NCBI GenBank assembly: GCA_044225365.1
Contig: JBGAIQ010000030.1
Span: 1 to 61,242, forward strand
Source: Planctomycetota bacterium
GTDB lineage: Bacteria; Planctomycetota; B15-G4; JADJEK01
Reading direction: 5' to 3'
Length of the DNA: 61,242 nucleotides
Program-made: the position numbers and the translations under genes
In this document: in pieces, positions 1 to 61,242 of the stretch
How positions within the stretch are numbered: position 1 is the first letter of the stretch
Layout of the letters: each line of letters opens with the position of its first letter
Notes under the pieces: generated by a model
What the model was told of the DNA's origin: nothing
Databases searched by the model: none
What the model saw: the letters and a program-made list of their open reading frames with translations, nothing else

Positions 1-63
1 TCGGCGACGACTACTGACGCGCGCGGGCTCGCCGCAGGTATGCTCCCCACATCGCCGCGACGT

Positions 64-139
64 GGGCCCGTAGCTCAATGGTTAGAGCAGTGGACTCATA
101 ATCCATCGGTTCCCGGTTCGAGTCCGGGCGGGCCCACCA
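64..139 (+). tRNA. tRNA with CAU anticodon, most likely tRNA-Ile2 (lysidine type); elongator tRNA-Met not excluded
   Basis: GGGCCCG/CGGGCCC acceptor stem, TAGCTCAATGGTTAGAGC D-arm, GTGGA-CTCATAA-TCCAT anticodon arm, GGTTCGAGTCC T-arm and encoded CCA. G1:C72 is paired, so it is not the initiator. Confidence 0.93.
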
Positions 140-558
140 TCCGTTTTCTGGCGGGCGAGAGACGAACGGTGCGTGCGCCTGCGCCACCAAGAGCCTGGGA
201 CGCGCGTGCGAACAGTGCGGGTTGCGAATTATAGAAGACACTCCGCTGCGGGTCGTTTTAGGAGCAGAGGGTCGAAACCAGTACCTTGTTGATGTGGCGG
301 CGCCGCAATCGCGCAGCCTTCCCCTCAGCGGCTCGGTGATTGCGCGTCTGGGTCATCGAGGCTTCCGTACGGGTAACATATACAGCGGTGAGGAAGTCGC
401 GTGCCAGCTGACGCGGGACAGCGGCAATTCCGATGTCGCGATGAACATCGAGCCGGCCTCTCGTACGCGTCGTCCAAAGTGCCATAGCGAAGACTGCTCT
501 ACGTTGACGATCCATGCACTCGGGCCAGTTCCACACCGAAGAACTCGCTCAGCATGAG

Positions 559-577
559 TTTTCCAACGGGCTGTTAG
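559..577. mobile_element. Isolated IS/MITE-type terminal inverted repeat (right end)
   Basis: TTTTCCAACGGGCTG-TTAG, nearly identical to the ends of the 2705-2875 element. No matching left end was seen. Confidence 0.45.
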
Positions 578-655
578 CATGGTCTCGGGTAAGATCTCGT
601 ACTGAAATACCGGCGTGGGCAAGCCATTGCAGGGCGGTGCTTTCGGGGGTGTCGC

Positions 656-2704
656 ATGGTGGGGAGATTCGTTCCGCGGATTGTGGCCTCTTTGACCGCG
701 AGTGTGGGGTTCGCCTCCCCGATTCATGCTCAGGACGCGAGCAATCCCCTGGCGTCGAAGCCAGTGTGGACCGTCGAGGGTGATCAGCTCTACTCGAATT
801 TCGGCGGGTCCGCGGCGAGCGCAGGTGACGTCAACGGCGACGGATACGCAGACGTCGTCGTCGGAGCAAGGTTCTACAAGAATGGCGAATCCTTCGAGGG
901 CAGAGCATTCGTCTACTTCGGCTCCGCAAAAGGCCTCCCGTTCGCTCCGGCCTGGATCGCCGGGAGCGATCCGGCGATGGGACAGTTCGGGGCTTGCGTG
1001 GCGAGCGCGGGCGACGTGAACGGCGACGGATTCTCCGACGTCATCATCGGGGCACCCTACTTCCACGATGGAAAGAAGGGCGAGGGTGGGGCGTTCCTCT
1101 ACCTCGGTTCCGCGAACGGTCTCGCGCTCGAACCGGCGTGGCACGCCGAGAGTCATCAGAAGTTCGCACATTTCGGCTCGGGCGTGGCGGGCGCGGGCGA
1201 CGTGAATGGCGACGGCTTCGTCGACGTTCTCGTTGGCGCCCCCGAGTTCCACAACGGGGAAACCGACGAGGGTCGAGTGTTCCTCTACCTCGGGTCGAAG
1301 GCCGATCTCGGACATCCTGCGGCATGGATCACCGAGAGCAATGATTCGACCGCGGGCTTCGGATATTCGGTGTCGAGCGCAGGAGACGTGAACGCCGACG
1401 GCTTCTCCGACATCATCCTCGGAGCCTTTGTCGGAGGAGGGGGGAAAGGCCTGGCGCTGGTCTACGTCGGCTCCACGGTCGGCCTCGGGCCTTCGCCGGC
1501 GTGGACCGCCAAGGGCAATCAGGAATTCGCGGACTTCGGTTTCTCCGTGGCGACGGCAGGGGACGTCGACAGCGATGGCTACTCCGACATCATCGTCGGG
1601 GCTCCTGGTTTCGACAACGGCGAGTCCGGGGAGGGCCGTGCATTCCTCTACCGCGGGTCCGCAGCCGGCGTAGCGACGCTCACTCCGGCCTGGACCGCGG
1701 AGGGCGATCAGGCGGCGGCCAGTTTCGGTGGCTCCGTGGGGACCGCAGGGGACGTCAACGGCGACGGGTTCTCCGACGTCATCGTTGGCGCTTTCCGCTT
1801 CGACGACGGGGAGACCAACGAAGGCCGGGCCTACGCCTACGTCGGGTCGGCGGCCGGCCTCGCGCTCGCCCCCGCCTGGACCGCCGAGGGCGATCAGTCG
1901 CACACCGGCTTCGCCGTGAGCGTGGGGACCGCGGGGGACGTCAACGGCGACGGCTTCTCCGATGTCGTCGTCGGAGCCTATGAGTTCGACGACTTCAACC
2001 CCCAGAAGGGCCGGGCGTTCGTCTACCTCGGCGCTCCGCCTGCGTCCGCCTTCATTCCCGGGGATCGACTGCACGGGGCGTTCACGGCGCAGGGCGACTA
2101 CACTGCGGCGGCGTTCGACGGCATTGTCGGTATGAAGGTTGGTCTCGAATTCGACGGGACCCCATCCCCGATGACGATCCGACTGCAATTGCTGGCGGCC
2201 GATGGATCCGTCGCGAAGCAGTCGATTGTCAATCTCGGGGCGAAGAACCTGAAGAAGACGCTGAACCTGAAGTCGTCGGGCCCATTCACTCTCCGTTGGA
2301 ATCTGCTGAGCGGCACGCCCGGCACCTTCGACATCACGACGTCGCGCACTCTGCCAGCGCCGCCGAATTCGACGATCTTGAAGCCGAAGACGGATAACAA
2401 GACGACGGCCTCTCTTGCTCTCCTCGCACTGCCGGGCGCGCTGCTCGACGTCACGCTCACGAAGCAGAAGTTCACCGGCACGATCGGCGTGTCGATGACG
2501 CGACCAGACAACACGACGTACGACGTGAGTTCGTATACGACGACCGCCGCGGACGGGAGCGTCACACTCGCCGGCGTTCCGTGCGAAATCGTCGGCGCCT
2601 ACAAGCTCATCGTCCGTGGCTACTCGAACAGCAACGAGACGGTAAAGGCGAAGGTGAAGGTCACTCCGCCCGCTCCCGGCAACGCGGACGTGAGCCTGCC
2701 GTGA
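656..2704 (+). CDS. Secreted FG-GAP (integrin alpha-like) repeat protein with two C-terminal beta-sandwich/PPC-like domains
   Basis: Signal peptide ending IHA-Q; seven FG.SV..AGDVNGDG(F/Y)SD.IVGA repeats; about 220-aa non-repeat tail. Confidence 0.92.
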   Translation: MVGRFVPRIVASLTASVGFASPIHAQDASNPLASKPVWTVEGDQLYSNFGGSAASAGDVNGDGYADVVVGARFYKNGESFEGRAFVYFGSAKGLPFAPAWIAGSDPAMGQFGACVASAGDVNGDGFSDVIIGAPYFHDGKKGEGGAFLYLGSANGLALEPAWHAESHQKFAHFGSGVAGAGDVNGDGFVDVLVGAPEFHNGETDEGRVFLYLGSKADLGHPAAWITESNDSTAGFGYSVSSAGDVNADGFSDIILGAFVGGGGKGLALVYVGSTVGLGPSPAWTAKGNQEFADFGFSVATAGDVDSDGYSDIIVGAPGFDNGESGEGRAFLYRGSAAGVATLTPAWTAEGDQAAASFGGSVGTAGDVNGDGFSDVIVGAFRFDDGETNEGRAYAYVGSAAGLALAPAWTAEGDQSHTGFAVSVGTAGDVNGDGFSDVVVGAYEFDDFNPQKGRAFVYLGAPPASAFIPGDRLHGAFTAQGDYTAAAFDGIVGMKVGLEFDGTPSPMTIRLQLLAADGSVAKQSIVNLGAKNLKKTLNLKSSGPFTLRWNLLSGTPGTFDITTSRTLPAPPNSTILKPKTDNKTTASLALLALPGALLDVTLTKQKFTGTIGVSMTRPDNTTYDVSSYTTTAADGSVTLAGVPCEIVGAYKLIVRGYSNSNETVKAKVKVTPPAPGNADVSLP

Positions 2705-2875
2705 CAGCCCATTGAAAAACTGGGCCGGTGTTCGCCGGGCTGCGAAAGGCCGGTGCATCCTCGGACATCGTACCCACATCTTTCGATTGATATGCCTCCC
2801 CTGTCCTCGTCCGCTCGAAGCTTCTCGCTCGAATTCGGTACTCGGCCGACTTCTTCCGACTTCTTCAACGGGCTG
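2705..2875. mobile_element. MITE-like non-autonomous element, about 170 bp
   Basis: Terminal inverted repeats CAGCCCATTGAAAAA (2705-2719) and TTCTTCAACGGGCTG (2861-2875), 13/15 match. No credible ORF inside. Confidence 0.65.
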
Positions 2876-3056
2876 CTACGCTGGATGTTTGGCGTCGCCC
2901 ACGTGATTCAATTCAATCCTGGCGCTCAAGGTGGGTCGATCGATCTGAATTCACCGGCGAGCAGAGCGGGTGTCGGTTGGATCCTCCCCGGCTCGCATCG
3001 CGCGTCCCTCGGAAACCCGGATTCGGCGAAGTCATCTTGCCACGGTGAGATTTGTT

Positions 3057-3341
3057 ATGCCTAACGATCCGGTCCCGGTTGCATCTGGTAAGGAGACCAC
3101 TCCGAGCGTCGCGGATCTTCAACGGCGGATCTGCGAGTTGGCGAAGCAAGTGAGGTGGCAATCCAGGTTCACCATTATTTGGATTTTCCTGCTCACCGTC
3201 GGCCGAGACCTGCCCAAGCAATACGCGTGGTGGCCTTTTGTGCTGATACCAGGGATCATGATCGTGATCTTGGCGTGCGTCGTCTGGAAGGAGGCGCGAA
3301 AGCCAATCGGCTCATTTCGTCAGGACACGAACCATGGCTAG
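3057..3341 (+). CDS. Small membrane protein (short coiled coil plus two hydrophobic segments)
   Basis: MPNDP... start; ADLQRRICELAKQVR helix; hydrophobic FTIIWIFLL and WWPFVLIPGIMIVILACVVW. Confidence 0.6.
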   Translation: MPNDPVPVASGKETTPSVADLQRRICELAKQVRWQSRFTIIWIFLLTVGRDLPKQYAWWPFVLIPGIMIVILACVVWKEARKPIGSFRQDTNHG

Positions 3342-3538
3342 GAACGCGGCACGTGCCGCTGGCTCCATCGCAAGCGGGACGCGACGTGAGCGAGCGATGG
3401 GGCGCGGTTGATTTCTTCGCGCTGTTGGATTCGCGTTCGTCGAGACGCTCGATCCGGCCGAGAGCAAGGCAACGGAAAATGCGATCGCGCACGGCATCGG
3501 GTACGATCGTGCGGTCCCGAGCGACGGAGCGCGCGGCC

Positions 3539-3844
3539 ATGTCGAACACAACGGACTCGAGGCCCAACGATGAGTCCGCATCGAATGCGGCGGAGGGCAA
3601 TGCGGACTTGCTCCGAAGGGTGAAGGCTCTCGAATCGCAACTGCAGCGAAGAGGAGGGAACGAGGGCGAAGGCGGGAAGCCGGATCTTTCGGCCGCCGTG
3701 ATAGCAATCGCGCTCGGGCTGGGAGTGTTCTGCGTCTGGGGACACTGGGTCGCGTGCATCTTCGGACCGCTCGCGGTCATCGTGCCCTTCCTCGATCCTC
3801 GAGTCTGGCGAAGGGGCGGCCGACGAGTCGACCGCGTGCAGTAA
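3539..3844 (+). CDS. Small membrane protein (short coiled coil plus TM hairpin)
   Basis: MSNTTD... start; ADLLRRVKALESQLQ helix; hydrophobic C-terminal half. Confidence 0.6.
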   Translation: MSNTTDSRPNDESASNAAEGNADLLRRVKALESQLQRRGGNEGEGGKPDLSAAVIAIALGLGVFCVWGHWVACIFGPLAVIVPFLDPRVWRRGGRRVDRVQ

Positions 3845-4040
3845 GAGACTCGGAAAGCGCGGGGGCGCTTTCTAAGGGGCCGTCGGCTTCATCGCGAGCA
3901 GCGCCGCGACGTGAGCGACCAAGGGGGCGCAGTCCTCGCCTTCGTCGTAGTCGTAGAGGACGATCCGGCCCGGAGCCTTCGCTTCGCGGCATGTCGAGTC
4001 GTTCGACGGGATTCGGGGTCCGCCGTCCTCGCGTCGGTGC

Positions 4041-4547
4041 TCACGCGACGACGAATTGGCCTTCGTCGATGCACTTCCAGGTCTTGCCGTCCCACGTGTA
4101 GAGACGAGAACCGCTGGCGGCGGCACGTGGTCCTTCCCAATCCGAGCTTTGCAGAGCGACGCTCTTCGCGGTGGGGCGAGTGAGGGAGTACTGGATGCGA
4201 AAGCCGCCTCGGTAGCCGGAAGGCGTCCGCGTCGGCCATTCGCTCCCGAAATGAATATTCTCGATGGGGATGTCCGACTCGCGCAAGTAGAGCCTTCCGT
4301 ACTTAGTTCGAAGCGCGCTCTCCACAGCATCCAGCTCAGCAATCGTAAAACCTACGCATTGGTCGCGATCGAATAGCACCCACGAGAAGGTTGCTCCCGA
4401 CTCGTAATGAATGCTCTCCGGTGTCTGCAGGAGAATAAGATCACCAATTCGAGCCGAGCACAGGTCCGCGGGAATCGGGATCGGGGTCGAGCAACCGAAG
4501 AGTCCGAGGGTCAAGGTAACGAGAGCGATAACCGTCGCGCGATACAT
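4041..4547 (-). CDS. Hypothetical lipoprotein
   Basis: GGAGGAG SD upstream; MYRATVIALVTLTLGLFG-C lipobox; protein-like composition. Confidence 0.7.
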   Translation of the reverse strand: MYRATVIALVTLTLGLFGCSTPIPIPADLCSARIGDLILLQTPESIHYESGATFSWVLFDRDQCVGFTIAELDAVESALRTKYGRLYLRESDIPIENIHFGSEWPTRTPSGYRGGFRIQYSLTRPTAKSVALQSSDWEGPRAAASGSRLYTWDGKTWKCIDEGQFVVA

Positions 4548-4825
4548 CCGATGCTCCTCCGGCGCGCCAAAGCACGGCGCCGCCGTCGAGCGTAGGCAAT
4601 CGGTCCGGGCGAGCAAGCTCGAGGACGAGACCGATGTCGGTCGCACCGTGAGCGTGCAATTGCAATGAACGCCGCACGCGCCGGGACCATCGCGCGCAGC
4701 GGAGCGCCGTCGTTCTCCGAAGGCCTCGATGGATCGATGGGTCTCGATTCGTGAATCGAGTATCGGCTACACTCGTGACCTGCCGCGCGGGGCGATTCGC
4801 GACGGAACGAAGAAGGAGACTGGCG

Positions 4826-5065
4826 ATGCTTGATGCGAATCGGGACCGAGTTCGACGCCTCACCGGCTTGGAGATCTGGGGTTTCATCGTGGGGCGCGTG
4901 TTGGTCGCGTTCGGTCTCGGGGTTCTTGCTGCGGTCCGCGCGCCTTCGCTAGCGATCCCGGCGGCGTGGCCTGCTGTACTCGTAGGGCTCGCGATCTTGA
5001 TGTTCGCCGGGAGGGGTATGCTGCGCCGCCGGCCGAACGATCCTATGAACGTCGATCGAGGGTGA
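4826..5065 (+). CDS. Small two-TM membrane protein
   Basis: AAGGAG SD; two hydrophobic helices. Confidence 0.65.
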   Translation: MLDANRDRVRRLTGLEIWGFIVGRVLVAFGLGVLAAVRAPSLAIPAAWPAVLVGLAILMFAGRGMLRRRPNDPMNVDRG

Positions 5066-5087
5066 CCCCTCTCCGAAAGGAATCGCG

Positions 5088-5714
5088 ATGTCCATTCCAC
5101 TCGAATGCTCCATCGCGCGGGTCGGCGGTCGCCTATCGCGATTCATCGCGTTCCGACGGCCCGCATCGAGCTCGCCCTTCCTCGCGCTCGCACTTCTCGC
5201 GGCGGTCACTAGCGCGTGCGGCCCATGCAAGAATTCGGGCACTCGCATCCTGGAGGAGAGCGCCGACTGGGACAGCTACGGAGCGCCGCTCGGTACTCTG
5301 CCGAGGGCGGGAGGGACGTCCTTCTCGATCCTGTCCGAGTACGAAGGTGCAGGTTCGGACGTCGGCGCCGTGCTGGCGCGCGATGGAACGATCGTCGATT
5401 ATTGCCGCAAGGACGGCTGCTGGATCCTCGTGAACGATGGGGGCGCGTCGATCCGTGTGACGTGCGCAGACGACAAGTTCACCCTGCCTTTGAACTGTCT
5501 CGGGCGCCATGTGATGGTGGAGGGAACGTTCTCGATGAACACGGTCTCGGAGGAGGAGGCGAGGCGCTACTTCGTGGAGTCGAAGGAGGTCGCGGGAACC
5601 TTTGGCGATGAAGCCGAGCTCGAGGCGGCGGCGAAGTCGATCGTCGGCCATCGCCACGAACCCACGATCGCCGCCACCGGCGTTCGAGTTTCGAAGACGC
5701 GTTGGAATCACTGA
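5088..5714 (+). CDS. DUF4920-family protein (start uncertain)
   Basis: YG...G.IVDYCRKDGCW motif; VEG...VSEEEARRY; IAATGV near the C-terminus. Confidence 0.75.
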   Translation: MSIPLECSIARVGGRLSRFIAFRRPASSSPFLALALLAAVTSACGPCKNSGTRILEESADWDSYGAPLGTLPRAGGTSFSILSEYEGAGSDVGAVLARDGTIVDYCRKDGCWILVNDGGASIRVTCADDKFTLPLNCLGRHVMVEGTFSMNTVSEEEARRYFVESKEVAGTFGDEAELEAAAKSIVGHRHEPTIAATGVRVSKTRWNH

Positions 5715-5846
5715 CCGTGGACGGGAGCTCTCGACGCGAAATCGGAGAACAAGGATGCGCGGACGGGCGATGGGGGTACGAGGTACGATCGGCCTCGCCA
5801 GAACGTTTCCCGTGGCCATTCGAGATGCGTGCGAAGACGTGAGAGC

Positions 5847-6059
5847 ATGAACGACATCACTCGTGATCGGACTGCGCAGGAAGAACCGCCGTCGCCTCCG
5901 TCTGCACCGGTCTCGCGGGAGGAGTTCGACGCGCTCCGCGAGAAGGTCGCGGCGCAGGCCCACGCCCTCTGGTGGATTCGCACCGTGTTCATGTGGATCG
6001 TCGTCTGGAAAGTCGCACTCGTGATCTTCAGCGCGATCGGCGATTCCGCATCTCGTTGA
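5847..6059 (+). CDS. Small single-TM protein with short coiled coil
   Basis: VSREEFDALREKVAAQ followed by LWWIRTVFMWIVVWKVALVIF. Confidence 0.55.
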   Translation: MNDITRDRTAQEEPPSPPSAPVSREEFDALREKVAAQAHALWWIRTVFMWIVVWKVALVIFSAIGDSASR

Positions 6060-6115
6060 ACGCGCTGGAAGGGATCGCCTCGAGGCGGATTCGACGACCG
6101 ACTTTGGTTCGCTGG

Positions 6116-6137
6116 ATGTTCTAATGTTCTAGAACAT
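6116..6137. promoter_or_regulatory. Palindromic operator, probably for the adjacent GntR (YtrA-like)
   Basis: Perfect inverted repeat ATGTTCTA-N6-TAGAACAT, AT-rich, 12 bp upstream of the GntR start. Confidence 0.7.
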
Positions 6138-6149
6138 GAGTCGAACCCG

Positions 6150-7094
6150 ATGAGTCTCGATCCGAGCAGCCCCATCCCGCTCTATCACCAGCTCGCCGAG
6201 ACGATCCGTTATCGGATCGCGACGGGAGCCCTGAAGCCCGGGGATCCGCTGCCGCCCTTGCGACGCGCGGCGGCGATCTGGAAGGTGAATCTCCACACCG
6301 TGAGGCGGGCGTACTCAGAACTCTCGAAGAGCGGGGTCGTGGAGACGCGGGCGCCTCGCGGGACCTGCGTCGCGTCCACCGTTCCGAAGTCGTCGCGAAG
6401 CGCCTCGCAGGTCGATCGCGAGCGCCACCTACGAATCCTCGTCGACGAGGCGCGAGACGTGATGCGGCGCTTCGGGATCTCTCAGGACGAGCTCTTTCGA
6501 GAGCTGCGGCGGAGCGAGTCCCAATCGCCGAAGCGGGATGTGTACGTGATCGAGTGCAGCGCGACGCAGTGCGACGACCTCGCCGCGCAGATCGAAGCGC
6601 GCTTTTCCGTGAAGGCCCACGGCTGGCCGATCGACCGTCGCAAGGCCTTGCCGCCCGGCGCCGTCATCGCGACGTACTTTCACTACAACGAGGTTCGGAG
6701 GCGATGGCCGAAGCGGCTCTCGGACGTGCGGTTCCTCGCGATCGCGCCGGAGCCGGATCTGGCGAGCAGGTTCGTCACTACGACGCCTGGCGGGCGCGCC
6801 CGGTCGAAAGTGATCCTGTGCGAACGCGACGAGTCGATGGCGCGCAACATCGCCGCGGATCTCGTCCGCATGCTCCCGTCCGCAGACGACGCGCTCACGA
6901 TTCGGATCGTCGAGCGAGCGAAGGACTGCCTCCGCGGTGCGAGCGAACGCGCGAGGATCCTGGTCTCGCCGCGACTCTTCGGCGAGCTTCCCGCCAACCT
7001 GCGCGAGGATCCTCGAATCACCCAAGTCCGCTACGTGTTCGATCCCGCAGCGCTCGATGCGCTCGGCGACGAACAGAGATGGGAGAGAACGTGA
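6150..7094 (+). CDS. GntR-family (YtrA-like wHTH) regulator with extended C-terminus
   Basis: PIPLYHQLAETIRYRIATGALKPGDPLP.LR..A....VNLHTVRRAY.EL motif. Confidence 0.9.
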   Translation: MSLDPSSPIPLYHQLAETIRYRIATGALKPGDPLPPLRRAAAIWKVNLHTVRRAYSELSKSGVVETRAPRGTCVASTVPKSSRSASQVDRERHLRILVDEARDVMRRFGISQDELFRELRRSESQSPKRDVYVIECSATQCDDLAAQIEARFSVKAHGWPIDRRKALPPGAVIATYFHYNEVRRRWPKRLSDVRFLAIAPEPDLASRFVTTTPGGRARSKVILCERDESMARNIAADLVRMLPSADDALTIRIVERAKDCLRGASERARILVSPRLFGELPANLREDPRITQVRYVFDPAALDALGDEQRWERT

Positions 7095-9454
7095 GTATCT
7101 CGATCGGATGCAAGATCGTGGCGATCTTCGGTGTCCTCGTTCCCGACACTACGGCGGGCGATCTCACACCGCCCTCGAGGCAGGCGATCGAGGCGACGCT
7201 TTCGAGGCTGGAGTCGGCGTTGAATGCGAAGGACGTCGACGGGGCACTCGCCGTCTTTCGTACGTCGCCGAGTTCCCCGCGGACGAGTGCCGAGATCGCG
7301 GGACTGCTGACGCGCGAGGAGCCCCACGTGTCGCTCCATCTCGGCACCATCCTCCCGAAGGCGGGATCCCGTGATGCGACCGCGGCGGCGGTCCTGCGGC
7401 GCGCCGAATATCGGGAGTTCGGGCGGCGGAAGATCCTCATCGAGTGGCGAACGATGGAGTTCGCGATGGACGGCGCGAAGGCGGGCGAAGCGACGATCGT
7501 CGCCGACGCGGAGCGCGCGTTCGCGCGCACGGCCTTCACCGACCTCGAGGTCACTCTGTTGCCCGACGACGGCGAAATGCACGGGACCTGCAAGCTGAAG
7601 TTCGAGATCGACGCGCCGGGAGAGGACGTCCTCCTGCTCGAGCTCAATCGGGGACTCGACGTGACCTCGCTCACGTACGCGCCGGGCGAAGGGGAGGATG
7701 CGGGAACGAGCCTTCCGTACGAACGCGTCGCCGACGCGATCCTCGTCCCGCTCGGCGAATCGCTCGCGGCCCACGCGAGGGGCACTCTCGTCGTCGGGTT
7801 CGATGGGTCGCTCTTCAACGAGTCGAAGGAGCAGTCGTATTCGCAGGTCTCGATCGCGGATGCGGGATCGTTCGCGAGCTGGGTGACGAGCTGGTATCCG
7901 CACCTCGGTGGTTCCGGCAGGAAGTCGAAGGGGAGGATCACCTACGACGTGCCCGAAGGCGTGACCGTCGCGAGCAGCGGGAGTCTCGTCGAACGACGCT
8001 CGGCCGACGGCCGCGAGAAGCAGGTCTTCGCGGTGACGAGGCCGCTCGATTTCTCGTTCGCGGCGGCCGAGTACTTCCATCGCGAGGAGAAGGTCGACGG
8101 GATCCAGCTCGGCGTCTACCTCCTGCGCGGCGGCGACGAGAAGGCGAAGCTCTACATCGAGGAATGCGCCCGCGCGCTGCGCTTCGAGACGTCGCTCTAC
8201 GGGGCCTATCCGTTCGACGGCTATGCCGTCGTCGAGATCCCCGCCACGGTCACCGGAACGCTCGGCGGATCGAGCGAGCAGGGGATGAACCTGTTTCCCG
8301 TCGGCGTCCTCCCCGACGCCTCGTTCCCGCGATTGCTCGTCGCGCACGAGATGGGTCACAGTTGGTTCGGCAATCTCGTCTCCGGCGACACGACGATGAT
8401 GACCGAGGGGCTGGCTCAGATCAGCGCGGCGTTGTGCGTGAACGAATTCGAGGGCGAGCGCGCGATGCGCCGCTTCCTCGAGTACGGAGTGCCCGGCTAC
8501 GAGCAGTCGGCGACCGCCTATTTCGCACTCGGTGCAACTCGTCCGGGATTCGATCTGCCCCTCGACCGGCCCGGCAGGGGAGCGAACGAGAACTCGATAT
8601 TGCACGAGCTCGCGGACACGAAGGGCGTCTTCTTCTACGCGATGCTGCGAGATGCCATCGGCCATGATCCATTCGTCTCTGCGTTGCGCTCGCTCGTCGT
8701 CGAATTCGCCGGGAAGGAGGCGACCCTCGCCGATCTCGAACGCGCCTTCGAGAAGGCGAGCGGCCGGGATCTGCGCGACTTCTTCGCGCAATGGCTGTCG
8801 CGAACGGGCGCCCCGGAGTTCGAGTGGACCTGGAAGACGCGGCAGGAAGCGTCGGGCTTCGTCACCTCGGGTGCGATCACGCAGCGGCCGCCCTTCTACT
8901 CCGTCGATCTCGAGATCGTCCTGCTCACCGGGGGCGAGAAACGAGTCGAGAGAGTTTCCGTCGCGGGCGCGTCGACCTCGTTCTCGATCGCTGCGGAGAA
9001 GCGACCGGATCAGGTGCTCCTCGACCCGAACGACAAGGTCCTCCAATGGACGCCCCGCATGCGCCATCTCGCCCTGCTGTCCAGCGTGCGCGGCCCGCTG
9101 ATCGCGGGCAATGTTGGAGACGCGCTCGCCCGACTCGACGAGTTCGAGATGAAGGCGCCAGGCACGCTGGAAGGGCTCGCCCTACGCGGCGTGATCCTGG
9201 AGCAGCAAGGCGATTCGAAGCGCGCGGAGGAGTCGTTCCGCGCGGTGATCAATCGCTCGGATGCGCTTGGAGTCGATAGTCCCGCCCTCGGCGTGAGCCT
9301 CGTCCATCTCGGTCGGATTCTCGATCTTCGTGGACAGCGCGCCGAAGCGATCGAGTCGTATCGTCGAGCGCTCACGCTCCCCGACGATTTCGATTCGCAC
9401 GCGATCGCGATCGCGGGGATCGAAACCCCGTATCGAGAGTCGAGCTCGAAGTAG
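7091..9454 (+). CDS. M1-family (aminopeptidase N-like) zinc metallopeptidase with C-terminal TPRs
   Basis: AHEMGHSWFG...EGLA (HExxH-x-E); KG.FFY.MLR..IG; GTG start overlaps the GntR stop (GTGA). Confidence 0.88.
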   Translation: MSISIGCKIVAIFGVLVPDTTAGDLTPPSRQAIEATLSRLESALNAKDVDGALAVFRTSPSSPRTSAEIAGLLTREEPHVSLHLGTILPKAGSRDATAAAVLRRAEYREFGRRKILIEWRTMEFAMDGAKAGEATIVADAERAFARTAFTDLEVTLLPDDGEMHGTCKLKFEIDAPGEDVLLLELNRGLDVTSLTYAPGEGEDAGTSLPYERVADAILVPLGESLAAHARGTLVVGFDGSLFNESKEQSYSQVSIADAGSFASWVTSWYPHLGGSGRKSKGRITYDVPEGVTVASSGSLVERRSADGREKQVFAVTRPLDFSFAAAEYFHREEKVDGIQLGVYLLRGGDEKAKLYIEECARALRFETSLYGAYPFDGYAVVEIPATVTGTLGGSSEQGMNLFPVGVLPDASFPRLLVAHEMGHSWFGNLVSGDTTMMTEGLAQISAALCVNEFEGERAMRRFLEYGVPGYEQSATAYFALGATRPGFDLPLDRPGRGANENSILHELADTKGVFFYAMLRDAIGHDPFVSALRSLVVEFAGKEATLADLERAFEKASGRDLRDFFAQWLSRTGAPEFEWTWKTRQEASGFVTSGAITQRPPFYSVDLEIVLLTGGEKRVERVSVAGASTSFSIAAEKRPDQVLLDPNDKVLQWTPRMRHLALLSSVRGPLIAGNVGDALARLDEFEMKAPGTLEGLALRGVILEQQGDSKRAEESFRAVINRSDALGVDSPALGVSLVHLGRILDLRGQRAEAIESYRRALTLPDDFDSHAIAIAGIETPYRESSSK

Positions 9455-9481
9455 CGCCACCTTCGCGCGTTCCGCGCGGAC

Positions 9482-10663
9482 TCAGAAGACGTGCGAGATC
9501 GTCGTGCTGCCCGAACACGTTCCGACGTCGACCGCCTGGAAGCGGAACGGGAAGCCCTGAGCGCTCGCCGGGACGAAGAGGCGAAGGCTCAGATTGCCCG
9601 ACTCGTCGCACGGCGCGATCCGCAAGACGATCGGGTCGAGCATGCCGAGGACGAGACCGGGACATCCCGGGACGGGGACGTTGCCCGGAACGGCTCCGGC
9701 GAGGAGCGCCGCGAACGCTCCGGGCCGCGCGCCTTCGAGCGAGAAGAGCACATCGTGATCGATGCCGGGAGGTGTTGGCACGTCCTGCGTGACCGTGGTC
9801 ACGTTCTTCGCGAGCAGGATGAACATCGGTCCGTTGAGGCCGCCCGTTCCGGGCGGGAACAGTGTGGACAGCAACTGGCCGGACTTGCCGTCGTAACGCC
9901 GCACGTCGTTCCCGCCCTGATTCGCGACCAGGAGATTCCCATCGAGCTCGAAGCACATGCCGAGCGGTGCGGAGAGCGCCGTGTCGGTGACGAACGCATC
10001 GGCGAAAGCGCCGCTCGTCGCGTTGAACCGTACGACCTTGTTCACGGGCGCGAAGGCGTTCGTGACGTAGAGCCGGCCGTCGGGCCCGAATTCGAGGTCG
10101 TGAGGTCCCTGCAGTTTGTTGCTCGCGATGAAGGCGCCGAGATAAGCTCCGTTCGCGCCGTCGTAGCGGAGGATGCGATTGTTCAGCACGCTGCACACGT
10201 AGAGGTTGCCATCGGGCCCGAAGGCGATGCCGTTCGGCCCCTTGAGATCCGGCGAGGACGCGACGATCCCCGTGAACGCTCCGCTTCCACCGTCGAATCG
10301 GAGGACCTGATTCGTGTTCGCGCTCGTGACCCAAAGCGCGCCGTCCGGTGCGAACGAGAGGTGACGAAGTCCCGAGAGTCCGGCGCCCGAACAAAAGACG
10401 CCGAGACTCGCGCCGGTCGCAGGGTCGTAGCGCAGCACCTGGTTCGTGTCCGCGCTCGCCACGTAGAGCATCGAATCCGGGCCGAGGGTGATGCCGACCG
10501 GATTGTCGAGACCGCCGCCTGTCGCCGCGAATCCGACGAACGCGCCGGAAGCGTCGTAGCGCAGCACGTCGTCCGTGAAACGACTCGCGACGAGGAGGTC
10601 TCCCGCGAACGCGGAAGACGACGAGACTGCGAAGGAGAGGACGAGGAACGTGCGGAGCGACAT
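9482..10663 (-). CDS. Secreted NHL/Vgb-like beta-propeller protein with a C-terminal beta domain
   Basis: Signal peptide AFA-G; repeated P.GI.FGPDG.LYV......VLRYD blades. Confidence 0.88.
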   Translation of the reverse strand: MSLRTFLVLSFAVSSSSAFAGDLLVASRFTDDVLRYDASGAFVGFAATGGGLDNPVGITLGPDSMLYVASADTNQVLRYDPATGASLGVFCSGAGLSGLRHLSFAPDGALWVTSANTNQVLRFDGGSGAFTGIVASSPDLKGPNGIAFGPDGNLYVCSVLNNRILRYDGANGAYLGAFIASNKLQGPHDLEFGPDGRLYVTNAFAPVNKVVRFNATSGAFADAFVTDTALSAPLGMCFELDGNLLVANQGGNDVRRYDGKSGQLLSTLFPPGTGGLNGPMFILLAKNVTTVTQDVPTPPGIDHDVLFSLEGARPGAFAALLAGAVPGNVPVPGCPGLVLGMLDPIVLRIAPCDESGNLSLRLFVPASAQGFPFRFQAVDVGTCSGSTTISHVF

Positions 10664-10735
10664 CGAGGGACTCCCGGGCGGCGGCGAGAGTCGAACCGAT
10701 CCGCGGCGTTCGAACCCGCCGTTAGGGACGAACGG

Positions 10736-11482
10736 TCATGCCCCTGGGATCGAAGGCGACGCGGGCGGAGAATCGTCTTCGCCGCGCAATCGGTCGCGTA
10801 CGTTCCGGAGATGACGGCGTCCGATCGGGATGATCGTCCCGTCGCCGAGGATCGCGCGCGCCACGCTTCCCTCGCTCGTCACCGACCGGATCGCGAACAA
10901 CCGAACGAGCGAACGACGATGCGTTCGCACGAAACCGAGCCTCGAGAGTCGCTGCTCCATCGCGTCGAGCGTCTCGCGGACGAGCCACTCCTCCGCACCG
11001 CGATGGATCTTCACGTAGTTGGCCGCGGCCTCGATCCAATCGATCTCGCTCACATCGAGGAACGCTTCCTCGTCGCCGCGTCGACACGCGACGCGCGCGG
11101 GGATTCGCGGCGAACGCCGCCTCTCTCGGACCCGGGCGATCGACCGCGCGACCTGTTCGAGACCGATGGGCTTCAATAGGAAGTCGACCGCGTCGACTCC
11201 GAATGCGTCGACGGCATAGCGGTCGAACGCCGTTACGAAGACGACGCACGGCGGGTTCTGGATCGCGAGCGCGCGTGCAATCTCGATACCCGAGCGCTCC
11301 GGCATGCGAATGTCGAGGAAGACGACATCGATCGCCGAGGTCGCCTCCAACGCGGCGAGCAGCGACGCCCCCTCTGCGAATTCGCCGGCGATCCGCACGC
11401 CGCCGAGTCGGATGAGCAGCGATCGCAGGCGGCGGCGCGCCGGTGCTTCGTCGTCGGCGAGGAGGGCCACGAGTTCGTGCAT
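10736..11482 (-). CDS. LytTR-family response regulator
   Basis: ADDE, FLDIRMP, FVTAFD.YA, FLLKP receiver motifs; WIEAAANYV.IH and FVRTHRR LytTR domain. Confidence 0.93.
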   Translation of the reverse strand: MHELVALLADDEAPARRRLRSLLIRLGGVRIAGEFAEGASLLAALEATSAIDVVFLDIRMPERSGIEIARALAIQNPPCVVFVTAFDRYAVDAFGVDAVDFLLKPIGLEQVARSIARVRERRRSPRIPARVACRRGDEEAFLDVSEIDWIEAAANYVKIHRGAEEWLVRETLDAMEQRLSRLGFVRTHRRSLVRLFAIRSVTSEGSVARAILGDGTIIPIGRRHLRNVRDRLRGEDDSPPASPSIPGA

Positions 11483-12582
11483 CAGCGCGCCCGCCGAGTA
11501 TGGGGGATTCGCGACGCCGGCAGATCGATGCGGACGAGCGTCGAGCCGAGCTCGTCGTCCATCGTCACGATGCATTCTGCGTCGCCGTAGAGCAGGGTGA
11601 GGCGCTCGCGCGTGCTCGAGAGTCCGAACCCGTGATTCCCATCGTCCGAAGTACGTGCGGGCCACTTGCTCGCCGTGTTCTCCACCTCGAGTTCCAGTCG
11701 CGCGCCGCGATGTCTCGCGCGGATCGTCACGTCGCCCTCCTCCCAGTCCTTCGTCCCGTGCTTCGTCCCGTGCTTGAGGGCGTTCTCGACGATCGGCTGG
11801 AGGAGTAGCACGGGGACCTGGAGATCGAGCGCCGATTCATCCACGCTCGTCGTGACTCGCAGGCGATCCATGAACCTCGCGCGCTGGATCCGCAGGTAGC
11901 GATCGAGGAGGGCCATCTCGTCGCGGAGCGTGACCTCGTGCTCACCATCGCGACGGAGCGCGGCGCGCAGGAGGTCTCCGAGGTCGAGCACGGCGCGCTC
12001 GGCGGCCTCGGGATCGTGCGTCACGAGATCGGCGATCGTGTTCAGCGCGTTGAAGAGGAAGTGCGGGCGAAGCTGGGACGCGAGGGCCGCGAGTCGAGTC
12101 TCCGCGAGCGAGCGAGTCAGCGCGTCCGCGCGACGTGAGGCTCGCCACGCGTGCCATCCGCCGAGGAACGCGAAGTAGACGAGGACGTTGGAAGCGAACT
12201 TGGCGGCGAATCCGGTGCGGATCTCCGCGGCGAACGAATCGTCGCCGTATCGCCATCTCCGAACGAGCGTCGAGAACGCCGCGAAACACGCGATTTGAAC
12301 GCAGGCGCAGAGCGCAGCGCCGAGGCCATGGATCGAGAGCGCTCGAGGGAAGGAGCGCTTCGTGAACGGGATCGAACGCGCGAGATGGAGCGCGAGCGGG
12401 AGCAGGGGCGCGAAGAGGAACCAGTCGACGAGTCCGGTGACGACGGCGTCCGCGATCGGGATCGGGTGGCCGAGCGCCGAGTACGTCACGAGCATGCGCG
12501 CGGCGGAGAGCAGCCCGAGAAGGGAGAGCCCGACGGCCGTGGCGCGCGAGTCGAGATCGAAGCTCGAAGCGTTTTCTTGCAT
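11482..12582 (-). CDS. LytS-type membrane sensor histidine kinase
   Basis: N-terminal TM helices; QLRPHFLFNALN H-box; LQPIVENALKHG; G.GFGL...RERL; TGATG overlap with the regulator. Confidence 0.93.
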   Translation of the reverse strand: MQENASSFDLDSRATAVGLSLLGLLSAARMLVTYSALGHPIPIADAVVTGLVDWFLFAPLLPLALHLARSIPFTKRSFPRALSIHGLGAALCACVQIACFAAFSTLVRRWRYGDDSFAAEIRTGFAAKFASNVLVYFAFLGGWHAWRASRRADALTRSLAETRLAALASQLRPHFLFNALNTIADLVTHDPEAAERAVLDLGDLLRAALRRDGEHEVTLRDEMALLDRYLRIQRARFMDRLRVTTSVDESALDLQVPVLLLQPIVENALKHGTKHGTKDWEEGDVTIRARHRGARLELEVENTASKWPARTSDDGNHGFGLSSTRERLTLLYGDAECIVTMDDELGSTLVRIDLPASRIPHTRRAR

Positions 12583-12768
12583 CGGTCCGAGTTCCTCGTC
12601 ACCAAACTTCGCCCACGACAGGGGCGCATTGGCCTTTCGAACGGTCCTCTAGTCGAACCCACCGGAGTGGTGACGGGGTTCGCCGCGCGTCGACGGCGCA
12701 TCGCTATGCTCTTGCGTTCTCAACGTCGGCCAGGGCCCTCGTGTGAGCCGCAGGAGCCGTTTTCGTTC

Positions 12769-13731
12769 ATGTCGTTCGTCGCGTTGATCGCATTCGCGCC
12801 CGGCGTCCTCGTCGCGGTCGCGACCGTCGTGAAGCTCCGTGAGGTGAGGATCGCGAGTCGCTATCGCGCCACCCGGGGAGTGGTCGTGAGTTCGGGGATC
12901 GAGTCGCGACGGCGCGTCGGATTGAACGAGAAGCCGATGGTCGAGAACTTCCCGAAGATCGTCTTCGAGTACGAGGTCGGCCAGCGGAAGTACAAAGGAC
13001 AGCGCATCTCGGTGGCCGAGGAGAAGGGCAACTTCCTCGTCGAGTCGACGCTCGAAAGATATCCGGTCGGCCGCGAGGTGACGGTCTACTACGACGCCAT
13101 GAGTCCCGGCATCAGCGTGCTCGAGCGCGATCTGCCGCCGGAGTTCTGGAAGGGGATGTGGATCTGCTTCGGGCTGTTCTTCGGCGTTCCCGCCTTCTTC
13201 GTCCTCGAGTACTCGTCGATCCCTCGTCACATCGCTGCGCTACTTCCTCATCCCGAGCGCGCCGGCGCCGTGACCCTCGCCTGCACCGTGACGCTCGTGT
13301 TCGGGATGTTCGCTGCCGCCTTCTTTCGACAAGTCGCTGCGGAGCGGCGTTATCTTCCGGCGAAGGGCCGCATCGTCGGCTCCACGACGCGCGAGTTCCA
13401 ACTCGTCGATTCGAGCGACCTGCAGCGAACGCGCAGACGTTTCCGGGCCGACATCGAATACTCGTACCGGGTGGGTGAGCGCGAGTACCGCGGCAACACG
13501 CGACACTCGAACGTCGATGTCGTGGCGGGGGCGGCCTCTTCTTTCTCGCGACTCCTTCGGAAGTACGAAGAGGGTCGCGAGGTGACGATCTACTACGACC
13601 CGCTTGAACCGTCGGTGAGCGTGCTCGAACGGACGTCCGTCGCGGCGGTCGTTGCGTCGTTGTTCACGTTGTCGGGGATCGCGTGGATCCTCTACTCGCT
13701 CGGAGTGCTCCCCGCGTTCGGCGGTAGGTGA
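12769..13731 (+). CDS. Membrane protein with two DUF3592 domains
   Basis: Two copies of G.V..S...P.I.YEY.VG...Y.G...Y..GREVT.YYD...P..SVLER separated by TM helices. Confidence 0.85.
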   Translation: MSFVALIAFAPGVLVAVATVVKLREVRIASRYRATRGVVVSSGIESRRRVGLNEKPMVENFPKIVFEYEVGQRKYKGQRISVAEEKGNFLVESTLERYPVGREVTVYYDAMSPGISVLERDLPPEFWKGMWICFGLFFGVPAFFVLEYSSIPRHIAALLPHPERAGAVTLACTVTLVFGMFAAAFFRQVAAERRYLPAKGRIVGSTTREFQLVDSSDLQRTRRRFRADIEYSYRVGEREYRGNTRHSNVDVVAGAASSFSRLLRKYEEGREVTIYYDPLEPSVSVLERTSVAAVVASLFTLSGIAWILYSLGVLPAFGGR

Positions 13732-13743
13732 ACCTGCCGCAGG

Positions 13744-14247
13744 TCAACCCGGGTCCTTCTTCGGCGGCGTCGACGACGCGGGCGTCGCGCCGGCTTCCTT
13801 CTTCTCGAGCGCGTCCTCGTCGAGCACCGGTCGCGCGGCGGTGGGGGTGACGGTGATCGTCGACGGCTGGATCGCCATCGAGCCATCTTTCTGCTTCACG
13901 TAGAACGGGATGTTCTTGAACACCTGCGAGCCGTCCGGACGGATCTCGTCGGGCGTGCGGCCCGTGAGATACGACTGCACGTTCTGCGGAAGCACTCCCT
14001 GCGGTGGAACCTTGCCGGTCTCGTTCGCGGGCGGGACCGTGGATGTCGATGGAGGCGGCGTCGCTTTGTCGGTCGGCGGAGGATCGGACGTCAACGAAGG
14101 TGCCGCGGGCGTGGGAGCGGAGTCCGGCGCGCTCGGAGTCGCGCGCCGGACTTCGGCGACGGAGTCACCGCGATACCAGAACAACGCGCCCCCGAGCATC
14201 GCGAGCAGGACGATCGCGCTGAGGATGAGCGTGGGGCTTCGATTCAT
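13744..14247 (-). CDS. Hypothetical membrane-anchored Pro/Thr-rich protein
   Basis: GAGGAG SD; N-terminal TM; Pro-rich linker; directly downstream of the 14270-15433 gene. Confidence 0.75.
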   Translation of the reverse strand: MNRSPTLILSAIVLLAMLGGALFWYRGDSVAEVRRATPSAPDSAPTPAAPSLTSDPPPTDKATPPPSTSTVPPANETGKVPPQGVLPQNVQSYLTGRTPDEIRPDGSQVFKNIPFYVKQKDGSMAIQPSTITVTPTAARPVLDEDALEKKEAGATPASSTPPKKDPG

Positions 14248-14269
14248 GGGACTCCTCGCGGACTCGCGG

Positions 14270-15433
14270 TCAGAGCGTCATCTTGCACATCGACGAGAAG
14301 ACCTTGGGCCCGCTCGCCGGTTGCAGGAGCGCCTGCGCGTAGATCGAAACGCCGGTCGGCCACGTGGCGTCGCCCGGATACGAGCCGAACTGCACCTGGC
14401 TCGTGGTCGACGGCTGACTCGCCGGCGCGGCCGTCGTGTTCTTCGTCTCGACGATGAAGAAGAGCGGACTCGGATTGATGCACAGCACGCCCTGGACGCC
14501 GCCGACGTGGAGCGGAGTCGCGAGCGGCGCGAAGCCGATGAGCAGCGTGCACGGCGTGCCGACGGGCGCCGTGAAGCGCGCGCGGAATCCGATGTTGTCC
14601 GGTCCGCCCGGGCGCTGTTCCCAGGGCCAGAGGCCCGCGTACCCGAAGTTCGGATTCGCTCCATTCGGTCCCGCGAGGGTCGTGGAATTGCCGGTGAAGA
14701 CCTGATTGTTGTGCGCGGACGGCTGAAGGACGGCATTCGTCCAGCGCGTCGCGTGATACCAGGCGCGATTCGCTGTTCCGAGCGAGGGGGCGGTGAGGAG
14801 CGTGAGGTCCGCCTGCCAGCCGAGACCGGCTGCGCCGACCGTGCCGGTGTAGCCGACGGCGGTTGGATTCATCTGTTCGCCGGGGCTCACGGGCGCGGTC
14901 GTGGTGGTGCCGCTCGCGCCGGTCGAGATGCCGTCGAGCGTCGGCCAGTTCGGCGCCGGGCCGAAGGCGACGCCGACGTAGACGTCGTTCGCGGGAACGC
15001 TGACCGTCGGAGTCGAGGGAATCGGGATCGGGGCGCCGTAGGTGATCTGGATGATCACGGCCGAGCCGACGCCTGTCGTCGGGGTTGGGAACGTGAGCGG
15101 GATCGGGCCCGAGGTGCCGATGAGACCCGCGGCTGACATGTCGGGCGATCCGGTCGCCGGTCCCGCCGGGTTGTTTCCGCGCAGTTCGAGCGTGAAGGTC
15201 TCAGGAGTGTTGAAGTCCTGGTCCTGCAGGAACACGAACGAATCGGTGAGCGCTTGTGCACCGCAGATCTGATCGGCGGGCAGGCGCTGGAGCAGGGTCT
15301 TCGCGTTCACGGAGTTGCTGCCGCGCGAAACGAATTCGAGAGTTCCGTCGAAGTGGTGCATTTCGTTCTGGGCGAACGCGGCGGTCGCGCTCGCAGCCAG
15401 GAACCCGGCAGAGATCAGGATCAGTCTTCGCAT
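14270..15433 (-). CDS. Hypothetical secreted protein with a C-terminal beta domain
   Basis: AAGGAG SD; signal peptide MRRLILISAGFLAASATAAFA-Q; G/T/P-rich beta-type sequence. Confidence 0.82.
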   Translation of the reverse strand: MRRLILISAGFLAASATAAFAQNEMHHFDGTLEFVSRGSNSVNAKTLLQRLPADQICGAQALTDSFVFLQDQDFNTPETFTLELRGNNPAGPATGSPDMSAAGLIGTSGPIPLTFPTPTTGVGSAVIIQITYGAPIPIPSTPTVSVPANDVYVGVAFGPAPNWPTLDGISTGASGTTTTAPVSPGEQMNPTAVGYTGTVGAAGLGWQADLTLLTAPSLGTANRAWYHATRWTNAVLQPSAHNNQVFTGNSTTLAGPNGANPNFGYAGLWPWEQRPGGPDNIGFRARFTAPVGTPCTLLIGFAPLATPLHVGGVQGVLCINPSPLFFIVETKNTTAAPASQPSTTSQVQFGSYPGDATWPTGVSIYAQALLQPASGPKVFSSMCKMTL

Positions 15434-15815
15434 CGTCGACTCCTTCACGGACACTTGAGGTGAGACCGAAGCCTTGCGCGGCGCGCAAGATCATCACAGC
15501 CAGAACACCACGCGAATCGCGCGTCGAGGAGAGGTGGAGTTCGCGAGACCTTTCGAAGGGCGCGGCGGTCGATTGCGACGCCCGTGCGACACTCATGCCA
15601 AGCCATTCCGAGATTCGCGTGTCGGGGAGTCGATGAACACCCAGGGCCATCCCCAGCCAGGATCTGCGTGTCCACCGAACGCGGGTGTAATCTACTCGAA
15701 CGGCCGGCGAATCGTTGTGGGGAAACGGGCGCCGCGTGTCCCCTCGTTCGTCAGGCGACCGTTTCGGCGATGGGAGAAGGCCGCCGCGCTTCCGCTTCTC
15801 GATGGAGGATCGAAG

Positions 15816-18476
15816 ATGATTCGATGTGCGAGATTGCCGATCGTCATTTCGCTCACCGCCGCGACCCTGGCGTCCGAACGCTCGTTCGCACAGCAATCCG
15901 CGCAGTTCCTCGACGCGCCGGTGCTCGCCGTGCCGTCCTACCAGGAGCGGATGAACGCGTTGTGCGACATCGACGGCGACGGTTGGATCGACGCTGTCGG
16001 TGCGTTCGTACCGACGAACGACACCGCGCGCTTCAGTGCGTTCAGGAACGACGCGACCGGACGCCTCGCCCCGCTGTGGCACGTCGACTTCCTGCAGTAC
16101 GCGGAGCCGACGATGCCGTTCCCCGTGGCTGCGGGCGACTTCGACGGCGATGGAAAGCCCGACTTCGCCGTGGCGCTGCGGGACGAATTGCGGATCTACA
16201 AGGGAAACGGCGCGAGCGCGCCGACGCAGAAGAACTACTTCGTACTCGGCAGCGGCATGGAGGCTGCGGATCTGCAGATCGGCGACTACGACGGCGATGG
16301 TCGGCTGGATGTCGCCGTCCGACTCTACGGTCTGTTCGGCGCCGACCCGGGTCTCACGATCTTCAACAAGCTCTCGACGGCGACCCCGGGCTCGAGCGTT
16401 CACACCGCGTTGCCGACCGGCACGGGTCGCGAGTTGCGGAACATCGACATCGACGCGAACGGCGTGATGGATCTCATGTGCGTCGGCGACACGCGCGTCG
16501 ACTTCGTGAAGCTGAACGGATCGCAGATCCAGGTTGCCGGCAGCTACGCGCACGGACTCACGAACCAACCGATGGGCGCGGCGGGGGACGTCGATGGCGA
16601 CGGCGACGTCGACGTCGCGGTGTGGGGCATGTCCGGCAACTACCGCGTGCTGCGACGCACGGGCAGCGCGACGTTCGCGTTCGGACCCATCGGCACGGGT
16701 GGGCCGGCGACCGACCTCGCCGACGTCGACAACGATGGAGATCTCGACGGCGTGTGTTGTGGTGGAGGCGGCGGACCGACGACCTTCACGAACAGCGCGC
16801 CGAGCTGGTTCGAGATCGCGAAGAACGACGGCACGGGATCGTTCGCTCCCTCGTTCAAGTTGCCTTCGATGGGCGCGAACCACATCGCGGGCGTCGCGGA
16901 CGTCGATCACGACGGCGATCCCGACCTCGTCGCGGGTCGTATCGTCTACTACAACGTCCACGGCATCGAACCCGCGAAGTGGTCGACGACGACGGCCTTT
17001 CCCACCTACGACAACGTCGTCGACGTCGATGGTGACGGCGACTTCGACGTGGCGCCGTCGCTCCTCGGTTTCGAGCGCAACGATGGTGCGGGCGCCTTCA
17101 CGGCCGTTTCGCGCATGGTCCCGCTTCCTCCCGCGGGCAGCACATTCGGCACTCCCGTCTTCGCGGGAGACTACGACGGCGATGGCGACAGCGATCTCAT
17201 CGTGACCGAATCCGTGAATGGGGTCGCGACGAATCAGCGATTGCTCATCGGCAACGGCGGCGGTGGCTTGAACGACGCCGGACCCGTCACGGCCCCCGGA
17301 GTGCTCTTCGCCTCGGGGCCGAACACGTTCGCGAAGGCGTTTCCCTGCGATGTCGACGGGGACGGTCAGATCGACGTCGTCGTGTCCTCGATGAAGACGA
17401 GCGGCTTCGCCACGCTCGAGACGCGGGTCTTCCAGCGAGACTCCTCGGGGCAACTCGCGCTGCAGTCGACGATCCCTGGAGAGTTCGTGCAATCGGTGTG
17501 GGACATCGACGGCGATGGCCGTGGCGATCTGGTCGTCGTGAAGGACACCGACGTCGGAATCCGGTTCGGCGATGCGAACACGCCGTTCGCGACGTTCACG
17601 GGCCTCGCGACAGGGAGCATCTCGAACCTCTATCCGCCGGGCGAAGTTCCGTGTGTCGCCGATCTCGATGGCGACGGCGATCTCGATCTCGTCTTCGCGA
17701 TCGCGGCTCCAGCGCCCGACCAGAATCTCACGATGCCGCGGCTCTGCGAGAACGTGGGCGGTCGGCAGTTCGTCGCGCACGACGATCTCGATCCGACCTA
17801 CCGTGGCGCGCTGAGTCCGGCGCTCGCGGGCGACATCAACGGCGACGGAGCGATCGATCTATTGCTCGGGCAGCGCGAGATCCCGGGCCTCGTCGCCGCA
17901 ATGCAGTCGTCGTCGGTCTTCCTCGGCTCCAATGCGCCCGGTCTCGATTTCACCTACCAGGGCGAGCAGTGGCCGATCGTGTATTCGCTCACCGATCTCG
18001 ACGGAGACGGCGACCTCGACGCGCTCGGCGGCTATCTCACGCATTTCTTCAACCACCAGATCCTCCAGCCCGCGGGCGGGATCCGTCGCCAATATGGCGA
18101 AGCGACGGCCGGTGCGTTCGGGCAGAAGCCGACGATGGGGGCGAGCGGGAGCTTCCACGGCGGCATGTCCGCAGAGCTGCGAATGACCGGCGCCGCGGCG
18201 AACAATGGCGGACTGCTCCTCGTCGGCATCGACGATCAGGCGGCGAAGCTCGCCGCGACGGGCGGATTCGTCGTGACGCTGCCGATCGTGGTGACGGTGT
18301 CGCTCGTGTTGCCGGGGAAGCCGGGAGAGATCGGCAGTGGTGCGCTCACGATCCCCTACACCGTGCCGCTCGCGGCGGTCGGCGCGTCCTGGTTCCATCA
18401 GTTCCTCGTGCTCGACGCCGGTGCGAAGGGCGGTGCCGCGCTGTCGAACGGGCTCGAGATCTTCTACGCGCCCTGA
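15816..18476 (+). CDS. Secreted FG-GAP/VCBS repeat protein with a C-terminal beta domain
   Basis: GGAGG SD; signal peptide SFA-Q; many D(V/L/F)DGDG..D repeats; ends HQFLVLD...LSNGLEIFYAP. Confidence 0.9.
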   Translation: MIRCARLPIVISLTAATLASERSFAQQSAQFLDAPVLAVPSYQERMNALCDIDGDGWIDAVGAFVPTNDTARFSAFRNDATGRLAPLWHVDFLQYAEPTMPFPVAAGDFDGDGKPDFAVALRDELRIYKGNGASAPTQKNYFVLGSGMEAADLQIGDYDGDGRLDVAVRLYGLFGADPGLTIFNKLSTATPGSSVHTALPTGTGRELRNIDIDANGVMDLMCVGDTRVDFVKLNGSQIQVAGSYAHGLTNQPMGAAGDVDGDGDVDVAVWGMSGNYRVLRRTGSATFAFGPIGTGGPATDLADVDNDGDLDGVCCGGGGGPTTFTNSAPSWFEIAKNDGTGSFAPSFKLPSMGANHIAGVADVDHDGDPDLVAGRIVYYNVHGIEPAKWSTTTAFPTYDNVVDVDGDGDFDVAPSLLGFERNDGAGAFTAVSRMVPLPPAGSTFGTPVFAGDYDGDGDSDLIVTESVNGVATNQRLLIGNGGGGLNDAGPVTAPGVLFASGPNTFAKAFPCDVDGDGQIDVVVSSMKTSGFATLETRVFQRDSSGQLALQSTIPGEFVQSVWDIDGDGRGDLVVVKDTDVGIRFGDANTPFATFTGLATGSISNLYPPGEVPCVADLDGDGDLDLVFAIAAPAPDQNLTMPRLCENVGGRQFVAHDDLDPTYRGALSPALAGDINGDGAIDLLLGQREIPGLVAAMQSSSVFLGSNAPGLDFTYQGEQWPIVYSLTDLDGDGDLDALGGYLTHFFNHQILQPAGGIRRQYGEATAGAFGQKPTMGASGSFHGGMSAELRMTGAAANNGGLLLVGIDDQAAKLAATGGFVVTLPIVVTVSLVLPGKPGEIGSGALTIPYTVPLAAVGASWFHQFLVLDAGAKGGAALSNGLEIFYAP

Positions 18477-18500
18477 TGCTCCGAAGAACCCTTCGAAGCA

Positions 18501-20360
18501 TCATTGGATGCGGATGAAGAGTCGGCGCGAAGGCACGTGCTTGCCGTTGTTCATCGAGAAGACGGCCTGCAGATAGAGCGAGCTCCAGGGCATCTGCGGC
18601 GGCACCTGCATGGGGATCGCCGCGCGATGATAACCGCCGGGCGACGGCTGGAGGACGATTGGAGCGACGGCGATCGGCGAACCGATCGTCAGCGGGCACC
18701 CCTTGGAGAGTGGGATCGTGCCTTTCGATTGCGATGCGCATAGGAATGCGATCGATTGCGAGGTCGGTTTGGACGTCAGCTCGAGGTAGACGCGGGACCC
18801 GGGCGCCGGGCAACCGTAGAGATCGAGCCAGCCGGCGAGCGTGGGGCATTGTCCGCCCGTCTCGATCGATGCGCCGCAGTCGAGATCCACCCGATACGTG
18901 CCGAAGTCGTTTCCACCGGCGTCGAACGGACCGACGTCGAGCGCGAAGAGCGCGTCGCCGCGCAAGAACGCGTTTGCGACCGAGAGGAGTTGGGCCGTCT
19001 CGAACTCCGCCGCGAGCGGAAAGCTCACGTGGGTGCTTCCCGGCTCGTCGAGGATCCCGTTCTGATCCGGATCGCGATCCACGATCGCGATCGATTGCGG
19101 CCCGCGATGGGTGACGGGTGTGGTCGAGGTCGGCGTGCACTGTGTGGCGAAGACGACACGTCGTCCAGTGGCATCGATCGCGAAGTCCAGCATTCCTGGG
19201 AATCCGCCGAACGCATCGGAAACGTCCGGTTCACTACAAGGGCCAGCGGGCTGCGGTGCGACGCGAACGACTTGATGGGTCGCGATCTCGTACGACTCGA
19301 TGATGGGCGTGGCAGCTCCCGTGAAGATCCCGTGCTGTCCCCACTCTCCGCGGTGCGAGAACAGCACGCGCGAACCGTCGTTCGCGAGGTGGACGGCGAT
19401 GGGAAGCGTCGTCGAGTCCGATGCGACGAGTCCACCGAGGGCGCGGCTGATGAACAGGGTCGAGGTCGCTCCGGGCTCGTCGAACACGTGATTTCCGTCG
19501 GGATCGCGGTCGATCAGGTCCACGCGGCCGGCGAAGGGATAGTCGTCCGCCCAGTCGACGAGGAAGTGGCCGCCGCCATGGGGGGAATAGCCGTACGAGT
19601 ACGTCGCGTCCTCCGCCGCATAGGCGACGTATCGACCGTCGCCGCTGATCGATGGATTGCCGCAATCGAGTCCATTCGGAGTGCTCGTGATCGGCGCGCT
19701 CACGACGTGTTCCTTCAGATCGCTCGGCTCGCCAAGGATCCCGTCACCGTCGGCGTCGAGGTCGGCGAGGACGATGGGCCGGCACGTTGGATGAGGGAAT
19801 CCGTACTGCGCGTTGGCGGTGTAGACGACGTAGCGCCCGTCGTTGCTCACGCCAGCGGAGGTCGCCGGGATCGACGGATCGAGAAGTACGATCCTGCGCG
19901 CGAGCGGCTCGTCGTAGATGCCGTCGGCGTCGGTGTCGCGGTCGAGCCAGTACAGGCTTGCGTAGACCGGGCTCGTCGTGTGCCCGGTGTAGTTCATCGC
20001 CGGCGATGAGATGATGACGAAGCGCAGATCGGGAGTCGTCGCGACGATTCGATGTTCGTCGAAGATCCCACCGAGCGGCGCCGGAGCGAATCCCTGGGGC
20101 GTGAGATCGATGGGATGGCTCTCGCCCGTGATCGTGTCGATCGACACGAGGCTCGGGTAGATGGAATAGCAGCAGCCGACGCTGAGATCGTTCACCCGTG
20201 CGAGCAGGTAGCGGCCATCGATCGACACCGCCGACGGTGCGCCGACCATATCGGGGAACGCATCGGATCCGACCCTGCCGAATCGCGGGACTCTCGCGAT
20301 GGCCCGGGTCGTTGGCATCGGTGACTGGAGCAGACTCAGCGCGACGACGATATCGATCAT
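18501..20360 (-). CDS. Secreted TolB-like beta-propeller protein with a C-terminal beta domain
   Basis: S.DGRYV blade motifs; four DRD.D.(D/N)G(I/V).DEP Ca-binding-like loops. Confidence 0.8.
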   Translation of the reverse strand: MIDIVVALSLLQSPMPTTRAIARVPRFGRVGSDAFPDMVGAPSAVSIDGRYLLARVNDLSVGCCYSIYPSLVSIDTITGESHPIDLTPQGFAPAPLGGIFDEHRIVATTPDLRFVIISSPAMNYTGHTTSPVYASLYWLDRDTDADGIYDEPLARRIVLLDPSIPATSAGVSNDGRYVVYTANAQYGFPHPTCRPIVLADLDADGDGILGEPSDLKEHVVSAPITSTPNGLDCGNPSISGDGRYVAYAAEDATYSYGYSPHGGGHFLVDWADDYPFAGRVDLIDRDPDGNHVFDEPGATSTLFISRALGGLVASDSTTLPIAVHLANDGSRVLFSHRGEWGQHGIFTGAATPIIESYEIATHQVVRVAPQPAGPCSEPDVSDAFGGFPGMLDFAIDATGRRVVFATQCTPTSTTPVTHRGPQSIAIVDRDPDQNGILDEPGSTHVSFPLAAEFETAQLLSVANAFLRGDALFALDVGPFDAGGNDFGTYRVDLDCGASIETGGQCPTLAGWLDLYGCPAPGSRVYLELTSKPTSQSIAFLCASQSKGTIPLSKGCPLTIGSPIAVAPIVLQPSPGGYHRAAIPMQVPPQMPWSSLYLQAVFSMNNGKHVPSRRLFIRIQ

Positions 20361-20482
20361 GGATCTTCCCTTCGAAGATGGACGTGTGGCGGCGGTCAGC
20401 GCCTTCCCTTCCTGTCTCTCGTCGGCGCGGCGAACTCGAAACTGAAGCGAATTCGAGTCTTTTCTCAGGGGTGCCTCGGGGC

Positions 20483-20510
20483 TTGACGCATAACCATGTG
20501 GTGATATATT
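20483..20510 (+). promoter_or_regulatory. Sigma70-type promoter with an overlapping ArsR-type palindrome
   Basis: TTGACG-N16-TATATT; imperfect inverted repeat ATAACCA-TG-TGGTGAT between the boxes; ATG 7 nt after the -10. Confidence 0.65.
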
Positions 20511-20517
20511 AGTCGGC

Positions 20518-20889
20518 ATGAGCGAACGCGACGATCGGGCCGTGAAGCGACGCAAGGTGTTTCGCGCCATCGCGGATCCGGCGCGTCGACGAATGCTCGA
20601 TCGACTGCGCGATCACGGCGAGACCGCCGCGCTCGAACTCGGCCGCGACTTCGAGGCGAGCCAGCCGGCGCTCAGTAAGCACCTGAAGATCCTTCGGGAC
20701 GCCGGCCTCGTGCGCGTGCGACGAGACGGACGCATGCAGATGTACTCGCTGAATCCCAAGCCTCTGCTCGAAGTCGTCAGTTGGATCGAGAACTATCGCC
20801 GCTTCTGGGAGGATCGCCTCGACGCTCTCGGGCGACATCTCGACGAGGCGAAGTCGAATCGTGAAGCGAATCGCAAGGAGCGAGCCTGA
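20518..20889 (+). CDS. ArsR/SmtB-family regulator
   Basis: VFRAIADPARRRML...SQPALSKHLKILRDAGLV....GR...Y.L; FWEDRLDAL tail typical of SRPBCC-linked ArsR. Confidence 0.93.
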   Translation: MSERDDRAVKRRKVFRAIADPARRRMLDRLRDHGETAALELGRDFEASQPALSKHLKILRDAGLVRVRRDGRMQMYSLNPKPLLEVVSWIENYRRFWEDRLDALGRHLDEAKSNREANRKERA

Positions 20890-21344
20890 TGAGCGGCATC
20901 CATCTCGAACGCATCTACCCTCACCCGATCGATCGCGTCTGGGAAGCGATCGCGACGGCGCGCGGCCTGTCGGCGTGGTTGATGCCGACCGACTTCGAGC
21001 CGCGCCTCGGCCATCGCTTCCAGTTCCGCTGGAAGAAGATCCCGGGCTGGCGCGGCTACGTCGATTGCGAAGTGCTCGCAATCGAGCCGATGCGTCGAAT
21101 CGTGTTCTCGTGGGTCGGCGACGAGAAGCAGGCGCCCACGACCGTCAGTTTCCAGTTGGAGCGGGTGGGCGAGGGCACGAAGCTCGTGTTCGACCACACG
21201 GGTTTCTCGGGAATCGGCGGCTTCTTCAGCAAGCTGATGATGACGAACGGCTGGAAGAAGAAGATGCTCGACCGTCAATTGAACGCCGTGCTCACCACAC
21301 TGGCATCGCGAGGACCTGGCGCGCTCGTCGCGCTCGTCCCCTGA
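20889..21344 (+). CDS. SRPBCC/AHSA1-domain protein
   Basis: IHLERIYPHPIDRVWEAI....LSAWLMP.DFEP..G; GTKLVFDHTGF. Confidence 0.9.
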   Translation: MSGIHLERIYPHPIDRVWEAIATARGLSAWLMPTDFEPRLGHRFQFRWKKIPGWRGYVDCEVLAIEPMRRIVFSWVGDEKQAPTTVSFQLERVGEGTKLVFDHTGFSGIGGFFSKLMMTNGWKKKMLDRQLNAVLTTLASRGPGALVALVP

Positions 21345-21374
21345 TCCGAACCGAACGAAGATCGGAGCCGAAGG

Positions 21375-21584
21375 ATGAAAGCCGACTACTGGAACGTCGA
21401 CGACGCGCAGGTGATCGAGAAGACGGGCAAATCGCTCGCGCACTGGATGAAGCTGCTCGCGCAGCTCGACGCGGCGAAGAAGAAGTCGAACGACGTCGTC
21501 GCGTTCCTCGTGAAGGACCACGCGGTGCCACGCTACTGGGCGAGGACGCTGACGACCCGTTTCCTGAAGGAGCACGGCGTCTGA
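21375..21584 (+). CDS. DUF4287-like small protein
   Basis: IEKTGKSLAHW..LL; V.FLVKDH.V..YWA. Confidence 0.7.
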   Translation: MKADYWNVDDAQVIEKTGKSLAHWMKLLAQLDAAKKKSNDVVAFLVKDHAVPRYWARTLTTRFLKEHGV

Positions 21585-21674
21585 ACGTTACGGGCCCGTT
21601 GCGGAAGGCGGTCGCGGATCGCCGATAGGATCGACGGGATTCCTACCGATTCGTTCCTGTTTCGAGGCCTCGCG

Positions 21675-23408
21675 ATGTTCGAGCGGCGCGCGTTCTTCGC
21701 CCTTACATGTTGTTTCGCGCTCCTGGTCTCTTGCATCGAATGCGGGCAGGCGGTGCCGAACGCCCCTGCCCCCGCCAACGGAGACTGGATCGCTAATTAC
21801 CAGGACGGCTGTCGGGCGTTGGAGCAAGGCGATCTGGAACGGGCCGAGCGGCTCCTCGCCAGCGCGAGCGCGCAGGAGCCTCGCCACGTCTCGAGCGAAT
21901 ACCAGTTGGCGTGCGTTGCCGCGCGCGGCGGGAAGATCGACGTGGCGTTCTCGCATCTCGCGGCAGCGAAGGCTCGCGGATTCCGCGACGGGGCGCTCCT
22001 CCTCTGGGATGAGGATCTCGCGGCCCTTCGTTCCGATCCACGATTCGCGGGGCTCCGGACCGATCTCGGTTCCAGCGCGCATTCGTCGGCAGGCTCACAT
22101 TCCATTGGCGATCTGGCGTTCTTCACGAGAGGGGTCGAGTCCGGTGCGAGCTCCGCGCCGAAACCGCCGTGGCTCGGCGCGAACGAGATCGTGCTGCATC
22201 CCACGGCGCCGCGAGCCTACATCGCGTGCACCGACGGGAGTGTGCGAGAGGTGGATCTCACGACCGGCGCGACGCGACGCGAGCTGCGGGCCGCAGGTCC
22301 GCCGGCGATCGTCCAACTCGAGATTCAGGACGATGGCGCGAGGCTCTTCGCCATCGATCTGAACGGCATCCTAATCAACTTCGATCTCGGGACGGGCGCG
22401 CTGTCGCGCATCGCTTCGACTAGCGAGGCGGACGGACGCCTCTCTTGGGCCGGATTTCGCGGAGATGCGGAGACCCTCGTCGCACAGCGACAGGACGGGT
22501 CGATCGCGTTCCTCGACGCGGCGACGATGTCGCTCCGTTCCAGTTCGCGACCGCTTCCCGTGGGACCGTCCGCGCTCTGCGCTTCGCCGAACTTCTCGAT
22601 CTGCGCGCACTCCGTCGAGGGCGGCAAGGTCGAGATGTTCGAGATGCCGAGCGGGAAACCGAGCGGGAGAGAGTTTCACGTCGATGGTGAGATCGGAGCG
22701 CTCACGATCGAGGGCCGCGGCCAACGGCTCTTCGTCGGCACGAATCGATCGAAGATCCACGTGTTCGACCTTCGAACCGATGCGCTCGTGAAGATCCTCG
22801 ACGTTCAGGACCTCGATCCGTTCGGGATGGTGGAAATGAGCGATCTCGCGCTCTCGCCGGACGGCGCGCTCGTCGTGTCCGCGAGCTATGGCGTCGCCAC
22901 GATCGCCGCCTTCGACACGAGGACACTCGAACGGAAGTGGCACTTCGAGGGCACGTCGGGCAACGAGTCCGGAGTTCGTGTCCGATTCGATCCCACCGGG
23001 CGGTGGGTGTACGCGTGGGGGCAGGGTCCGGGGTCTGCGCATCTATTCGATGCGATCACGGGCAAGGTCGTCGATGGGTGCGAAGGAAACGATGGCCGTC
23101 GCGCGACGATCGTGATGCCGATCGCGAGCACGAACCTCGCGCTTGCTCTCACGAATCGCGGGATGGAGGTCGTCGACCGGGTCACGGGCGCGTTGCGCTT
23201 CTCACGCAGCGAAACGGCCAACGGCGGATTCCTGCTGTGCTCGCCGAACTTCTATTTCACGGGCGCTCGCGAGGCCATCGAGGCGGCGTTCCTCGTCGTC
23301 GACGACAAGACGACGCCGCTGACCGCGCTTGCGCATCTGCTCCTCGACGTGAAGAAGGTGCGGGCGTCTGCCGCCGGGATCGCCATCCTGCCGCCGCGAG
23401 GCGAGTGA
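21675..23408 (+). CDS. Exported TPR plus WD40/YVTN beta-propeller protein
   Basis: Signal-like N-terminus; YQLACV...GF.D......DEDL..LR.DPRF TPR-end motif; SPDG/DPTGRW blades. Confidence 0.8.
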   Translation: MFERRAFFALTCCFALLVSCIECGQAVPNAPAPANGDWIANYQDGCRALEQGDLERAERLLASASAQEPRHVSSEYQLACVAARGGKIDVAFSHLAAAKARGFRDGALLLWDEDLAALRSDPRFAGLRTDLGSSAHSSAGSHSIGDLAFFTRGVESGASSAPKPPWLGANEIVLHPTAPRAYIACTDGSVREVDLTTGATRRELRAAGPPAIVQLEIQDDGARLFAIDLNGILINFDLGTGALSRIASTSEADGRLSWAGFRGDAETLVAQRQDGSIAFLDAATMSLRSSSRPLPVGPSALCASPNFSICAHSVEGGKVEMFEMPSGKPSGREFHVDGEIGALTIEGRGQRLFVGTNRSKIHVFDLRTDALVKILDVQDLDPFGMVEMSDLALSPDGALVVSASYGVATIAAFDTRTLERKWHFEGTSGNESGVRVRFDPTGRWVYAWGQGPGSAHLFDAITGKVVDGCEGNDGRRATIVMPIASTNLALALTNRGMEVVDRVTGALRFSRSETANGGFLLCSPNFYFTGAREAIEAAFLVVDDKTTPLTALAHLLLDVKKVRASAAGIAILPPRGE

Positions 23409-23495
23409 GCCGCCGAGTACGAAGAAAATCTGCGCGAGCCGTCACACCCGGCCTCTGCGCGTCGTCTTCGTTCATGGTTCCTGATGGAGGTTCCC

Positions 23496-24077
23496 ATGTC
23501 GAGAACGGCTCGGATCGAAGGTTCGAAGGCCAAGGGTCTGATCGCGAGAATCGCGTACTTCTTCGCGCGTCGCGAACTCGGAAACGTCCCGCTGCCGATG
23601 CGGATCGCGGCGCATCACCGACCCTTGTTCACCGGAATGATGCAGATGGAATTCGCGCACCGGCGATCCGCGACTCTGTCCGCGAGGATGAAGTACTTGG
23701 TCCAGCTCCTCGTCGCGAAGCGAATCGGGTGTCCGTTCTGAATGGACATCGGCTCTGCCGTGGGCAGAGGAAAAGGACTGCGACAGGACGATCTCGATCG
23801 CATCGAGGACTATGCGACGGATCCCTCGTTCGACGATCTCGAGCGCGATTGTCTGCTCTACGCCGATCAGGTGACCGCGACGCCGGTCATCGTCGACGAG
23901 GATCTCTTCGAGCGGCTCGCGAGGCGATTCTCGCGCGAACAACTCGTCGAGCTCACGGCGACGATCACCTGGGAGAATCATCGGGCTCGGTTCAACCACG
24001 CGTTCGGTGTACCCAGCGAGGGCTACGCATCCTCGCCGCGGTTTCTCGGACATCCTGCGCTATCGTCGCGAGCATGA
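23496..24077 (+). CDS. AhpD/carboxymuconolactone-decarboxylase-family selenoprotein (CxxU; in-frame UGA at 23739-23741)
   Basis: The two track ORFs are in one frame, separated only by TGA, in LV..RIGCPF*MDIG (family CxxC position). C-terminal L..RFS.EQLVELT..I..EN.RARFN.A motif; GGAGG SD; SECIS-like hairpin downstream of the UGA. Confidence 0.85.
23753..23769 (+). promoter_or_regulatory. Bacterial SECIS-like hairpin
   Basis: CTCTGCC-GTG-GGCAGAG perfect 7-bp stem with a G-containing apical loop, starting 11 nt after the UGA. Confidence 0.72.
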
Positions 24078-24943
24078 GCACGGACGCAGCGATCGGACCT
24101 CTCGACTTCGAAGCCGAGCGGCGGCGACTCTTCCTGCATGCCTACCGGATGTTGTGCTCGGTCGCCGATGCCGAGGACGTGGTGCAGGACGCCTGGATAC
24201 GAATTCAGGGCATACCGCCGCGCGTCATCCACTCGACGCGCGCCTATCTCACGCAGGTCGTCACGTCGCTCTGTCTCGATCGGATGCGCAAGGATCGGGC
24301 GCGTCGGGAGGAGTACGTCGGGCCCTGGTTGCCCGAGCCGTGCGTCACGCGCCTCGACGAAGCTGACGACGAATCGCTCTCGATCGCCTTCCTCACCCTG
24401 CTCGATGTCCTCAAGCCGAACGAACGCGCCGTCTTCTTGCTACGCGACGTCCTCGATCTCGATTTCGCCACGATCGCGCGAGCGATCGGACGGAGCGAGG
24501 CGGCCTGTCGCCAATTGCTGCATCGTGCGCGCGAGCGCGTCGCGCTGTCGAATCGCCCTTATGAAGGTCCGCGGGCCGAGCATGGCCCGTTGATCGAGAG
24601 TTTCTTCGCTGCGATCGGAAGGGGAGACGTCCCGGCGTTGGTCGAACTCCTCGCGACGGATGTCCGGCTCGTCTCCGATGGCGGCGGCAAGGTGACTTCG
24701 TCGCGCGTCCCGATCGAAGGGAGTGCCAAGGTCGCATTGTTCCTCACGAACATCGCGAAGTTCTCGCCGCAGGGCCTCGACGTGCTCCCGGCTACGCTCA
24801 ACGCGGCGCCCGCGGTGCTGTTCCGCGTGGGCGGCAATGTGATCGCGACGTGGATCTTCGAGATCGTGGGTGGGAAGCTCACGCGACTCTACTCGCAGCT
24901 CAACCCCGACAAGCTCGCGCGTGTTGCTTCCCTCACGCAATGA
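24074..24943 (+). CDS. ECF41 (SigJ-like) sigma factor with SnoaL-like C-terminal extension
   Basis: AYRML.SVADAEDVVQDAW; REEYVGPWLPEP; SDGGGK; NPDKL; ATGA overlap with the upstream CMD gene. Confidence 0.93.
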   Translation: MSTDAAIGPLDFEAERRRLFLHAYRMLCSVADAEDVVQDAWIRIQGIPPRVIHSTRAYLTQVVTSLCLDRMRKDRARREEYVGPWLPEPCVTRLDEADDESLSIAFLTLLDVLKPNERAVFLLRDVLDLDFATIARAIGRSEAACRQLLHRARERVALSNRPYEGPRAEHGPLIESFFAAIGRGDVPALVELLATDVRLVSDGGGKVTSSRVPIEGSAKVALFLTNIAKFSPQGLDVLPATLNAAPAVLFRVGGNVIATWIFEIVGGKLTRLYSQLNPDKLARVASLTQ

Positions 24944-26327
24944 TGTCGTGCAACACCTTGCCGTGGACGTCCGTGAGTCGCCGGTCGATGCCGTTGTTGC
25001 GGAACGTCAATTTCTCGTGATCGATTCCGAGGAGGTAAAGGACGGTCGCGTGCAGGTCGTAGTTGTCCGTGGGCTTCTCCACGGCCTTGTAACCGAACTC
25101 GTCGGTCGCCCCGTACGACACGCCGCCCTTGACGCCGCCGCCGGCGATCCAGACCGTGAAGCCGAACGGATCGTGATCTCGCCCTTTTCCGCCCTGACTG
25201 CACGGCATGCGTCCGAATTCGGTGACCCACATCACGATCGTGTCGTCGAGGAGGCCACGCGAACGTAGATCGGTGAGGAGCGCCGCGGCGGGTCGATCCA
25301 TCGACAGCGCCATCGCACCGTGGTCCTTCTTCAGGTCCTCGTGGCTGTCCCAGTTGCGGCGGGGGAAACCGTTGTCCGCGCCGGAGAATAGCTGGACGAA
25401 TCGCACGCCTCGCTCGAGGAGGCGGCGAGCAACGAGGCAACTGCGCCCGAAGTCGGCCGTGGGTGGATCGTCGAGACCGTACAGCTTGCGCACGGACTCC
25501 GGCTCGTCGCCGAGATCGAGGACCTTCGGTGCGGAGAGTTGGAGCCGCGCGGCGAGTTCGTAGGACTCGATGCGCGCGTCGAGTCGGCTGTCGCCTGGGC
25601 GCTCGCTCCGGTGTTCGACGTCGAGCCGCTTCAAGAGCTCGAGCGTATCGCGCTCGTTGCCCGCACTCGCAACCGCGCCGCTGGACGGCGGCGGGAACAG
25701 GTCGGCGATCGGCGTCTTCGAGTTGGGCCGGATCATCGTTCCTTGGTGCGCCGCGGGGAGGAAACCCGCCGCCCAATTCGCGGGGCCGTTCGGCGGGAAC
25801 CCTCGTGAGTCGGGCAGCACCACGAACGACGGTAGGTCGTCGGCGATCCGACCCAGAGCGTAGGAGACCCAACTGCCCATCGACGGGAAGCCGGGGAGCA
25901 CGAACCCCGTCGCTTCGAGGAACGTCGCGGGGCCGTGGACGTTCGACTTCGAGACCATCGAGTGGAGGAACGCGATCTCGTCGACGTGCTCGCGAAGGCA
26001 GGGAACGAGATCGCTGACGTACTTGCCGCAGTCACCCGCGGGCCGGAAGGTCCACGGGCTCGCCATGCACGCGCCGGGATCGCTCTGGAACAGTTCGACC
26101 TTCTCGCCGGGATCGAAGGGCTTGCCATCGAGTTCGACGAGACGCGGTTTGAAATCGAAGGTGTCGACGTGACTCGCGGCTCCCGACATGAAGAGCTGGA
26201 CGACGCGCCGCGCCTTCGCCGGATGATGGAGGCCATCCTTCAGCCCCCGTGCATCGCGCGCGAAGAGGTCGGTCAGCGCGAGCGGCAGGAGGCCGAGGCT
26301 GTTTCGGAGCAGGCGTCGACGATTCAC
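24933..26327 (-). CDS. DUF1501-domain protein
   Basis: HHPAKARRVVQLFMSGAASHVDTFD.KP; ARRLLERGVRFVQ; WDSH; EFGR.P; GRDH; RLTDVHG. Confidence 0.95.
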   Translation of the reverse strand: MNRRRLLRNSLGLLPLALTDLFARDARGLKDGLHHPAKARRVVQLFMSGAASHVDTFDFKPRLVELDGKPFDPGEKVELFQSDPGACMASPWTFRPAGDCGKYVSDLVPCLREHVDEIAFLHSMVSKSNVHGPATFLEATGFVLPGFPSMGSWVSYALGRIADDLPSFVVLPDSRGFPPNGPANWAAGFLPAAHQGTMIRPNSKTPIADLFPPPSSGAVASAGNERDTLELLKRLDVEHRSERPGDSRLDARIESYELAARLQLSAPKVLDLGDEPESVRKLYGLDDPPTADFGRSCLVARRLLERGVRFVQLFSGADNGFPRRNWDSHEDLKKDHGAMALSMDRPAAALLTDLRSRGLLDDTIVMWVTEFGRMPCSQGGKGRDHDPFGFTVWIAGGGVKGGVSYGATDEFGYKAVEKPTDNYDLHATVLYLLGIDHEKLTFRNNGIDRRLTDVHGKVLHDIIA

Positions 26328-26385
26328 TTGGGGCCTCCACGAAGGCTGCGCGCATCCTTCAATCTACCTCGGCCCATCCGAATTC

Positions 26386-26441
26386 GGACCGCCGGGCTCC
26401 GCCCGGCATGTCCGGGGATGCCGGGCAGAACCCGGCGGTCC
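26386..26441. repeat. REP-like inverted doublet
   Basis: GGACCGCCGGGCTCCGCCCGGCAT-N8-ATGCCGGGCAGAACCCGGCGGTCC, 22/24 inverted match; each arm also forms its own hairpin. Confidence 0.7.
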
Positions 26442-26448
26442 TGGAATG

Positions 26449-29247
26449 TCAGTCGATGAACAGGAACTCATCGAGATTGACGAGCACGCGGCACGCGGCG
26501 GGGAGTCCGTGAGCGTTTGCATGCGCGACGAACGCGTCGAGTTCGGCGGGGCGGGGCTCGCGATTCAGCGCGAGTGCGAAGGCGCGTCGGATCTGGCCTG
26601 GCAGATCGTCGGGCGCGTCGTTCCTGAGCCTCCTCGCGAGGCGATCGCATTGGGTGAGGACGAACGGATCGTTCAACATCGCGAGGGCCTGCAATGCCGT
26701 GATCGTCACGTTCCGTCGCGGCGTCAGGAGCGAGGCGTCCGGGCAATCCAGACATTCCATGAACGGATCCGGAGCCGAGCGGACGAGGAAGCGGTAGATC
26801 GCGCGCCGATTCCCGGTCGGGGAGGTGCGATCGAATGGCTCGTAGTCGTAGACCGGCGAGTGATCGTCCTTGAACGCGAACTGACGATCGGACGGTCCGC
26901 CTCGGCGGAGATCGAGCGCGCCGCTGATGGACAGGAGCGCGTCATGGATCTGTTCGGCGTCGAGCCGCGCGCGGGGAGCGTGGGCGAGGAATCGGTTCTC
27001 CGCGTCCTTTTCGAGGATCAGCGGCGTGGCGAACGACGATCGCCGGTACGCCTCGCTCGTGACGATGAGGCGATGCAATTGCTTCAACGAGCCGCCGGTA
27101 TCCAGGAACCAACTCGCGAGGAAGTCGAGGAGCTCGGGATGCGTCGGCGGCGCGCCCAGGTGTCCGAAATCGGAGGGGGTGTCGACGAGGCCGCGGCCGA
27201 AATGCCAGAGCCAGACTCGGTTGACGATCGAGCGGGGCACGAGGGGATTCTTCGGGTCGACGAGCCAATTCGCGAGTGCGGCGCGGCGCGCGCCCTCGTC
27301 GCCCGACGCGAGGGCGTCGAAACGCGAGGGCAGCGCTCGCACGCAGCGCGGAGCGCCGGGGATCGCCACGTCGCGCGGGCTGTTGACGTCGCCGCGTGCG
27401 AGCACGCGGATCTCGCGGGGCGAGGGCGATGGCGTGAAGGCTCCGTTCGGCGTGAAATCCTTGGCGGCGGCGAAGACCTTGCTCGGTGGCGGCAACGCGG
27501 CGAACTCCCGATCGAGTCGGGCGAGTCGCTCGACGCGATCGATCCACCCTGCGACCGACTCGACTCCGATCGCGCCGAAGGGCGTGTCGCCGTCGGTCAG
27601 ATTCGAGAGCGACCAGCGCGGGGGAGCTTCGATCGACGCCGTCGACGTCGCGTGGGCGTGCATGGCGACGTCGCGTCGGTCGTGGATCACGACGAGTTCG
27701 CCGAGCGCGAACGCGAAGTCGCCGGTGCGCTGCCAGAGCTTCGTTGCGCGCACGCGGACGAAGCGAGCGGAACCCGTCGTTTCGATGGAGAGCGGCGAGT
27801 CGCCGGGATTCGCGAAGTCGGCACCGGTGTGATCGGAGACGATCCGCGGATTCGCGAACGACGGGTCGTCGGCGATCGCGACGTCGAATCGCACCGGGAA
27901 GCCGAAGCCGGGTCCTGGCCAACCGCCATAGACCTCGTGAGCGGGGACGAGAACGATGCGATCGATGCGAACGCTTTCGCCGAGGTCGATCGTGACTTCG
28001 CGGGTGGCGTCCGCCGTGGCGACCAGGTCGCTGTGGTAGCCGAGATGATCCGAGGGCCCAGCGTCGACGCGCTGCAGCGTCGCTCGTTCACGGACGATCG
28101 CGGCCCTTCGCGCGGCGATCTCCGGGTCGGCATCGAACTCACGATCGGCGCGTTCGACGCCCGCGAACACGGCCTGCAGCGAGTAGTAGTCGTCCTGCGT
28201 GATCGCGTCGAACTTGTGATCGTGGCAGCGTGCGCAATGCACGGTCATGCTCGCGAACGTCGACATCGTGTTCATCACCATGTCGTCGCGGTCGAGATTG
28301 CGAGTGATCGCCTTGTCGGTGGTGCCTTCGCGCAGTTCGACGTGCCCCACGAAGTCCCACGGACCGGCAGCGATGAAGCCCGTCGCGACGAGTGCCGAGG
28401 GATCGTTGGGGTAGAGGACGTCGCCCGCGAGCTGCTCCGTCACGAAGCGGGAATAGGGTTTGTCGGAGTCGAAGCTCGCGATCACGTAGTCGCGATAGGG
28501 CCAAGCGTTCGGCCGCGGTTTGTCCTTGTCGTAGCCGTGAGTCTCGCCGTAGTGGACGAGGTCGAGCCAGAAGCGCGCGAAGCGCTCACCGAAACGAGGC
28601 GAAGCGAGCAGACGATCGACGAGGCGCAGGTAGGCGTCCTGCGCGGAATCGGCGACGAACTGCGCCACCTCCTCCGGCGTCGGAGGAAGCCCGGTGAGAT
28701 CGTACGTGACGCGTCGGATCAGCGTCTTCTTGTCCGCGAGTGGGCCGGGCGTGAGCGCGAGTTCGGCGAGTCGTGCGTCCACGAACGAGTCGATCGGGTT
28801 CTTGGTGTCGCGCGGCACGGTGGGATGGACGATGGGGCGAAGCGACCAGAGATCGCATCGGCGGTCGAATTCGAGCGCAGCCGAGCGATCGACCAGCGTG
28901 CGACCCTGCGGCCAGTTCGCTCCGTCCTCGATCCAGGAGAGCAGCGTGTGGATGTCGGATTCGGGAACGGGCGGTTTGCCCTTGGGCATGCGCGGCGGGT
29001 CGTCGCCTTCCTTGCGCAGCACCACGATCAACGGGCTCGAGTCGGGTCGCGAGACGTCGAATGCGGGCTCGCCCGAACGTCCTCCGGCCATCGCATCGAT
29101 GCGAGTCGCGAGCGAGAGTCCGCCCTTCTTGTGGGTCGCGTCGTGACAGGCGATGCATCGCCCTTCGAGGATCGGCGCGACGTCGCGCTCGAAGTCGATT
29201 GGGAACGGAGCAGGAAGGCCGGCGAGGAAGAGGGCGAGCGCGATCAA
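26449..29247 (-). CDS. Planctomycete cytochrome c plus DUF1549/DUF1553 (PSCyt2/PSD1) protein with a central discoidin-like insert
   Basis: CIACH; LIRRVTYDLTGLPP; AWPYRDYVI; CARCHDHKFD; VNRVW..HFGRGLV; PTHPELLD.LA; LQAL.MLN. Confidence 0.95.
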   Translation of the reverse strand: MIALALFLAGLPAPFPIDFERDVAPILEGRCIACHDATHKKGGLSLATRIDAMAGGRSGEPAFDVSRPDSSPLIVVLRKEGDDPPRMPKGKPPVPESDIHTLLSWIEDGANWPQGRTLVDRSAALEFDRRCDLWSLRPIVHPTVPRDTKNPIDSFVDARLAELALTPGPLADKKTLIRRVTYDLTGLPPTPEEVAQFVADSAQDAYLRLVDRLLASPRFGERFARFWLDLVHYGETHGYDKDKPRPNAWPYRDYVIASFDSDKPYSRFVTEQLAGDVLYPNDPSALVATGFIAAGPWDFVGHVELREGTTDKAITRNLDRDDMVMNTMSTFASMTVHCARCHDHKFDAITQDDYYSLQAVFAGVERADREFDADPEIAARRAAIVRERATLQRVDAGPSDHLGYHSDLVATADATREVTIDLGESVRIDRIVLVPAHEVYGGWPGPGFGFPVRFDVAIADDPSFANPRIVSDHTGADFANPGDSPLSIETTGSARFVRVRATKLWQRTGDFAFALGELVVIHDRRDVAMHAHATSTASIEAPPRWSLSNLTDGDTPFGAIGVESVAGWIDRVERLARLDREFAALPPPSKVFAAAKDFTPNGAFTPSPSPREIRVLARGDVNSPRDVAIPGAPRCVRALPSRFDALASGDEGARRAALANWLVDPKNPLVPRSIVNRVWLWHFGRGLVDTPSDFGHLGAPPTHPELLDFLASWFLDTGGSLKQLHRLIVTSEAYRRSSFATPLILEKDAENRFLAHAPRARLDAEQIHDALLSISGALDLRRGGPSDRQFAFKDDHSPVYDYEPFDRTSPTGNRRAIYRFLVRSAPDPFMECLDCPDASLLTPRRNVTITALQALAMLNDPFVLTQCDRLARRLRNDAPDDLPGQIRRAFALALNREPRPAELDAFVAHANAHGLPAACRVLVNLDEFLFID

Positions 29248-29316
29248 CCGGTGACTCCAGCGATGGAACGGATCCGGGTGCGTCGCGCAGCATAGCAGCG
29301 GCGGGGGAGTGTTCGC

Positions 29317-32300
29317 TCAGCTCGGGTTCGGCAGAACCACCCGTTGGAGCGCGGCCTGGATGTCCTTCATGGAGTACGGCTTCAGGAGGACCTCGCGAAT
29401 GCCGACGGTCTTCGCCATTTCGTAGGTCGAGGGGCGCACCATCCCGGACGTGAGGATCACGGGCAGATCGCTTCGGAGCGCAAGGAGTTGCCGTGCGAGT
29501 TCGAAGCCGGGTAGGACCGGCATCGCCTCGTCGGTGACGACGGCGTCGAACGCCTTGGGGTCCTTCTTGAAGTGCTCGAGTGCCGCCACCGGGTCGGTGA
29601 ATCCGATCGTCGAGTAACCGAGGCGGCGCAAGATCGAAGGAATCGTGCTGGCGAGCGAAGGCTCGTCGTCGACGTACATCACGTGGCCGCTTCGAGGCGG
29701 CGCGGGTGCCGATTCGACCTGCGGAGTGGCAGGCGCAAAGCGTTCGCCTTCCGCGACGGGGAAGTAGATGCGAAAGATCGTGCCCGCGCCCACGGAGCTC
29801 TCGAGGTCGATCGCGCCGCCGTGATTGCGCACGATTCCGTGGACCACCGACAGACCGAGCCCCGATCCCTCGCCTTGCGGTTTCGTAGTGAAGAACGGAT
29901 CGAAGATCCGGTCGATGATCTCGCTCTCGATCCCGCTACCGTCGTCCTTCACCGAAAGGACGATATGGCGACCGAGGTGGAGTGAGCGGAGCGCTTCGCG
30001 AATGTGGGGCGAGCTGGGGTCGACGAGCTCGCATTCGAGAGCGATGGAGATCGATCCCGTGCGCTCGCCGATCGCATACGCGGCGTTCGAACCGAGGTTG
30101 ACGACGATCTGGTGGATCTGCGTGGCGTCGGCGAAGACGTGCGGCAATCCCGCGGGGACGGAACTCGTGATGGCGATGCGTGCGGGGGTCGTCGCGCGCA
30201 GGAGGCGTGTCGCCTCGTCGATGACGGGCGCTAGGTCGATGACCTCGCGGCGCAGCTCGGTACCCCTCGTGAACGCTAGGATGCGGCGAACGAGATCGGT
30301 CGCCCGCGCGCTCGCACGGCGGATCTCCTGGATGTGATGTCGGGACGGACTCCGCGCGTCGAGCAGGTCCATCGCGAGTTCCGAGTTCCCGCCGATCGCG
30401 AGCAACACGTTGTTGAAGTCGTGGGCGATGCCGCTCGCGAGGGTGCCGAGCGCTTCGAGCTTCTGCGATCTCGCGCGCGATTCCTCCGCGAGACGCCGAT
30501 CGGTGACGTCCATGCTGATCCCGATCATTCGGACCGGTCGACCGAGCGAGTCGCGCTCGATGCGCGCTCGCATCGCCATGTAGAGCGTGCGTCCATCACT
30601 GCGGACGATTCGGAACTCACCGCTGCAGTCGAATTCGGATCGCAGGGCATTCGATGCAGTGCGTCGCAAGCGCTCGCGGTCCTCCTCGTGGAAGCGGGCG
30701 ATGGCCTGCGCGAGGGAGACGGTCCGCGGCGAATTCCGATCGAAACCGAACGACTGCATCATCGAGTCGTCCCAGGTGATCGAATCGCTCGCGACGTCGT
30801 AGACCCAGGTGCCCATCTGCCCGGCCTCGAGCGCGGCGATGAGCTGAGCTCGAGAGGTGCGGAGCTCGAGTTCGGCGCGCCGGCGTTCGGTGACGTCGCG
30901 CAGGATCACGTGGACGGTGACATCGTGATCTTCGATGCATGACGAGACCGCGGCTTCGACGAGGACGACCAAGCCATCGAGGCGACGGAAACGCGCGTCG
31001 ACGACGGGCGCGACCGACTCGCGCGCTCGAAGCTTCGCCAGGCGCGCGCGTACCATGGGGTGATCGTCGGGATGCACGAAATCGAGCGGCGAGCGGCCGA
31101 GCAGCTCGTCACGGCTCTTTGCGCCGATCAGGCTCACGAACGCTTGGTTGACGATCGTCGTCCGCAGGTTCCGGTGCACGAAGATCGGATCGTGCGCCGT
31201 TTCGATGAGCGTGAGGTAGCGCGTCGCCGTTTCCTGGAGCGCGCGTTCGGTGCGTCGTCGCTCAGAGACGTCCTGACAGAACGCCAGGCGATGTCCTGCG
31301 TGCGCGTGCACGACGAGCATCGAGACGACGATGACCTGGCCGTCCGGCCGGCTCATCCGGTACTCGCCGTTCAGGACGCCGCCACGATGCGTTCGGAAGT
31401 CGCGCATCATCGAACCGCGGTCCTCGGGGACGATCAAAGTGACCGCATCCATCCCGCGAATCGTCGTCGCATCGAGACCGAGCAGTCGTTCCGCGCCCGG
31501 ATTGCACTCGATGAATCGGCCGGCATCGTCCGTGACGAAGATCGCGAGAGGCGCGTGCTCGATGTAGGAACGGAAGCGAGCCTCGTTGTCGCGCAAGCCG
31601 TTCTCCGCGCGAACGCGCTCCGTCACGTCCATCAGGATCCCGTGCCACAGAATGCCGCCGTCCGCCTCGAAAACGGGTGCCGAGTAGCCTTCGATCCAGA
31701 TCTCGCCCTTCGTCGAGTGCAACACGCGGAATTCGTCGTGCCACGGGCCTCGCGCCGAGCGCGCAAGCTCGATCCCCTCGAGGACTCGCGACAGGTCATC
31801 GGGATGGATCTTGCGGAACGCGAGGCCCGCGTCGCGGGCGAGTTCTGCGGGCGTGAGCTCGTAGATGCCCTCGATCCGCGGGCTTGCGAAGGGAAATGTG
31901 ATCGAGCCGTCGGCCGCGACCCGCAGCGAACAGATGACGCCGGGCGCGACGTCCACGATCTGGCGGAACCTCGTGTGCTCGGTTTGCAAAGCCTCGCGAA
32001 GTTCGATGCGTTCGTGGATGTCGACGATCGAACCGTACCACTGGGTCACCGAGCCCTGCTCGTCCAGGATCGGATCGATGTGGAGCGAACACCAACGGAA
32101 CACGCCGTCATGGCGCTTCATCCGCGCTTCGATCGAATACCCTTTCTTCGTGGCGACGCCGTTCGACCAGCTCGCGGCGAGCGCGGCCGCGTCTTCCGGG
32201 TGGATGCGACTCGGCCATTCGGAATCGATCGCCTCGATCGACGAGTAGCCGAAGTACTCGATGCCCGTCTTGTTCATGAACTCGACGTGACCGCGCGAAT

Positions 32301-33279
32301 CGTTCGACCAGATGAAGGTCGGAACGCATTCGAGAACCACACGCAATCTGTCGTTCGATTCTCGGGCGATCGCTTCCGCACGCCTTGCCGCGGTGACGTC
32401 GACATTGGCGCCGAAGAGTTTCAACGGTCGTCCGGCGGAGTCGTATGTTGCGCGTCCGCGCGCAACCATCCAGCGGACCTCGCCGGATCGATGAAGGAAT
32501 CGAAAGTGAAGTTCGAAGCTCGAGCGATCCTCGATCGCTCGCTTCGCACTCGCTTCGCACTCGCCGATGTCGTCGGGATGGACCAGTTTCCGCCAGCCCT
32601 CGTACGTACCGTCGAACTCCTGCGGAGCGAGCCCGTACAACGCTTCGAGTTCGGGCGTGAGCGTCACCTCGTCGTTCAGAAAATCCCGTTCCCAGAGGCC
32701 GACGCCGGCGGAGCGCTGTGCGAGGCTCAATCGCTCCTGCATGTCCTCGAGGTCGGACTGGCTCGGAGCGTGCCTCCTCGGGGCACTCGAGTGCTGTAGT
32801 TCCAAGATCTCGCCGGACTCTCGAGCTTCGCGAGTGTCACGCGCGGGAGAAGGTGGATCCCGCAGCTCGATCGCTTCGGTGATCGCGACCGGGTCGCCGC
32901 GGTGATCGCGGTTGATGGAGAAGCCGAGGAGGACGGGGACCGTGCGGCCGTCGCGATGAGTTCGCGTCGTCTCGATCGACCCGAAGGACTCGCCTTCGAT
33001 CAACCGTTCGATGATCCGGGATTCCGCGTCGAGTCGATCGGAGGGCACCCACATCTCGAAGCGCGAACCGAGCATTTCGTCGCTCGTGTATCCGAACATT
33101 CGTCGCGCGGAATCGCTCCACCCCGTCAAGGTTCCGTCGAGATCGCGGAACACGATCGCGGTTGCGTGACTTCGATTCCGTCCGATGCGCAGCAACGAGG
33201 GACTCCCGGGAGCCACAAACGCTTCTGGACGGGGATCATGCCATGAGCCGATTTCCGCACTTCTTCCGAGTCCGCGCAA
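29317..33279 (-). CDS. Multi-PAS hybrid sensor histidine kinase/response regulator (start uncertain)
   Basis: Repeated (V/I)HP(D/E)D...D(V/I)T PAS-PAC units; GIAHDFNN H-box; FDPFFTTK...GSGLGL; C-terminal receiver (VDDE, D..MP, LLKP). Confidence 0.93.
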   Translation of the reverse strand: MRGLGRSAEIGSWHDPRPEAFVAPGSPSLLRIGRNRSHATAIVFRDLDGTLTGWSDSARRMFGYTSDEMLGSRFEMWVPSDRLDAESRIIERLIEGESFGSIETTRTHRDGRTVPVLLGFSINRDHRGDPVAITEAIELRDPPSPARDTREARESGEILELQHSSAPRRHAPSQSDLEDMQERLSLAQRSAGVGLWERDFLNDEVTLTPELEALYGLAPQEFDGTYEGWRKLVHPDDIGECEASAKRAIEDRSSFELHFRFLHRSGEVRWMVARGRATYDSAGRPLKLFGANVDVTAARRAEAIARESNDRLRVVLECVPTFIWSNDSRGHVEFMNKTGIEYFGYSSIEAIDSEWPSRIHPEDAAALAASWSNGVATKKGYSIEARMKRHDGVFRWCSLHIDPILDEQGSVTQWYGSIVDIHERIELREALQTEHTRFRQIVDVAPGVICSLRVAADGSITFPFASPRIEGIYELTPAELARDAGLAFRKIHPDDLSRVLEGIELARSARGPWHDEFRVLHSTKGEIWIEGYSAPVFEADGGILWHGILMDVTERVRAENGLRDNEARFRSYIEHAPLAIFVTDDAGRFIECNPGAERLLGLDATTIRGMDAVTLIVPEDRGSMMRDFRTHRGGVLNGEYRMSRPDGQVIVVSMLVVHAHAGHRLAFCQDVSERRRTERALQETATRYLTLIETAHDPIFVHRNLRTTIVNQAFVSLIGAKSRDELLGRSPLDFVHPDDHPMVRARLAKLRARESVAPVVDARFRRLDGLVVLVEAAVSSCIEDHDVTVHVILRDVTERRRAELELRTSRAQLIAALEAGQMGTWVYDVASDSITWDDSMMQSFGFDRNSPRTVSLAQAIARFHEEDRERLRRTASNALRSEFDCSGEFRIVRSDGRTLYMAMRARIERDSLGRPVRMIGISMDVTDRRLAEESRARSQKLEALGTLASGIAHDFNNVLLAIGGNSELAMDLLDARSPSRHHIQEIRRASARATDLVRRILAFTRGTELRREVIDLAPVIDEATRLLRATTPARIAITSSVPAGLPHVFADATQIHQIVVNLGSNAAYAIGERTGSISIALECELVDPSSPHIREALRSLHLGRHIVLSVKDDGSGIESEIIDRIFDPFFTTKPQGEGSGLGLSVVHGIVRNHGGAIDLESSVGAGTIFRIYFPVAEGERFAPATPQVESAPAPPRSGHVMYVDDEPSLASTIPSILRRLGYSTIGFTDPVAALEHFKKDPKAFDAVVTDEAMPVLPGFELARQLLALRSDLPVILTSGMVRPSTYEMAKTVGIREVLLKPYSMKDIQAALQRVVLPNPS

Positions 33280-33357
33280 AAATCCCGATCGACGGCGCGA
33301 TGTTCAGAAGGTGAACCATCGCGCGCACCTGTGCGTCGGTCGCGAACGCGTCGACCT

Positions 33358-35469
33358 CTACTTCGAGCCCTGGGATTCGCTCCGCCGCAGCACGAAGATC
33401 GCCACCTGCCCGTCGGGTCGACCCGCGGCGGGGGCGTCGGCATGGGCGGTGATCTGCAGTTCGGTGCCAGCGGGGGCATCGTCGAAGATCGCGGCCGACA
33501 CGTAGCGCGGAACCAGTTCGGGTTCACCGCCCGCCGACGGGTAGGGACGCCCTGCGTTCTTGATGTCGAGGCGTACCGCCTGCGGTCCGTCGACGCCGAT
33601 CGCGACGATCGCGAGGAATCCACCTGCGGCCGTGATGGTCCGTAGCGCCGTCGCGCGGTCGGACGGATTCGACGTCGAGGGAAGCGCGGCGTACGACCAC
33701 TGCTGCGCGATGGTGAACGTCGTATTCTCGTCGCCGCTCCGGGCTCGCCACATGCCGCGGGTAACGAGTTGCGCGATGCTCTCGGCCTGGGCGGTGCCCG
33801 CTTTGAACGCATCCGTGGCGAGCGTCTCCCAACTGGTTCGGCGTTCCGCGGCGGCGTTCGCACCGTCGCCGCGAAGCAGTTCCGCGAGCACGTTCGCGCG
33901 CGTCGCGGCGGCGCGGGGCTTCGAGTTCGGATCCGCAGGGAACTGGAGGAGGCGCGACGTCGTGATCGCGATCACATGACCGTGGGAGTCGAGGAGCGGC
34001 AATCCAATTCCCGCGGGACCGAGGGCAGCGAGGTCCAATCCGAGGAGGATCTCCGTCGCGTCCTTGAACGAACGCGGGCGCTGACCGAGGAAGTTGGTGG
34101 TGCGTTCGAGACGGCCCGTGATGCTCGGCTTGCTTTCCGCGTCGATCGCGATCGGGGGCGACGTGGACAGCGCCGCATCGATCGCGAGTTCGCTGAGGTC
34201 CTTCTCGGATGCGAGTTCGAGCGGTGGACCGAGATCGCTCGCGTTGTCGTCGGTTTCGACGAAGAGGAGCGCCACGTCGCACGCGGCGGGTTGCGACCGA
34301 CCCGGCGCGATCGAGAGGGCTTCGAGTCGCGCGCTCTGGAGTTGCGCGGGAGTGTAGGCGAATCGTTCGGTCTCGGCGTCGAAGGGAGTGAGGTTCGCCG
34401 CGATTCGCGAGAAGTCGGCGAAGTTCGGATGGATCTCACTGCGCACGATTCGCAGTTCGCGCGCGTTCCGTGCATCGCCGTCGCCTGGCATCTTCGCGAT
34501 CGCGACTTCGCCCGCTGGAAGGGCCGTGAGCATCGACGCGATCGTCGCGCTCGTCGCGAGTCGGTCCGGCCCCAAGACGAACGCCGAGCCTGCAATCCTC
34601 TCGCTCGCTCCATTCGCAGTCTTCGCTCCGCGGATCACGATCGAGTAGATCGAACTCCGTCGCGCGACCGCTCCCTCTGATTCGTCCTTCGCTCGATGGT
34701 GATTTCCGAACTTCCGCTGCCACTGCAGAGCGGCAAGGGACGCCGAGAGCAGGAGGATCACGGCGAGGATCAGCATCCGCCGGTTGCGTTGCCGCGCACT
34801 CGTCGCGGCCGCGGCGGAAGCGGCGGCGAGCTTCGCCTTGATTGCAGGCGAGATCTCGTGCGGATCGTGCAGTTCGTGAGCGTCGTCGGGGTCGTCGGGT
34901 ATGACTCCCGGAGGCGGGTCCGTCTTCGTTCGATCGGGTGCTCCGCGCGGAGGCCGTACGGCGCCGCCCGGCGAGCCCGCGTGCAGTTCGCCCGGAGGTG
35001 GAGTGAGGTCCTCGTCCCACTCGAAAGGAGTCCTCGACGCCGGCTTATCTTCCGAAGGATCGGGGGAAGGATCGGGGGGCGCTTTCGCCGGCACCGCGAC
35101 GGGAGGCGGCATGTCGTCGGGTGTCGATACGGCTGCGGTCGCGGGGACGAGTTCGATCTCGGCCTCGAGGACCGGGCCGTCGGGGCCGAGTTCGATGCGA
35201 TCACCCGGGGCGAGGACGCGCGGCCCCGTGAGTCGCACGCCGTTCACGAAGGTGCCGTTCTTCGAACCCAGGTCGACGATCGACAATTCGCCGTCGTTGG
35301 CGCGCAGTTCCGCGTGATGTCCGGAGACCAACAGGTCGACCCGAGGATCGAAGACGACGTCGTTGTCCGTCTTGCGGCCGATCCGCACGACCTCACCCGA
35401 GAACAGTTGGGCGGTGCCGGCGAGGCTGCTGTTCGCGGTGTGCTGGAGGACGATCCTGAATCGGTTCAA
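33358..35469 (-). CDS. FHA domain - Pro-rich linker - TM - degenerate trypsin-like domain protein
   Basis: IGR...ND......D..VSGHHA; DLGSKNGTFVNG; single TM; GSAFVL....LAT, DVALL and PLLD..G.VIAI trypsin-like motifs. Confidence 0.82.
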   Translation of the reverse strand: MNRFRIVLQHTANSSLAGTAQLFSGEVVRIGRKTDNDVVFDPRVDLLVSGHHAELRANDGELSIVDLGSKNGTFVNGVRLTGPRVLAPGDRIELGPDGPVLEAEIELVPATAAVSTPDDMPPPVAVPAKAPPDPSPDPSEDKPASRTPFEWDEDLTPPPGELHAGSPGGAVRPPRGAPDRTKTDPPPGVIPDDPDDAHELHDPHEISPAIKAKLAAASAAAATSARQRNRRMLILAVILLLSASLAALQWQRKFGNHHRAKDESEGAVARRSSIYSIVIRGAKTANGASERIAGSAFVLGPDRLATSATIASMLTALPAGEVAIAKMPGDGDARNARELRIVRSEIHPNFADFSRIAANLTPFDAETERFAYTPAQLQSARLEALSIAPGRSQPAACDVALLFVETDDNASDLGPPLELASEKDLSELAIDAALSTSPPIAIDAESKPSITGRLERTTNFLGQRPRSFKDATEILLGLDLAALGPAGIGLPLLDSHGHVIAITTSRLLQFPADPNSKPRAAATRANVLAELLRGDGANAAAERRTSWETLATDAFKAGTAQAESIAQLVTRGMWRARSGDENTTFTIAQQWSYAALPSTSNPSDRATALRTITAAGGFLAIVAIGVDGPQAVRLDIKNAGRPYPSAGGEPELVPRYVSAAIFDDAPAGTELQITAHADAPAAGRPDGQVAIFVLRRSESQGSK

Positions 35470-35530
35470 CGGGGGAGTCCTTGGAGGAGGGTGAAAGCGA
35501 GCCGTGCGACCGATTCGCTTCGTCGAACGT

Positions 35531-36973
35531 CTACTCGCGGTCTCGTCCATTCGGGACCGCGCTCTCCGTCGCGTCGCGCGCCAGATCTCTCTCGGCGTCT
35601 TCGAGATCGTGTCGAGCGGACTCGAGTGCCGCGCGCTTGCTGGCCGCGATCTCGAATTCCGGTGGCATCGGAGCGCTTGTCGGGCCCCCGTTCAACACTT
35701 CGTTTCCCAGCTCGCGGAAACGATCGCCGAATTCTGCGTCGATCGCCGCCTTCGCGGAGCGTGCGGCGACGAGCGTGGCCTCCCGCTCGAGGCGGCGCCG
35801 CTCCCTTGCCTGCTTCTCGCCGTCCAAATCTCCACGCAGTTCCAGGATGGCCCGGGCGCGACGATCCTCGCCGGCGATCGACTCTGCGATCCTCGCCCGA
35901 AGAACGACTCTCTCCGCGAGGAAGGACGCGAGCGAAGCTGCGGCGGCGGGCTCGACGCGGCTCGCGCGCGCGAGTCGTTCCCGCAAAGCCTCGAGGTCGG
36001 TCGCCACGTCGTCCTCGGCACTCGGGCGGTGCTTTGCGATCGTCTCCGCGATGACGAGCGAGAGTTCGTCGAGGGTGGCGAAGAGATCGTCGCAGTGTTC
36101 GCGCAGGGCGTCGTCGTTCGATCGCGCCGCATTCTCGGCGAGGGCGCGCGCGGCCTTGGCGGCCGTCAGCTCTTCGTCCATCGCGGCGATGCGCGCTTCG
36201 ATCGAGCGGCAGGTGGAGAGCGTCGACTCCCGATCGGCCTGCTCGTCGCGGAGCGCTTCATCGAGCATCGAGGAGACTGCGTGCGCCCGGCGCTCGAGAT
36301 CGAGGAGTTTCGCGACCGACGGGCATCGGCTCCAATCGACTCCACCCCGCAGCCACAATGCGCGGGCGAGAACGGTTGCGGCCTGGCCTGCCGCTTCGTC
36401 CGCGACCTCGAGAGCCTTCGTGTGCGCCGCGACCCTCGCCGCGAGCTCGTGTGCGCGCTGGGGATTCCGGATTCGCGAGCGTTCCGGCGCGGGCGCCGGG
36501 TTCTCTACCGGTCGCGAGGATTGCGCGGCGAGACTCCTCGCTTCGAGAGTACCCTCTTCCGTTCCTTCGTCGTCCGATGGGGCGGGTGAGTCGACCGCCT
36601 CCTTCAGCAATTCGATCGCGAAGCCGACGCTGCCCTGCGATCCTTCGATCCCGAGGATGACCTGGTCGCCGGTGGCGAGCGCGATCCGGCCCACGATCTC
36701 CTTGCCATTCACGAGGGTGCCGTTCGTGGATTCGAGATCTTCGAGGAACCAGCGTCCGTCCTCGGCGGACAGCCGGGCGTGACGGCTCGAGACCATCCGG
36801 TCCTGATGGCTGTCGAATCGGAGTTCGCAATCGCGGCGGCGTCCGAGGTGGACGATCCCGCCGTCGAACTGCGAAAGCGTCCCTTGGAGGCTTCCCAGGC
36901 AGTGGCGCAGCCGAATCGGCGGCGCGCTCTTCTGCCGAGCAAGGATCGTTTCTACGTATTCGTCGTCGCTCAC
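35531..36973 (-). CDS. FHA domain protein with a long helical/coiled-coil C-terminus (start uncertain)
   Basis: LGRRRDC......D.MVSSRHA; DLESTNGTLVNG; A/E/R/L-rich heptads. Confidence 0.8.
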   Translation of the reverse strand: MSDDEYVETILARQKSAPPIRLRHCLGSLQGTLSQFDGGIVHLGRRRDCELRFDSHQDRMVSSRHARLSAEDGRWFLEDLESTNGTLVNGKEIVGRIALATGDQVILGIEGSQGSVGFAIELLKEAVDSPAPSDDEGTEEGTLEARSLAAQSSRPVENPAPAPERSRIRNPQRAHELAARVAAHTKALEVADEAAGQAATVLARALWLRGGVDWSRCPSVAKLLDLERRAHAVSSMLDEALRDEQADRESTLSTCRSIEARIAAMDEELTAAKAARALAENAARSNDDALREHCDDLFATLDELSLVIAETIAKHRPSAEDDVATDLEALRERLARASRVEPAAAASLASFLAERVVLRARIAESIAGEDRRARAILELRGDLDGEKQARERRRLEREATLVAARSAKAAIDAEFGDRFRELGNEVLNGGPTSAPMPPEFEIAASKRAALESARHDLEDAERDLARDATESAVPNGRDRE

Positions 36974-37175
36974 AACCCGCCTCGAACGTCTCGTCGCTCG
37001 CACGTGTCGCGCGTCACGGGACATCGCGACCATGCAGGTGCGGCATTGTACCGTCGTCGATCCGTCGTTCTTCGAACGGACCCAAACGTATCGCGACGAT
37101 GCGACGTTTCTTATGCTCCCGCGTCCGACCGCCGGTAGCACCTTCGTTGGCCGTCCGCACCCTTCACGAGGAAAC

Positions 37176-39170
37176 ATGAGAAGAAGAGACCAGAGCGCGA
37201 GAAGCGACCACGGCAGGACTTCGACCTGGGCTCCCCCGACCGGCGCGCGTTCCGTCGTGTGGGGCGGTCTCGCGCTGATCCTCTTTGCGATCGGTCCACG
37301 AGCCCGCGGCAGCGACGATGCGGTCGCAGCGATGTTCACCAAGTTCTTCGCGCAGCAGAAGACTCCGGTCGAGTCGATCGACATCGGTCGCTCGACGCAG
37401 GGACATGCGATCACGGCGCTGCGCGCGGGCAAGAAGGATGCGCCCGCATTGCTCGTCGTCGCGGGTGAGGACGGTCGGCATCGCGCGGGTCCGGAGATCG
37501 CGCTCGCGGCGCTCTCGGAGCTGATGGCGTCGCAGCCCGCTCTGCTCGAGAAGACGGCCGTCTACTTCGTGCCCTGCCTCAATCCCGATGCGTACCTCCG
37601 AGTGATCGCAGCGCGCTCGCAGCCTCCGGTGGCGAAGGCGCCGGTCGAGGACGGCGGGGCACTGCGGCCCTACGACGACGATCGCGACGGAGTGGCCGAC
37701 GAGGATCCGGCGTGCGACCTGAACAAGGACGGCGCCGTGACGTGGATGCGGGTCTTCGATCCGAAGCCGCCCTACGAACGAACGCACGTCGTCGATCCTT
37801 CGGATCCGCGCAAATCGCGTGAAGCCGATCGCGCGAAGGGCGAGGTACCGCAATTCGCTCTCCTGCGCGAGAGCGAGGACAAGGACGGCGACGGACGATT
37901 CGGTGAGGACGCGATCGGCGGTGTCGACCTCGACAAGAACTTCCCGCACGCGTTCGTCGAGGCCGGAGCGCGCTCGGGTCCATGGGCGCTGTCGGAGCCG
38001 GAGACGCGATCGCTGGTCGACTGGATGCTGGCCCGCGAGGACATCGAAGGCGTCCTCGTGATCGGGACGAGCGACAACCTCGTGAACCTGCCCGAGGCCG
38101 GGAAGACGGACATCACGAAGCGAGCGCCGAATTCGTTCGACCGTGCCGACCAGACCTACGCCGTCGAGATCCAGAAGAAGGCCCTCGAACTCACGGGCTG
38201 GAAGAAGGCGAAGGTGGCGACGGTGGAGGGCGCTCTTCATTCCTGGGCCTACGCGCAGTACGGCGTGCTCGCCTTCACCCTCGATCTCACGCGGGATCCG
38301 GCGCGCGACAATCCTTCCGCGCCGTCCGCCACCGACGCCGAGAAGGGCGGAAAGGACAAGGCCGAGAAGAAGGACGGCGATGCGGGCAAGGCGCCGGCTC
38401 CGACGGCGAGCGCGGAGACGCCCGCTGCGCCCCCGACGACGGCTCCTCCCTCGCAGGCGGGCACTCCGCCGACGGGTGGCGCCGGACCCGGAGCAGGCCG
38501 CGGTCCTGGAGGCGGGGGCGGACGCCGCGGCGGCGGCCGTGGTCCCGGCGGCGGCTTCGGAGGTGGCTTCGGCGGCGGTGCGCAGGGCGGCGCGGACGAA
38601 GCGGCGCCTTCGGCGAAGGACGATACCGACGCCGCGCTGTTCGACGCCGCGGTCAAGGAGGGCAAGGGCTTCGTCGCCTACACGAAATTCGATCACCCGC
38701 AGCTCGGCGCGGTCGAGATCGGCGGGCTCACCGACGACTTCAAGTTGAATCCTCCCGAGTCGGCCTGGCCGGAACTCGGCAAGAAGGTCGCCCTCGTGGC
38801 GAGCGAGATGTTGAAGCGCCTTCCACATCTCACACTCGGCAAGCCGAAGGTCGATGTGCTCGGCGACGGGGTCTTCCGCATCGTTCTCGAGGCGACGAAC
38901 GACGGCGGCCTTCCGATTCCGCTCGCGATCGGCGAGCGACTGCGCCGCAAGGGTCAGGTCGCGATGCGACTCGAACTCCCGCGCGAACGCATTCCCTCGG
39001 GGCGGATCGTCCAGACGCTGCCGACGCTCGTCGCGAGTGGTGGTCACGCGAGCGCCGAGTGGATGGTGCTCGGCAAACCCGACGAGACGGTGACGATCAC
39101 GGTGCGCGCGCCGCAGATCGGAGTGCAGAAGCTCGATGTGAAACTGACCGCGACCGGAGGTGAAAGATGA
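37176..39170 (+). CDS. M14 carboxypeptidase-like protein with degenerate zinc site
   Basis: SIDIGRSTQG, P.LNPD, D.D.DG..DED loops, GVDLDKNFP and SEPETR; HxxE is replaced by DGRH. Confidence 0.85.
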   Translation: MRRRDQSARSDHGRTSTWAPPTGARSVVWGGLALILFAIGPRARGSDDAVAAMFTKFFAQQKTPVESIDIGRSTQGHAITALRAGKKDAPALLVVAGEDGRHRAGPEIALAALSELMASQPALLEKTAVYFVPCLNPDAYLRVIAARSQPPVAKAPVEDGGALRPYDDDRDGVADEDPACDLNKDGAVTWMRVFDPKPPYERTHVVDPSDPRKSREADRAKGEVPQFALLRESEDKDGDGRFGEDAIGGVDLDKNFPHAFVEAGARSGPWALSEPETRSLVDWMLAREDIEGVLVIGTSDNLVNLPEAGKTDITKRAPNSFDRADQTYAVEIQKKALELTGWKKAKVATVEGALHSWAYAQYGVLAFTLDLTRDPARDNPSAPSATDAEKGGKDKAEKKDGDAGKAPAPTASAETPAAPPTTAPPSQAGTPPTGGAGPGAGRGPGGGGGRRGGGRGPGGGFGGGFGGGAQGGADEAAPSAKDDTDAALFDAAVKEGKGFVAYTKFDHPQLGAVEIGGLTDDFKLNPPESAWPELGKKVALVASEMLKRLPHLTLGKPKVDVLGDGVFRIVLEATNDGGLPIPLAIGERLRRKGQVAMRLELPRERIPSGRIVQTLPTLVASGGHASAEWMVLGKPDETVTITVRAPQIGVQKLDVKLTATGGER

Positions 39171-40900
39171 GATCGTTCCCGTTGTTCTCCCTCCTCGCGG
39201 TTGCGAGCCTCTTCGTCTCCCCGCTCGGAATCGCGCAGCAGCCGATGGCGTCGAAGGTCGACATCGCCTTCAACCGGTTCTACCGCTACGACGAAGTGCT
39301 CGATCTCCTGCGCAAGCTCGAGCAGGCCTATCCGAATCTCGTCTCGCTGCGCACGATCGGTCGTTCCCTCGAAGGGCGCGATCTCGTCGTGGCGACGATC
39401 ACGAATCAGAAGACTCGCACCGAGCTCGAAAAGCCGGCGATGTGGATCGATGCGAACGTGCATGGTAACGAGATCCAGGGCACCGAGATCGTTCTGTACA
39501 CCGCGCACTTCCTCACGCGGGCCTACGGCGTGATCCCCGAGTTCACGAAGCTGCTCGACGAGAATTGCTTCTACCTGCTGCCGTCGCAGAATCCCGACGG
39601 TCGCAGCTACTGGTTCGAGGCGCCGAACACCAGCAGCAGCAGCCGCTCCGGCGCGCGCCCGATCGACAACGACGGCGACGGCCTCTTCGACGAGGACCCG
39701 CCGAACGACCTCGACGGCGACGGCTCGATCACGACGATGTGGAAGCGCGATGTCGAAGGCGACTTCGTGCGCGATCCCTCCGATCCGCGCGGGTTCAAGC
39801 GCGTCGACGCGAAGGAGCCCGGCGAGCGCTGGCGCATGGCGGGTTCCGAAGGCATCGACGACGACATGGACGGCCTCATCAACGAGGATCCGAAGGGCGG
39901 CGACGACCTCAACCGCAACTGGCCGCGCGATTGGCAGCCGAACTACATCCAAGGCGGTTCGGCGAACTATCCGCTCTCGCAGCCCGAGCCGCGCGCGATT
40001 GCGGAGTTCTTCGTCGCGCATCCGAACATCGCGGGAGTGCAGAGCTACCACAACAACGGTGGCATGATCCTGCGCGGTCCTGGCGCCGACTATCTCGACT
40101 CGACGTATCCCGGCGCCGACATCGCCGTCTACGACGAACTCGGGAAGCTCGGCGAGAAGCTGCTGCCGTACTACAAGTACATGGTGATCTGGAAGGATCT
40201 CTACACGGTGCACGGCGGCTTCGTGAACTGGACTGCCGAAGGCCTCGGCATCATCAGCTTCACGAACGAGCTGTGGAACGATTCGGAGTACTTCCAGCGC
40301 GACGGTGCGAGCGACGACGCGTCCGACAAGATCGCGCGCGACAAGCTGCTGTTCGGGCAGACGTTCACCGAATACAAGGAATTCGATCACCCCACGCTCG
40401 GCAAGGTCTTGATCGGCGGCAGTACGAAGTATGGTTCGCGTGTGACGCCGGCGTTCCTCATGGAGCAGGAGTGCCATCGCAACTTCGCGTTCACGATCGC
40501 GCAGGCGGAGGCGATGCCCAAGCTGAAATGGGCGCGTCATGAGTTCAAGGAACTCGGCGGCGGACTGTTCCAACTCACGATCGAGGTCGAGAACGAGAAC
40601 CTGGTCCCGACGCGAACGCGAATCGCGGTGGATCGAAAGGTCGGCGCTCCGGATCGCCTGACGGTTCGCGAGTCGGCCGGAGTGCGTGTGGTCGCGGGAG
40701 GCAGTTGCTTCCGCTTCAGCGACGAGACGTTCGATCCGGTGCGGACGCGACCGTCCACCCTCGTCCTCGACGACGGCATCGGGAGCAAAGGGAAGCGAGT
40801 CTTTCGCTTCCTGCTCCACATCGACCGCGGCGCGAGCGTTCACCTCGATTACGCGTCGGAGAAGGCGACCGATATCGCACTCGATCTGAAGCTCGAATGA
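39167..40900 (+). CDS. Secreted M14 zinc carboxypeptidase
   Basis: IGRSLEGR; NVHGNE; NPDGR; DLNRNW; QSYH; FTNEL; ATGA overlap with the upstream paralog. Confidence 0.92.
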   Translation: MRSFPLFSLLAVASLFVSPLGIAQQPMASKVDIAFNRFYRYDEVLDLLRKLEQAYPNLVSLRTIGRSLEGRDLVVATITNQKTRTELEKPAMWIDANVHGNEIQGTEIVLYTAHFLTRAYGVIPEFTKLLDENCFYLLPSQNPDGRSYWFEAPNTSSSSRSGARPIDNDGDGLFDEDPPNDLDGDGSITTMWKRDVEGDFVRDPSDPRGFKRVDAKEPGERWRMAGSEGIDDDMDGLINEDPKGGDDLNRNWPRDWQPNYIQGGSANYPLSQPEPRAIAEFFVAHPNIAGVQSYHNNGGMILRGPGADYLDSTYPGADIAVYDELGKLGEKLLPYYKYMVIWKDLYTVHGGFVNWTAEGLGIISFTNELWNDSEYFQRDGASDDASDKIARDKLLFGQTFTEYKEFDHPTLGKVLIGGSTKYGSRVTPAFLMEQECHRNFAFTIAQAEAMPKLKWARHEFKELGGGLFQLTIEVENENLVPTRTRIAVDRKVGAPDRLTVRESAGVRVVAGGSCFRFSDETFDPVRTRPSTLVLDDGIGSKGKRVFRFLLHIDRGASVHLDYASEKATDIALDLKLE

Positions 40901-41297
40901 GCGATTCTTCGCTCGCGACGAAAGAAGCCGGCCGCGGCGTGCACCGCGGGATCGATGGGCTACACTGCGTACACGACACCCGAGCCGGCGACGAATCGTA
41001 GAGGTTCGCGGCTTGCCGATTCCGCGATGAAGGGCGTGGACCCCAGCGTTCCGCCGCCGGACTTCGGGCGAGTGCTCAGGATTTCGCTGCGGGAGCGACG
41101 GTCTCCTGCCGATCTCATGGGTAGGGACGGGCGGCGCTGACGCCGGACGTTTCCTCTTTGGCAGAACGACTCGATCTTGGTGTGGTGCCAGGCCCGCTCT
41201 TTCTCGCCTGGTGACGCGCCTGACCGCGCGGCTTTCGATTCGTCCCCGCGCGGCCGTTCGGCTCGACGAACCCTCGTTCCATCGAGGGAGGTCTCGA

Positions 41298-42356
41298 ATG
41301 CTGCACGTTACGCTTTCGGTCAAACACGGGATCCGCGACGAGAACCTCGAACGACTGTTCGAGCGCATACGGGAGAAGGTAGTGGAGCGACTGAACGGCG
41401 AGTGCCTCGATCAGGTCTCGCTCCACGCCGAAGTCGAACTGAGCTCGCATCGTCGCGAGGGAATGGCGCGGCTCACCCTCGACCTTCCTGGTGGCGCACT
41501 ACACGCCGACGCACGCGGCCGCAGTCATCTCCAGGCGCTGCGAATGGCGAACGACGCGCTGCTCTCCGAGTTGAAGACGCGGCGTCGAAAGGACCGTGAG
41601 CGAGAGCGCGACGCGACGACCATACGGCCCGTGAATGGGCATTCGGCCGACATCGGGGTGGGCGATTCCACCGCCAAGATCGAGCCCGATCTCGCACAGC
41701 GCGTTGCGGAGACGATGCCGGAGCTCCACTCGTTCGTGCGACGCGAGATCGCGCTCCACGCGGAGGATGGACTCACCGCGTCACCTCCGATCGAATCCGA
41801 CGATGTCGTCGACGAAGCGCTGCTGCAAGCACTCGCGACCCACGCGAATTGCCCCGACGACGTGCCCTTCGATCGCTACGTCTTCAGTTGCGCGTTCGAC
41901 GTCATCCTCGCCGAGATCGAGCGCCGGAGGAACGAACGGCAAGCGGACTCGCTCGAGAGCGAGATCTCGACGAATCGGTCGTTCGCGGCATTCGACACGC
42001 TCTGCGTCCTCGATTCGCTCCAGGAGACCGATGCGGCGTCGGACGACGCGATGGATGGCGCGATGGGAGATTCCCCGGCAATGCGGATTCCCCGAACGCT
42101 CGGCGAAGCTCTCGCCGACGACCGCGCTCGCGCCGGCGACGTGGAACTCGTCGGCCGGGATCTGCGCTACGCGGTCATGAGCGCGATTCGTCACCTTCCG
42201 CTCGATGAACGTCGCGCCCTGTCGCTCGTCGCGTTCCAGGGTCTGCCCGTTCCCGAGGCGGGACGGCGAATGCAGCGGAGTCCGCTCGAAGTCACGACGT
42301 TGATGGAGCAGGCGCGCATCGACGTGCGTCGCGAACTCCTGGCGAAGGGGTACTGA
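41298..42356 (+). CDS. Fusion of an HPF/RaiA(S30AE)-like domain with sigma70/ECF region 2- and 4-like domains
   Basis: GGGAGG SD; N-terminal RLTLDLPGGALHADA.......ALRMA.DAL..ELK; central L.SFVRRE....DDVVDEALL.A; C-terminal AI..LP.DERRAL.LV..QGL...EA...M.RS. Confidence 0.72.
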   Translation: MLHVTLSVKHGIRDENLERLFERIREKVVERLNGECLDQVSLHAEVELSSHRREGMARLTLDLPGGALHADARGRSHLQALRMANDALLSELKTRRRKDRERERDATTIRPVNGHSADIGVGDSTAKIEPDLAQRVAETMPELHSFVRREIALHAEDGLTASPPIESDDVVDEALLQALATHANCPDDVPFDRYVFSCAFDVILAEIERRRNERQADSLESEISTNRSFAAFDTLCVLDSLQETDAASDDAMDGAMGDSPAMRIPRTLGEALADDRARAGDVELVGRDLRYAVMSAIRHLPLDERRALSLVAFQGLPVPEAGRRMQRSPLEVTTLMEQARIDVRRELLAKGY

Positions 42357-42402
42357 AAGCGCACCATTGCGAGGACCCTTCGGGTTCGATCGAATCGTCG
42401 CG

Positions 42403-43986
42403 ATGGCGAACGAACACAGAGAGCACGACCTCGTCGCGGCTGCGCTCTACTCCGAGCTGCTTTCCGCCATCACCGAGGAGATGGGCTCGCATCTGCGGCG
42501 GGCGGCGTTCTCGCCCAACATCAAGGAACGTCGCGACTACTCGTGCGCGCTGTTCCTCGGCGACGGAACGCTTGTGGCGCAGGCCGCGCACATCCCGGTG
42601 CATCTCGGCTCGTCGTCGCTCTCGGTGCGCGCCGTCCTCGCGTCGCTCGAACTCGAGGAGGGCGACGAAGCGATCCTGAACGATCCGTTTGCCGGCGGGA
42701 CGCATCTGCCCGACGTCACGCTCGTGCGGCCGGTGTACCTGAAGAAGGGGCGCGGCCGAAGGAACGCACCCGACTTCTTCCTGCTCAACCGCGCTCATCA
42801 CGCCGACATCGGCGGAGCGACGCCGGGCTCGATGGGGCTCGCGCGCGACGTCCACGCCGAGGGCTTTCGGATCCCGCCCGTCCATTTCGTGCGAGGAGGC
42901 GAGTTGAGTCGGGACTTCGCGACGCTCTTTCGTGCCCAAGTGCGCCAGAGCGAGGAACGATTCGCCGACCTCGTCGCGCAGCGCGCGGCGAACACGCTCG
43001 GCGAGAGTCGGCTTCGCGATCTTGCGATGCGAGAGTCGCTGCCGCGACTCGTCGAGGGTGCCCGCGCGTTGCCCCTCGCCACGGCGTTCGCCATGCGGCA
43101 AGCGTTGTCGAGGCTCGCGCGGGGAGTCCATCGCTTCGAAGATCGCCTGGACGGCGACGGATTCTCCGATCGACCGATCCGCATCCGGCTCGCGCTCACG
43201 ATCGCGCGCGGCGGCGCGACGTTCGACTTCCGCGGGAGCGACGAGCAAGTCGACGGTCCGGTCAATGCGAACCTCGCGATCACGCTCTCCTGCGTGGGGT
43301 ACGCACTGCGTTGCCTGCTGGCGGGATCGGCGCCCTTCAACGACGGCGTACTCGAGCCGGTGCGGGTGATCGCTCCAAAAGGTTCCATCGTCAACGCCGT
43401 GGCTCCCGCCGCGGTTGCGGCGGGTAACGTCGAGACGTCCCAGCGTATCGTCGACGTCGTGTTCGGAGCGCTTTCCAAGGCATTGCCCGCGCGAGTCGGT
43501 GCGGCGTCGGCGGGCACGATGAGCAACACGAGTTTCGGCAACTCGCGCTTCACCTACTACGAGACGATGGGTGGCGGCAGCGGCGCCACCGCGATGGCAG
43601 ACGGCGCGAGTGCGGTGCAGACCCACATGACGAACACCCTCAACACGCCGATCGAGATGCTGGAGGTGAGTTGCCCGCTCCGCGTCGTGCGTTATGCGAT
43701 ACGACGCGGATCCGGCGGACGCGGCGCGCACCGCGGCGGCGACGGCATCGTTCGGGAGTTCGAGGCGCGAGAGCCGATGGTGGCTTCGTTGCTCGCGGAG
43801 CGCCATGCTCGGGGACCCTACGGCCTGAACGGCGGTCGCGCGGGTCGCGCCGGCGCGGCGAGCGTGCGACGCGCGGGGTCGCGGGCGAAGGAGAAGGTGC
43901 CCGCGAAAGCGACGCTGGCGTTGCGTCGCGGTGATGTGTTGTGCGTCGAGACGCCGGGCGGTGGTGGACACGGAGTGGAACGATGA
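42403..43986 (+). CDS. Hydantoinase B/oxoprolinase-family protein
   Basis: EEMG..L.RAAFSPNIKERRDYSCALF; HIPVHLGS; NDPFAGGTHLPD; GNVETSQR; HMTNTLNTP.E; TPGGGGHG. Confidence 0.95.
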   Translation: MANEHREHDLVAAALYSELLSAITEEMGSHLRRAAFSPNIKERRDYSCALFLGDGTLVAQAAHIPVHLGSSSLSVRAVLASLELEEGDEAILNDPFAGGTHLPDVTLVRPVYLKKGRGRRNAPDFFLLNRAHHADIGGATPGSMGLARDVHAEGFRIPPVHFVRGGELSRDFATLFRAQVRQSEERFADLVAQRAANTLGESRLRDLAMRESLPRLVEGARALPLATAFAMRQALSRLARGVHRFEDRLDGDGFSDRPIRIRLALTIARGGATFDFRGSDEQVDGPVNANLAITLSCVGYALRCLLAGSAPFNDGVLEPVRVIAPKGSIVNAVAPAAVAAGNVETSQRIVDVVFGALSKALPARVGAASAGTMSNTSFGNSRFTYYETMGGGSGATAMADGASAVQTHMTNTLNTPIEMLEVSCPLRVVRYAIRRGSGGRGAHRGGDGIVREFEAREPMVASLLAERHARGPYGLNGGRAGRAGAASVRRAGSRAKEKVPAKATLALRRGDVLCVETPGGGGHGVER

Positions 43987-44525
43987 GGATGTCGAAGGTC
44001 GTGCCCGCAATGTCGTCGGTGATCGCGTGCGGGCTCCTCGCATTCACGGGGGCCGGGTGTACGCCGAGCGTCGACTACGAGAACGTCGAGGGGATCGAGC
44101 ATTCCGACGACGAGTTCTTTCGTTACGTCGATTATCCCGACACGTCGGTCGATGTCGCGTTCTCGACGGTCGAGCGCCTCGTGCGTACGCACTTCGCCGG
44201 ATCGCGGGTGATGATCGACCGCGAGCGCCACACCCTGGAGACGGAGCCGCGCCCGTTCGCGAGCGTGCCGCAGCGCATCACGTTCTTCGCGCAGGTCACC
44301 GAACGCGAGGCGGCGGCGCGAGTCGAGCTCTTCGCCAAGGTGGACCGTCTCGTCGAGGACGCGAAGAAGAGTCCCACGAACCCCTGGAAGTACATCGGCG
44401 CCGATGCGCGTCTCGAGAACCAGGTGTTCGAGGAACTATGGGACGCGCTCGTCGTGAGCAAGCGGGTGAAGGTGGGCGAGACGGCGCCTGCACTGCCCCA
44501 TGCGGAGCCATCGACGAAGCCCTGA
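43983..44525 (+). CDS. Hypothetical lipoprotein
   Basis: ATGA overlap with the upstream gene; LLAFTGAG-C lipobox-like signal. Confidence 0.72.
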   Translation: MRMSKVVPAMSSVIACGLLAFTGAGCTPSVDYENVEGIEHSDDEFFRYVDYPDTSVDVAFSTVERLVRTHFAGSRVMIDRERHTLETEPRPFASVPQRITFFAQVTEREAAARVELFAKVDRLVEDAKKSPTNPWKYIGADARLENQVFEELWDALVVSKRVKVGETAPALPHAEPSTKP

Positions 44526-44557
44526 GCCTCGAGGCGGAAGACGGGATTTTGCAAGGG

Positions 44558-44582
44558 AAAGGGGGCGGACGAATCCGCCCCC
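44558..44582 (-). terminator. Intrinsic terminator-like hairpin
   Basis: Minus strand GGGGGCGGA-TTCG-TCCGCCCCC-TTT: 9-bp stem, UUCG loop, short U tail. Confidence 0.7.
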
Positions 44583-44590
44583 TACACTGG

Positions 44591-44767
44591 GATGAGGCTT
44601 GACGTACCCACAAGGGGCCCGCCGGCCAGCTTGCGACTAGGTAGGTAGCCTCCGTGGGTCGTAACTGCCGTTCATGAGCAAGACCACCTCCTTTCGTAAC
44701 AGGGCCACGTCGCACTCCCAGGCACCACACCCACGGCAGGGTGATCTGGCCAGAAGGCGACCTCTCA
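44591..44767 (-). ncRNA. Candidate structured RNA (long interrupted rod, 6S-like size) containing a strong SD and a 12-codon ORF
   Basis: Nested stems read by eye on the minus strand: CTGGCCAG/CTGGCCGG, CCGTGGGT/ACCCACGG, TGCC/GGCA, GAGTGCGAC/GTCTTGCTC; intergenic; followed by the terminator. Confidence 0.55.
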
Positions 44768-45117
44768 CGACACGTCGCGCTGCGTAGCGCGACACGACGC
44801 AAGGGTCCTACACGGATCCCTGCGGCCCGAGGCTCCCCGTTCGGATTCAGCGCTTTGCGCCATCGTCGCGGTCGGCCTCGGAGTCATTTCGAGTCGTCTG
44901 CGATGCGTCTTCGCGTCCATCGACGCGGTCGATGCATCGCCCGCTAAGAATTGAATCGGAGATTTCGGTCTCCGTCCACAGCGAAAAAGTAGCCGATGTT
45001 CGCGGGACCGCCAAATCGCCAGCAGAAACTTCGTGCAGGCCAGGGGATTCCGTTTCAGCAGAGCACGCGGGATGAATTTGGGAAGCGCGGACGTCCGGGA
45101 TATCGTGGGCCCCCGAT

Positions 45118-47859
45118 ATGAGTGAAAACGCCACGATTCCGCGCCGCGGGGGCAACTCGCGATCGTCGTTCCTGTTCCTCCTGATCGGGGTCGTCGCATT
45201 CGGGTACGTGATGCTGCGGCGGGGTCGCGTCGAGGACCTCGTCCCCATCGTTCGCGAGAGTCGCATCGCGCTTGTCGATCGGCTCGAAGCCGCGGAACAG
45301 ATCGACGGGTTCCCGAAGCACGAGCGATGGGTCGCCCCGTGGAACGTCGCCGCGGTGAACGTCGACGATCCCGCGATCCCGATCCTGTTGCCGGAGAACG
45401 GCTCGATCGCGTTCCGCGATCTCCCGATCCACGCGGGCGCCGAGCTGCGATTCGCCGCGTGCGCCGAGTTCGTTCCGCCCGAGGGCATGGAGTGGGCACC
45501 GGCGAGGATTCCCAAGGGTGCCGCGCACAGCACGATCGAGTTCACCCTCACGGCGACGAAGCGAACCGCAAAGCAGGACTCGAAGAACCGCCGCGTCCTC
45601 ACCGCGGTCCAACTCGACCTCGAGGCTGGAGTGGACCTTCCGAAGCGCACGGCGTACGTCGTGAAGCTCCCGGTGGAATGGGCGGGCGAGCACATCGACC
45701 TGACGATCGACACCAAGACGACGCGTTCGGGAGCCGCGGGGCCCGTCGAGGGCGAATACTGGTTGCCGGCGATCGGCAGCCCCGTGATCGCGTCGGCGGG
45801 AGAGAAGCATCGCGTCGGCGAGCTCACGCAGCACGTGGAGACGACGCTCGTCGATCTGCTCGAGGCCTATCAACAGGCGATTGCTGACGACTCGGAACTC
45901 GAATGGGTGAGATCGTTCGACGATTCGGAGATCTTCGCGATCAAGCGAGTGGCGGGCCGCGAGGCGGAGAAGCTCCTGATCGCGCAGCGGGCCTGTGTGC
46001 CTGCCTTCGACGTCGGCGGCAAGCGCGACGCGGAGCGCTACGGTGTCGAGCCCGCGCTCCTGTTCGGCCTCGATGGCACACTCGTGCGCTACGAGTTCGA
46101 CGTGCCGCAGGGTCGCTCGGAGCTGCGCTTCGACATCGGCGTCGATCACCGCTCGACGGGCGTCGGTGCCGCGGCGTTTCGAGTCCTGATCGATGGGCAG
46201 CCGGCCCTCGAACGCCGCCTCGAACCCGGAGCGACGAAGGCCGACGCCGGATGGCACGCGGTCGCGATCGATCTCTCGCCGCACGCGGGCCAGCGCGTGA
46301 AGATCGAGTTCGCCGGCCGACTCGATTCGTCGCAGTCCAAGACGATGCACGTTAGGGAGGCGCAACCGCTCGGGCCCGCGATCGAGTACGACCTCGAGGT
46401 GAAGAGGGTCCAAGCCGCCTTCGGAAGGCCGCGCATCGTCGCGATCGCAGACGTTCCGCGCCGCCTCGCGGCGAAGAAGGATCCCGCGCGACCGTCGGTG
46501 ATCGTCGTCAACATCGAGACGCTGCGCGCGCGCGAACTCGGCTGTTACGGTGGAAAGGAGGACGTGAGTCCCGAGATCGACCGCCTCGCGCTCGAAGGCG
46601 TGCGCGTCGATCCGCTGATCAGCGTCGCGCCATGGACCGCGCCGTCCGTCGCCTCGCTCCTCACCGGGCTCTACCCGTATTCGCACGGAGTGATCTCGTA
46701 CGCGCAGACGTTCCTCGCCGATTCGCTCGACACGCTGGGAGAGCGCGCGCAGCGCGAGGGAGTGACCACCGCCGCGTTCGTGACGAACGATCTGCTGTCG
46801 CGTGAGAAGAACTTCGATCAGGGCTTCGAGACATACTGCGCGGTTCCGTACGCGAACTCGCGACAGGTCGTCTCGGCGTTCGAGGACTGGCTCGAGGACA
46901 ACGCCGATCTGCAGTTCTTCGCCTACCTCCATCTCTTCGAGCCGCACGATCCGTGCAACGCGCCTGGCGACGATCTCGATCGATTCGTGCCGGACGATTT
47001 GAAGGGACGGGACCCACGCGCCGCACTCGGTCGGATCTTCGCAGCGATCGGCAAGGGCGATCCGCCGGCGTTCGACGATCCCGACGTGCGATTGCTTCGT
47101 GGGCGCTACCTCGGCGAGATCCGCTACGCCGACCGCCAGATCGCACGGCTTCGCGCCTTGATCGAGAAGAAGAACCTCACGGGGCGCGTCGTGCTGATCG
47201 TGACGGGCGATCACGGCGAGGAGTTCTGCGAGCACGGTCTCATCGGACACGGCTCGCATTGCTTCGACGAGAGCGTGGCAGTGCCGTTCATCGCGTGGGG
47301 GCCGGGCGTCGTCCCCGCGGGCGAGGTCATCGAAGGGCCGATCGAGAACACGTCGATCTTCGGGACGGTGCTCGATCTCCTCGGCGTGCCCTACGACTCG
47401 AAGCGCGTGAAGCCAGCGATCCGCTTCGCCACCGGGCCGCAGTCGACGCCCGCGTACTCGTCGACGGAGCAGGGCATCCGGGCGATCGAGGGCGTGACGA
47501 TCAAGACCATGACGGTGCACCGGTTGCGGACGAAGGCGCTGTCGTTCCTCTTCTCGCCGAAGGGCACTCACGCCGAGCCCTCGCAGTGCGCGGCTTTCGA
47601 TCTCACGTCCGATCCGTTCGAATCGAAGGACCGGTCGCAGGACGCGGGCTTCGATCTCGCGACACCGAAGAAGATGCTCGATGCCGCTTGGCGCTTCGCG
47701 ACGAGTGAATCGCACGGTCTCACGATCGATCTCGCCGACCCCGTGACGGCGGGGATCCTGCGCCAGATGGGTTATCTCGCGGGGACTCGCACCAATGCAG
47801 CGGGCGCGCTCTACCAGAACGGCGACGATTGCGGACCGAAGTCGAAGCAGGGCAAATGA
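45118..47859 (+). CDS. Membrane-anchored sulfatase/alkaline-phosphatase-superfamily protein with N-terminal beta-sandwich (NPCBM-like) domains
   Basis: N-terminal TM; IETLRA..LGCYG; APWTAPSVASLLTG; YLHLFEPH; Y.GEIRYAD; TGDHGEEF.EHG..GHG. Confidence 0.88.
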   Translation: MSENATIPRRGGNSRSSFLFLLIGVVAFGYVMLRRGRVEDLVPIVRESRIALVDRLEAAEQIDGFPKHERWVAPWNVAAVNVDDPAIPILLPENGSIAFRDLPIHAGAELRFAACAEFVPPEGMEWAPARIPKGAAHSTIEFTLTATKRTAKQDSKNRRVLTAVQLDLEAGVDLPKRTAYVVKLPVEWAGEHIDLTIDTKTTRSGAAGPVEGEYWLPAIGSPVIASAGEKHRVGELTQHVETTLVDLLEAYQQAIADDSELEWVRSFDDSEIFAIKRVAGREAEKLLIAQRACVPAFDVGGKRDAERYGVEPALLFGLDGTLVRYEFDVPQGRSELRFDIGVDHRSTGVGAAAFRVLIDGQPALERRLEPGATKADAGWHAVAIDLSPHAGQRVKIEFAGRLDSSQSKTMHVREAQPLGPAIEYDLEVKRVQAAFGRPRIVAIADVPRRLAAKKDPARPSVIVVNIETLRARELGCYGGKEDVSPEIDRLALEGVRVDPLISVAPWTAPSVASLLTGLYPYSHGVISYAQTFLADSLDTLGERAQREGVTTAAFVTNDLLSREKNFDQGFETYCAVPYANSRQVVSAFEDWLEDNADLQFFAYLHLFEPHDPCNAPGDDLDRFVPDDLKGRDPRAALGRIFAAIGKGDPPAFDDPDVRLLRGRYLGEIRYADRQIARLRALIEKKNLTGRVVLIVTGDHGEEFCEHGLIGHGSHCFDESVAVPFIAWGPGVVPAGEVIEGPIENTSIFGTVLDLLGVPYDSKRVKPAIRFATGPQSTPAYSSTEQGIRAIEGVTIKTMTVHRLRTKALSFLFSPKGTHAEPSQCAAFDLTSDPFESKDRSQDAGFDLATPKKMLDAAWRFATSESHGLTIDLADPVTAGILRQMGYLAGTRTNAAGALYQNGDDCGPKSKQGK

Positions 47860-49227
<1,368 letters not shown>

Positions 49228-49236
49228 ACAGCGTTC

Positions 49237-49974
49237 ATGGATCTCGACCCGAAGAACCTGCCGCGCCACGTCGCGATCATCATGGACGGCAATGGACGTT
49301 GGGCCGAGGCCCGCGGCTGGCCGCGCATTCGCGGTCACGAAGAGGGAACGGGATCGATCCGAGCGATCACCGAGGAATGCGCGCGGCTCGGGCTCGAACG
49401 CCTCACGCTCTACTCGTTCTCGCTCGAGAACTGGCGGCGACCGCGGCCCGAGGTGCTGTTCCTCATGCGGTTGCTCAAGAACTATCTCGTGCAGGAACGG
49501 GGGACGCTCGCGAAGAACAACGTGCGACTCACCGCGATCGGTCGTCTCGACGATCTGCCGCGGTCCGTGCGCCGCGAACTCGACAAGACGGGCGAGCTGA
49601 CGGCCTCGCATACCGGACTCAATCTCTGCCTCGCATTGTCCTACGGCGGGCGCGCCGAACTCGTCGACGCCATGCGTTCGATCGCGCGCGACGTGCGCGA
49701 CGGACAGCTGAAGCCCGACGCCATCGACGAGAAGCTGATTTCTTCGCGGCTGTATCAGCCCGGGATCGATCCCGACCTCGTGATCCGGACCGCGGGCGAA
49801 GTGCGTGTGTCGAACTTCCTGCTGTGGCAGATTTCGTACTCCGAGTTCGTGATCAGCGACGTCTGCTGGCCGGAATTCCGCATTCCGCAACTGCACGCCG
49901 CGCTCACCGAATACGGTCAGCGGGTTCGGAAGTTCGGCGGGCTCTCCCCGCGACGAGCCACGGCGGCGCCATGA
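49237..49974 (+). CDS. uppS: Undecaprenyl diphosphate synthase (isoprenyl transferase)
   Basis: PRHVAIIMDGNGRWA; FSLENWRRP; SYGGR; RTAGEVRVSNFLLWQ. Confidence 0.97.
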   Translation: MDLDPKNLPRHVAIIMDGNGRWAEARGWPRIRGHEEGTGSIRAITEECARLGLERLTLYSFSLENWRRPRPEVLFLMRLLKNYLVQERGTLAKNNVRLTAIGRLDDLPRSVRRELDKTGELTASHTGLNLCLALSYGGRAELVDAMRSIARDVRDGQLKPDAIDEKLISSRLYQPGIDPDLVIRTAGEVRVSNFLLWQISYSEFVISDVCWPEFRIPQLHAALTEYGQRVRKFGGLSPRRATAAP

Positions 49975-50873
49975 ACGCCAAGCCGGGAATCGATCCGCTC
50001 ACCGAGGCGGAGGCGAAGTCGAAAGCGCGCTGGGCGAACGTGAAACGACGCTGCATCGGCGGTGCAGTGGCGATCGCGATCCTCTCGGCGATCGCGACGC
50101 TCGATCGGGGAGCGGACCGCCCCTGGATCGGACTCGCCCTTGCGACGCTCCTCGGCGTCATCGGTGCGAACGAGTTCTTCGCGATGCTCGAGCACGGGGG
50201 CATCGCGGTCCATCGCCGATGGAACGTCTTCGTCGCGACATTGATCCTCGTCGGCAAGATCTTCTGCGACGTCCGCGGAGTGTCGACCGCTGCGTTCGAG
50301 GCGTATGCGCTCGGGGGCACATTGCTCGCCGCTTGGGCGATCGAAGTCGTGATCGGTGAGCCGAGGAAGGGCGTGGAGCGTGTGGCGTACGGCATGCTCG
50401 GCGTCACGTACGTCGCGCTCTACTCGTTCCTCATGGACGTCATGCTCGAGTTCGATCCACCGCGCGGAATCGAGTTCGCGCTGTGGCTCGTATTCGTCTC
50501 GAAGTCGAACGACATCGGCGGATTCCTGATCGGGAATCTGATCGGGGGCAAGAAACTTGCCCCGAAGGTGAGTCCGGGCAAGACGTGGGCGGGTTCCGTC
50601 GGCGGCGTCCTGCTCTCCCTGCTCGCGGCTTTCTGCGGCGCGCATCTGCTCGCCGTGAACGTCCCGGCGTGGGAACTCTGCGGATTCGCGCTCGCGATCT
50701 CGATCGCGACGCAGTTCGGGGATCTCGCCGAGTCGCTGCTGAAGCGGGCGTGTGACGTCAAGGACTCGGGCTCCCTGCTCCCGACGTTTGGCGGAGCGCT
50801 CGACGTCATCGACAGCCTCGCATTCGCGGCACCCTGCGGCTACGTCCTGCTTCGCTCGATGGGAGTGTCGTGA
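49971..50873 (+). CDS. cdsA: Phosphatidate cytidylyltransferase
   Basis: Multi-TM; KLAPKVSPGKTW.G; GDLAESLLKR...VKDSG.LLP.FGG.LD.IDS; follows uppS. Confidence 0.95.
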   Translation: MNAKPGIDPLTEAEAKSKARWANVKRRCIGGAVAIAILSAIATLDRGADRPWIGLALATLLGVIGANEFFAMLEHGGIAVHRRWNVFVATLILVGKIFCDVRGVSTAAFEAYALGGTLLAAWAIEVVIGEPRKGVERVAYGMLGVTYVALYSFLMDVMLEFDPPRGIEFALWLVFVSKSNDIGGFLIGNLIGGKKLAPKVSPGKTWAGSVGGVLLSLLAAFCGAHLLAVNVPAWELCGFALAISIATQFGDLAESLLKRACDVKDSGSLLPTFGGALDVIDSLAFAAPCGYVLLRSMGVS

Positions 50874-51039
50874 TTCCGCGGTCCGTCCAGCGTCGAGGCG
50901 CTACGCTCGAGGGGCGCCTTCGCCGTCGTCGATCCTACGAGTGGAGTCTTCGACTCGAGGTGTCCCCTTTTCCCTTCTCCTCGGTCGCGATGCTGCGAAA
51001 GGAGTTCTTGGAGCGCGGTAGCATCCGCGATCCTTCGTG

Positions 51040-52149
51040 ATGGAGCACCAAATCGAACTGAACGACCTGGACGAGGAACGAGTCCTGCTCGGCAATCGCG
51101 ATCATTGGCGACGGCTGATCCATGAACGATTCCAGGTCGAGGTCGTGAGCCGCGGCGGCCACCTCAAGCTCCTGGGTTCCGACCCTCAGGTGGAGATCGT
51201 GCGACGGATCCTGTCGCAAGCGCTGGAGCAGATCCGGGCCGGGCAGGTGCCGAGCGTCCTCGCCGAAGCTCTCGAACGCAACGGCTCGCATCCGATCCAC
51301 CCCTTGGGTCCGATCCACGCGCCACCGCAGGGCCCGCCCGCGGGCAATGGGAACCTGGTCGGGCCGCCGGCGGTGACTGCGGCCCAGAGCGCGGCGGCCG
51401 CGGCCCTCGCGCGCGGCGTGCGAGCGCGAACGGCCGGCCAATCGCGCTACGTCGAGTCGCTGCGGAGCAACGACATCACGATCGTGACCGGACCCGCCGG
51501 GTCGGGAAAGACGTTCCTCGCCGTCGCGTCGGCCGTCGGCGCGCTGCGGCGCGGCGAGTATCGCAAGCTGGTGCTCGCGCGTCCCGCGGTCGAAGCGGGG
51601 GAGCGGCTCGGTTTCCTGCCGGGCGACCTGCAGGCCAAGGTGAACCCGTATCTGCGTCCCCTCTACGACGCACTCTTCGCGTTGCTCGAAGTCACCCAGG
51701 TCCAGCGCTACATCGAAACCGATGTGATCGAGATCTGTCCGCTGGCCTACATGCGCGGTCGCACGCTCGAGCGAGCCTTCATCATCCTCGACGAGGCGCA
51801 GAACACCACGCCGCAGCAGATGAAGATGTTCCTCACCCGCATGGGCGAGGGTTCGCGCATCGTCGTCACCGGCGATCCCACCCAGACGGATCTTCCGCGC
51901 GGACAGCCGTCGGGCCTGCGGCATTGCCTCGGCGTGCTGCGCGAGACGATCGGGATCGGCGTCGTGCATCTCGATCGTGGCGACATCGTCCGCCATCCTC
52001 TGGTGCAACGGATCGTCGACGCCTACGAGCGCGCAGAGAGCGACGACGACGAATCGGGCGACTCGGGCAATTCCTTCGATCCGAGCGTCGACGCCGGCGA
52101 TCGGCCGCAGCCCCCTCGGCACAAGAAAGGCCCGCGACGTTCCAAGTGA
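51040..52149 (+). CDS. phoH: PhoH-family ATPase
   Basis: GPAGSGKT; RPAVEAGERLGFLPGDL; AYMRGRT; DEAQN; GDPTQTDLP; DIVRHPLV. Confidence 0.95.
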   Translation: MEHQIELNDLDEERVLLGNRDHWRRLIHERFQVEVVSRGGHLKLLGSDPQVEIVRRILSQALEQIRAGQVPSVLAEALERNGSHPIHPLGPIHAPPQGPPAGNGNLVGPPAVTAAQSAAAAALARGVRARTAGQSRYVESLRSNDITIVTGPAGSGKTFLAVASAVGALRRGEYRKLVLARPAVEAGERLGFLPGDLQAKVNPYLRPLYDALFALLEVTQVQRYIETDVIEICPLAYMRGRTLERAFIILDEAQNTTPQQMKMFLTRMGEGSRIVVTGDPTQTDLPRGQPSGLRHCLGVLRETIGIGVVHLDRGDIVRHPLVQRIVDAYERAESDDDESGDSGNSFDPSVDAGDRPQPPRHKKGPRRSK

Positions 52150-52664
52150 AGGTGAGCCGAATCGCGGTCAAGATCGGTGTCCGTAGCTTGCCGAGGAATG
52201 CGCGGCAACTCGAGAAGCGGCTGCGCGAGGTCTCCGCCGCCGCGGCCGCAGTCGCTGGTGCGCAAATCGTAGAACTTTCGGTCGTGGTGGTCGGGGATCA
52301 CCTGATGCGGCGCCTCAACCGCGAATTCCATGGAGTCGACGAAACCACCGATGTGCTGGCCTTTCCGTTCGAGGAAGGGGCTCGAATCGACGGCGAAGTG
52401 ATCGTTTGCGCACCTTGTGCGCGGCGCGAGGGGGATTGCCGGGGGATCGCCTGGGAGACGGAACTCGCACTCTACGTGGCCCACGGCGTGCTTCACCTCT
52501 CGGGCGAGGACGACCACCTCCCCGCGGATGCGATGCGGATGCGCCGGCTCGAGCGACGAGCGCTGACTCGAGTCGGGTTACTTCTTCCGAATTCGCATCT
52601 ACGAGAGCTGAAGGACGGCGGTCTTCGGCGTCGCGGGTCGGGGAATCCTCGATCGACGGGATGA
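52146..52664 (+). CDS. ybeY: rRNA maturation endoribonuclease YbeY
   Basis: MRRLNREF....TTDVLAFP; HGVLHLSGEDDH; GTGA overlap with phoH. Confidence 0.92.
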   Translation: MKVSRIAVKIGVRSLPRNARQLEKRLREVSAAAAAVAGAQIVELSVVVVGDHLMRRLNREFHGVDETTDVLAFPFEEGARIDGEVIVCAPCARREGDCRGIAWETELALYVAHGVLHLSGEDDHLPADAMRMRRLERRALTRVGLLLPNSHLRELKDGGLRRRGSGNPRSTG

Positions 52665-52718
52665 CCGGCGGACCGACCGCTGTGCGCATTCGCTTCGAAT
52701 CGTCGTGGAGATCTTCGA

Positions 52719-55700
52719 ATGTCTCACGCGAGCCCATTCTCGCCGACCGCGTTGTTCACCACCCTCGTCGTACTCGCCATCGAAGGCGGCGTGGCCGGAC
52801 TGATTCCCGTCGCCCATGCGCGCACCGATGCTTCGCAGGTCGACAGCACGTTGCTGTTCAACCAGAAGTTCTTCGGACTCATCGCGAACGCAGGCGACGA
52901 GGACGTCGTGCAGTTCTCGGAGGTGAAGGGCAGCAAGCTCACGCTCACGATGCAGCGCGACGGCGCGAATTCGCTCGTGCCCAACGTCGATCTGCTGGAC
53001 TCGAACTTCCAGCCGATCAACACTCTCGGATTCGAGACGAATCAGGCCTCGAAGGCGGAGATCAAGAACTTCGTCGTTCCGGCGAACGGCATCTACTACG
53101 CGAGAATGACGAGCGCGAACGGGTTCACGGGGACCTACAAATTCACACTGAAGGGCAAGCCGCCGAAGGATCCGAAGATTCCACCCGGTTCGATCGGCTC
53201 GACGGGCGAGGTCGACACCCTGCTGTTCTCCGCTCGGGGCGGCAGCAAGCTGTCCGGTACGCTCTCGCGCACCAGCGGGAACCTGCAGCCGCTCGTCATC
53301 GAACTCGTGTCGCCGACCGGCGTCCTGGTTCCGATCGGCGGCGTCGGCAAGGTCAAGACCAACGCCGCGGGTACGGTCGTGACGCTCTCCAACATCGGAC
53401 TGCCGTCGCTCGGTGATTACCAATTGCGGATCACGGGGCAGGGCGGCTCGACGGGTGGCTACGCGGTCGATTTCAAGATCCAGCCGGCGAAGCCCGCAAC
53501 CGATTCGATCTACGAGGACGAGTTTCCGAATCCGGGCGTCGACGACTCACCGACGATCACGCTGAAGGAGATCTACTTCGGTCGCGGACTGCACAGCGAG
53601 GACGGCAAGTCGATGCAGGTCGTCAGCCCGTTCACGACGGTGCTGACCGATCCGGTCTCGGATCTCCCCGTGAATGGCTCCCTCACGCCGATCTTCCCCG
53701 GCATCGACGTGAAGACCCCGGTCTCGTTCGACCTCGACACCTTCTACGCGCCGATGATCGTGCCGCGGAACGCCGTGCTCCTCCTTCGATTCAACCGGGC
53801 GCCGAGCATCGACTCGCTACGGCTCGATTCCGACGGACTGCTCACGACCGACAGTCCGCTCAAGGTCACGATCTCGGGACAACTGACGCCGTTCGCGGTG
53901 ATCGTCAAAGGCAACGACCTCCTCCTCGATCCGGTCTTCGGCGACAATGTCGGAATGCCCGCGAGCCCGCTCGCGGTCGATGGTGCCGGCAACCCGATCG
54001 CGTCGGTGACCGGGGCGGGTCTCATCGCGATCGAGGCGGGCCCGAACGGACTGAAGGCGAGCGACGGCGGCGTGTACAAGCCGCGCGCCGATCTCCTCGC
54101 ATCGCCCGATTCCGGTGGGCAGCCGGTGGGCTTCAACCCCGGCAATCAGGTTCTCGACTTCTTCAAACAGTCGAGCGTGGGCGGGGCATCGAAATCCTAT
54201 TCGGGCTTCCTCCCCGATGAAGCTGCACCGCGCATCGTCCGCGAGAAGAAGAAGACCGGAAACTACACGCCGAACTTCCTCAATCCGACGCTCGGCGACA
54301 TCCAGACGTCGACGGTGTTCTCGATCGTGACGAACTACGCACTCGACGTGTCGCAGAACGGCGGCAAGGGCGAGTACGCGGGCGGTGTGCTTCGATTGCG
54401 TCCGCAAGGACCGAATCGCGAGGAGCACGTCATTCTCTCGCACACGGTCCTTGCGCTCCAGGGCGGAGTCTTCCGCAACGAATTCGTGCTCGCGAGCAAG
54501 ATCCAGATCCCTGCGAAGGCTCCTGCGGGCAGCGAGCCCGGCGACTCCTACGAGATCGTCCGCGCCGAATACTACGAGCCGGATCCGGAGCACCCGATCG
54601 ATCCCAAGACGTTCGACCCGAACGATCCCGACCTCGGCGAGAACGTGAAGATCGAGAACTTCGTCGAGGCAGTCGACCGCAACGGGAACCTCGAGGACAT
54701 CTCGCAGGCGCTCGATCCGAAGTCGACCCTGACGATGCGTTTCTCCGAGCCGATGCTGCGCGAGTCGTTCAGCGCCTACGATTCGTACTTCGTCACCGAT
54801 GATCCCGCCGCCTCGAACCCGGGTCTCGCTTACATCGGACGTGTGGTCTCGAGCGATCGCGGCAAGGCGATGACCTTCCAGCCCTATCGCGAGATCCAGT
54901 TCGGGCCGAATGCCGGCAGCATCGAACAACTCGGCTTCGGGCCGAACGCCTCCGCGCTACGTCTCCACCTCTTCACCGTTCCGTCGAGCGCGATCCTGAT
55001 CAGCCTGCTCGGGGAGCAGGGCTTCGCGGACTTCGTGAGCGAGGGACATCGCGGGGCGACCGATCTCGGCGGCCAGCCTCTCGCCTTCCCGCTAGGCTTC
55101 GTGTCCCAGCAGCAGCCATTCCTCGACTATGCGATCCCATTCACGACGGTCGCGGATCCAACGATTCCCGACACCGGCGCGATCGTGCATCGCTTCCGCG
55201 GTCAGCCGTCGACGGGCTCGGACGTGAATGGCGACACGGGGGTCAGCTACAACGACATGCCGACGTCGATCTGCGGTCCCCTCGGCAATCTCTACGGCCC
55301 GCGTATCGCGGACGTGAACCTGTTCACGAACGGATTCTTGTCCGGCGCTCCCGTCGCCTTCTTCCAGAAGGTGCATGACGATTTCAATCTCCCGCCGAAT
55401 GGACAGATGAACCCCTTCGCGGGCGGAGCCCCGCAACCGATCGGCGGCAACACCGTGCTCGGCGGCGGAAAACTGCAGCATGTCTATCGCAGCGTCGACT
55501 GCTCGCCGGACTTCGAATCGCTCGCCGGCACCATCCTCGATCTCTATCGCGTCGACTACGCACCGGTCTCGGGGCTCGTCCAGAACACGGTGATCCCCGA
55601 CGTCTCGATCCATGCCGGTCACACAGCGACCGTACCCGATACGAGCCAGACCACCGGGATCCCGGACTTCGCGGCCTCGGGTCTGAATGGGGGTGGCACG

Positions 55701-56813
55701 CCCTCGCAGTGGACGTTCGGCGGCAACTACACGACGCTCGGCGACCCCAACACGCCGCTCGTCGAGGGTAGCTACAACGCGACGCTGAAGGAGACGGGGG
55801 AGGCGCTCACCCGGCAGCTCTGCTACGGGACGCCCAAGCCCGACACGCTCGCCGATTTCTACGACGGCAAGCCGGTCGTGATCGACGCGAAGAATCTCTA
55901 CAACCCGGCGGCGTCGGCGTCGCGGACCTATCATCCGTTGCCGGTCGGCGGGTTCGACAATCCGTTCCCGTACAACAACGGCGCGCTCGATACGTTGACG
56001 TACCCGAACGGCGTGACGTTCGGACAGCCGTTCAAGAACCGCAGTGAGAGCCTGCTGCTCGAGTATCGCGTGCGGGTCGTCGACAGCGCGAATCCGCCGG
56101 GTACGCAGAACTCGTTCACCTTCGCGGTGGGCATCCTCAGTTCCGCGCTGCCGCGTTTCCGCATCTACACCGTCGGGCAGGGCTGCACCTCCTGCTCCAA
56201 CGGCGTCAACTGTGCGGTCTCGTACGGTCCGCCCATGACGGGTTTGCCGAACGGCGGCGGTCCGCCGCTCGATCCCGACCTCATGGTGAACGCGATCGGT
56301 CCCGACGTATCGTTCCCCGGGCTCGCCTGCATTTGCTATGCGCCACCGATCAATCCGATCCCTTGCGCTCCTGGATTCAACAGCACCGCGATCACGAGTC
56401 CCGACGCGGCGCAGATCGCGCAAGGACAGGGACAATACAATTCGGCCAACAACTGGGGCGACAACGCGCGCTACTTCATGGTCTTCAACTATGTGAAGCG
56501 CGAGTCGTTGATCCGCTCGCCCTTCGTGCGGGTGCAGCCCGTCGCCGTGACCGATCCCATCTATCTCGAGCCGATCTTCGATCCGCCCCTCAGCCAGCTC
56601 CCGGTCGGAACGAAGTTCGACATCCAGTTCCGGGCCTCGAGCAACGGTCAAGGCACGTTTGACGCGACGAGTTACGTCGCTCCCGATCAGATCGGGACCT
56701 TGAATGGGGCCGCGCGGCCGTTCTTGCAGTTCCAGGCATTGATCGACGGCGATACCAGTACCCAACTGGTACCCGCCTTCGATTCGATCGTCATTCCGTT
56801 CCGAAAGAACTGA
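52719..56813 (+). CDS. Large secreted beta-rich hypothetical protein (1364 aa), paralog 1
   Basis: Signal peptide AHA-R; two N-terminal PPC-like domains; Ig-like LRFNR.P and MRFSEPM motifs; Cys cluster near the C-terminus. Confidence 0.88.
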   Translation: MSHASPFSPTALFTTLVVLAIEGGVAGLIPVAHARTDASQVDSTLLFNQKFFGLIANAGDEDVVQFSEVKGSKLTLTMQRDGANSLVPNVDLLDSNFQPINTLGFETNQASKAEIKNFVVPANGIYYARMTSANGFTGTYKFTLKGKPPKDPKIPPGSIGSTGEVDTLLFSARGGSKLSGTLSRTSGNLQPLVIELVSPTGVLVPIGGVGKVKTNAAGTVVTLSNIGLPSLGDYQLRITGQGGSTGGYAVDFKIQPAKPATDSIYEDEFPNPGVDDSPTITLKEIYFGRGLHSEDGKSMQVVSPFTTVLTDPVSDLPVNGSLTPIFPGIDVKTPVSFDLDTFYAPMIVPRNAVLLLRFNRAPSIDSLRLDSDGLLTTDSPLKVTISGQLTPFAVIVKGNDLLLDPVFGDNVGMPASPLAVDGAGNPIASVTGAGLIAIEAGPNGLKASDGGVYKPRADLLASPDSGGQPVGFNPGNQVLDFFKQSSVGGASKSYSGFLPDEAAPRIVREKKKTGNYTPNFLNPTLGDIQTSTVFSIVTNYALDVSQNGGKGEYAGGVLRLRPQGPNREEHVILSHTVLALQGGVFRNEFVLASKIQIPAKAPAGSEPGDSYEIVRAEYYEPDPEHPIDPKTFDPNDPDLGENVKIENFVEAVDRNGNLEDISQALDPKSTLTMRFSEPMLRESFSAYDSYFVTDDPAASNPGLAYIGRVVSSDRGKAMTFQPYREIQFGPNAGSIEQLGFGPNASALRLHLFTVPSSAILISLLGEQGFADFVSEGHRGATDLGGQPLAFPLGFVSQQQPFLDYAIPFTTVADPTIPDTGAIVHRFRGQPSTGSDVNGDTGVSYNDMPTSICGPLGNLYGPRIADVNLFTNGFLSGAPVAFFQKVHDDFNLPPNGQMNPFAGGAPQPIGGNTVLGGGKLQHVYRSVDCSPDFESLAGTILDLYRVDYAPVSGLVQNTVIPDVSIHAGHTATVPDTSQTTGIPDFAASGLNGGGTPSQWTFGGNYTTLGDPNTPLVEGSYNATLKETGEALTRQLCYGTPKPDTLADFYDGKPVVIDAKNLYNPAASASRTYHPLPVGGFDNPFPYNNGALDTLTYPNGVTFGQPFKNRSESLLLEYRVRVVDSANPPGTQNSFTFAVGILSSALPRFRIYTVGQGCTSCSNGVNCAVSYGPPMTGLPNGGGPPLDPDLMVNAIGPDVSFPGLACICYAPPINPIPCAPGFNSTAITSPDAAQIAQGQGQYNSANNWGDNARYFMVFNYVKRESLIRSPFVRVQPVAVTDPIYLEPIFDPPLSQLPVGTKFDIQFRASSNGQGTFDATSYVAPDQIGTLNGAARPFLQFQALIDGDTSTQLVPAFDSIVIPFRKN

Positions 56814-56816
56814 GCC

Positions 56817-56840
56817 GGGACGGGGGCCATCCCGTCCCTT
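56817..56840 (+). terminator. Hairpin just after the paralog 1 stop (weak terminator or RNA stability element)
   Basis: GGGACGGG-GGCCAT-CCCGTCCC-TT. Confidence 0.5.
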
Positions 56841-56970
56841 CCCCGTTCGATCCCATGAACAGGAAAAGGGGACGCTGCGGCCTCCTCGTGCAACGACTTT
56901 TCTGCCGTCCGGGGGAAATTCTGCCGTCCCGCGGATCTCCGTCGTTGTGGTCGCGAAGTACCGTGGCCAT

Positions 56971-56999
56971 TTGACTGGCCTCCCCGTCAACCATAGACT
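56971..56999 (+). promoter_or_regulatory. Sigma70-type promoter for paralog 2 with an overlapping inverted repeat
   Basis: TTGACT-N17-TAGACT; TTGAC-N10-GTCAA palindrome overlapping the -35. Confidence 0.6.
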
Positions 57000-57106
57000 T
57001 GTGAGACCACCGCGCTTGCGGACGCCCCACCCGCAGGTCGCAGCGCCCTCGTCGCGAGTCGAGCTCGACTTCGCGCACGTGACGTCGTTCGAATTGGAGA
57101 TCCGGA

Positions 57107-60100
57107 ATGTCCATCGCGAGCAAGCTCTCGCCCGCAGCGCTCCTCATCCGCGGTTCGGTCGTCGCCCTCGCGCTTGGAGCGTTCGACTCCGCCGCGATCT
57201 CGCTCGCGCGCACCGATGCCTCGCAAGTCGACGCGACGCTGTTGTTCAATCAGAAGTTCCTCGGCCTCATCTCGACGGCCGCCGACGAAGACGTCGTGCA
57301 GTTCACCGAGGTCGTCGGTTCGAAGCTCACGGCCACGATGCAGCGGGATGGTTCGAACAACCTGAAGCCGAACATCGAGCTGCTCGACTCCAACTTCCAA
57401 GTCGTCAGCACGGTGGGGTTCAAGACGAACGGCCCGGACAAGTCGGAGATCAAGAACTTCGTGATCCCGGCGAACGGGACCTACTACTTGAGCATGACGA
57501 GCGGCAATGGTTTCACGGGCACCTACAAGCTCGCTCTCAAGGGCAAGCCCGTGAAGGTCCCGAACATTCCCGCGGGCTCGATCGCAGCGGCGGGGGAGGT
57601 CGACACCCTCGGCTTCAGCGCGCGCGCGGGCAGCAAGCTCGCGGGCACGATCTCGCGCACGAGCGGCAATCTCACTCCGCTCGTCATCGAACTCGTCTCG
57701 CCGACGGGCGTCCTCGTTCCTGTTACCGGCAACAATCAGATCAAGACCAACGGCGCCGGCACGATCGTGACGCTGTCGAACATCGGCCTTCCCGCGCTCG
57801 GCGACTATCAGTTGCGCATCACGGGACAAGGTGGTTCGACGGGCGGTTACAACGCGGATCTCAAGATCACGCCGCCCAAGGTCGCGACCGATTCGATCTT
57901 CGAAGGCGAGCATCCGAACCCGCAGGTCGACAATTCGCCGACCGTGACCCTGAAAGAAATCTACTTCGGCCGCGGACTGCGCGGTGACGACGGCTCGTCG
58001 ATGAAGGTCGTGAGTCCGTTCACGACGGTGCTGACCGATCCGGTGTCCGATCTCCCGGTGAAGGGATCGCTGCAGTCGATCTTCGCGGGCTTCGACGTCA
58101 ACACGCCGGTGTCGTTCGATCTCGACACCTTCTATTCGCCGATGATCGTGCCACGAAACGCGGTACTGCTCCTGCGATTCAACCGCCCGCTCAGCAAGGA
58201 CTCGCTGCGGCTCGATGCGAGCGACCTGCTCACGACCGACAGTCCGCTGAAGGTCACCATCGCGGGTCAGGAGACTCCGTTCGAGGCGATTCTCCAGGGA
58301 ACCGATCTGCTGTTGAATCCGGTGTACGGCGACAACGTGGGCATGCCGGCGAGTCCCGTGGTCGTCGACGGTGTCGGGAACCCGGTCGCCTCGTCGACGG
58401 GATCGGCAACGATCTCGATCATGACGGGCGTGAACGGATTGAAGGCGGTCGACGGCGGGATCTACAAGCCGCGAACCGATCTCCTCGGGTCGCCGGATTC
58501 CGGCGGTCAGCCGATCGGCTTCAATCCCGGCAACCAGGTCCTCGACTTCTTCAAGCAGTCGAGCGTGGGCGGCGCGACCAAGACGTACACCGGCTTCCTC
58601 CCCGACGAAGCGGCGCCGCGTATCGTGCGTGAGAAGAAGGTCATCGGCAACTACACGCCGAACTTCCTCGATCCGTCGCTCGGCGACTCCCAGGGCACGA
58701 CGAGCTTCTCGATCGTGACGAACTACCAACTCGACGTGACTCAGAACGGGAACAAGGGTGAGTACGCGGGTGGCGTTCTCCGGTTGCGACCGAAGGGGCC
58801 GAACCGCGAAGAGCACGTCATCACGCAGCACACGATGACGAACCTGGGCGGAGGTCTCTTCCGCCACGACATCTCGCTCGCGAGCAAGCTCCTGATCCCG
58901 GCCAAGGCACCGACGCAGAGCGATCCGGGCGATGCCTATGAACTCGTTCGCGCCGAGTACTACGAGCCCGATCCGGAGCATCCGATCGATCCGCTCCTAT
59001 TCAACCCGAACGATCCCGACCTCGGCGAGAACACCAAGATCGAGAACTTCGTGGAAGCGATCGACCGCAATGGCGTGACGCAGGATCTCACGCAGGCGAT
59101 CGACCCGAAATCGACGCTCACGATGCGATTCTCGGAGCCGATGCTGCTCGAGTCGTTCCGTCCCTACGAGTCGTACTTCGTTTCGGACGACCCGCCGCCG
59201 TCGAACTTCGGCCTGAACCATCTCGGTCGAGCGGTCTCGAGTGAACGCGGCAAGGCGATCACCTTCCAGCCCTATCGCGAGATCCAGTTCGGCGCGAACG
59301 CGGGCACGTTCGAGAACGTCGGCTTCGGTCCCAATGCGTCGGCGCTCCAGATCCACCTGATCACGGTACCGTCGAGCTCGGTGCTCATCAGTCTGCTCGG
59401 TCAGCAAGGCTACGCGGATTTCGTCCGCGAAGGCCATCGGGGCGCGACGGACCTCGGCGGTCAGCCGCTCGCTTTCCCGCTCGGTATGGTGTCACCGAGC
59501 CAGCCTTTCCTCGACTATGCGATCTCGTTCACGACCAACGCCGATCCCTCGATCGACGAGACGGGCGCGATCGTTCATCGATTCCTCGGCCAGCCCCTCA
59601 CGGGTTCGGATGACAATGGCGACACGGGCGTCTCCTACAAGGACATGCCGGAGTCGTTGTGTGGGCCGCTCGGCAATCTCTACGGCCCGCGGATCGCGGA
59701 CCTCAACCTGTTCACCAACGGGTTCCTCTCTGGAGCGCCGGTATCCTTCTTCCAGAAGGTCCACGACGACTTCAATCTGCCTCCGCAGGGTCAGATGAAC
59801 GCCTTCCCGTTCGGCCTCGGTACGCCGATCGGTGGCTTCGCGGTGCTCGGCGGCAGCAAGCTGCAGCACGTCTACCGCTGCGTCGACTGCTCTCCGGACT
59901 TCGAGTCGCTCGCCGGCACCAAGCTCGACCTCTATCGCGTCGACTTCGCGCCGCTCACGGGAATCGTCCAGAACACGATCCTCCCCGACGTCTCGATCCA
60001 CGCGGGCCACACGGCCTCGGTGCCGGACACCGATCAGGACTCCGGCATCCCGAACTTCCCGAACTCGGGTCTCAACGGAGCGACGACGGCGACGCAGTGG

Positions 60101-61201
60101 CCGTTCGGCGGCAACTTCACGACGCTCGGCGATCCGAACTCGCCGCTCGTCCGTGGTAGCTACAACGCCACGCTCGCCGCGACCGGCGAGACACTGAATC
60201 GCCAATCGGTGTACGGCTCGTTGAAGCCGGGAGCGGTTGCCGACCTCTACCAGGGCAAGCCGGTGCCGATCGACGCCAAGAACCTCTACAATCCCGCGGG
60301 CTCGATCAGCCGTTTCTATCACCCGCTCCCCGTCGGTGGTTTCGACAACCCGTTCCCGTACAACAACGGCGCGCTCGACGTGCTCACCTATCCCGCCGGT
60401 GTCACGTTCGGAACCGTGTTCAAGAATCGCAACGAGAGCCTCGTGCTCGAGTATCGAGTTCGCGTCGTCGATCCCGCGAATCCCCCGGGCCAGACCAACT
60501 CGTTCACGTTCGCGGTCGGAATCCTCAGCTCGGCTCTCCCGCGGTTCCGCATCTTCACGTTCGGCGCCGGCTGCTCGTCGTGCTGGAACGGCTCCAACTG
60601 TACTGCGATCAATGGTCCGCCGATGACCGGCCTCGCGAATGGTGGCGGTCCGCCGCTCGATCCCGACAAGGTCGTGAACGCGATCGGTCCGGACGTGTCG
60701 TACCCGGGCCTCGCGTGTCTCTGCTACTCGCCGCCGACGAATTCGATTCCCTGCAACCAAGGGTTCACGAATCAGTCGATCACGAATCCGAACGCGGCGC
60801 AGATCGCGCAGGGCCAAGGCGCGTACAACGGCAACAACAACTTCGGCGACAACTCGCGCTACTTCATGGTCTTCAACTATGTGAAGCGGGAGTCCCTCGT
60901 GCGCTCGCCGTTCGTTCGGGTGCAGCCGACTTCCGTCGTCGACCCGACCTATCTCGAACCGATCTTCACGCCGCCGCTCTCGCAGTTGCCGGTCGGTACG
61001 AAGTTCGACGTGAAGTTCCGTGCGTCGACGAACGGCCAGGGCACGTTCGACGCGACGAACTATGTGACGCCCGATCAGATCGCCGTGCTGAACGGCGCCG
61101 GTCGTCCGTTCCTCCAGTTCGAGGCCGTCGTCGACGGCAACACCAGCACGCAGATCGTTCCTGCGTTCGATGAGATCGTGATTCCGTTCCGTAAGAACTG
61201 A
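57107..61201 (+). CDS. Large secreted beta-rich hypothetical protein (1364 aa), paralog 2
   Basis: Colinear with 52719-56813; signal peptide SLA-R; same C-terminus ..IVIPFRKN. Confidence 0.88.
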   Translation: MSIASKLSPAALLIRGSVVALALGAFDSAAISLARTDASQVDATLLFNQKFLGLISTAADEDVVQFTEVVGSKLTATMQRDGSNNLKPNIELLDSNFQVVSTVGFKTNGPDKSEIKNFVIPANGTYYLSMTSGNGFTGTYKLALKGKPVKVPNIPAGSIAAAGEVDTLGFSARAGSKLAGTISRTSGNLTPLVIELVSPTGVLVPVTGNNQIKTNGAGTIVTLSNIGLPALGDYQLRITGQGGSTGGYNADLKITPPKVATDSIFEGEHPNPQVDNSPTVTLKEIYFGRGLRGDDGSSMKVVSPFTTVLTDPVSDLPVKGSLQSIFAGFDVNTPVSFDLDTFYSPMIVPRNAVLLLRFNRPLSKDSLRLDASDLLTTDSPLKVTIAGQETPFEAILQGTDLLLNPVYGDNVGMPASPVVVDGVGNPVASSTGSATISIMTGVNGLKAVDGGIYKPRTDLLGSPDSGGQPIGFNPGNQVLDFFKQSSVGGATKTYTGFLPDEAAPRIVREKKVIGNYTPNFLDPSLGDSQGTTSFSIVTNYQLDVTQNGNKGEYAGGVLRLRPKGPNREEHVITQHTMTNLGGGLFRHDISLASKLLIPAKAPTQSDPGDAYELVRAEYYEPDPEHPIDPLLFNPNDPDLGENTKIENFVEAIDRNGVTQDLTQAIDPKSTLTMRFSEPMLLESFRPYESYFVSDDPPPSNFGLNHLGRAVSSERGKAITFQPYREIQFGANAGTFENVGFGPNASALQIHLITVPSSSVLISLLGQQGYADFVREGHRGATDLGGQPLAFPLGMVSPSQPFLDYAISFTTNADPSIDETGAIVHRFLGQPLTGSDDNGDTGVSYKDMPESLCGPLGNLYGPRIADLNLFTNGFLSGAPVSFFQKVHDDFNLPPQGQMNAFPFGLGTPIGGFAVLGGSKLQHVYRCVDCSPDFESLAGTKLDLYRVDFAPLTGIVQNTILPDVSIHAGHTASVPDTDQDSGIPNFPNSGLNGATTATQWPFGGNFTTLGDPNSPLVRGSYNATLAATGETLNRQSVYGSLKPGAVADLYQGKPVPIDAKNLYNPAGSISRFYHPLPVGGFDNPFPYNNGALDVLTYPAGVTFGTVFKNRNESLVLEYRVRVVDPANPPGQTNSFTFAVGILSSALPRFRIFTFGAGCSSCWNGSNCTAINGPPMTGLANGGGPPLDPDKVVNAIGPDVSYPGLACLCYSPPTNSIPCNQGFTNQSITNPNAAQIAQGQGAYNGNNNFGDNSRYFMVFNYVKRESLVRSPFVRVQPTSVVDPTYLEPIFTPPLSQLPVGTKFDVKFRASTNGQGTFDATNYVTPDQIAVLNGAGRPFLQFEAVVDGNTSTQIVPAFDEIVIPFRKN

Positions 61202-61242
61202 CCGGATCGGATCGATCGTTCGAGGGCGGCCGGCGCCGGGAT

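Follow-up and report, generated by a model that had tools for sequence, protein, structure and literature searches.

A probable CxxU selenoprotein of the CMD family encoded directly upstream of an ECF41 sigma factor in a Planctomycetota contig

The stretch of DNA analysed here, which we call the window, comprises 61,242 nt of contig JBGAIQ010000030.1 from a Planctomycetota bacterium; we focus on two adjacent genes on its forward strand. An open reading frame starting at 23484 or 23496 and running to 23741 is closed by the TGA at 23739-23741, in the context ...RIGCPF-TGA-MDIGSAVGR. An in-frame ATG (23742) stands directly after this TGA, and the frame is then open up to the TGA at 24075-24077. 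The four features that a first-pass annotation had described—a split gene, a hairpin, an ATGA overlap, and an ECF41 sigma factor gene—are all present in the sequence, and the locus can be laid out as follows:

23440..23466, + strand: ECF41-type promoter-like motif CGTCACA-N16-CGTC, found by motif search and ending 30 nt before the ATG
23486..23490, + strand: Shine-Dalgarno sequence GGAGG, 5 nt 5' of the selenoprotein ATG (sequence read, anti-SD duplex)
23496..24077, + strand: predicted CMD-family selenoprotein gene, 193 codons plus stop, with selenocysteine (Sec) as codon 82
23730..23741, + strand: putative redox motif Cys79-Pro-Phe-Sec82 (TGT CCG TTC TGA), from alignment to GCxFC homologues and to the GCAYC of PA0269
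23739..23741, + strand: in-frame UGA, probably read as Sec; 69 of 80 related loci have TGA at this position
23753..23769, + strand: SECIS-like hairpin of 7 bp, recognised by conservation, covariation, and rare codons
24074..24077, + strand: ATGA overlap of selenoprotein stop (TGA 24075-24077) and sigma start (ATG 24074-24076)
24074..24943, + strand: predicted gene of 289 codons for an ECF41 (SigJ-type) sigma factor that carries a C-terminal extension (NCBIfam, Pfam, WLPEP)

The GC3 of the selenoprotein gene is 0.79 upstream of the TGA and 0.72 downstream of it. A GC3 heuristic also picked two antisense ORFs (23472-24053 and 24440-24940), which we rejected as high-GC artefacts because the homology is carried by the + strand. 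No further TGA-split gene with a redox context was found in the window.

The Pfam CMD domain (PF02627) matches residues 44-124 of the 193-codon product, across the TGA, although by a small margin (24.4 bits; cut-off 23); a CMD fold is accordingly a prediction from sequence profiles. Full-length Cys homologues are 38-47% identical to this product and place the second Cys of their GCxFC motif opposite the TGA, as does PA0269, a solved CMD protein, with its GCAYC—the Cys that the earlier reading had expected in this position is indeed found there. A scan of genome contigs gave 565 confirmed relatives, the best 80 of which were compared; these come chiefly from Acidobacteriota and span at least seven phyla. 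Among these 80 loci the codon aligned to the TGA is TGA in 69, TGC in 10, and TCG in one. In the protein databases, 16 of 53 matches are C-terminal fragments that start 1-3 residues past the Sec position, which is what gene callers that stop at a TGA are expected to produce. It is most likely that 23496-24077 encodes one polypeptide, a real CxxU selenoprotein, and not the two fragments given by the ORF finder.

Downstream of the UGA lies a 17-nt hairpin, CTCTGCC-GTG-GGCAGAG, with 7 bp and a 3-nt GUG loop, which starts 11 nt past the last base of the TGA. The spacing rule for bacterial SECIS elements is likewise 11 nt from the UGA. In size, the hairpin equals the minimal bacterial SECIS, a 17-nt upper stem-loop according to the available text of PMC11431864. 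The stem-loop is encoded by Gly-Ser-Ala-Val-Gly-Arg codons, and its consensus across relatives is a 6-bp stem with an apical loop containing G and U; the loop bases G22 and U23 show conservation of 90% or more. An Rfam search, at the gathering cut-off and at E up to 10, returned no SECIS-type family, only a tRNA plus a chance miRNA match. By itself, in the window sequence, the hairpin is not beyond chance: the single-sequence fold of a 51-nt stretch has an energy of -13 kcal/mol (z = -1.22), which is equalled or bettered by 21 of 200 shuffles.

The signal for a selenoprotein is far beyond chance because of the comparative data, not because of the window hairpin alone. All 70 TGA sequences carry the hairpin in identical alignment columns and without indels; 91.6% of cells are paired, versus 38-50% with slid partners, and the same helix was recovered independently by RNAalifold. 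The covariation score was reached by none of 500 shuffles; base pair 15:31 is CG in 28 sequences, GC in 15, and UA in 12, and in one relative (L050) the stem has been replaced compensatorily. At least six of the seven pairs form in 63 of the 70 TGA sequences, versus two of 11 non-TGA relatives. The stem is also built from rare codons: TCT occurs in 67 of the 70 TGA sequences and AGA or AGG in 69, whereas TCT accounts for 2.6% of the Ser codons in window genes and AGA for 2.1% of the Arg codons, and non-TGA relatives carry TCG (8/11) and CGC or CGG (8/11) in the stem. The proposal of a hidden CMD-family selenoprotein with a SECIS-like hairpin 3' of its UGA, which lack of conservation among relatives would have refuted, is borne out in both parts—the UGA stands at the second Cys and is shared by most related loci, and the hairpin is conserved, covarying, built of rare codons, and mostly absent from non-TGA relatives.

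The CxxU selenoproteins of the CMD/AhpD-like group described in the available texts of PMC1088965, PMC2398784, and PMC13188914 share with the window protein the PF02627 domain, the CxxU motif, and a coding-region SECIS with a G in the apical loop. The likeness is at the level of domain, motif, and hairpin; the subfamily signature here is GCPFU-x-DIGSAVGR ... ENxRARFNHAFG, and a link to a sigma factor is not mentioned for CxxU selenoproteins in those texts. Among curated models, the best full-length match is NCBIfam NF053654, "YciW-related (seleno)protein", whose own annotation allows for selenoproteins; at E = 6e-31, residues 3-176 align to positions 3-175 of its 179-position profile. The window protein scores 107.5 bits against this model's cut-off of 310, and none of the 14 relatives tested reaches it either (82-144 bits); on these profile scores NF053654 is a sister group, and the window protein is not a member. 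This CMD subfamily scores below the cut-off of every curated NCBIfam model. By its sequence, the CxxU protein belongs to a known kind of selenoprotein and to a subfamily that the curated NCBIfam models do not catch.

Several solved CMD proteins—PA0269 (2ijc, 2o4d), 7xw1, Atu0492 (2gmy), and the Bmp8 debrominase (6ohi)—match the profile with E = 1e-17 to 1e-14 and place their CxxC opposite the CxxU, whereas AhpD (6k40) matches at E = 1.5e-5 only. The solved CMD proteins are all Cys proteins, with a His four residues past the second Cys (GCAYCVNMH); the subfamily here has Gly instead (DIG). The window reads U-M-D-I-G, so that Gly stands at +4 where PA0269 has His and the His of the AhpD motif CxxCxxxH is missing. 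Of the earlier label "AhpD/CMD", the CMD part therefore stands, but the protein is not an AhpD orthologue.

The product of 24074-24943 scores 282.5 against the NCBIfam SigJ model NF007214 (cut-off 271) and falls below threshold for TIGR02957 (291 against 323). Pfam finds Sigma70_r2 at residues 12-75, r4_2 at 105-155, and a weak SnoaL_2 match at 175-229. The part C-terminal to r4_2 comprises about 130 residues, where ECF41 proteins are defined by an extension of about 100, and the WLPEP linker motif is present as GPWLPEPCV in this protein (P0003). In the available text of PMC3426412, WLPEP is named as an ECF41 motif, and the C-terminal extension is described as the means by which ECF41 factors are controlled. 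Judged by these profiles and motifs, the product is a typical ECF41 sigma factor, and the full-length stop of the upstream gene overlaps its start in ATGA, as had been noted at first pass.

The same text (PMC3426412, in the part available) gives the ECF41 promoter as TGTCACA-n16-CGTC and a COE-then-ECF gene order in 29% of ECF41 loci. That order matches the window; the difference is that the COE gene here is predicted to encode a selenoprotein, and the words "selenoprotein" and "selenocysteine" have zero occurrences in the available text of PMC3426412. The window motif, CGTCACA-N16-CGTC, differs from the published promoter by one mismatch, in its -35 element CGTCACA. Within the window the motif count is not beyond chance (two occurrences versus 1.05 expected; two or more in 32 of 100 shuffles). 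Its distribution among the best 80 of the 565 related loci is another matter: a sigma gene lies directly 3' of the CMD gene in seven of them, six of these with TGA, and the promoter motif stands 5' of the CMD gene in all seven (exact in six, one mismatch in L002), versus one of the 73 other loci (L048, one mismatch).

The layout of an ECF41 promoter, a strong Shine-Dalgarno sequence, a Sec-type CMD gene, and, no more than 23 nt on, a sigma gene lacking a Shine-Dalgarno sequence is seen in Entotheonella, Nannocystaceae, Bryobacterales, and Cellvibrionaceae in addition to the window; the ECF41/CMD neighbourhood recognised earlier thus recurs, in the same order, in six Sec relatives. The genes overlap in the window and in L072, and are separated by gaps of 8-23 nt in the other sigma-linked relatives; five of the six sigma-linked Sec relatives have a gap instead of an overlap. 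One Cys-type operon was also seen (L075) and, since it has the same layout, the CMD-sigma arrangement is independent of Sec. Conversely, of the 65 Sec loci whose downstream sequence extends to 900 nt or more, 59 lack a sigma gene in it, so Sec use is a trait of the CMD subfamily and is not tied to the sigma link. Besides the sigma gene, no neighbour is shared by more than seven of the 80 loci, and those that are shared resemble lineage synteny. Neither a sigma-70-type promoter nor a terminator was found between the CMD and sigma genes in the window, and we infer that the two genes are co-transcribed.

We propose that the ECF41-type promoter at 23440-23466, together with a strong ribosome-binding site, would drive expression of a 193-residue thiol/selenol oxidoreductase of the CMD family, and that the SECIS hairpin at 23753-23769, 11 nt past the UGA, would help to recode the UGA at 23739 to selenocysteine. 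The ECF41 factor from 24074-24943 would most likely recognise the promoter of its own operon, giving a positive feedback loop by analogy with what is reported for other COE-ECF41 pairs. As a whole—a CxxU selenoprotein with its SECIS hairpin, in a two-gene operon with an ECF41 factor that is likely autoregulated—we consider this reading highly probable. It implies Sec machinery in the organism, which we infer; selA, selB, selD, and tRNA-Sec were not found in the 61-kb window, and no tRNA gene of any kind was found in related loci L001-L060.

Other accounts of the UGA must be weighed against these data. That sel genes are absent from the window, and that a single base separates TGA from TGC, would suit a pseudogene or a sequencing error (C-to-A), but we give this account hardly any credence: the TGA sits at the same codon in 69 of the 80 related loci, across many phyla; the downstream half is open with a coding-type GC3 (0.72); the hairpin is intact (7/7 pairs) with the same rare codons as in relatives; and a C-terminal half 93% identical to that of the window occurs in another record. 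Only slightly less improbable is a pair of small genes, an 81-85-residue protein ended by the UGA and a 111-residue protein begun at the adjacent AUG. The adjacency of UGA and AUG in the window would fit such a pair, as would the many C-terminal forms of 106-142 residues in public protein sets; however, a single CMD domain crosses the junction, Cys relatives are single proteins of 185-220 residues, the codon after the TGA is mostly ATC or ATT (CTG or GTG in some), and no Shine-Dalgarno sequence precedes 23742. The UGA might instead be read by a standard tRNA, as a Trp or Cys near-cognate, in an organism without Sec machinery—an account that draws on the deduced status of that machinery here, and one that we think improbable, if a little less so than the other two. 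Against it stand the hairpin at a constant distance from the UGA, mostly absent from Cys relatives, its covariation, and its rare codons; together these mark SelB-dependent recoding and would not be expected of leaky read-through.

For the sigma factor the alternatives are closer, and selenoprotein and operon are common to both. In the window, the anti-SD duplex has an energy of -10.0 kcal/mol at the CMD start and of -2.2 kcal/mol at the sigma start. Among Sec relatives the values range from -5.6 to -9.8 kcal/mol at the CMD start (the four measured) and from +1.2 to -3.6 kcal/mol at the sigma start (all six, with energies that depend on sigma start codons chosen by the analyst); the median for random window positions is -3.2 kcal/mol. 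A Shine-Dalgarno sequence is thus missing at the sigma start both in the window and in all six Sec relatives with the same gene order. Because the sigma gene lacks its own ribosome-binding site and its start overlaps the stop, it would probably be translated mainly by ribosomes arriving through the selenoprotein gene—the most speculative step of our proposal—and sigma output would in that case depend on Sec insertion. We consider the selenium-dependent sigma synthesis suggested at first pass plausible, with indirect support from the missing Shine-Dalgarno sequences. The stricter version, in which the ECF41 factor is made solely by ribosomes that have passed the Sec codon, would place a selenium checkpoint in the sigma feedback loop, so that the self-activating operon would amplify only with selenium and Sec machinery; this we put forward tentatively, as a possibility that is more doubtful than not. 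Even odds, roughly, attach to independent initiation of the sigma factor with no selenium gate. The gaps of 8-23 nt in five of the six Sec relatives would leave room for it; weak or absent Shine-Dalgarno sequences are common, about a third of gene starts in the window lying at or above -3.3 kcal/mol; and ECF41 factors have a control of their own in the C-terminal extension (PMC3426412, available text). Against independent initiation are the missing Shine-Dalgarno sequence at the sigma start, in the window and all six Sec relatives, where the CMD start has a strong one, together with the ATGA overlap and the lack of an internal promoter-like site in the window. The first-pass suggestion that the ATG directly after the UGA might serve for re-initiation, and so bypass a selenium gate, did not hold up: in sigma-linked relatives the codon in this position is CTG, ATC, or ATT, and a designed bypass at ATG 23742 is unlikely because that ATG lacks conservation.

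The CMD subfamily consists mostly of selenoproteins, as judged from 69 of the 80 best relatives, and public protein sets hold truncated halves of them; the selenoproteomes of soil bacteria are probably undercounted. What ECF41 sigma factors respond to, and what they do in the cell, has to our knowledge yet to be established. That the single ECF41 target is, in several lineages, a predicted selenol/thiol oxidoreductase would suggest that the redox chemistry involved is so demanding that Sec is selected for. In the fdnGHI and fdoGHI operons of E. coli the selenoprotein gene likewise comes first and the downstream cistrons lie behind a UGA, but those downstream genes encode enzyme subunits and not a regulator of the operon. 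If the coupling proposed here is true, the synthesis of a regulator would hinge on the recoding of a stop codon, a new tie between gene regulation and a trace element.

Some members of the family are fused forms of 330-372 residues, whose N-terminal part has no Pfam match. The near-invariant C-terminal Cys/Pro motif (CxLP) of the relatives is absent from the window protein. In a quick tree the window protein lies on a long branch (1.11), and it groups weakly with L002, Entotheonella, and L004 (SH-aLRT 82).

The gene of interest, encoding a carboxymuconolactone decarboxylase (CMD) protein, is divided by one in-frame TGA and runs directly into an ECF41 sigma factor gene. The features on which our reading rests are as follows:

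23440–23466, plus strand: motif CGTCACA-N16-CGTC, ending 30 nt short of the CMD ATG
23486–23490, plus strand: GGAGG
23496–24077, plus strand: CMD gene, candidate selenoprotein
23739–23741, plus strand: in-frame TGA, codon 82
23753–23769, plus strand: hairpin CTCTGCC-GTG-GGCAGAG, 11 nt past the TGA
24074–24943, plus strand: sigma gene, product P0003

The frame opened by the ATG at 23496 is closed by the internal TGA and resumes, unchanged, from the ATG at 23742 to the TGA at 24075–24077, which shares ATGA with the sigma start codon; the readthrough product has 193 residues. A second in-frame ATG lies at 23484, but the start at 23496 is favoured because of the GGAGG. Around the TGA, the plus strand reads CGA ATC GGG TGT CCG TTC TGA ATG GAC ATC GGC TCT GCC GTG GGC AGA GGA. 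The split frame, TGA, hairpin, and ATGA overlap described in the first-pass annotation were all found in place. A GC3 heuristic favoured antisense ORFs opposite the CMD and sigma genes (23472–24053 and 24440–24940, minus strand), which we rejected as high-GC artefacts; this preference illustrates how a split selenoprotein gene might be mis-called.

The readthrough protein carries one CMD domain (Pfam PF02627; residues 44–124; 24.4 bits, cut-off 23) that bridges the TGA. Its top NCBIfam match, NF053654 ("YciW-related (seleno)protein"), is full length (E = 6e-31) but reaches 107.5 bits where the cut-off is 310. All 14 relatives scored also miss the cut-off of this model, the only related curated one, and annotation pipelines will therefore split such genes. 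Searching a 5.8-billion-protein set gave 53 matches, 36 of them with 154–220 residues, 38–47% identity, and mostly the source label AhpD-family alkylhydroperoxidase. Among the 33 matches that were aligned, the full-length homologues show GCxFC-x-DIG, and their second Cys falls in the window TGA column. The other 17 matches are short (106–142 residues), and 16 short matches start 1–3 residues past the TGA column, known here from protein sequences and not DNA—the output expected of a gene caller that halts at a TGA.

The protein had been labelled AhpD/CMD, a label of which the CMD half stands and AhpD orthology does not. An alignment profile gave E = 1e-14 to 1e-17 against the solved CMD-family proteins PA0269, 7xw1, Atu0492, and the debrominase Bmp8; the match to AhpD was weaker, at just 1.5e-5. 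Aligned to the GCAYCVNMH of these solved proteins, the subfamily's GC-x-F-C-x-D-I-G retains the CxxC/U pair, with Gly in the position of the AhpD-type His; the subfamily therefore belongs to the CMD family and is not an AhpD orthologue. Three proteins, that of the window (24030–24074) and its nearest database relatives P0004 and P0006, end in ...SSPRFLGHPALS, without the Cys and Pro that are near-invariant (G-A-x-C-x-L-P) in almost all other relatives; the missing Cys may be a third residue with redox activity, lost in this small clade. Longer family forms also exist (P0069–P0103, 330–372 aa; P0156, 842 aa); several have an N-terminal part of about 150–200 residues without a Pfam match, and one is a GntR-aminotransferase-CMD fusion.

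Conservation of the TGA was followed in a scan of one genome per species (185,579 species), which confirmed 565 relatives; at the best 80 of these, the codon matching residue 82 was read off the tblastn alignment. It is TGA at 69 loci, TGC at 10, and TCG at one. The TGA loci are chiefly from Acidobacteriota, with others in Myxococcota, Entotheonella (Tectimicrobiota), Planctomycetota, Binatota, Verrucomicrobiota, and one Cellvibrionaceae genome; seven of the 10 TGC forms belong to Actinomycetota. A sequencing error or pseudogene lesion is excluded, since the stop codon is retained at the catalytic Cys position across phyla, and the proposal that the TGA replaces the second Cys of CxxC is borne out by the alignments.

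A bacterial SECIS hairpin generally has to lie 11 nt from the UGA. By itself, the window hairpin does not stand out (-13 kcal/mol, z = -1.22; 21 of 200 shuffles fold equally well or better), and the case for it comes from the relatives. Over 51 nt from the TGA on, all 70 TGA sequences (the window plus 69 loci) align without gaps, and the specified 7-bp helix is paired in 91.6% of cells, against 38–50% when the partners are slid by 1–3 columns; neither its covariation score nor its percentage paired was matched by any of 500 shuffles. The closing base pair, which links a synonymous Gly third position with the first base of the post-Arg codon, is CG in 28 sequences, GC in 15, and UA in 12, and one locus (L050) has swapped the stem for another complementary sequence. 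RNAalifold, supplied with no structure, returned the same helix (6 bp, 5-nt loop), and G22 and U23 in the loop show at least 90% conservation. At least six of the seven pairs form in 63 of 70 TGA sequences, against two of 11 non-TGA relatives. These two, L074 (5241–5291, CPCS, codon TCG) and L076 (3621–3671, TGC), retain six pairs and seem to have exchanged Sec for Ser or Cys recently.

The clearest argument for selection at the RNA level comes from codon choice within the stem. The stem Ser codon is TCT in 67/70 TGA forms, whereas 8/11 non-TGA forms have TCG; TCT makes up 2.6% of Ser codons in the window genes. The stem Arg codon is AGA (58/70) or AGG (11/70) in TGA forms and CGC/CGG in 8/11 non-TGA forms, with AGA at 2.1% of Arg codons in the window genes. 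The expectation that relatives would conserve both UGA and hairpin is upheld by the codon-82 counts and by pairing, covariation, and codon use. Together, these results show all the features that mark a bacterial selenoprotein gene at the sequence level. The minimal bacterial SECIS is described as a 17-nt upper stem-loop (PMC11431864). No sel genes or tRNA-Sec were found within the 61-kb window.

The downstream product was correctly assigned to ECF41: it combines Sigma70_r2 and r4_2 domains with a tail of about 130 further residues that SnoaL_2 matches weakly, passes the curated SigJ cut-off (282.5 against 271), and contains the WLPEP linker motif, which Wecke et al. give as typical of the group (PMC3426412). 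In their account, ECF41 genes adjoin a COE gene (carboxymuconolactone decarboxylase, oxidoreductase or epimerase), most commonly in the order COE-then-ECF (107 of 373 loci), where the COE gene mostly bears the promoter TGTCACA-n16-CGTC (97/107); no target other than this COE gene or operon was detectable (PMC3426412).

The motif count in the 61 kb is not beyond chance (two matches with up to one mismatch; 1.05 expected). A sigma homologue lies immediately 3' of the CMD gene at seven of the 80 loci, six with TGA (L001, L002, L003, L020, L072, L073) and one with TGC (L075). The motif stands 5' of the CMD gene at all seven, exact in six and with one mismatch in L002; the strict motif occurs 11 times in all loci (both strands, 1.38 Mb). 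Motif and gene order in these relatives therefore show that the Sec-CMD and ECF41 operon recurs and is not an accident of one genome. No sigma-70-type promoter or terminator was found between the two window genes. The pairing of Sec-CMD with ECF41 is still a minority arrangement: where 900 nt or more of sequence follows the Sec gene (65 loci), a sigma gene is missing from it in 59, and none of the other neighbours is common to many of the 80 loci. Among the other 73 loci, a one-mismatch upstream copy occurs in L048 alone (position 4916, TGTCACA-N16-CATC), 5' of a Sec-CMD gene with no sigma gene in its 5-kb flanks; this gene may be under a distant ECF41 factor. L021 (9671–10492) and L064 (9651–10334) each carry a weaker ECF41-like sigma homologue (31–34% identity) on the minus strand, opposite to the Sec-CMD gene and about 4–5 kb downstream of it.

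Taken separately, both parts are known: CMD-domain/AhpD-like CxxU selenoproteins have been published since 2005 (PMC1088965, PMC2398784, PMC13188914), which makes the present protein a new member of an established kind, and the ECF41-COE module is likewise described (PMC3426412). We found no paper linking the two among open-access papers and bioRxiv, and "sigma" and "sigma factor" are absent from two recent selenoproteome papers.

Shine-Dalgarno (SD) strength was estimated from the 20 nt preceding each start codon against a generic anti-SD sequence. The CMD start gave -10.0 kcal/mol in the window and -5.6 to -9.8 in four Sec relatives measured; the sigma start gave -2.2 in the window and +1.2 to -3.6 in all six Sec relatives, values that depend on the sigma starts we chose there. 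Random window positions have a median of -3.2. Besides the window ATGA, the CMD–sigma junctions comprise a 14-nt overlap (L072) and gaps of 8, 8, 21, 21, and 23 nt. Coupling or termination-reinitiation typically looks like this, with a strong SD on the first cistron and no SD on a second one lying close behind, and the pattern lends indirect support to the suggested coupling of the sigma gene. One caveat is that L075, the single Cys-type operon, shares this arrangement, with an SD of moderate strength (-5.9).

Given its motif and what is published on ECF41-COE modules, the ECF41 factor would transcribe the operon from 23440–23466, and ribosomes would load at GGAGG to translate the CMD gene. 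Comparative evidence suggests that SelB and Sec-tRNA, bound to the hairpin, would place selenocysteine at UGA82, giving a Cys79-x-x-Sec82 redox centre; ribosomes arriving at ATGA would restart on the sigma gene. Should Sec insertion fail, most ribosomes would come off the mRNA 335 nt short of the sigma start, and sigma output and positive feedback should fall. We hold the selenoprotein and operon reading with high confidence; the selenium gate on sigma synthesis, predicted from sequence, is a tentative and rather doubtful proposal. Reinitiation at the AUG beside the UGA had been suggested as a bypass of such a gate, but this is not a conserved design: most relatives have ATC or ATT there, and the six sigma-linked Sec relatives have CTG, ATC, or ATT.

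Elsewhere in the window, a convergent DUF1501 gene overlaps the 3' end of the sigma gene by 11 nt, with a PSCyt1/PSCyt2/PSD1 (DUF1549/DUF1553) gene upstream of it (24933–29247, minus strand). An ArsR/SmtB-type metalloregulator gene has a stop that touches the start of an AHSA1/SRPBCC-domain gene (20518–21344, plus strand). A 381-residue ORF (41211–42356, plus strand) has a weak ECF sigma match in its C-terminal half only (TIGR02937; 32.4 bits, cut-off 42.9). Two consecutive plus-strand ORFs without NCBIfam matches (52719–56813 and 57107–61201), each of exactly 1364 residues, may be tandem paralogues.

What the first reader, a model, noticed from the sequence alone, without database searches (positions are those of the whole stretch)
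44558..44767. Unannotated structured RNA displaying a near-perfect complement of the 16S 3' end, plus a 12-aa ORF
Seen: on the minus strand, about 180 nt fold by eye into a long nested rod with an asymmetric internal bubble, followed by a UUCG terminator hairpin. Near the apex is GAAAGGAGGTGGTC (44682-44695), which matches the reverse complement of the canonical 16S tail GATCACCTCCTTTC at 13/14 (the exception would be a G-U pair). It precedes ATG-AAC-GGC...TAG (44675-44637, MNGSYDPRRLPT). It is a stand-alone unit, convergent with the left gene and divergent from the right gene. Inference: a divergent 6S RNA, a 30S-binding decoy RNA, or a dual-function sRNA/peptide gene.
Basis: partly seen in the sequence, partly recalled or inferred. 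Interest (0 to 1): 0.75.

Follow-up and report, generated by a model that had tools for sequence, protein, structure and literature searches.

The report
Ribosome-grabbing mini-gene in Planctomycetes
This is an unannotated, stand-alone mini-gene whose RNA carries an unusually long match to the ribosome's docking tail in front of a 12-codon reading frame, a kind of gene so far described only in Alphaproteobacteria and still of unknown function.

Summary
On the minus strand, GAAAGGAGGTGGTC (44695-44682) complements the genome's own 16S tail at 13 of 14 positions plus one G-U. ATG...TAG (44675-44637) and a UUCG terminator hairpin follow.

It is not 6S RNA. A true 6S lies elsewhere in the genome, and no Rfam family reaches its threshold here.

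The element is a single-copy gene, found in 11 of 11 genomes of the window's family (Phycisphaeraceae-type MAGs). Diverged forms occur across Planctomycetota: 36 of 151 sampled genomes, and 21 of 23 and 11 of 11 in two other families. Neighbouring genes differ between families.

All 34 aligned members share:
- an extended Shine-Dalgarno sequence;
- a start codon 5-12 nt after it;
- a 9-17 codon frame whose stop sits at a fixed structural position;
- a covarying rod in which an internal G-run pairs with a C/U run;
- a CGRCGG apical loop;
- a terminator.

The peptide itself is poorly conserved.

The closest known kind is the alphaproteobacterial rre small mRNAs (rreB, rreR; Rfam CC2171 is of this type). 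These bind 30S subunits, are weakly translated, and have no known function. The window copy is a derived variant: a 14-nt complement and an AUG 6 nt downstream. I found no homology to the alphaproteobacterial genes beyond the Shine-Dalgarno block. Expression is untested.

The parts
44771..44796 (-). 5' hairpin P0: a 10-bp stem around the palindrome GTCGCGC-N6-GCGCGAC
   Evidence: Read. It is conserved in the family alignment. Its two G-U pairs exist only on the minus strand. One relative (G004) carries a roughly 38-nt insertion in the loop. Whether this hairpin is part of the transcript is inferred, not shown.
44709..44761 (-). Variable hairpin P1
   Evidence: It is present in the MFE and centroid folds. 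Relatives have hairpins of different sequence and length at the same place (read by eye; not counted).
44701..44706 (-). GGCCCU, an internal mimic of the anti-Shine-Dalgarno sequence that can pair with GG-UGGUC, the 3' half of the Shine-Dalgarno block
   Evidence: RNAalifold predicts pairs at columns 102-107 with 120-126. Support from counting is weak to moderate: helices 1-2 are 83-87% paired, mostly through one-sided changes. In local folds the 3' half of the Shine-Dalgarno block has at least 4 of 7 bases paired in 26 of 34 members.
44682..44695 (-). Extended Shine-Dalgarno block GAAAGGAGGUGGUC
   Evidence: It is invariant in the 11 complete family copies; the 12th copy is cut by a contig end. 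Duplex energy with the genome's own 16S tail is -24.1 kcal/mol, or -26.4 with one more U-G pair, against -8.7 for GGAGG alone.
44637..44675 (-). 12-codon ORF ATG...TAG (MNGSYDPRRLPT)
   Evidence: Within the family, indels come in threes and TAG and TGA interchange at one alignment column. Start and stop are in frame in 34 of 34 members from 15 families.
44649..44653 (-). Internal Shine-Dalgarno-like G-run GGAGG, 9 nt before the stop codon
   Evidence: A G-run (GGAGG, GGGGG or GGUGG) is kept across families while the amino acids it encodes change among RR, GG and RW.
44594..44652 (-). Rod. GAGGCU pairs with AGCCUC, CCU with GGG, CAAG with CUUG and GGCC with GGCC. The apical loop is GGCG (44623-44620).
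   Evidence: Helices 3-5 are 91-94% paired, and all 16 of their pairs show changes on both sides. For the whole structure there are 114 double-sided cells against 31 in shuffles and at most 37 when the partner columns are slid. The apical loop consensus CGRCGG was read.
44553..44582 (-). Intrinsic-terminator-like hairpin (9 bp, UUCG loop) with the tail UUUCCCUU
   Evidence: A GC-rich hairpin follows in all 34 copies, with a T-rich tail on the element's strand in most of them (read by eye). The consensus scan did not list it, because the T-run is short.

Best explanation
The locus is a stand-alone small gene of the rre kind: a short, structured mRNA built to be captured by the ribosome.

Proposed mechanism:
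1. A 30S subunit docks its 16S tail on the GAAAGGA bases. These are exposed in a hairpin loop.
2. The tail displaces the internal mimic GGCCCU and forms a 14-15 bp helix with GAAAGGAGGUGGUC.
3. Translation starts at AUG 44675.
4. The ribosome reads 12 codons. In doing so it melts the 5' arm of the rod, which contains a second Shine-Dalgarno-like GGAGG.
5. It stops at UAG 44639-44637, at the foot of the apical hairpin.

The output is most likely not the peptide. Ribosome binding and passage probably control the life or shape of the RNA, by ribosome-dependent turnover or by exposing the C/U-rich 3' arm and the CGRCGG loop.

Shown here: sequence, conservation, frame conservation, covariation and single-copy distribution. 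Inferred: transcription, 30S binding, translation and any regulatory output.
For: - The complement to the genome's own 16S tail is real and strong: -24.1 kcal/mol against -8.7 for GGAGG alone.
- The 12-mer is unique among intergenic sites in the genome.
- Distribution is one copy per genome in most hits: 11 of 11 relatives plus the own genome, 21 of 23 in family f58, and 11 of 11 in f55, where one genome has a second weak hit. In a phylum sample, 36 of 151 genomes hit at E<=0.01.
- An exact pattern scan of the genome-contig collection (about 185,000 species genomes by the tool's description) found only the 10 relatives.
- Neighbouring genes differ between families. All 34 copies are followed by a GC-rich hairpin on the element's strand, with a T-rich tail in most.
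- In 34 of 34 members from 15 families, a start codon 5-12 nt after GGAGG is in frame with a stop at one structural position. In 26 of 34 the stop begins at +2 of the helix-4 arm. Frame length varies from 9 to 17 codons.
- The rod covaries strongly.
- The same design is documented experimentally for rreB: a single-stranded 5' seed with the rest of the complement held in a hairpin, 30S co-sedimentation, weak translation, and half-life rising from 10 to 37 min when GUG is changed to UAG (PMC5711450).
Against: - There is no expression evidence at all. No RNA run was available, and the promoter and transcription start are unknown (one search found no sigma-70-like site).
- The window copy misses two rre hallmarks. 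Its complement is 14 nt with a G-U, not 16-17 nt. Its AUG lies 6 nt beyond the complement instead of overlapping it as a GUG.
- My covariance model scores alphaproteobacterial rre/CC2171 loci (14.1, 9.9 and 7.8 bits) no better than an antisense-16S control (15.8 bits). Common descent is therefore not shown.
- The helix masking the Shine-Dalgarno sequence rests mostly on invariant or one-sided changes.
- The alignment used for pair counting was fitted to the model, which favours the structure.
- The family members are related to each other, so the counts are not independent.
- Within the window's family the peptide is fairly conserved (MCxCYDQRRLPT-like). A peptide function is therefore not excluded.
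Confidence: 0.6

Rival explanations
1. It is a micro-protein gene. The 12-residue peptide (MCxCYDQRRLPT in relatives) is the functional product, and the long Shine-Dalgarno sequence and RNA structure only tune its synthesis.
For: - The frame is conserved in 34 of 34 members.
- The peptide is fairly conserved within the window's family and within family f55 (an SP..RP motif).
- RreB and RreR are likewise conserved within their clades (PMC5711450).
- An M-S/C-x-C start recurs in several Planctomycetota families and in CC2171-type genes of Methylobacterium and Skermanella.
- Ser at position 2 is encoded by both UCN and AGY codons.
Against: - Across families the peptide is not conserved. The best-kept part is a G-run that is read as RR, GG or RW.
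- The window copy has lost both Cys residues.
- Changes within the family are almost all non-synonymous, while kept codons are kept at all three positions.
- The codons are A/T-ending in a genome where the flanking ORFs kept (filtered at GC3 >0.8) have GC3 of 0.81-0.86.
- Synthetic RreB and RreR were unstructured, and overproducing RreB had no growth effect.
Confidence: 0.15
2. It is a non-coding RNA that acts in trans. It would either titrate 30S subunits (a decoy) or base-pair with targets through its C/U run or CGRCGG loop. On this reading the ORF is incidental.
For: - The complement to the 16S tail is far longer than translation needs.
- The rod and apical loop are conserved at the RNA level.
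- rreB sits mainly on 30S subunits and is barely translated.
Against: - Start and stop are in frame in 34 of 34 members despite indels, and TAG, TGA and TAA interchange at the stop position. This is not expected of an incidental ORF.
- 20-fold overproduction of ribosome-binding rreB did not slow growth, and the authors argue against simple titration.
Confidence: 0.15
3. It is a cis-acting leader or attenuator, or a promoter-region element, that controls a neighbouring gene such as the divergent sulfatase-domain protein or the convergent histidine kinase.
For: Within the window's family the element always lies divergent from a roughly 900-aa sulfatase-domain gene. In 10 relatives it is convergent with a hybrid histidine kinase.
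Against: - No gene follows on the same strand in the window or its family.
- A terminator follows the rod.
- In other families the neighbours are unrelated: a formiminotransferase gene, der and nuoA, or an EF-hand protein and a kinase.
Confidence: 0.04
4. It is a divergent 6S RNA.
For: Only its size and a rod-like appearance by eye.
Against: - A true 6S is present elsewhere in the genome (53.3 bits).
- There is no 6S signal here even at E<=10.
- The conserved features are a ribosome-binding site and a reading frame, not a central open-promoter-like bubble.
Confidence: 0.01

Closest known systems
rre small mRNAs of Alphaproteobacteria (rreB in Bradyrhizobiaceae, rreR in Rhodobacterales; Hahn et al., RNA Biol 2017, PMC5711450; abstract, Results and Discussion read)
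   Same: - Both are stand-alone short transcripts with their own terminator.
- The Shine-Dalgarno sequence is extended to cover the single-stranded 16S tail.
- A tiny ORF follows: 14-18 codons there, 9-17 here.
- The 5' bases of the complement are exposed and the rest is held in a hairpin.
- The peptide is conserved only within clades.
- The genomic context is not conserved between clades.
- Several Planctomycetota relatives meet the exact hallmark, a 17-18 nt complement ending in the G of a GUG start (L040 and L056).
   Different: - The phylum is different: that paper's text names only four alphaproteobacterial orders.
- The window copy has a 14-nt complement with one G-U, and an AUG 6 nt further on.
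- The family carries features the sections I read do not describe: an internal G-run paired to a C/U run, a stop codon at a helix junction, and a CGRCGG loop.
- I found no homology beyond the Shine-Dalgarno block.
- I did not see the rreB or rreR sequences. Figure S1 and the other supplements were not opened.
Rfam RF01867 CC2171 (Caulobacter sRNA; Northern-validated in Methylorubrum, function unknown: bioRxiv 10.1101/2022.01.24.477521, passages read)
   Same: - The 5' block GAAAGGAGGUGAUCCAGUGUCU is shared.
- A true member from Methylobacterium (84.3 bits) starts with a 17-nt complement, then GTG and a 24-codon ORF. CC2171 is therefore itself of the rre type.
- Planctomycetota relatives give sub-threshold hits of 23-34.5 bits.
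   Different: - The window scores 11.4 bits against a cut-off of 75.
- The best CC2171 hit in the own genome is the antisense strand of 16S, so the likeness is largely the complement of the 16S tail.
- CC2171-type ORFs are longer (24 codons) and carry CCUCC, not GGAGG, before the stop.
STAB-SD 5' mRNA stabiliser of Bacillus cryIIIA (recalled from memory; no call)
   Same: A near-perfect Shine-Dalgarno sequence (GAAAGGAGG) is used to hold a 30S subunit on an RNA rather than to drive high protein output.
   Different: STAB-SD lies in the 5' UTR of a long mRNA and is not followed by its own tiny ORF. It belongs to no family with a conserved rod.
Leader-peptide attenuators
   Same: A very short translated frame whose translation remodels a downstream RNA structure.
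   Different: No downstream gene is controlled here, and the element ends in its own terminator. The neighbours vary between families.

Membership tests
rre small mRNAs (rreB/rreR) | [quoted passage not shown] | tested here: not met
   The window has 14 nt, of which 13 are Watson-Crick and 1 is G-U. One further U-G pair would make 15. The feature is met in other Planctomycetota members such as L040 and L056, with 17-18 nt. The 16S tails of two of those genomes were checked and are canonical.
rre small mRNAs (rreB/rreR) | The last base of the complement is the first base of a GTG start codon | tested here: not met
   The window has an ATG 6 nt after the complement. The feature is met in L040, L048, L055, L056, L059 and L062.
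rre small mRNAs (rreB/rreR) | A tiny ORF (14-18 codons) directly behind the extended Shine-Dalgarno sequence | tested here: met
   The window has 12 codons and the family has 9-17. The frame is conserved in 34 of 34 members. This is slightly shorter than the published examples.
rre small mRNAs (rreB/rreR) | A stand-alone short transcript with its own promoter and terminator | tested here: inconclusive
   A terminator-like hairpin is present and conserved. No promoter was recognised, and no RNA data could be had.
rre small mRNAs (rreB/rreR) | Binds the 30S subunit, is weakly translated, and decays in a start-codon-dependent way | not testable with these tools
   These are bench properties shown for rreB only.
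rre small mRNAs (rreB/rreR) | Sequence homology to alphaproteobacterial rre genes | tested here: not met
   Model R2 scores 14.1, 9.9 and 7.8 bits on the Skermanella, Methylobacterium and Azospirillum loci, against 15.8 bits on an antisense-16S control. The rreB and rreR sequences themselves were not available to me.
Rfam RF01867 CC2171 | Score at or above the gathering cut-off of 75 bits | tested here: not met
   The window scores 11.4 bits, E 7.3. As a positive control, the Methylobacterium locus scores 84.3 bits.
6S RNA (RF00013) | Match to the 6S covariance model | tested here: not met
   There is no match at the locus. The genome's 6S lies at C26:1468-1653 with 53.3 bits.
Leader-peptide transcription attenuator | A regulated gene downstream on the same strand | tested here: not met
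   The next gene downstream is on the opposite strand in the window and in the relatives.

The most novel reading that the evidence does not exclude
Planctomycetota carry, once per genome, a ribosome-gated riboregulator.

- A 30S subunit invades a masked super-Shine-Dalgarno sequence through a toehold.
- One round of translation across 9-17 codons opens a covarying rod.
- The terminating ribosome is held at a stop codon placed 6-12 nt behind an internal Shine-Dalgarno-like G-run.
- This frees a C/U-rich anti-Shine-Dalgarno-like arm and a conserved CGRCGG loop, which then act on other RNAs or on a protein.

The cell would thereby read out its free-ribosome level. Together with the alphaproteobacterial rre genes, this would define a widespread class of ribosome-sensing RNAs, either ancient or invented twice.
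Probability: 0.2. Interest if true: 0.85.

Novelty: new variant of a known kind. Interest (0 to 1): 0.6.

Why it matters
- The function of rre genes was still called elusive in the 2017 paper. My library searches found only three citing papers, all from work on trpL leader peptides, judged from their listings and abstracts.
- A second, distant phylum carrying the same design shows that the design itself is under selection. This phylum has at least 15 families with enough divergence to see covariation and frame conservation.
- The comparison separates what is kept from what is not. Kept: the complement of the 16S tail, start and stop in frame, an internal G-run paired to a C/U run, the stop at a helix junction, and the CGRCGG loop. 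Not kept: the peptide.
- This turns the open question of what rre genes do into concrete mutational tests.
- The work also links Rfam CC2171 to the rre kind.
- It flags a conserved gene that genome annotation misses.

Tried and rejected
- Rfam at gathering thresholds found only a tRNA in the whole window. At E<=10 over 44400-45150 there were three weak chance-level hits: mir-6579, PrrB/RsmZ and CC2171.
- The single-sequence fold gave z -1.22, so it is not informative alone.
- The promoter and terminator consensus scan found no promoter and did not list the terminator.
- RNA runs: no RNA holder was listed for window 41000-48500.
- L041 was a false positive of model R1. It lies inside a 550-aa ORF, has no Shine-Dalgarno block, and was driven by the string CTGGCCGGCGGGCCC. 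I dropped it before building A3 and A4.
- I considered that the peptide might mimic the sulfatase C/S-x-P-x-R motif because of the neighbouring gene. I dropped the idea. By eye, the neighbour has TAPSV at the nucleophile position, and the peptide motif does not hold across relatives.
- I considered complementarity of the apical loop GACGGG to 16S positions 1401-1407 (sequence recalled). A 7-mer match is expected by chance, so I did not pursue it.
- I considered pairing of the 5' GGCCC with the 3' side of the apical hairpin as an alternative or pseudoknot. It looks plausible by eye in families f55 and f58, but I did not count it.
- Literature searches on anti-Shine-Dalgarno, Planctomycetes and small ORFs gave nothing relevant. 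The rre paper surfaced.
- Seven weaker model hits without loci (six further genomes and a second hit in G059) were not inspected.

Full report
**1. What is in the sequence**

Read on the minus strand, the region holds the following in order:
- GAAAGGAGGTGGTC at 44695-44682.
- ATG at 44675, and a 12-codon frame (MNGSYDPRRLPT) ending in TAG at 44639-44637.
- A GC-rich stretch.
- The hairpin GGGGGCGGA-UUCG-UCCGCCCCC (44582-44561), followed by UUUCCCUU.

The genome's own 16S gene ends ...GGATCACCTCCTTT|CT. One more U-G pair could follow.

The predicted duplex energy is -24.1 kcal/mol for the 14-mer, and -26.4 with the extra pair, against -8.7 for GGAGG alone.

The 12-mer AAGGAGGTGRTC occurs three times in the 6.5-Mb assembly: antisense to 16S, here, and once inside a long ORF (S-K-E-V-I-A), which I take for chance. 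The reversed-pattern control gave none.

The left neighbour (43941-44525, +; lipoprotein-like signal by eye, no Pfam hit) is convergent. The right neighbour (45118-47859, +) is a sulfatase-domain protein and is divergent.

**2. It is not a known RNA family and not 6S**

- At Rfam gathering thresholds the whole window holds only a tRNA at 64-136.
- A permissive scan of 44400-45150 gives three chance-level hits. The one on this strand is CC2171 (RF01867) at 11.4 bits against a cut-off of 75.
- The genome has a proper 6S RNA elsewhere (C26:1468-1653, 53.3 bits, cut-off 46.4).

**3. Conservation in the window's own family**

*Presence.* BLASTN found the element in 10 of 11 other genomes of the window's family (f1) and in 0 of 29 genomes of the four other families of the order. 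Covariance model R1, built from 11 copies, found it in 11 of 11, one copy each, and in 0 of 30. The copy that BLASTN missed is cut by a contig end.

*Exact pattern.* An exact two-block pattern, run over genome contigs (one genome for each of about 185,000 species by the tool's description), returned 10 records. All are the same genomes as those relatives. Their titles call them Planctomycetota or Phycisphaeraceae MAGs.

*Alignment features:*
- The 14-nt block is invariant.
- The ATG is kept.
- Three indels inside the frame are each of 3 nt.
- TAG and TGA alternate at one column.
- CTGGCCGGCGGGCCC is invariant.
- The helix CAAG/CUUG changes to UCAG/CUGA and UCAU/GUGA.

*Synteny.* In every copy with enough flank, the element is divergent from a sulfatase-domain gene. 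In 10 relatives it is convergent with a hybrid histidine kinase (PAS-HisKA-HATPase-REC). The window has a different left neighbour.

**4. A phylum-wide family**

*Distant hits.* R1 gave weak hits (20-32 bits) in other Planctomycetota families. Six of the seven I inspected showed the same plan: a 16S-tail complement, usually the canonical GAAAGGAGGUGAUC, a start codon, a short frame, a hairpin and a terminator. One (L041) lay inside a gene and was dropped.

*Second model.* Model R2, built from 7 f1 representatives and these 6, hit 36 of 151 genomes of an even phylum sample at E<=0.01. Thirty-five of these genomes had one hit and one had two.
- Family f58: 21 of 23 genomes. Both misses are 84% complete.
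- Family f55: 11 of 11 genomes. One has a second weak hit.
- The window's own order: f1 11 of 11. The other families gave 2 weak hits in 29 genomes.

*Context.* Neighbouring genes differ between families: a formiminotransferase-cyclodeaminase gene upstream (f55, f59), between der and nuoA (f58), and between an EF-hand protein and a Ser/Thr kinase (L042). This is the pattern of an independent, vertically kept small gene.

**5. Structure**

I counted pairs on the 34-sequence alignment A4, which covers 15 families.
- The structure is paired in 90.2% of cells, against 72.6% in shuffles and at most 57.8% when the partner columns are slid.
- There are 114 cells with changes on both sides, against 31 in shuffles and at most 37 when slid.
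- All 16 pairs of the rod (helices 3-5) show double-sided changes.

A4 is fitted to the model, which favours the structure, and the sequences are related to each other. The slid controls share those biases and still fall far behind.

In window coordinates the rod runs from 44652 to 44594:
- GAGGCU pairs with AGCCUC.
- CCU pairs with GGG.
- CAAG pairs with CUUG.
- GGCC pairs with GGCC.
- The apical loop is GGCG.

Across families the apical loop reads CGACGG or CGGCGG.

The 5' arm of the outer helix is a G-run (GGAGG, GGGGG or GGUGG) inside the frame. Its partner is a C/U run just before the terminator.

A second, weaker helix pairs the 3' half of the Shine-Dalgarno block with an upstream pyrimidine-rich stretch, GGCCCU in the window. 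In L048 that stretch reads GGGUCACCCUUU, close to the 16S tail itself. GAAAGGA is left in the loop. Support for this helix is 83-87% of cells paired, mostly through one-sided changes. In local folds the 3' half has at least 4 of 7 bases paired in 26 of 34 members. In the window's family, the A-to-G change that costs a Watson-Crick pair with 16S turns a C-A mismatch in this helix into C-G.

**6. The frame**

A script took every ATG, GTG or TTG lying 3-13 nt after GGAGG and read to the first stop.
- In 34 of 34 sequences, one start at 5-12 nt gives a frame of 9-17 codons that ends at the same structural place.
- In 26 of 34 the stop begins at +2 of the helix-4 arm. In the rest it begins at -2, +3, +5, +13 or +16.
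- Twenty-two sequences offer a single candidate start (my count from the listing), and all of them are in frame.
- Other candidate starts either stop after 1-2 codons or run on without a stop.
- All three stop codons occur.
- A covariance model does not prefer indels of three, so I see no strong selection bias. Sequences with fewer indels do score higher, however.

The peptide is not conserved between families. Where the G-run is GGAGG it reads RR. Where it is GGGGGG it reads GG. Where it is GGUGG it reads RW or GG. Conservation is therefore at the RNA level, together with the reading frame.

Within the window's family the codons are often A/T-ending (TGT, AGT, CAA, TAT, AAA). The flanking ORFs that one search kept, after filtering at GC3 >0.8, have GC3 of 0.81-0.86.

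**7. Comparison with what is known**

A full-text search led to Hahn et al., RNA Biol 2017 (PMC5711450). I read the abstract, Results and Discussion.

What that paper reports for rreB of Bradyrhizobium:
- It is a 165-nt mRNA with a 17-nt complement of the 16S tail that ends in the G of a GTG start, followed by a 14-codon ORF.
- It co-sediments with 30S subunits.
- The 5' extension of the Shine-Dalgarno sequence is needed for that binding.
- Translation is weak.
- Changing GUG to UAG raises the half-life from 10 to 37 min.
- Overproduction does not affect growth.
- The authors model the 5' bases as a single-stranded seed, with the rest held in a hairpin.
- Analogues with a 16-17 nt complement were found in Caulobacterales, Rhizobiales, Rhodobacterales (rreR, 18 codons) and Rhodospirillales.
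- The function 'remains elusive'.

The text of that paper does not contain 'Planctomyc', 'Rfam' or 'phyla'. In the library, three papers cite it. From their listings and abstracts, all three are on trpL leader peptides. 'rreB' together with 'Shine-Dalgarno' and 'Bradyrhizobium' occurs in that one paper only. On these searches, the kind has not been reported outside Alphaproteobacteria. Subscription journals are not covered.

**8. Link to Rfam CC2171, and the test of homology**

A BLAST of one Planctomycetota member (L040) against PLSDB gave four loci that I examined:

| Locus | Source | What it holds | RF01867 score |
|---|---|---|---|
| L067 | Methylobacterium | 17-nt complement, GTG, 24 codons | 84.3 bits, above the cut-off |
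| L069 | Skermanella | 24-codon ORF from a GTG start | 64.9 bits |
| L068 | Azospirillum plasmid | ATG start, 59-codon ORF | no hit listed |
| L070 | Phyllobacterium | antisense strand of 16S | control |

The Azospirillum case matches the paper's remark that the rre gene there is plasmid-borne and starts with ATG.

CC2171 is therefore of the rre type. It was validated by Northern blot in Methylorubrum, and the condition affecting it is unknown (bioRxiv 10.1101/2022.01.24.477521; passages read).

Tests of homology:
- R2 scores the three alphaproteobacterial loci at 14.1, 9.9 and 7.8 bits, and the antisense-16S control at 15.8 bits.
- The best CC2171 hit in the window's genome is antisense 16S.
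- I therefore cannot show common descent beyond the block that any such gene must have.
- A hint remains. The first codons GUG UCU GAC UGU of family f72 resemble GUG UCU CAU UGC and GUG UCU AAU UGU of the CC2171 type, and AUG UGU GAC UGU of the window's family.

**9. Verdict**

The finding is real and is a gene. It belongs to the rre kind by design, and it is a member of a new Planctomycetota family that is absent from Rfam.

The window copy is a derived form:
- a 14-nt complement with one G-U;
- an AUG placed 6 nt after the complement;
- 12 codons.

By the rreB experiments (14c against 17c constructs, ATG against GTG), this form should bind 30S subunits less tightly and be translated better than the canonical form. 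That is an inference.

Transcription, 30S binding and translation are untested here, because no RNA run was listed. The function is unknown, as it is for all rre genes. I favour a regulatory role for ribosome binding and passage over a role for the peptide, because the peptide is not conserved between families while the frame and the RNA features are.

Noticed in passing
window 44803-44820 and 44771-44796 (minus strand): Two further hairpins lie upstream of the element: GGGAUCC-GUGUA-GGACCC and the 10-bp palindrome hairpin. Both recur in relatives with changed sequence (GGGUCC/GGACCC, GGGCCC/GGGCCC, GGGUCCG/CGGAUCC). Their G-U pairs fit only the element's strand. The transcript may therefore start well upstream, or these are operator or DNA-level elements in the divergent promoter region.
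   Followed up: partly
window 45118-47859 (+), and L013-L022: The conserved divergent neighbour is a roughly 900-aa protein with an N-terminal membrane segment, about 430 residues without a Pfam match, and a sulfatase domain. By eye, the nucleophile position reads W-T-A-P-S-V, with Thr rather than Cys or Ser. That is more like phosphotransferases of this superfamily than true sulfatases.
   Followed up: no
L013-L021 (relatives), and PMC5711450 Fig. 1 legend: In 10 relatives the element is convergent with a hybrid histidine kinase-response regulator gene. In Bradyrhizobium, rreB also lies next to a two-component hybrid sensor and regulator gene. This may be coincidence.
   Followed up: no
G000:C97:60750-60761 (L071): This is the only other non-rRNA AAGGAGGTGATC in the genome. 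It lies inside a long ORF (…GGSKEVIADF…) and is probably a chance internal Shine-Dalgarno-like site.
   Followed up: yes
L068 (Azospirillum sp. B510 plasmid pAB510d, NC_013858.1, around 339.8 kb): An extended Shine-Dalgarno sequence (GAAAGGAGGTGATCCA) with an ATG start leads into a 59-codon ORF. The ORF has a signal-peptide-like N-terminus and no annotation under it. It is a longer relative of the rre design.
   Followed up: partly
L067 and L069 (Methylobacterium bullatum, Skermanella mucosa): The CC2171-type loci encode 24-residue peptides that share an MS(H/N)C start and an ...ASG...A end. They carry GCCUCC, an anti-Shine-Dalgarno-like sequence, 4-5 codons before the stop. This is the opposite polarity to the GGAGG of the Planctomycetota family.
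   Followed up: partly
L041 (G093:C34:27000-27111): The string CTGGCCGGCGGGCCC inside a 550-aa ORF produced a false hit of model R1. The apical hairpin sequence alone is therefore not diagnostic.
   Followed up: yes
window 64-136 (+); G000:C26:1468-1653: A tRNA gene lies at the start of the window (74.9 bits). The genome's 6S RNA lies on another contig.
   Followed up: no
L039, L046, L049, L057 (family f58); L037, L047 (family f55): The stretch 5' of the Shine-Dalgarno block (for example CCAAGGCCC) is also complementary to the 3' side of the apical hairpin (GGGCUUGG). This hints at an alternative pairing or pseudoknot that would compete with both the masking helix and the apical hairpin. I saw it by eye only.
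   Followed up: no
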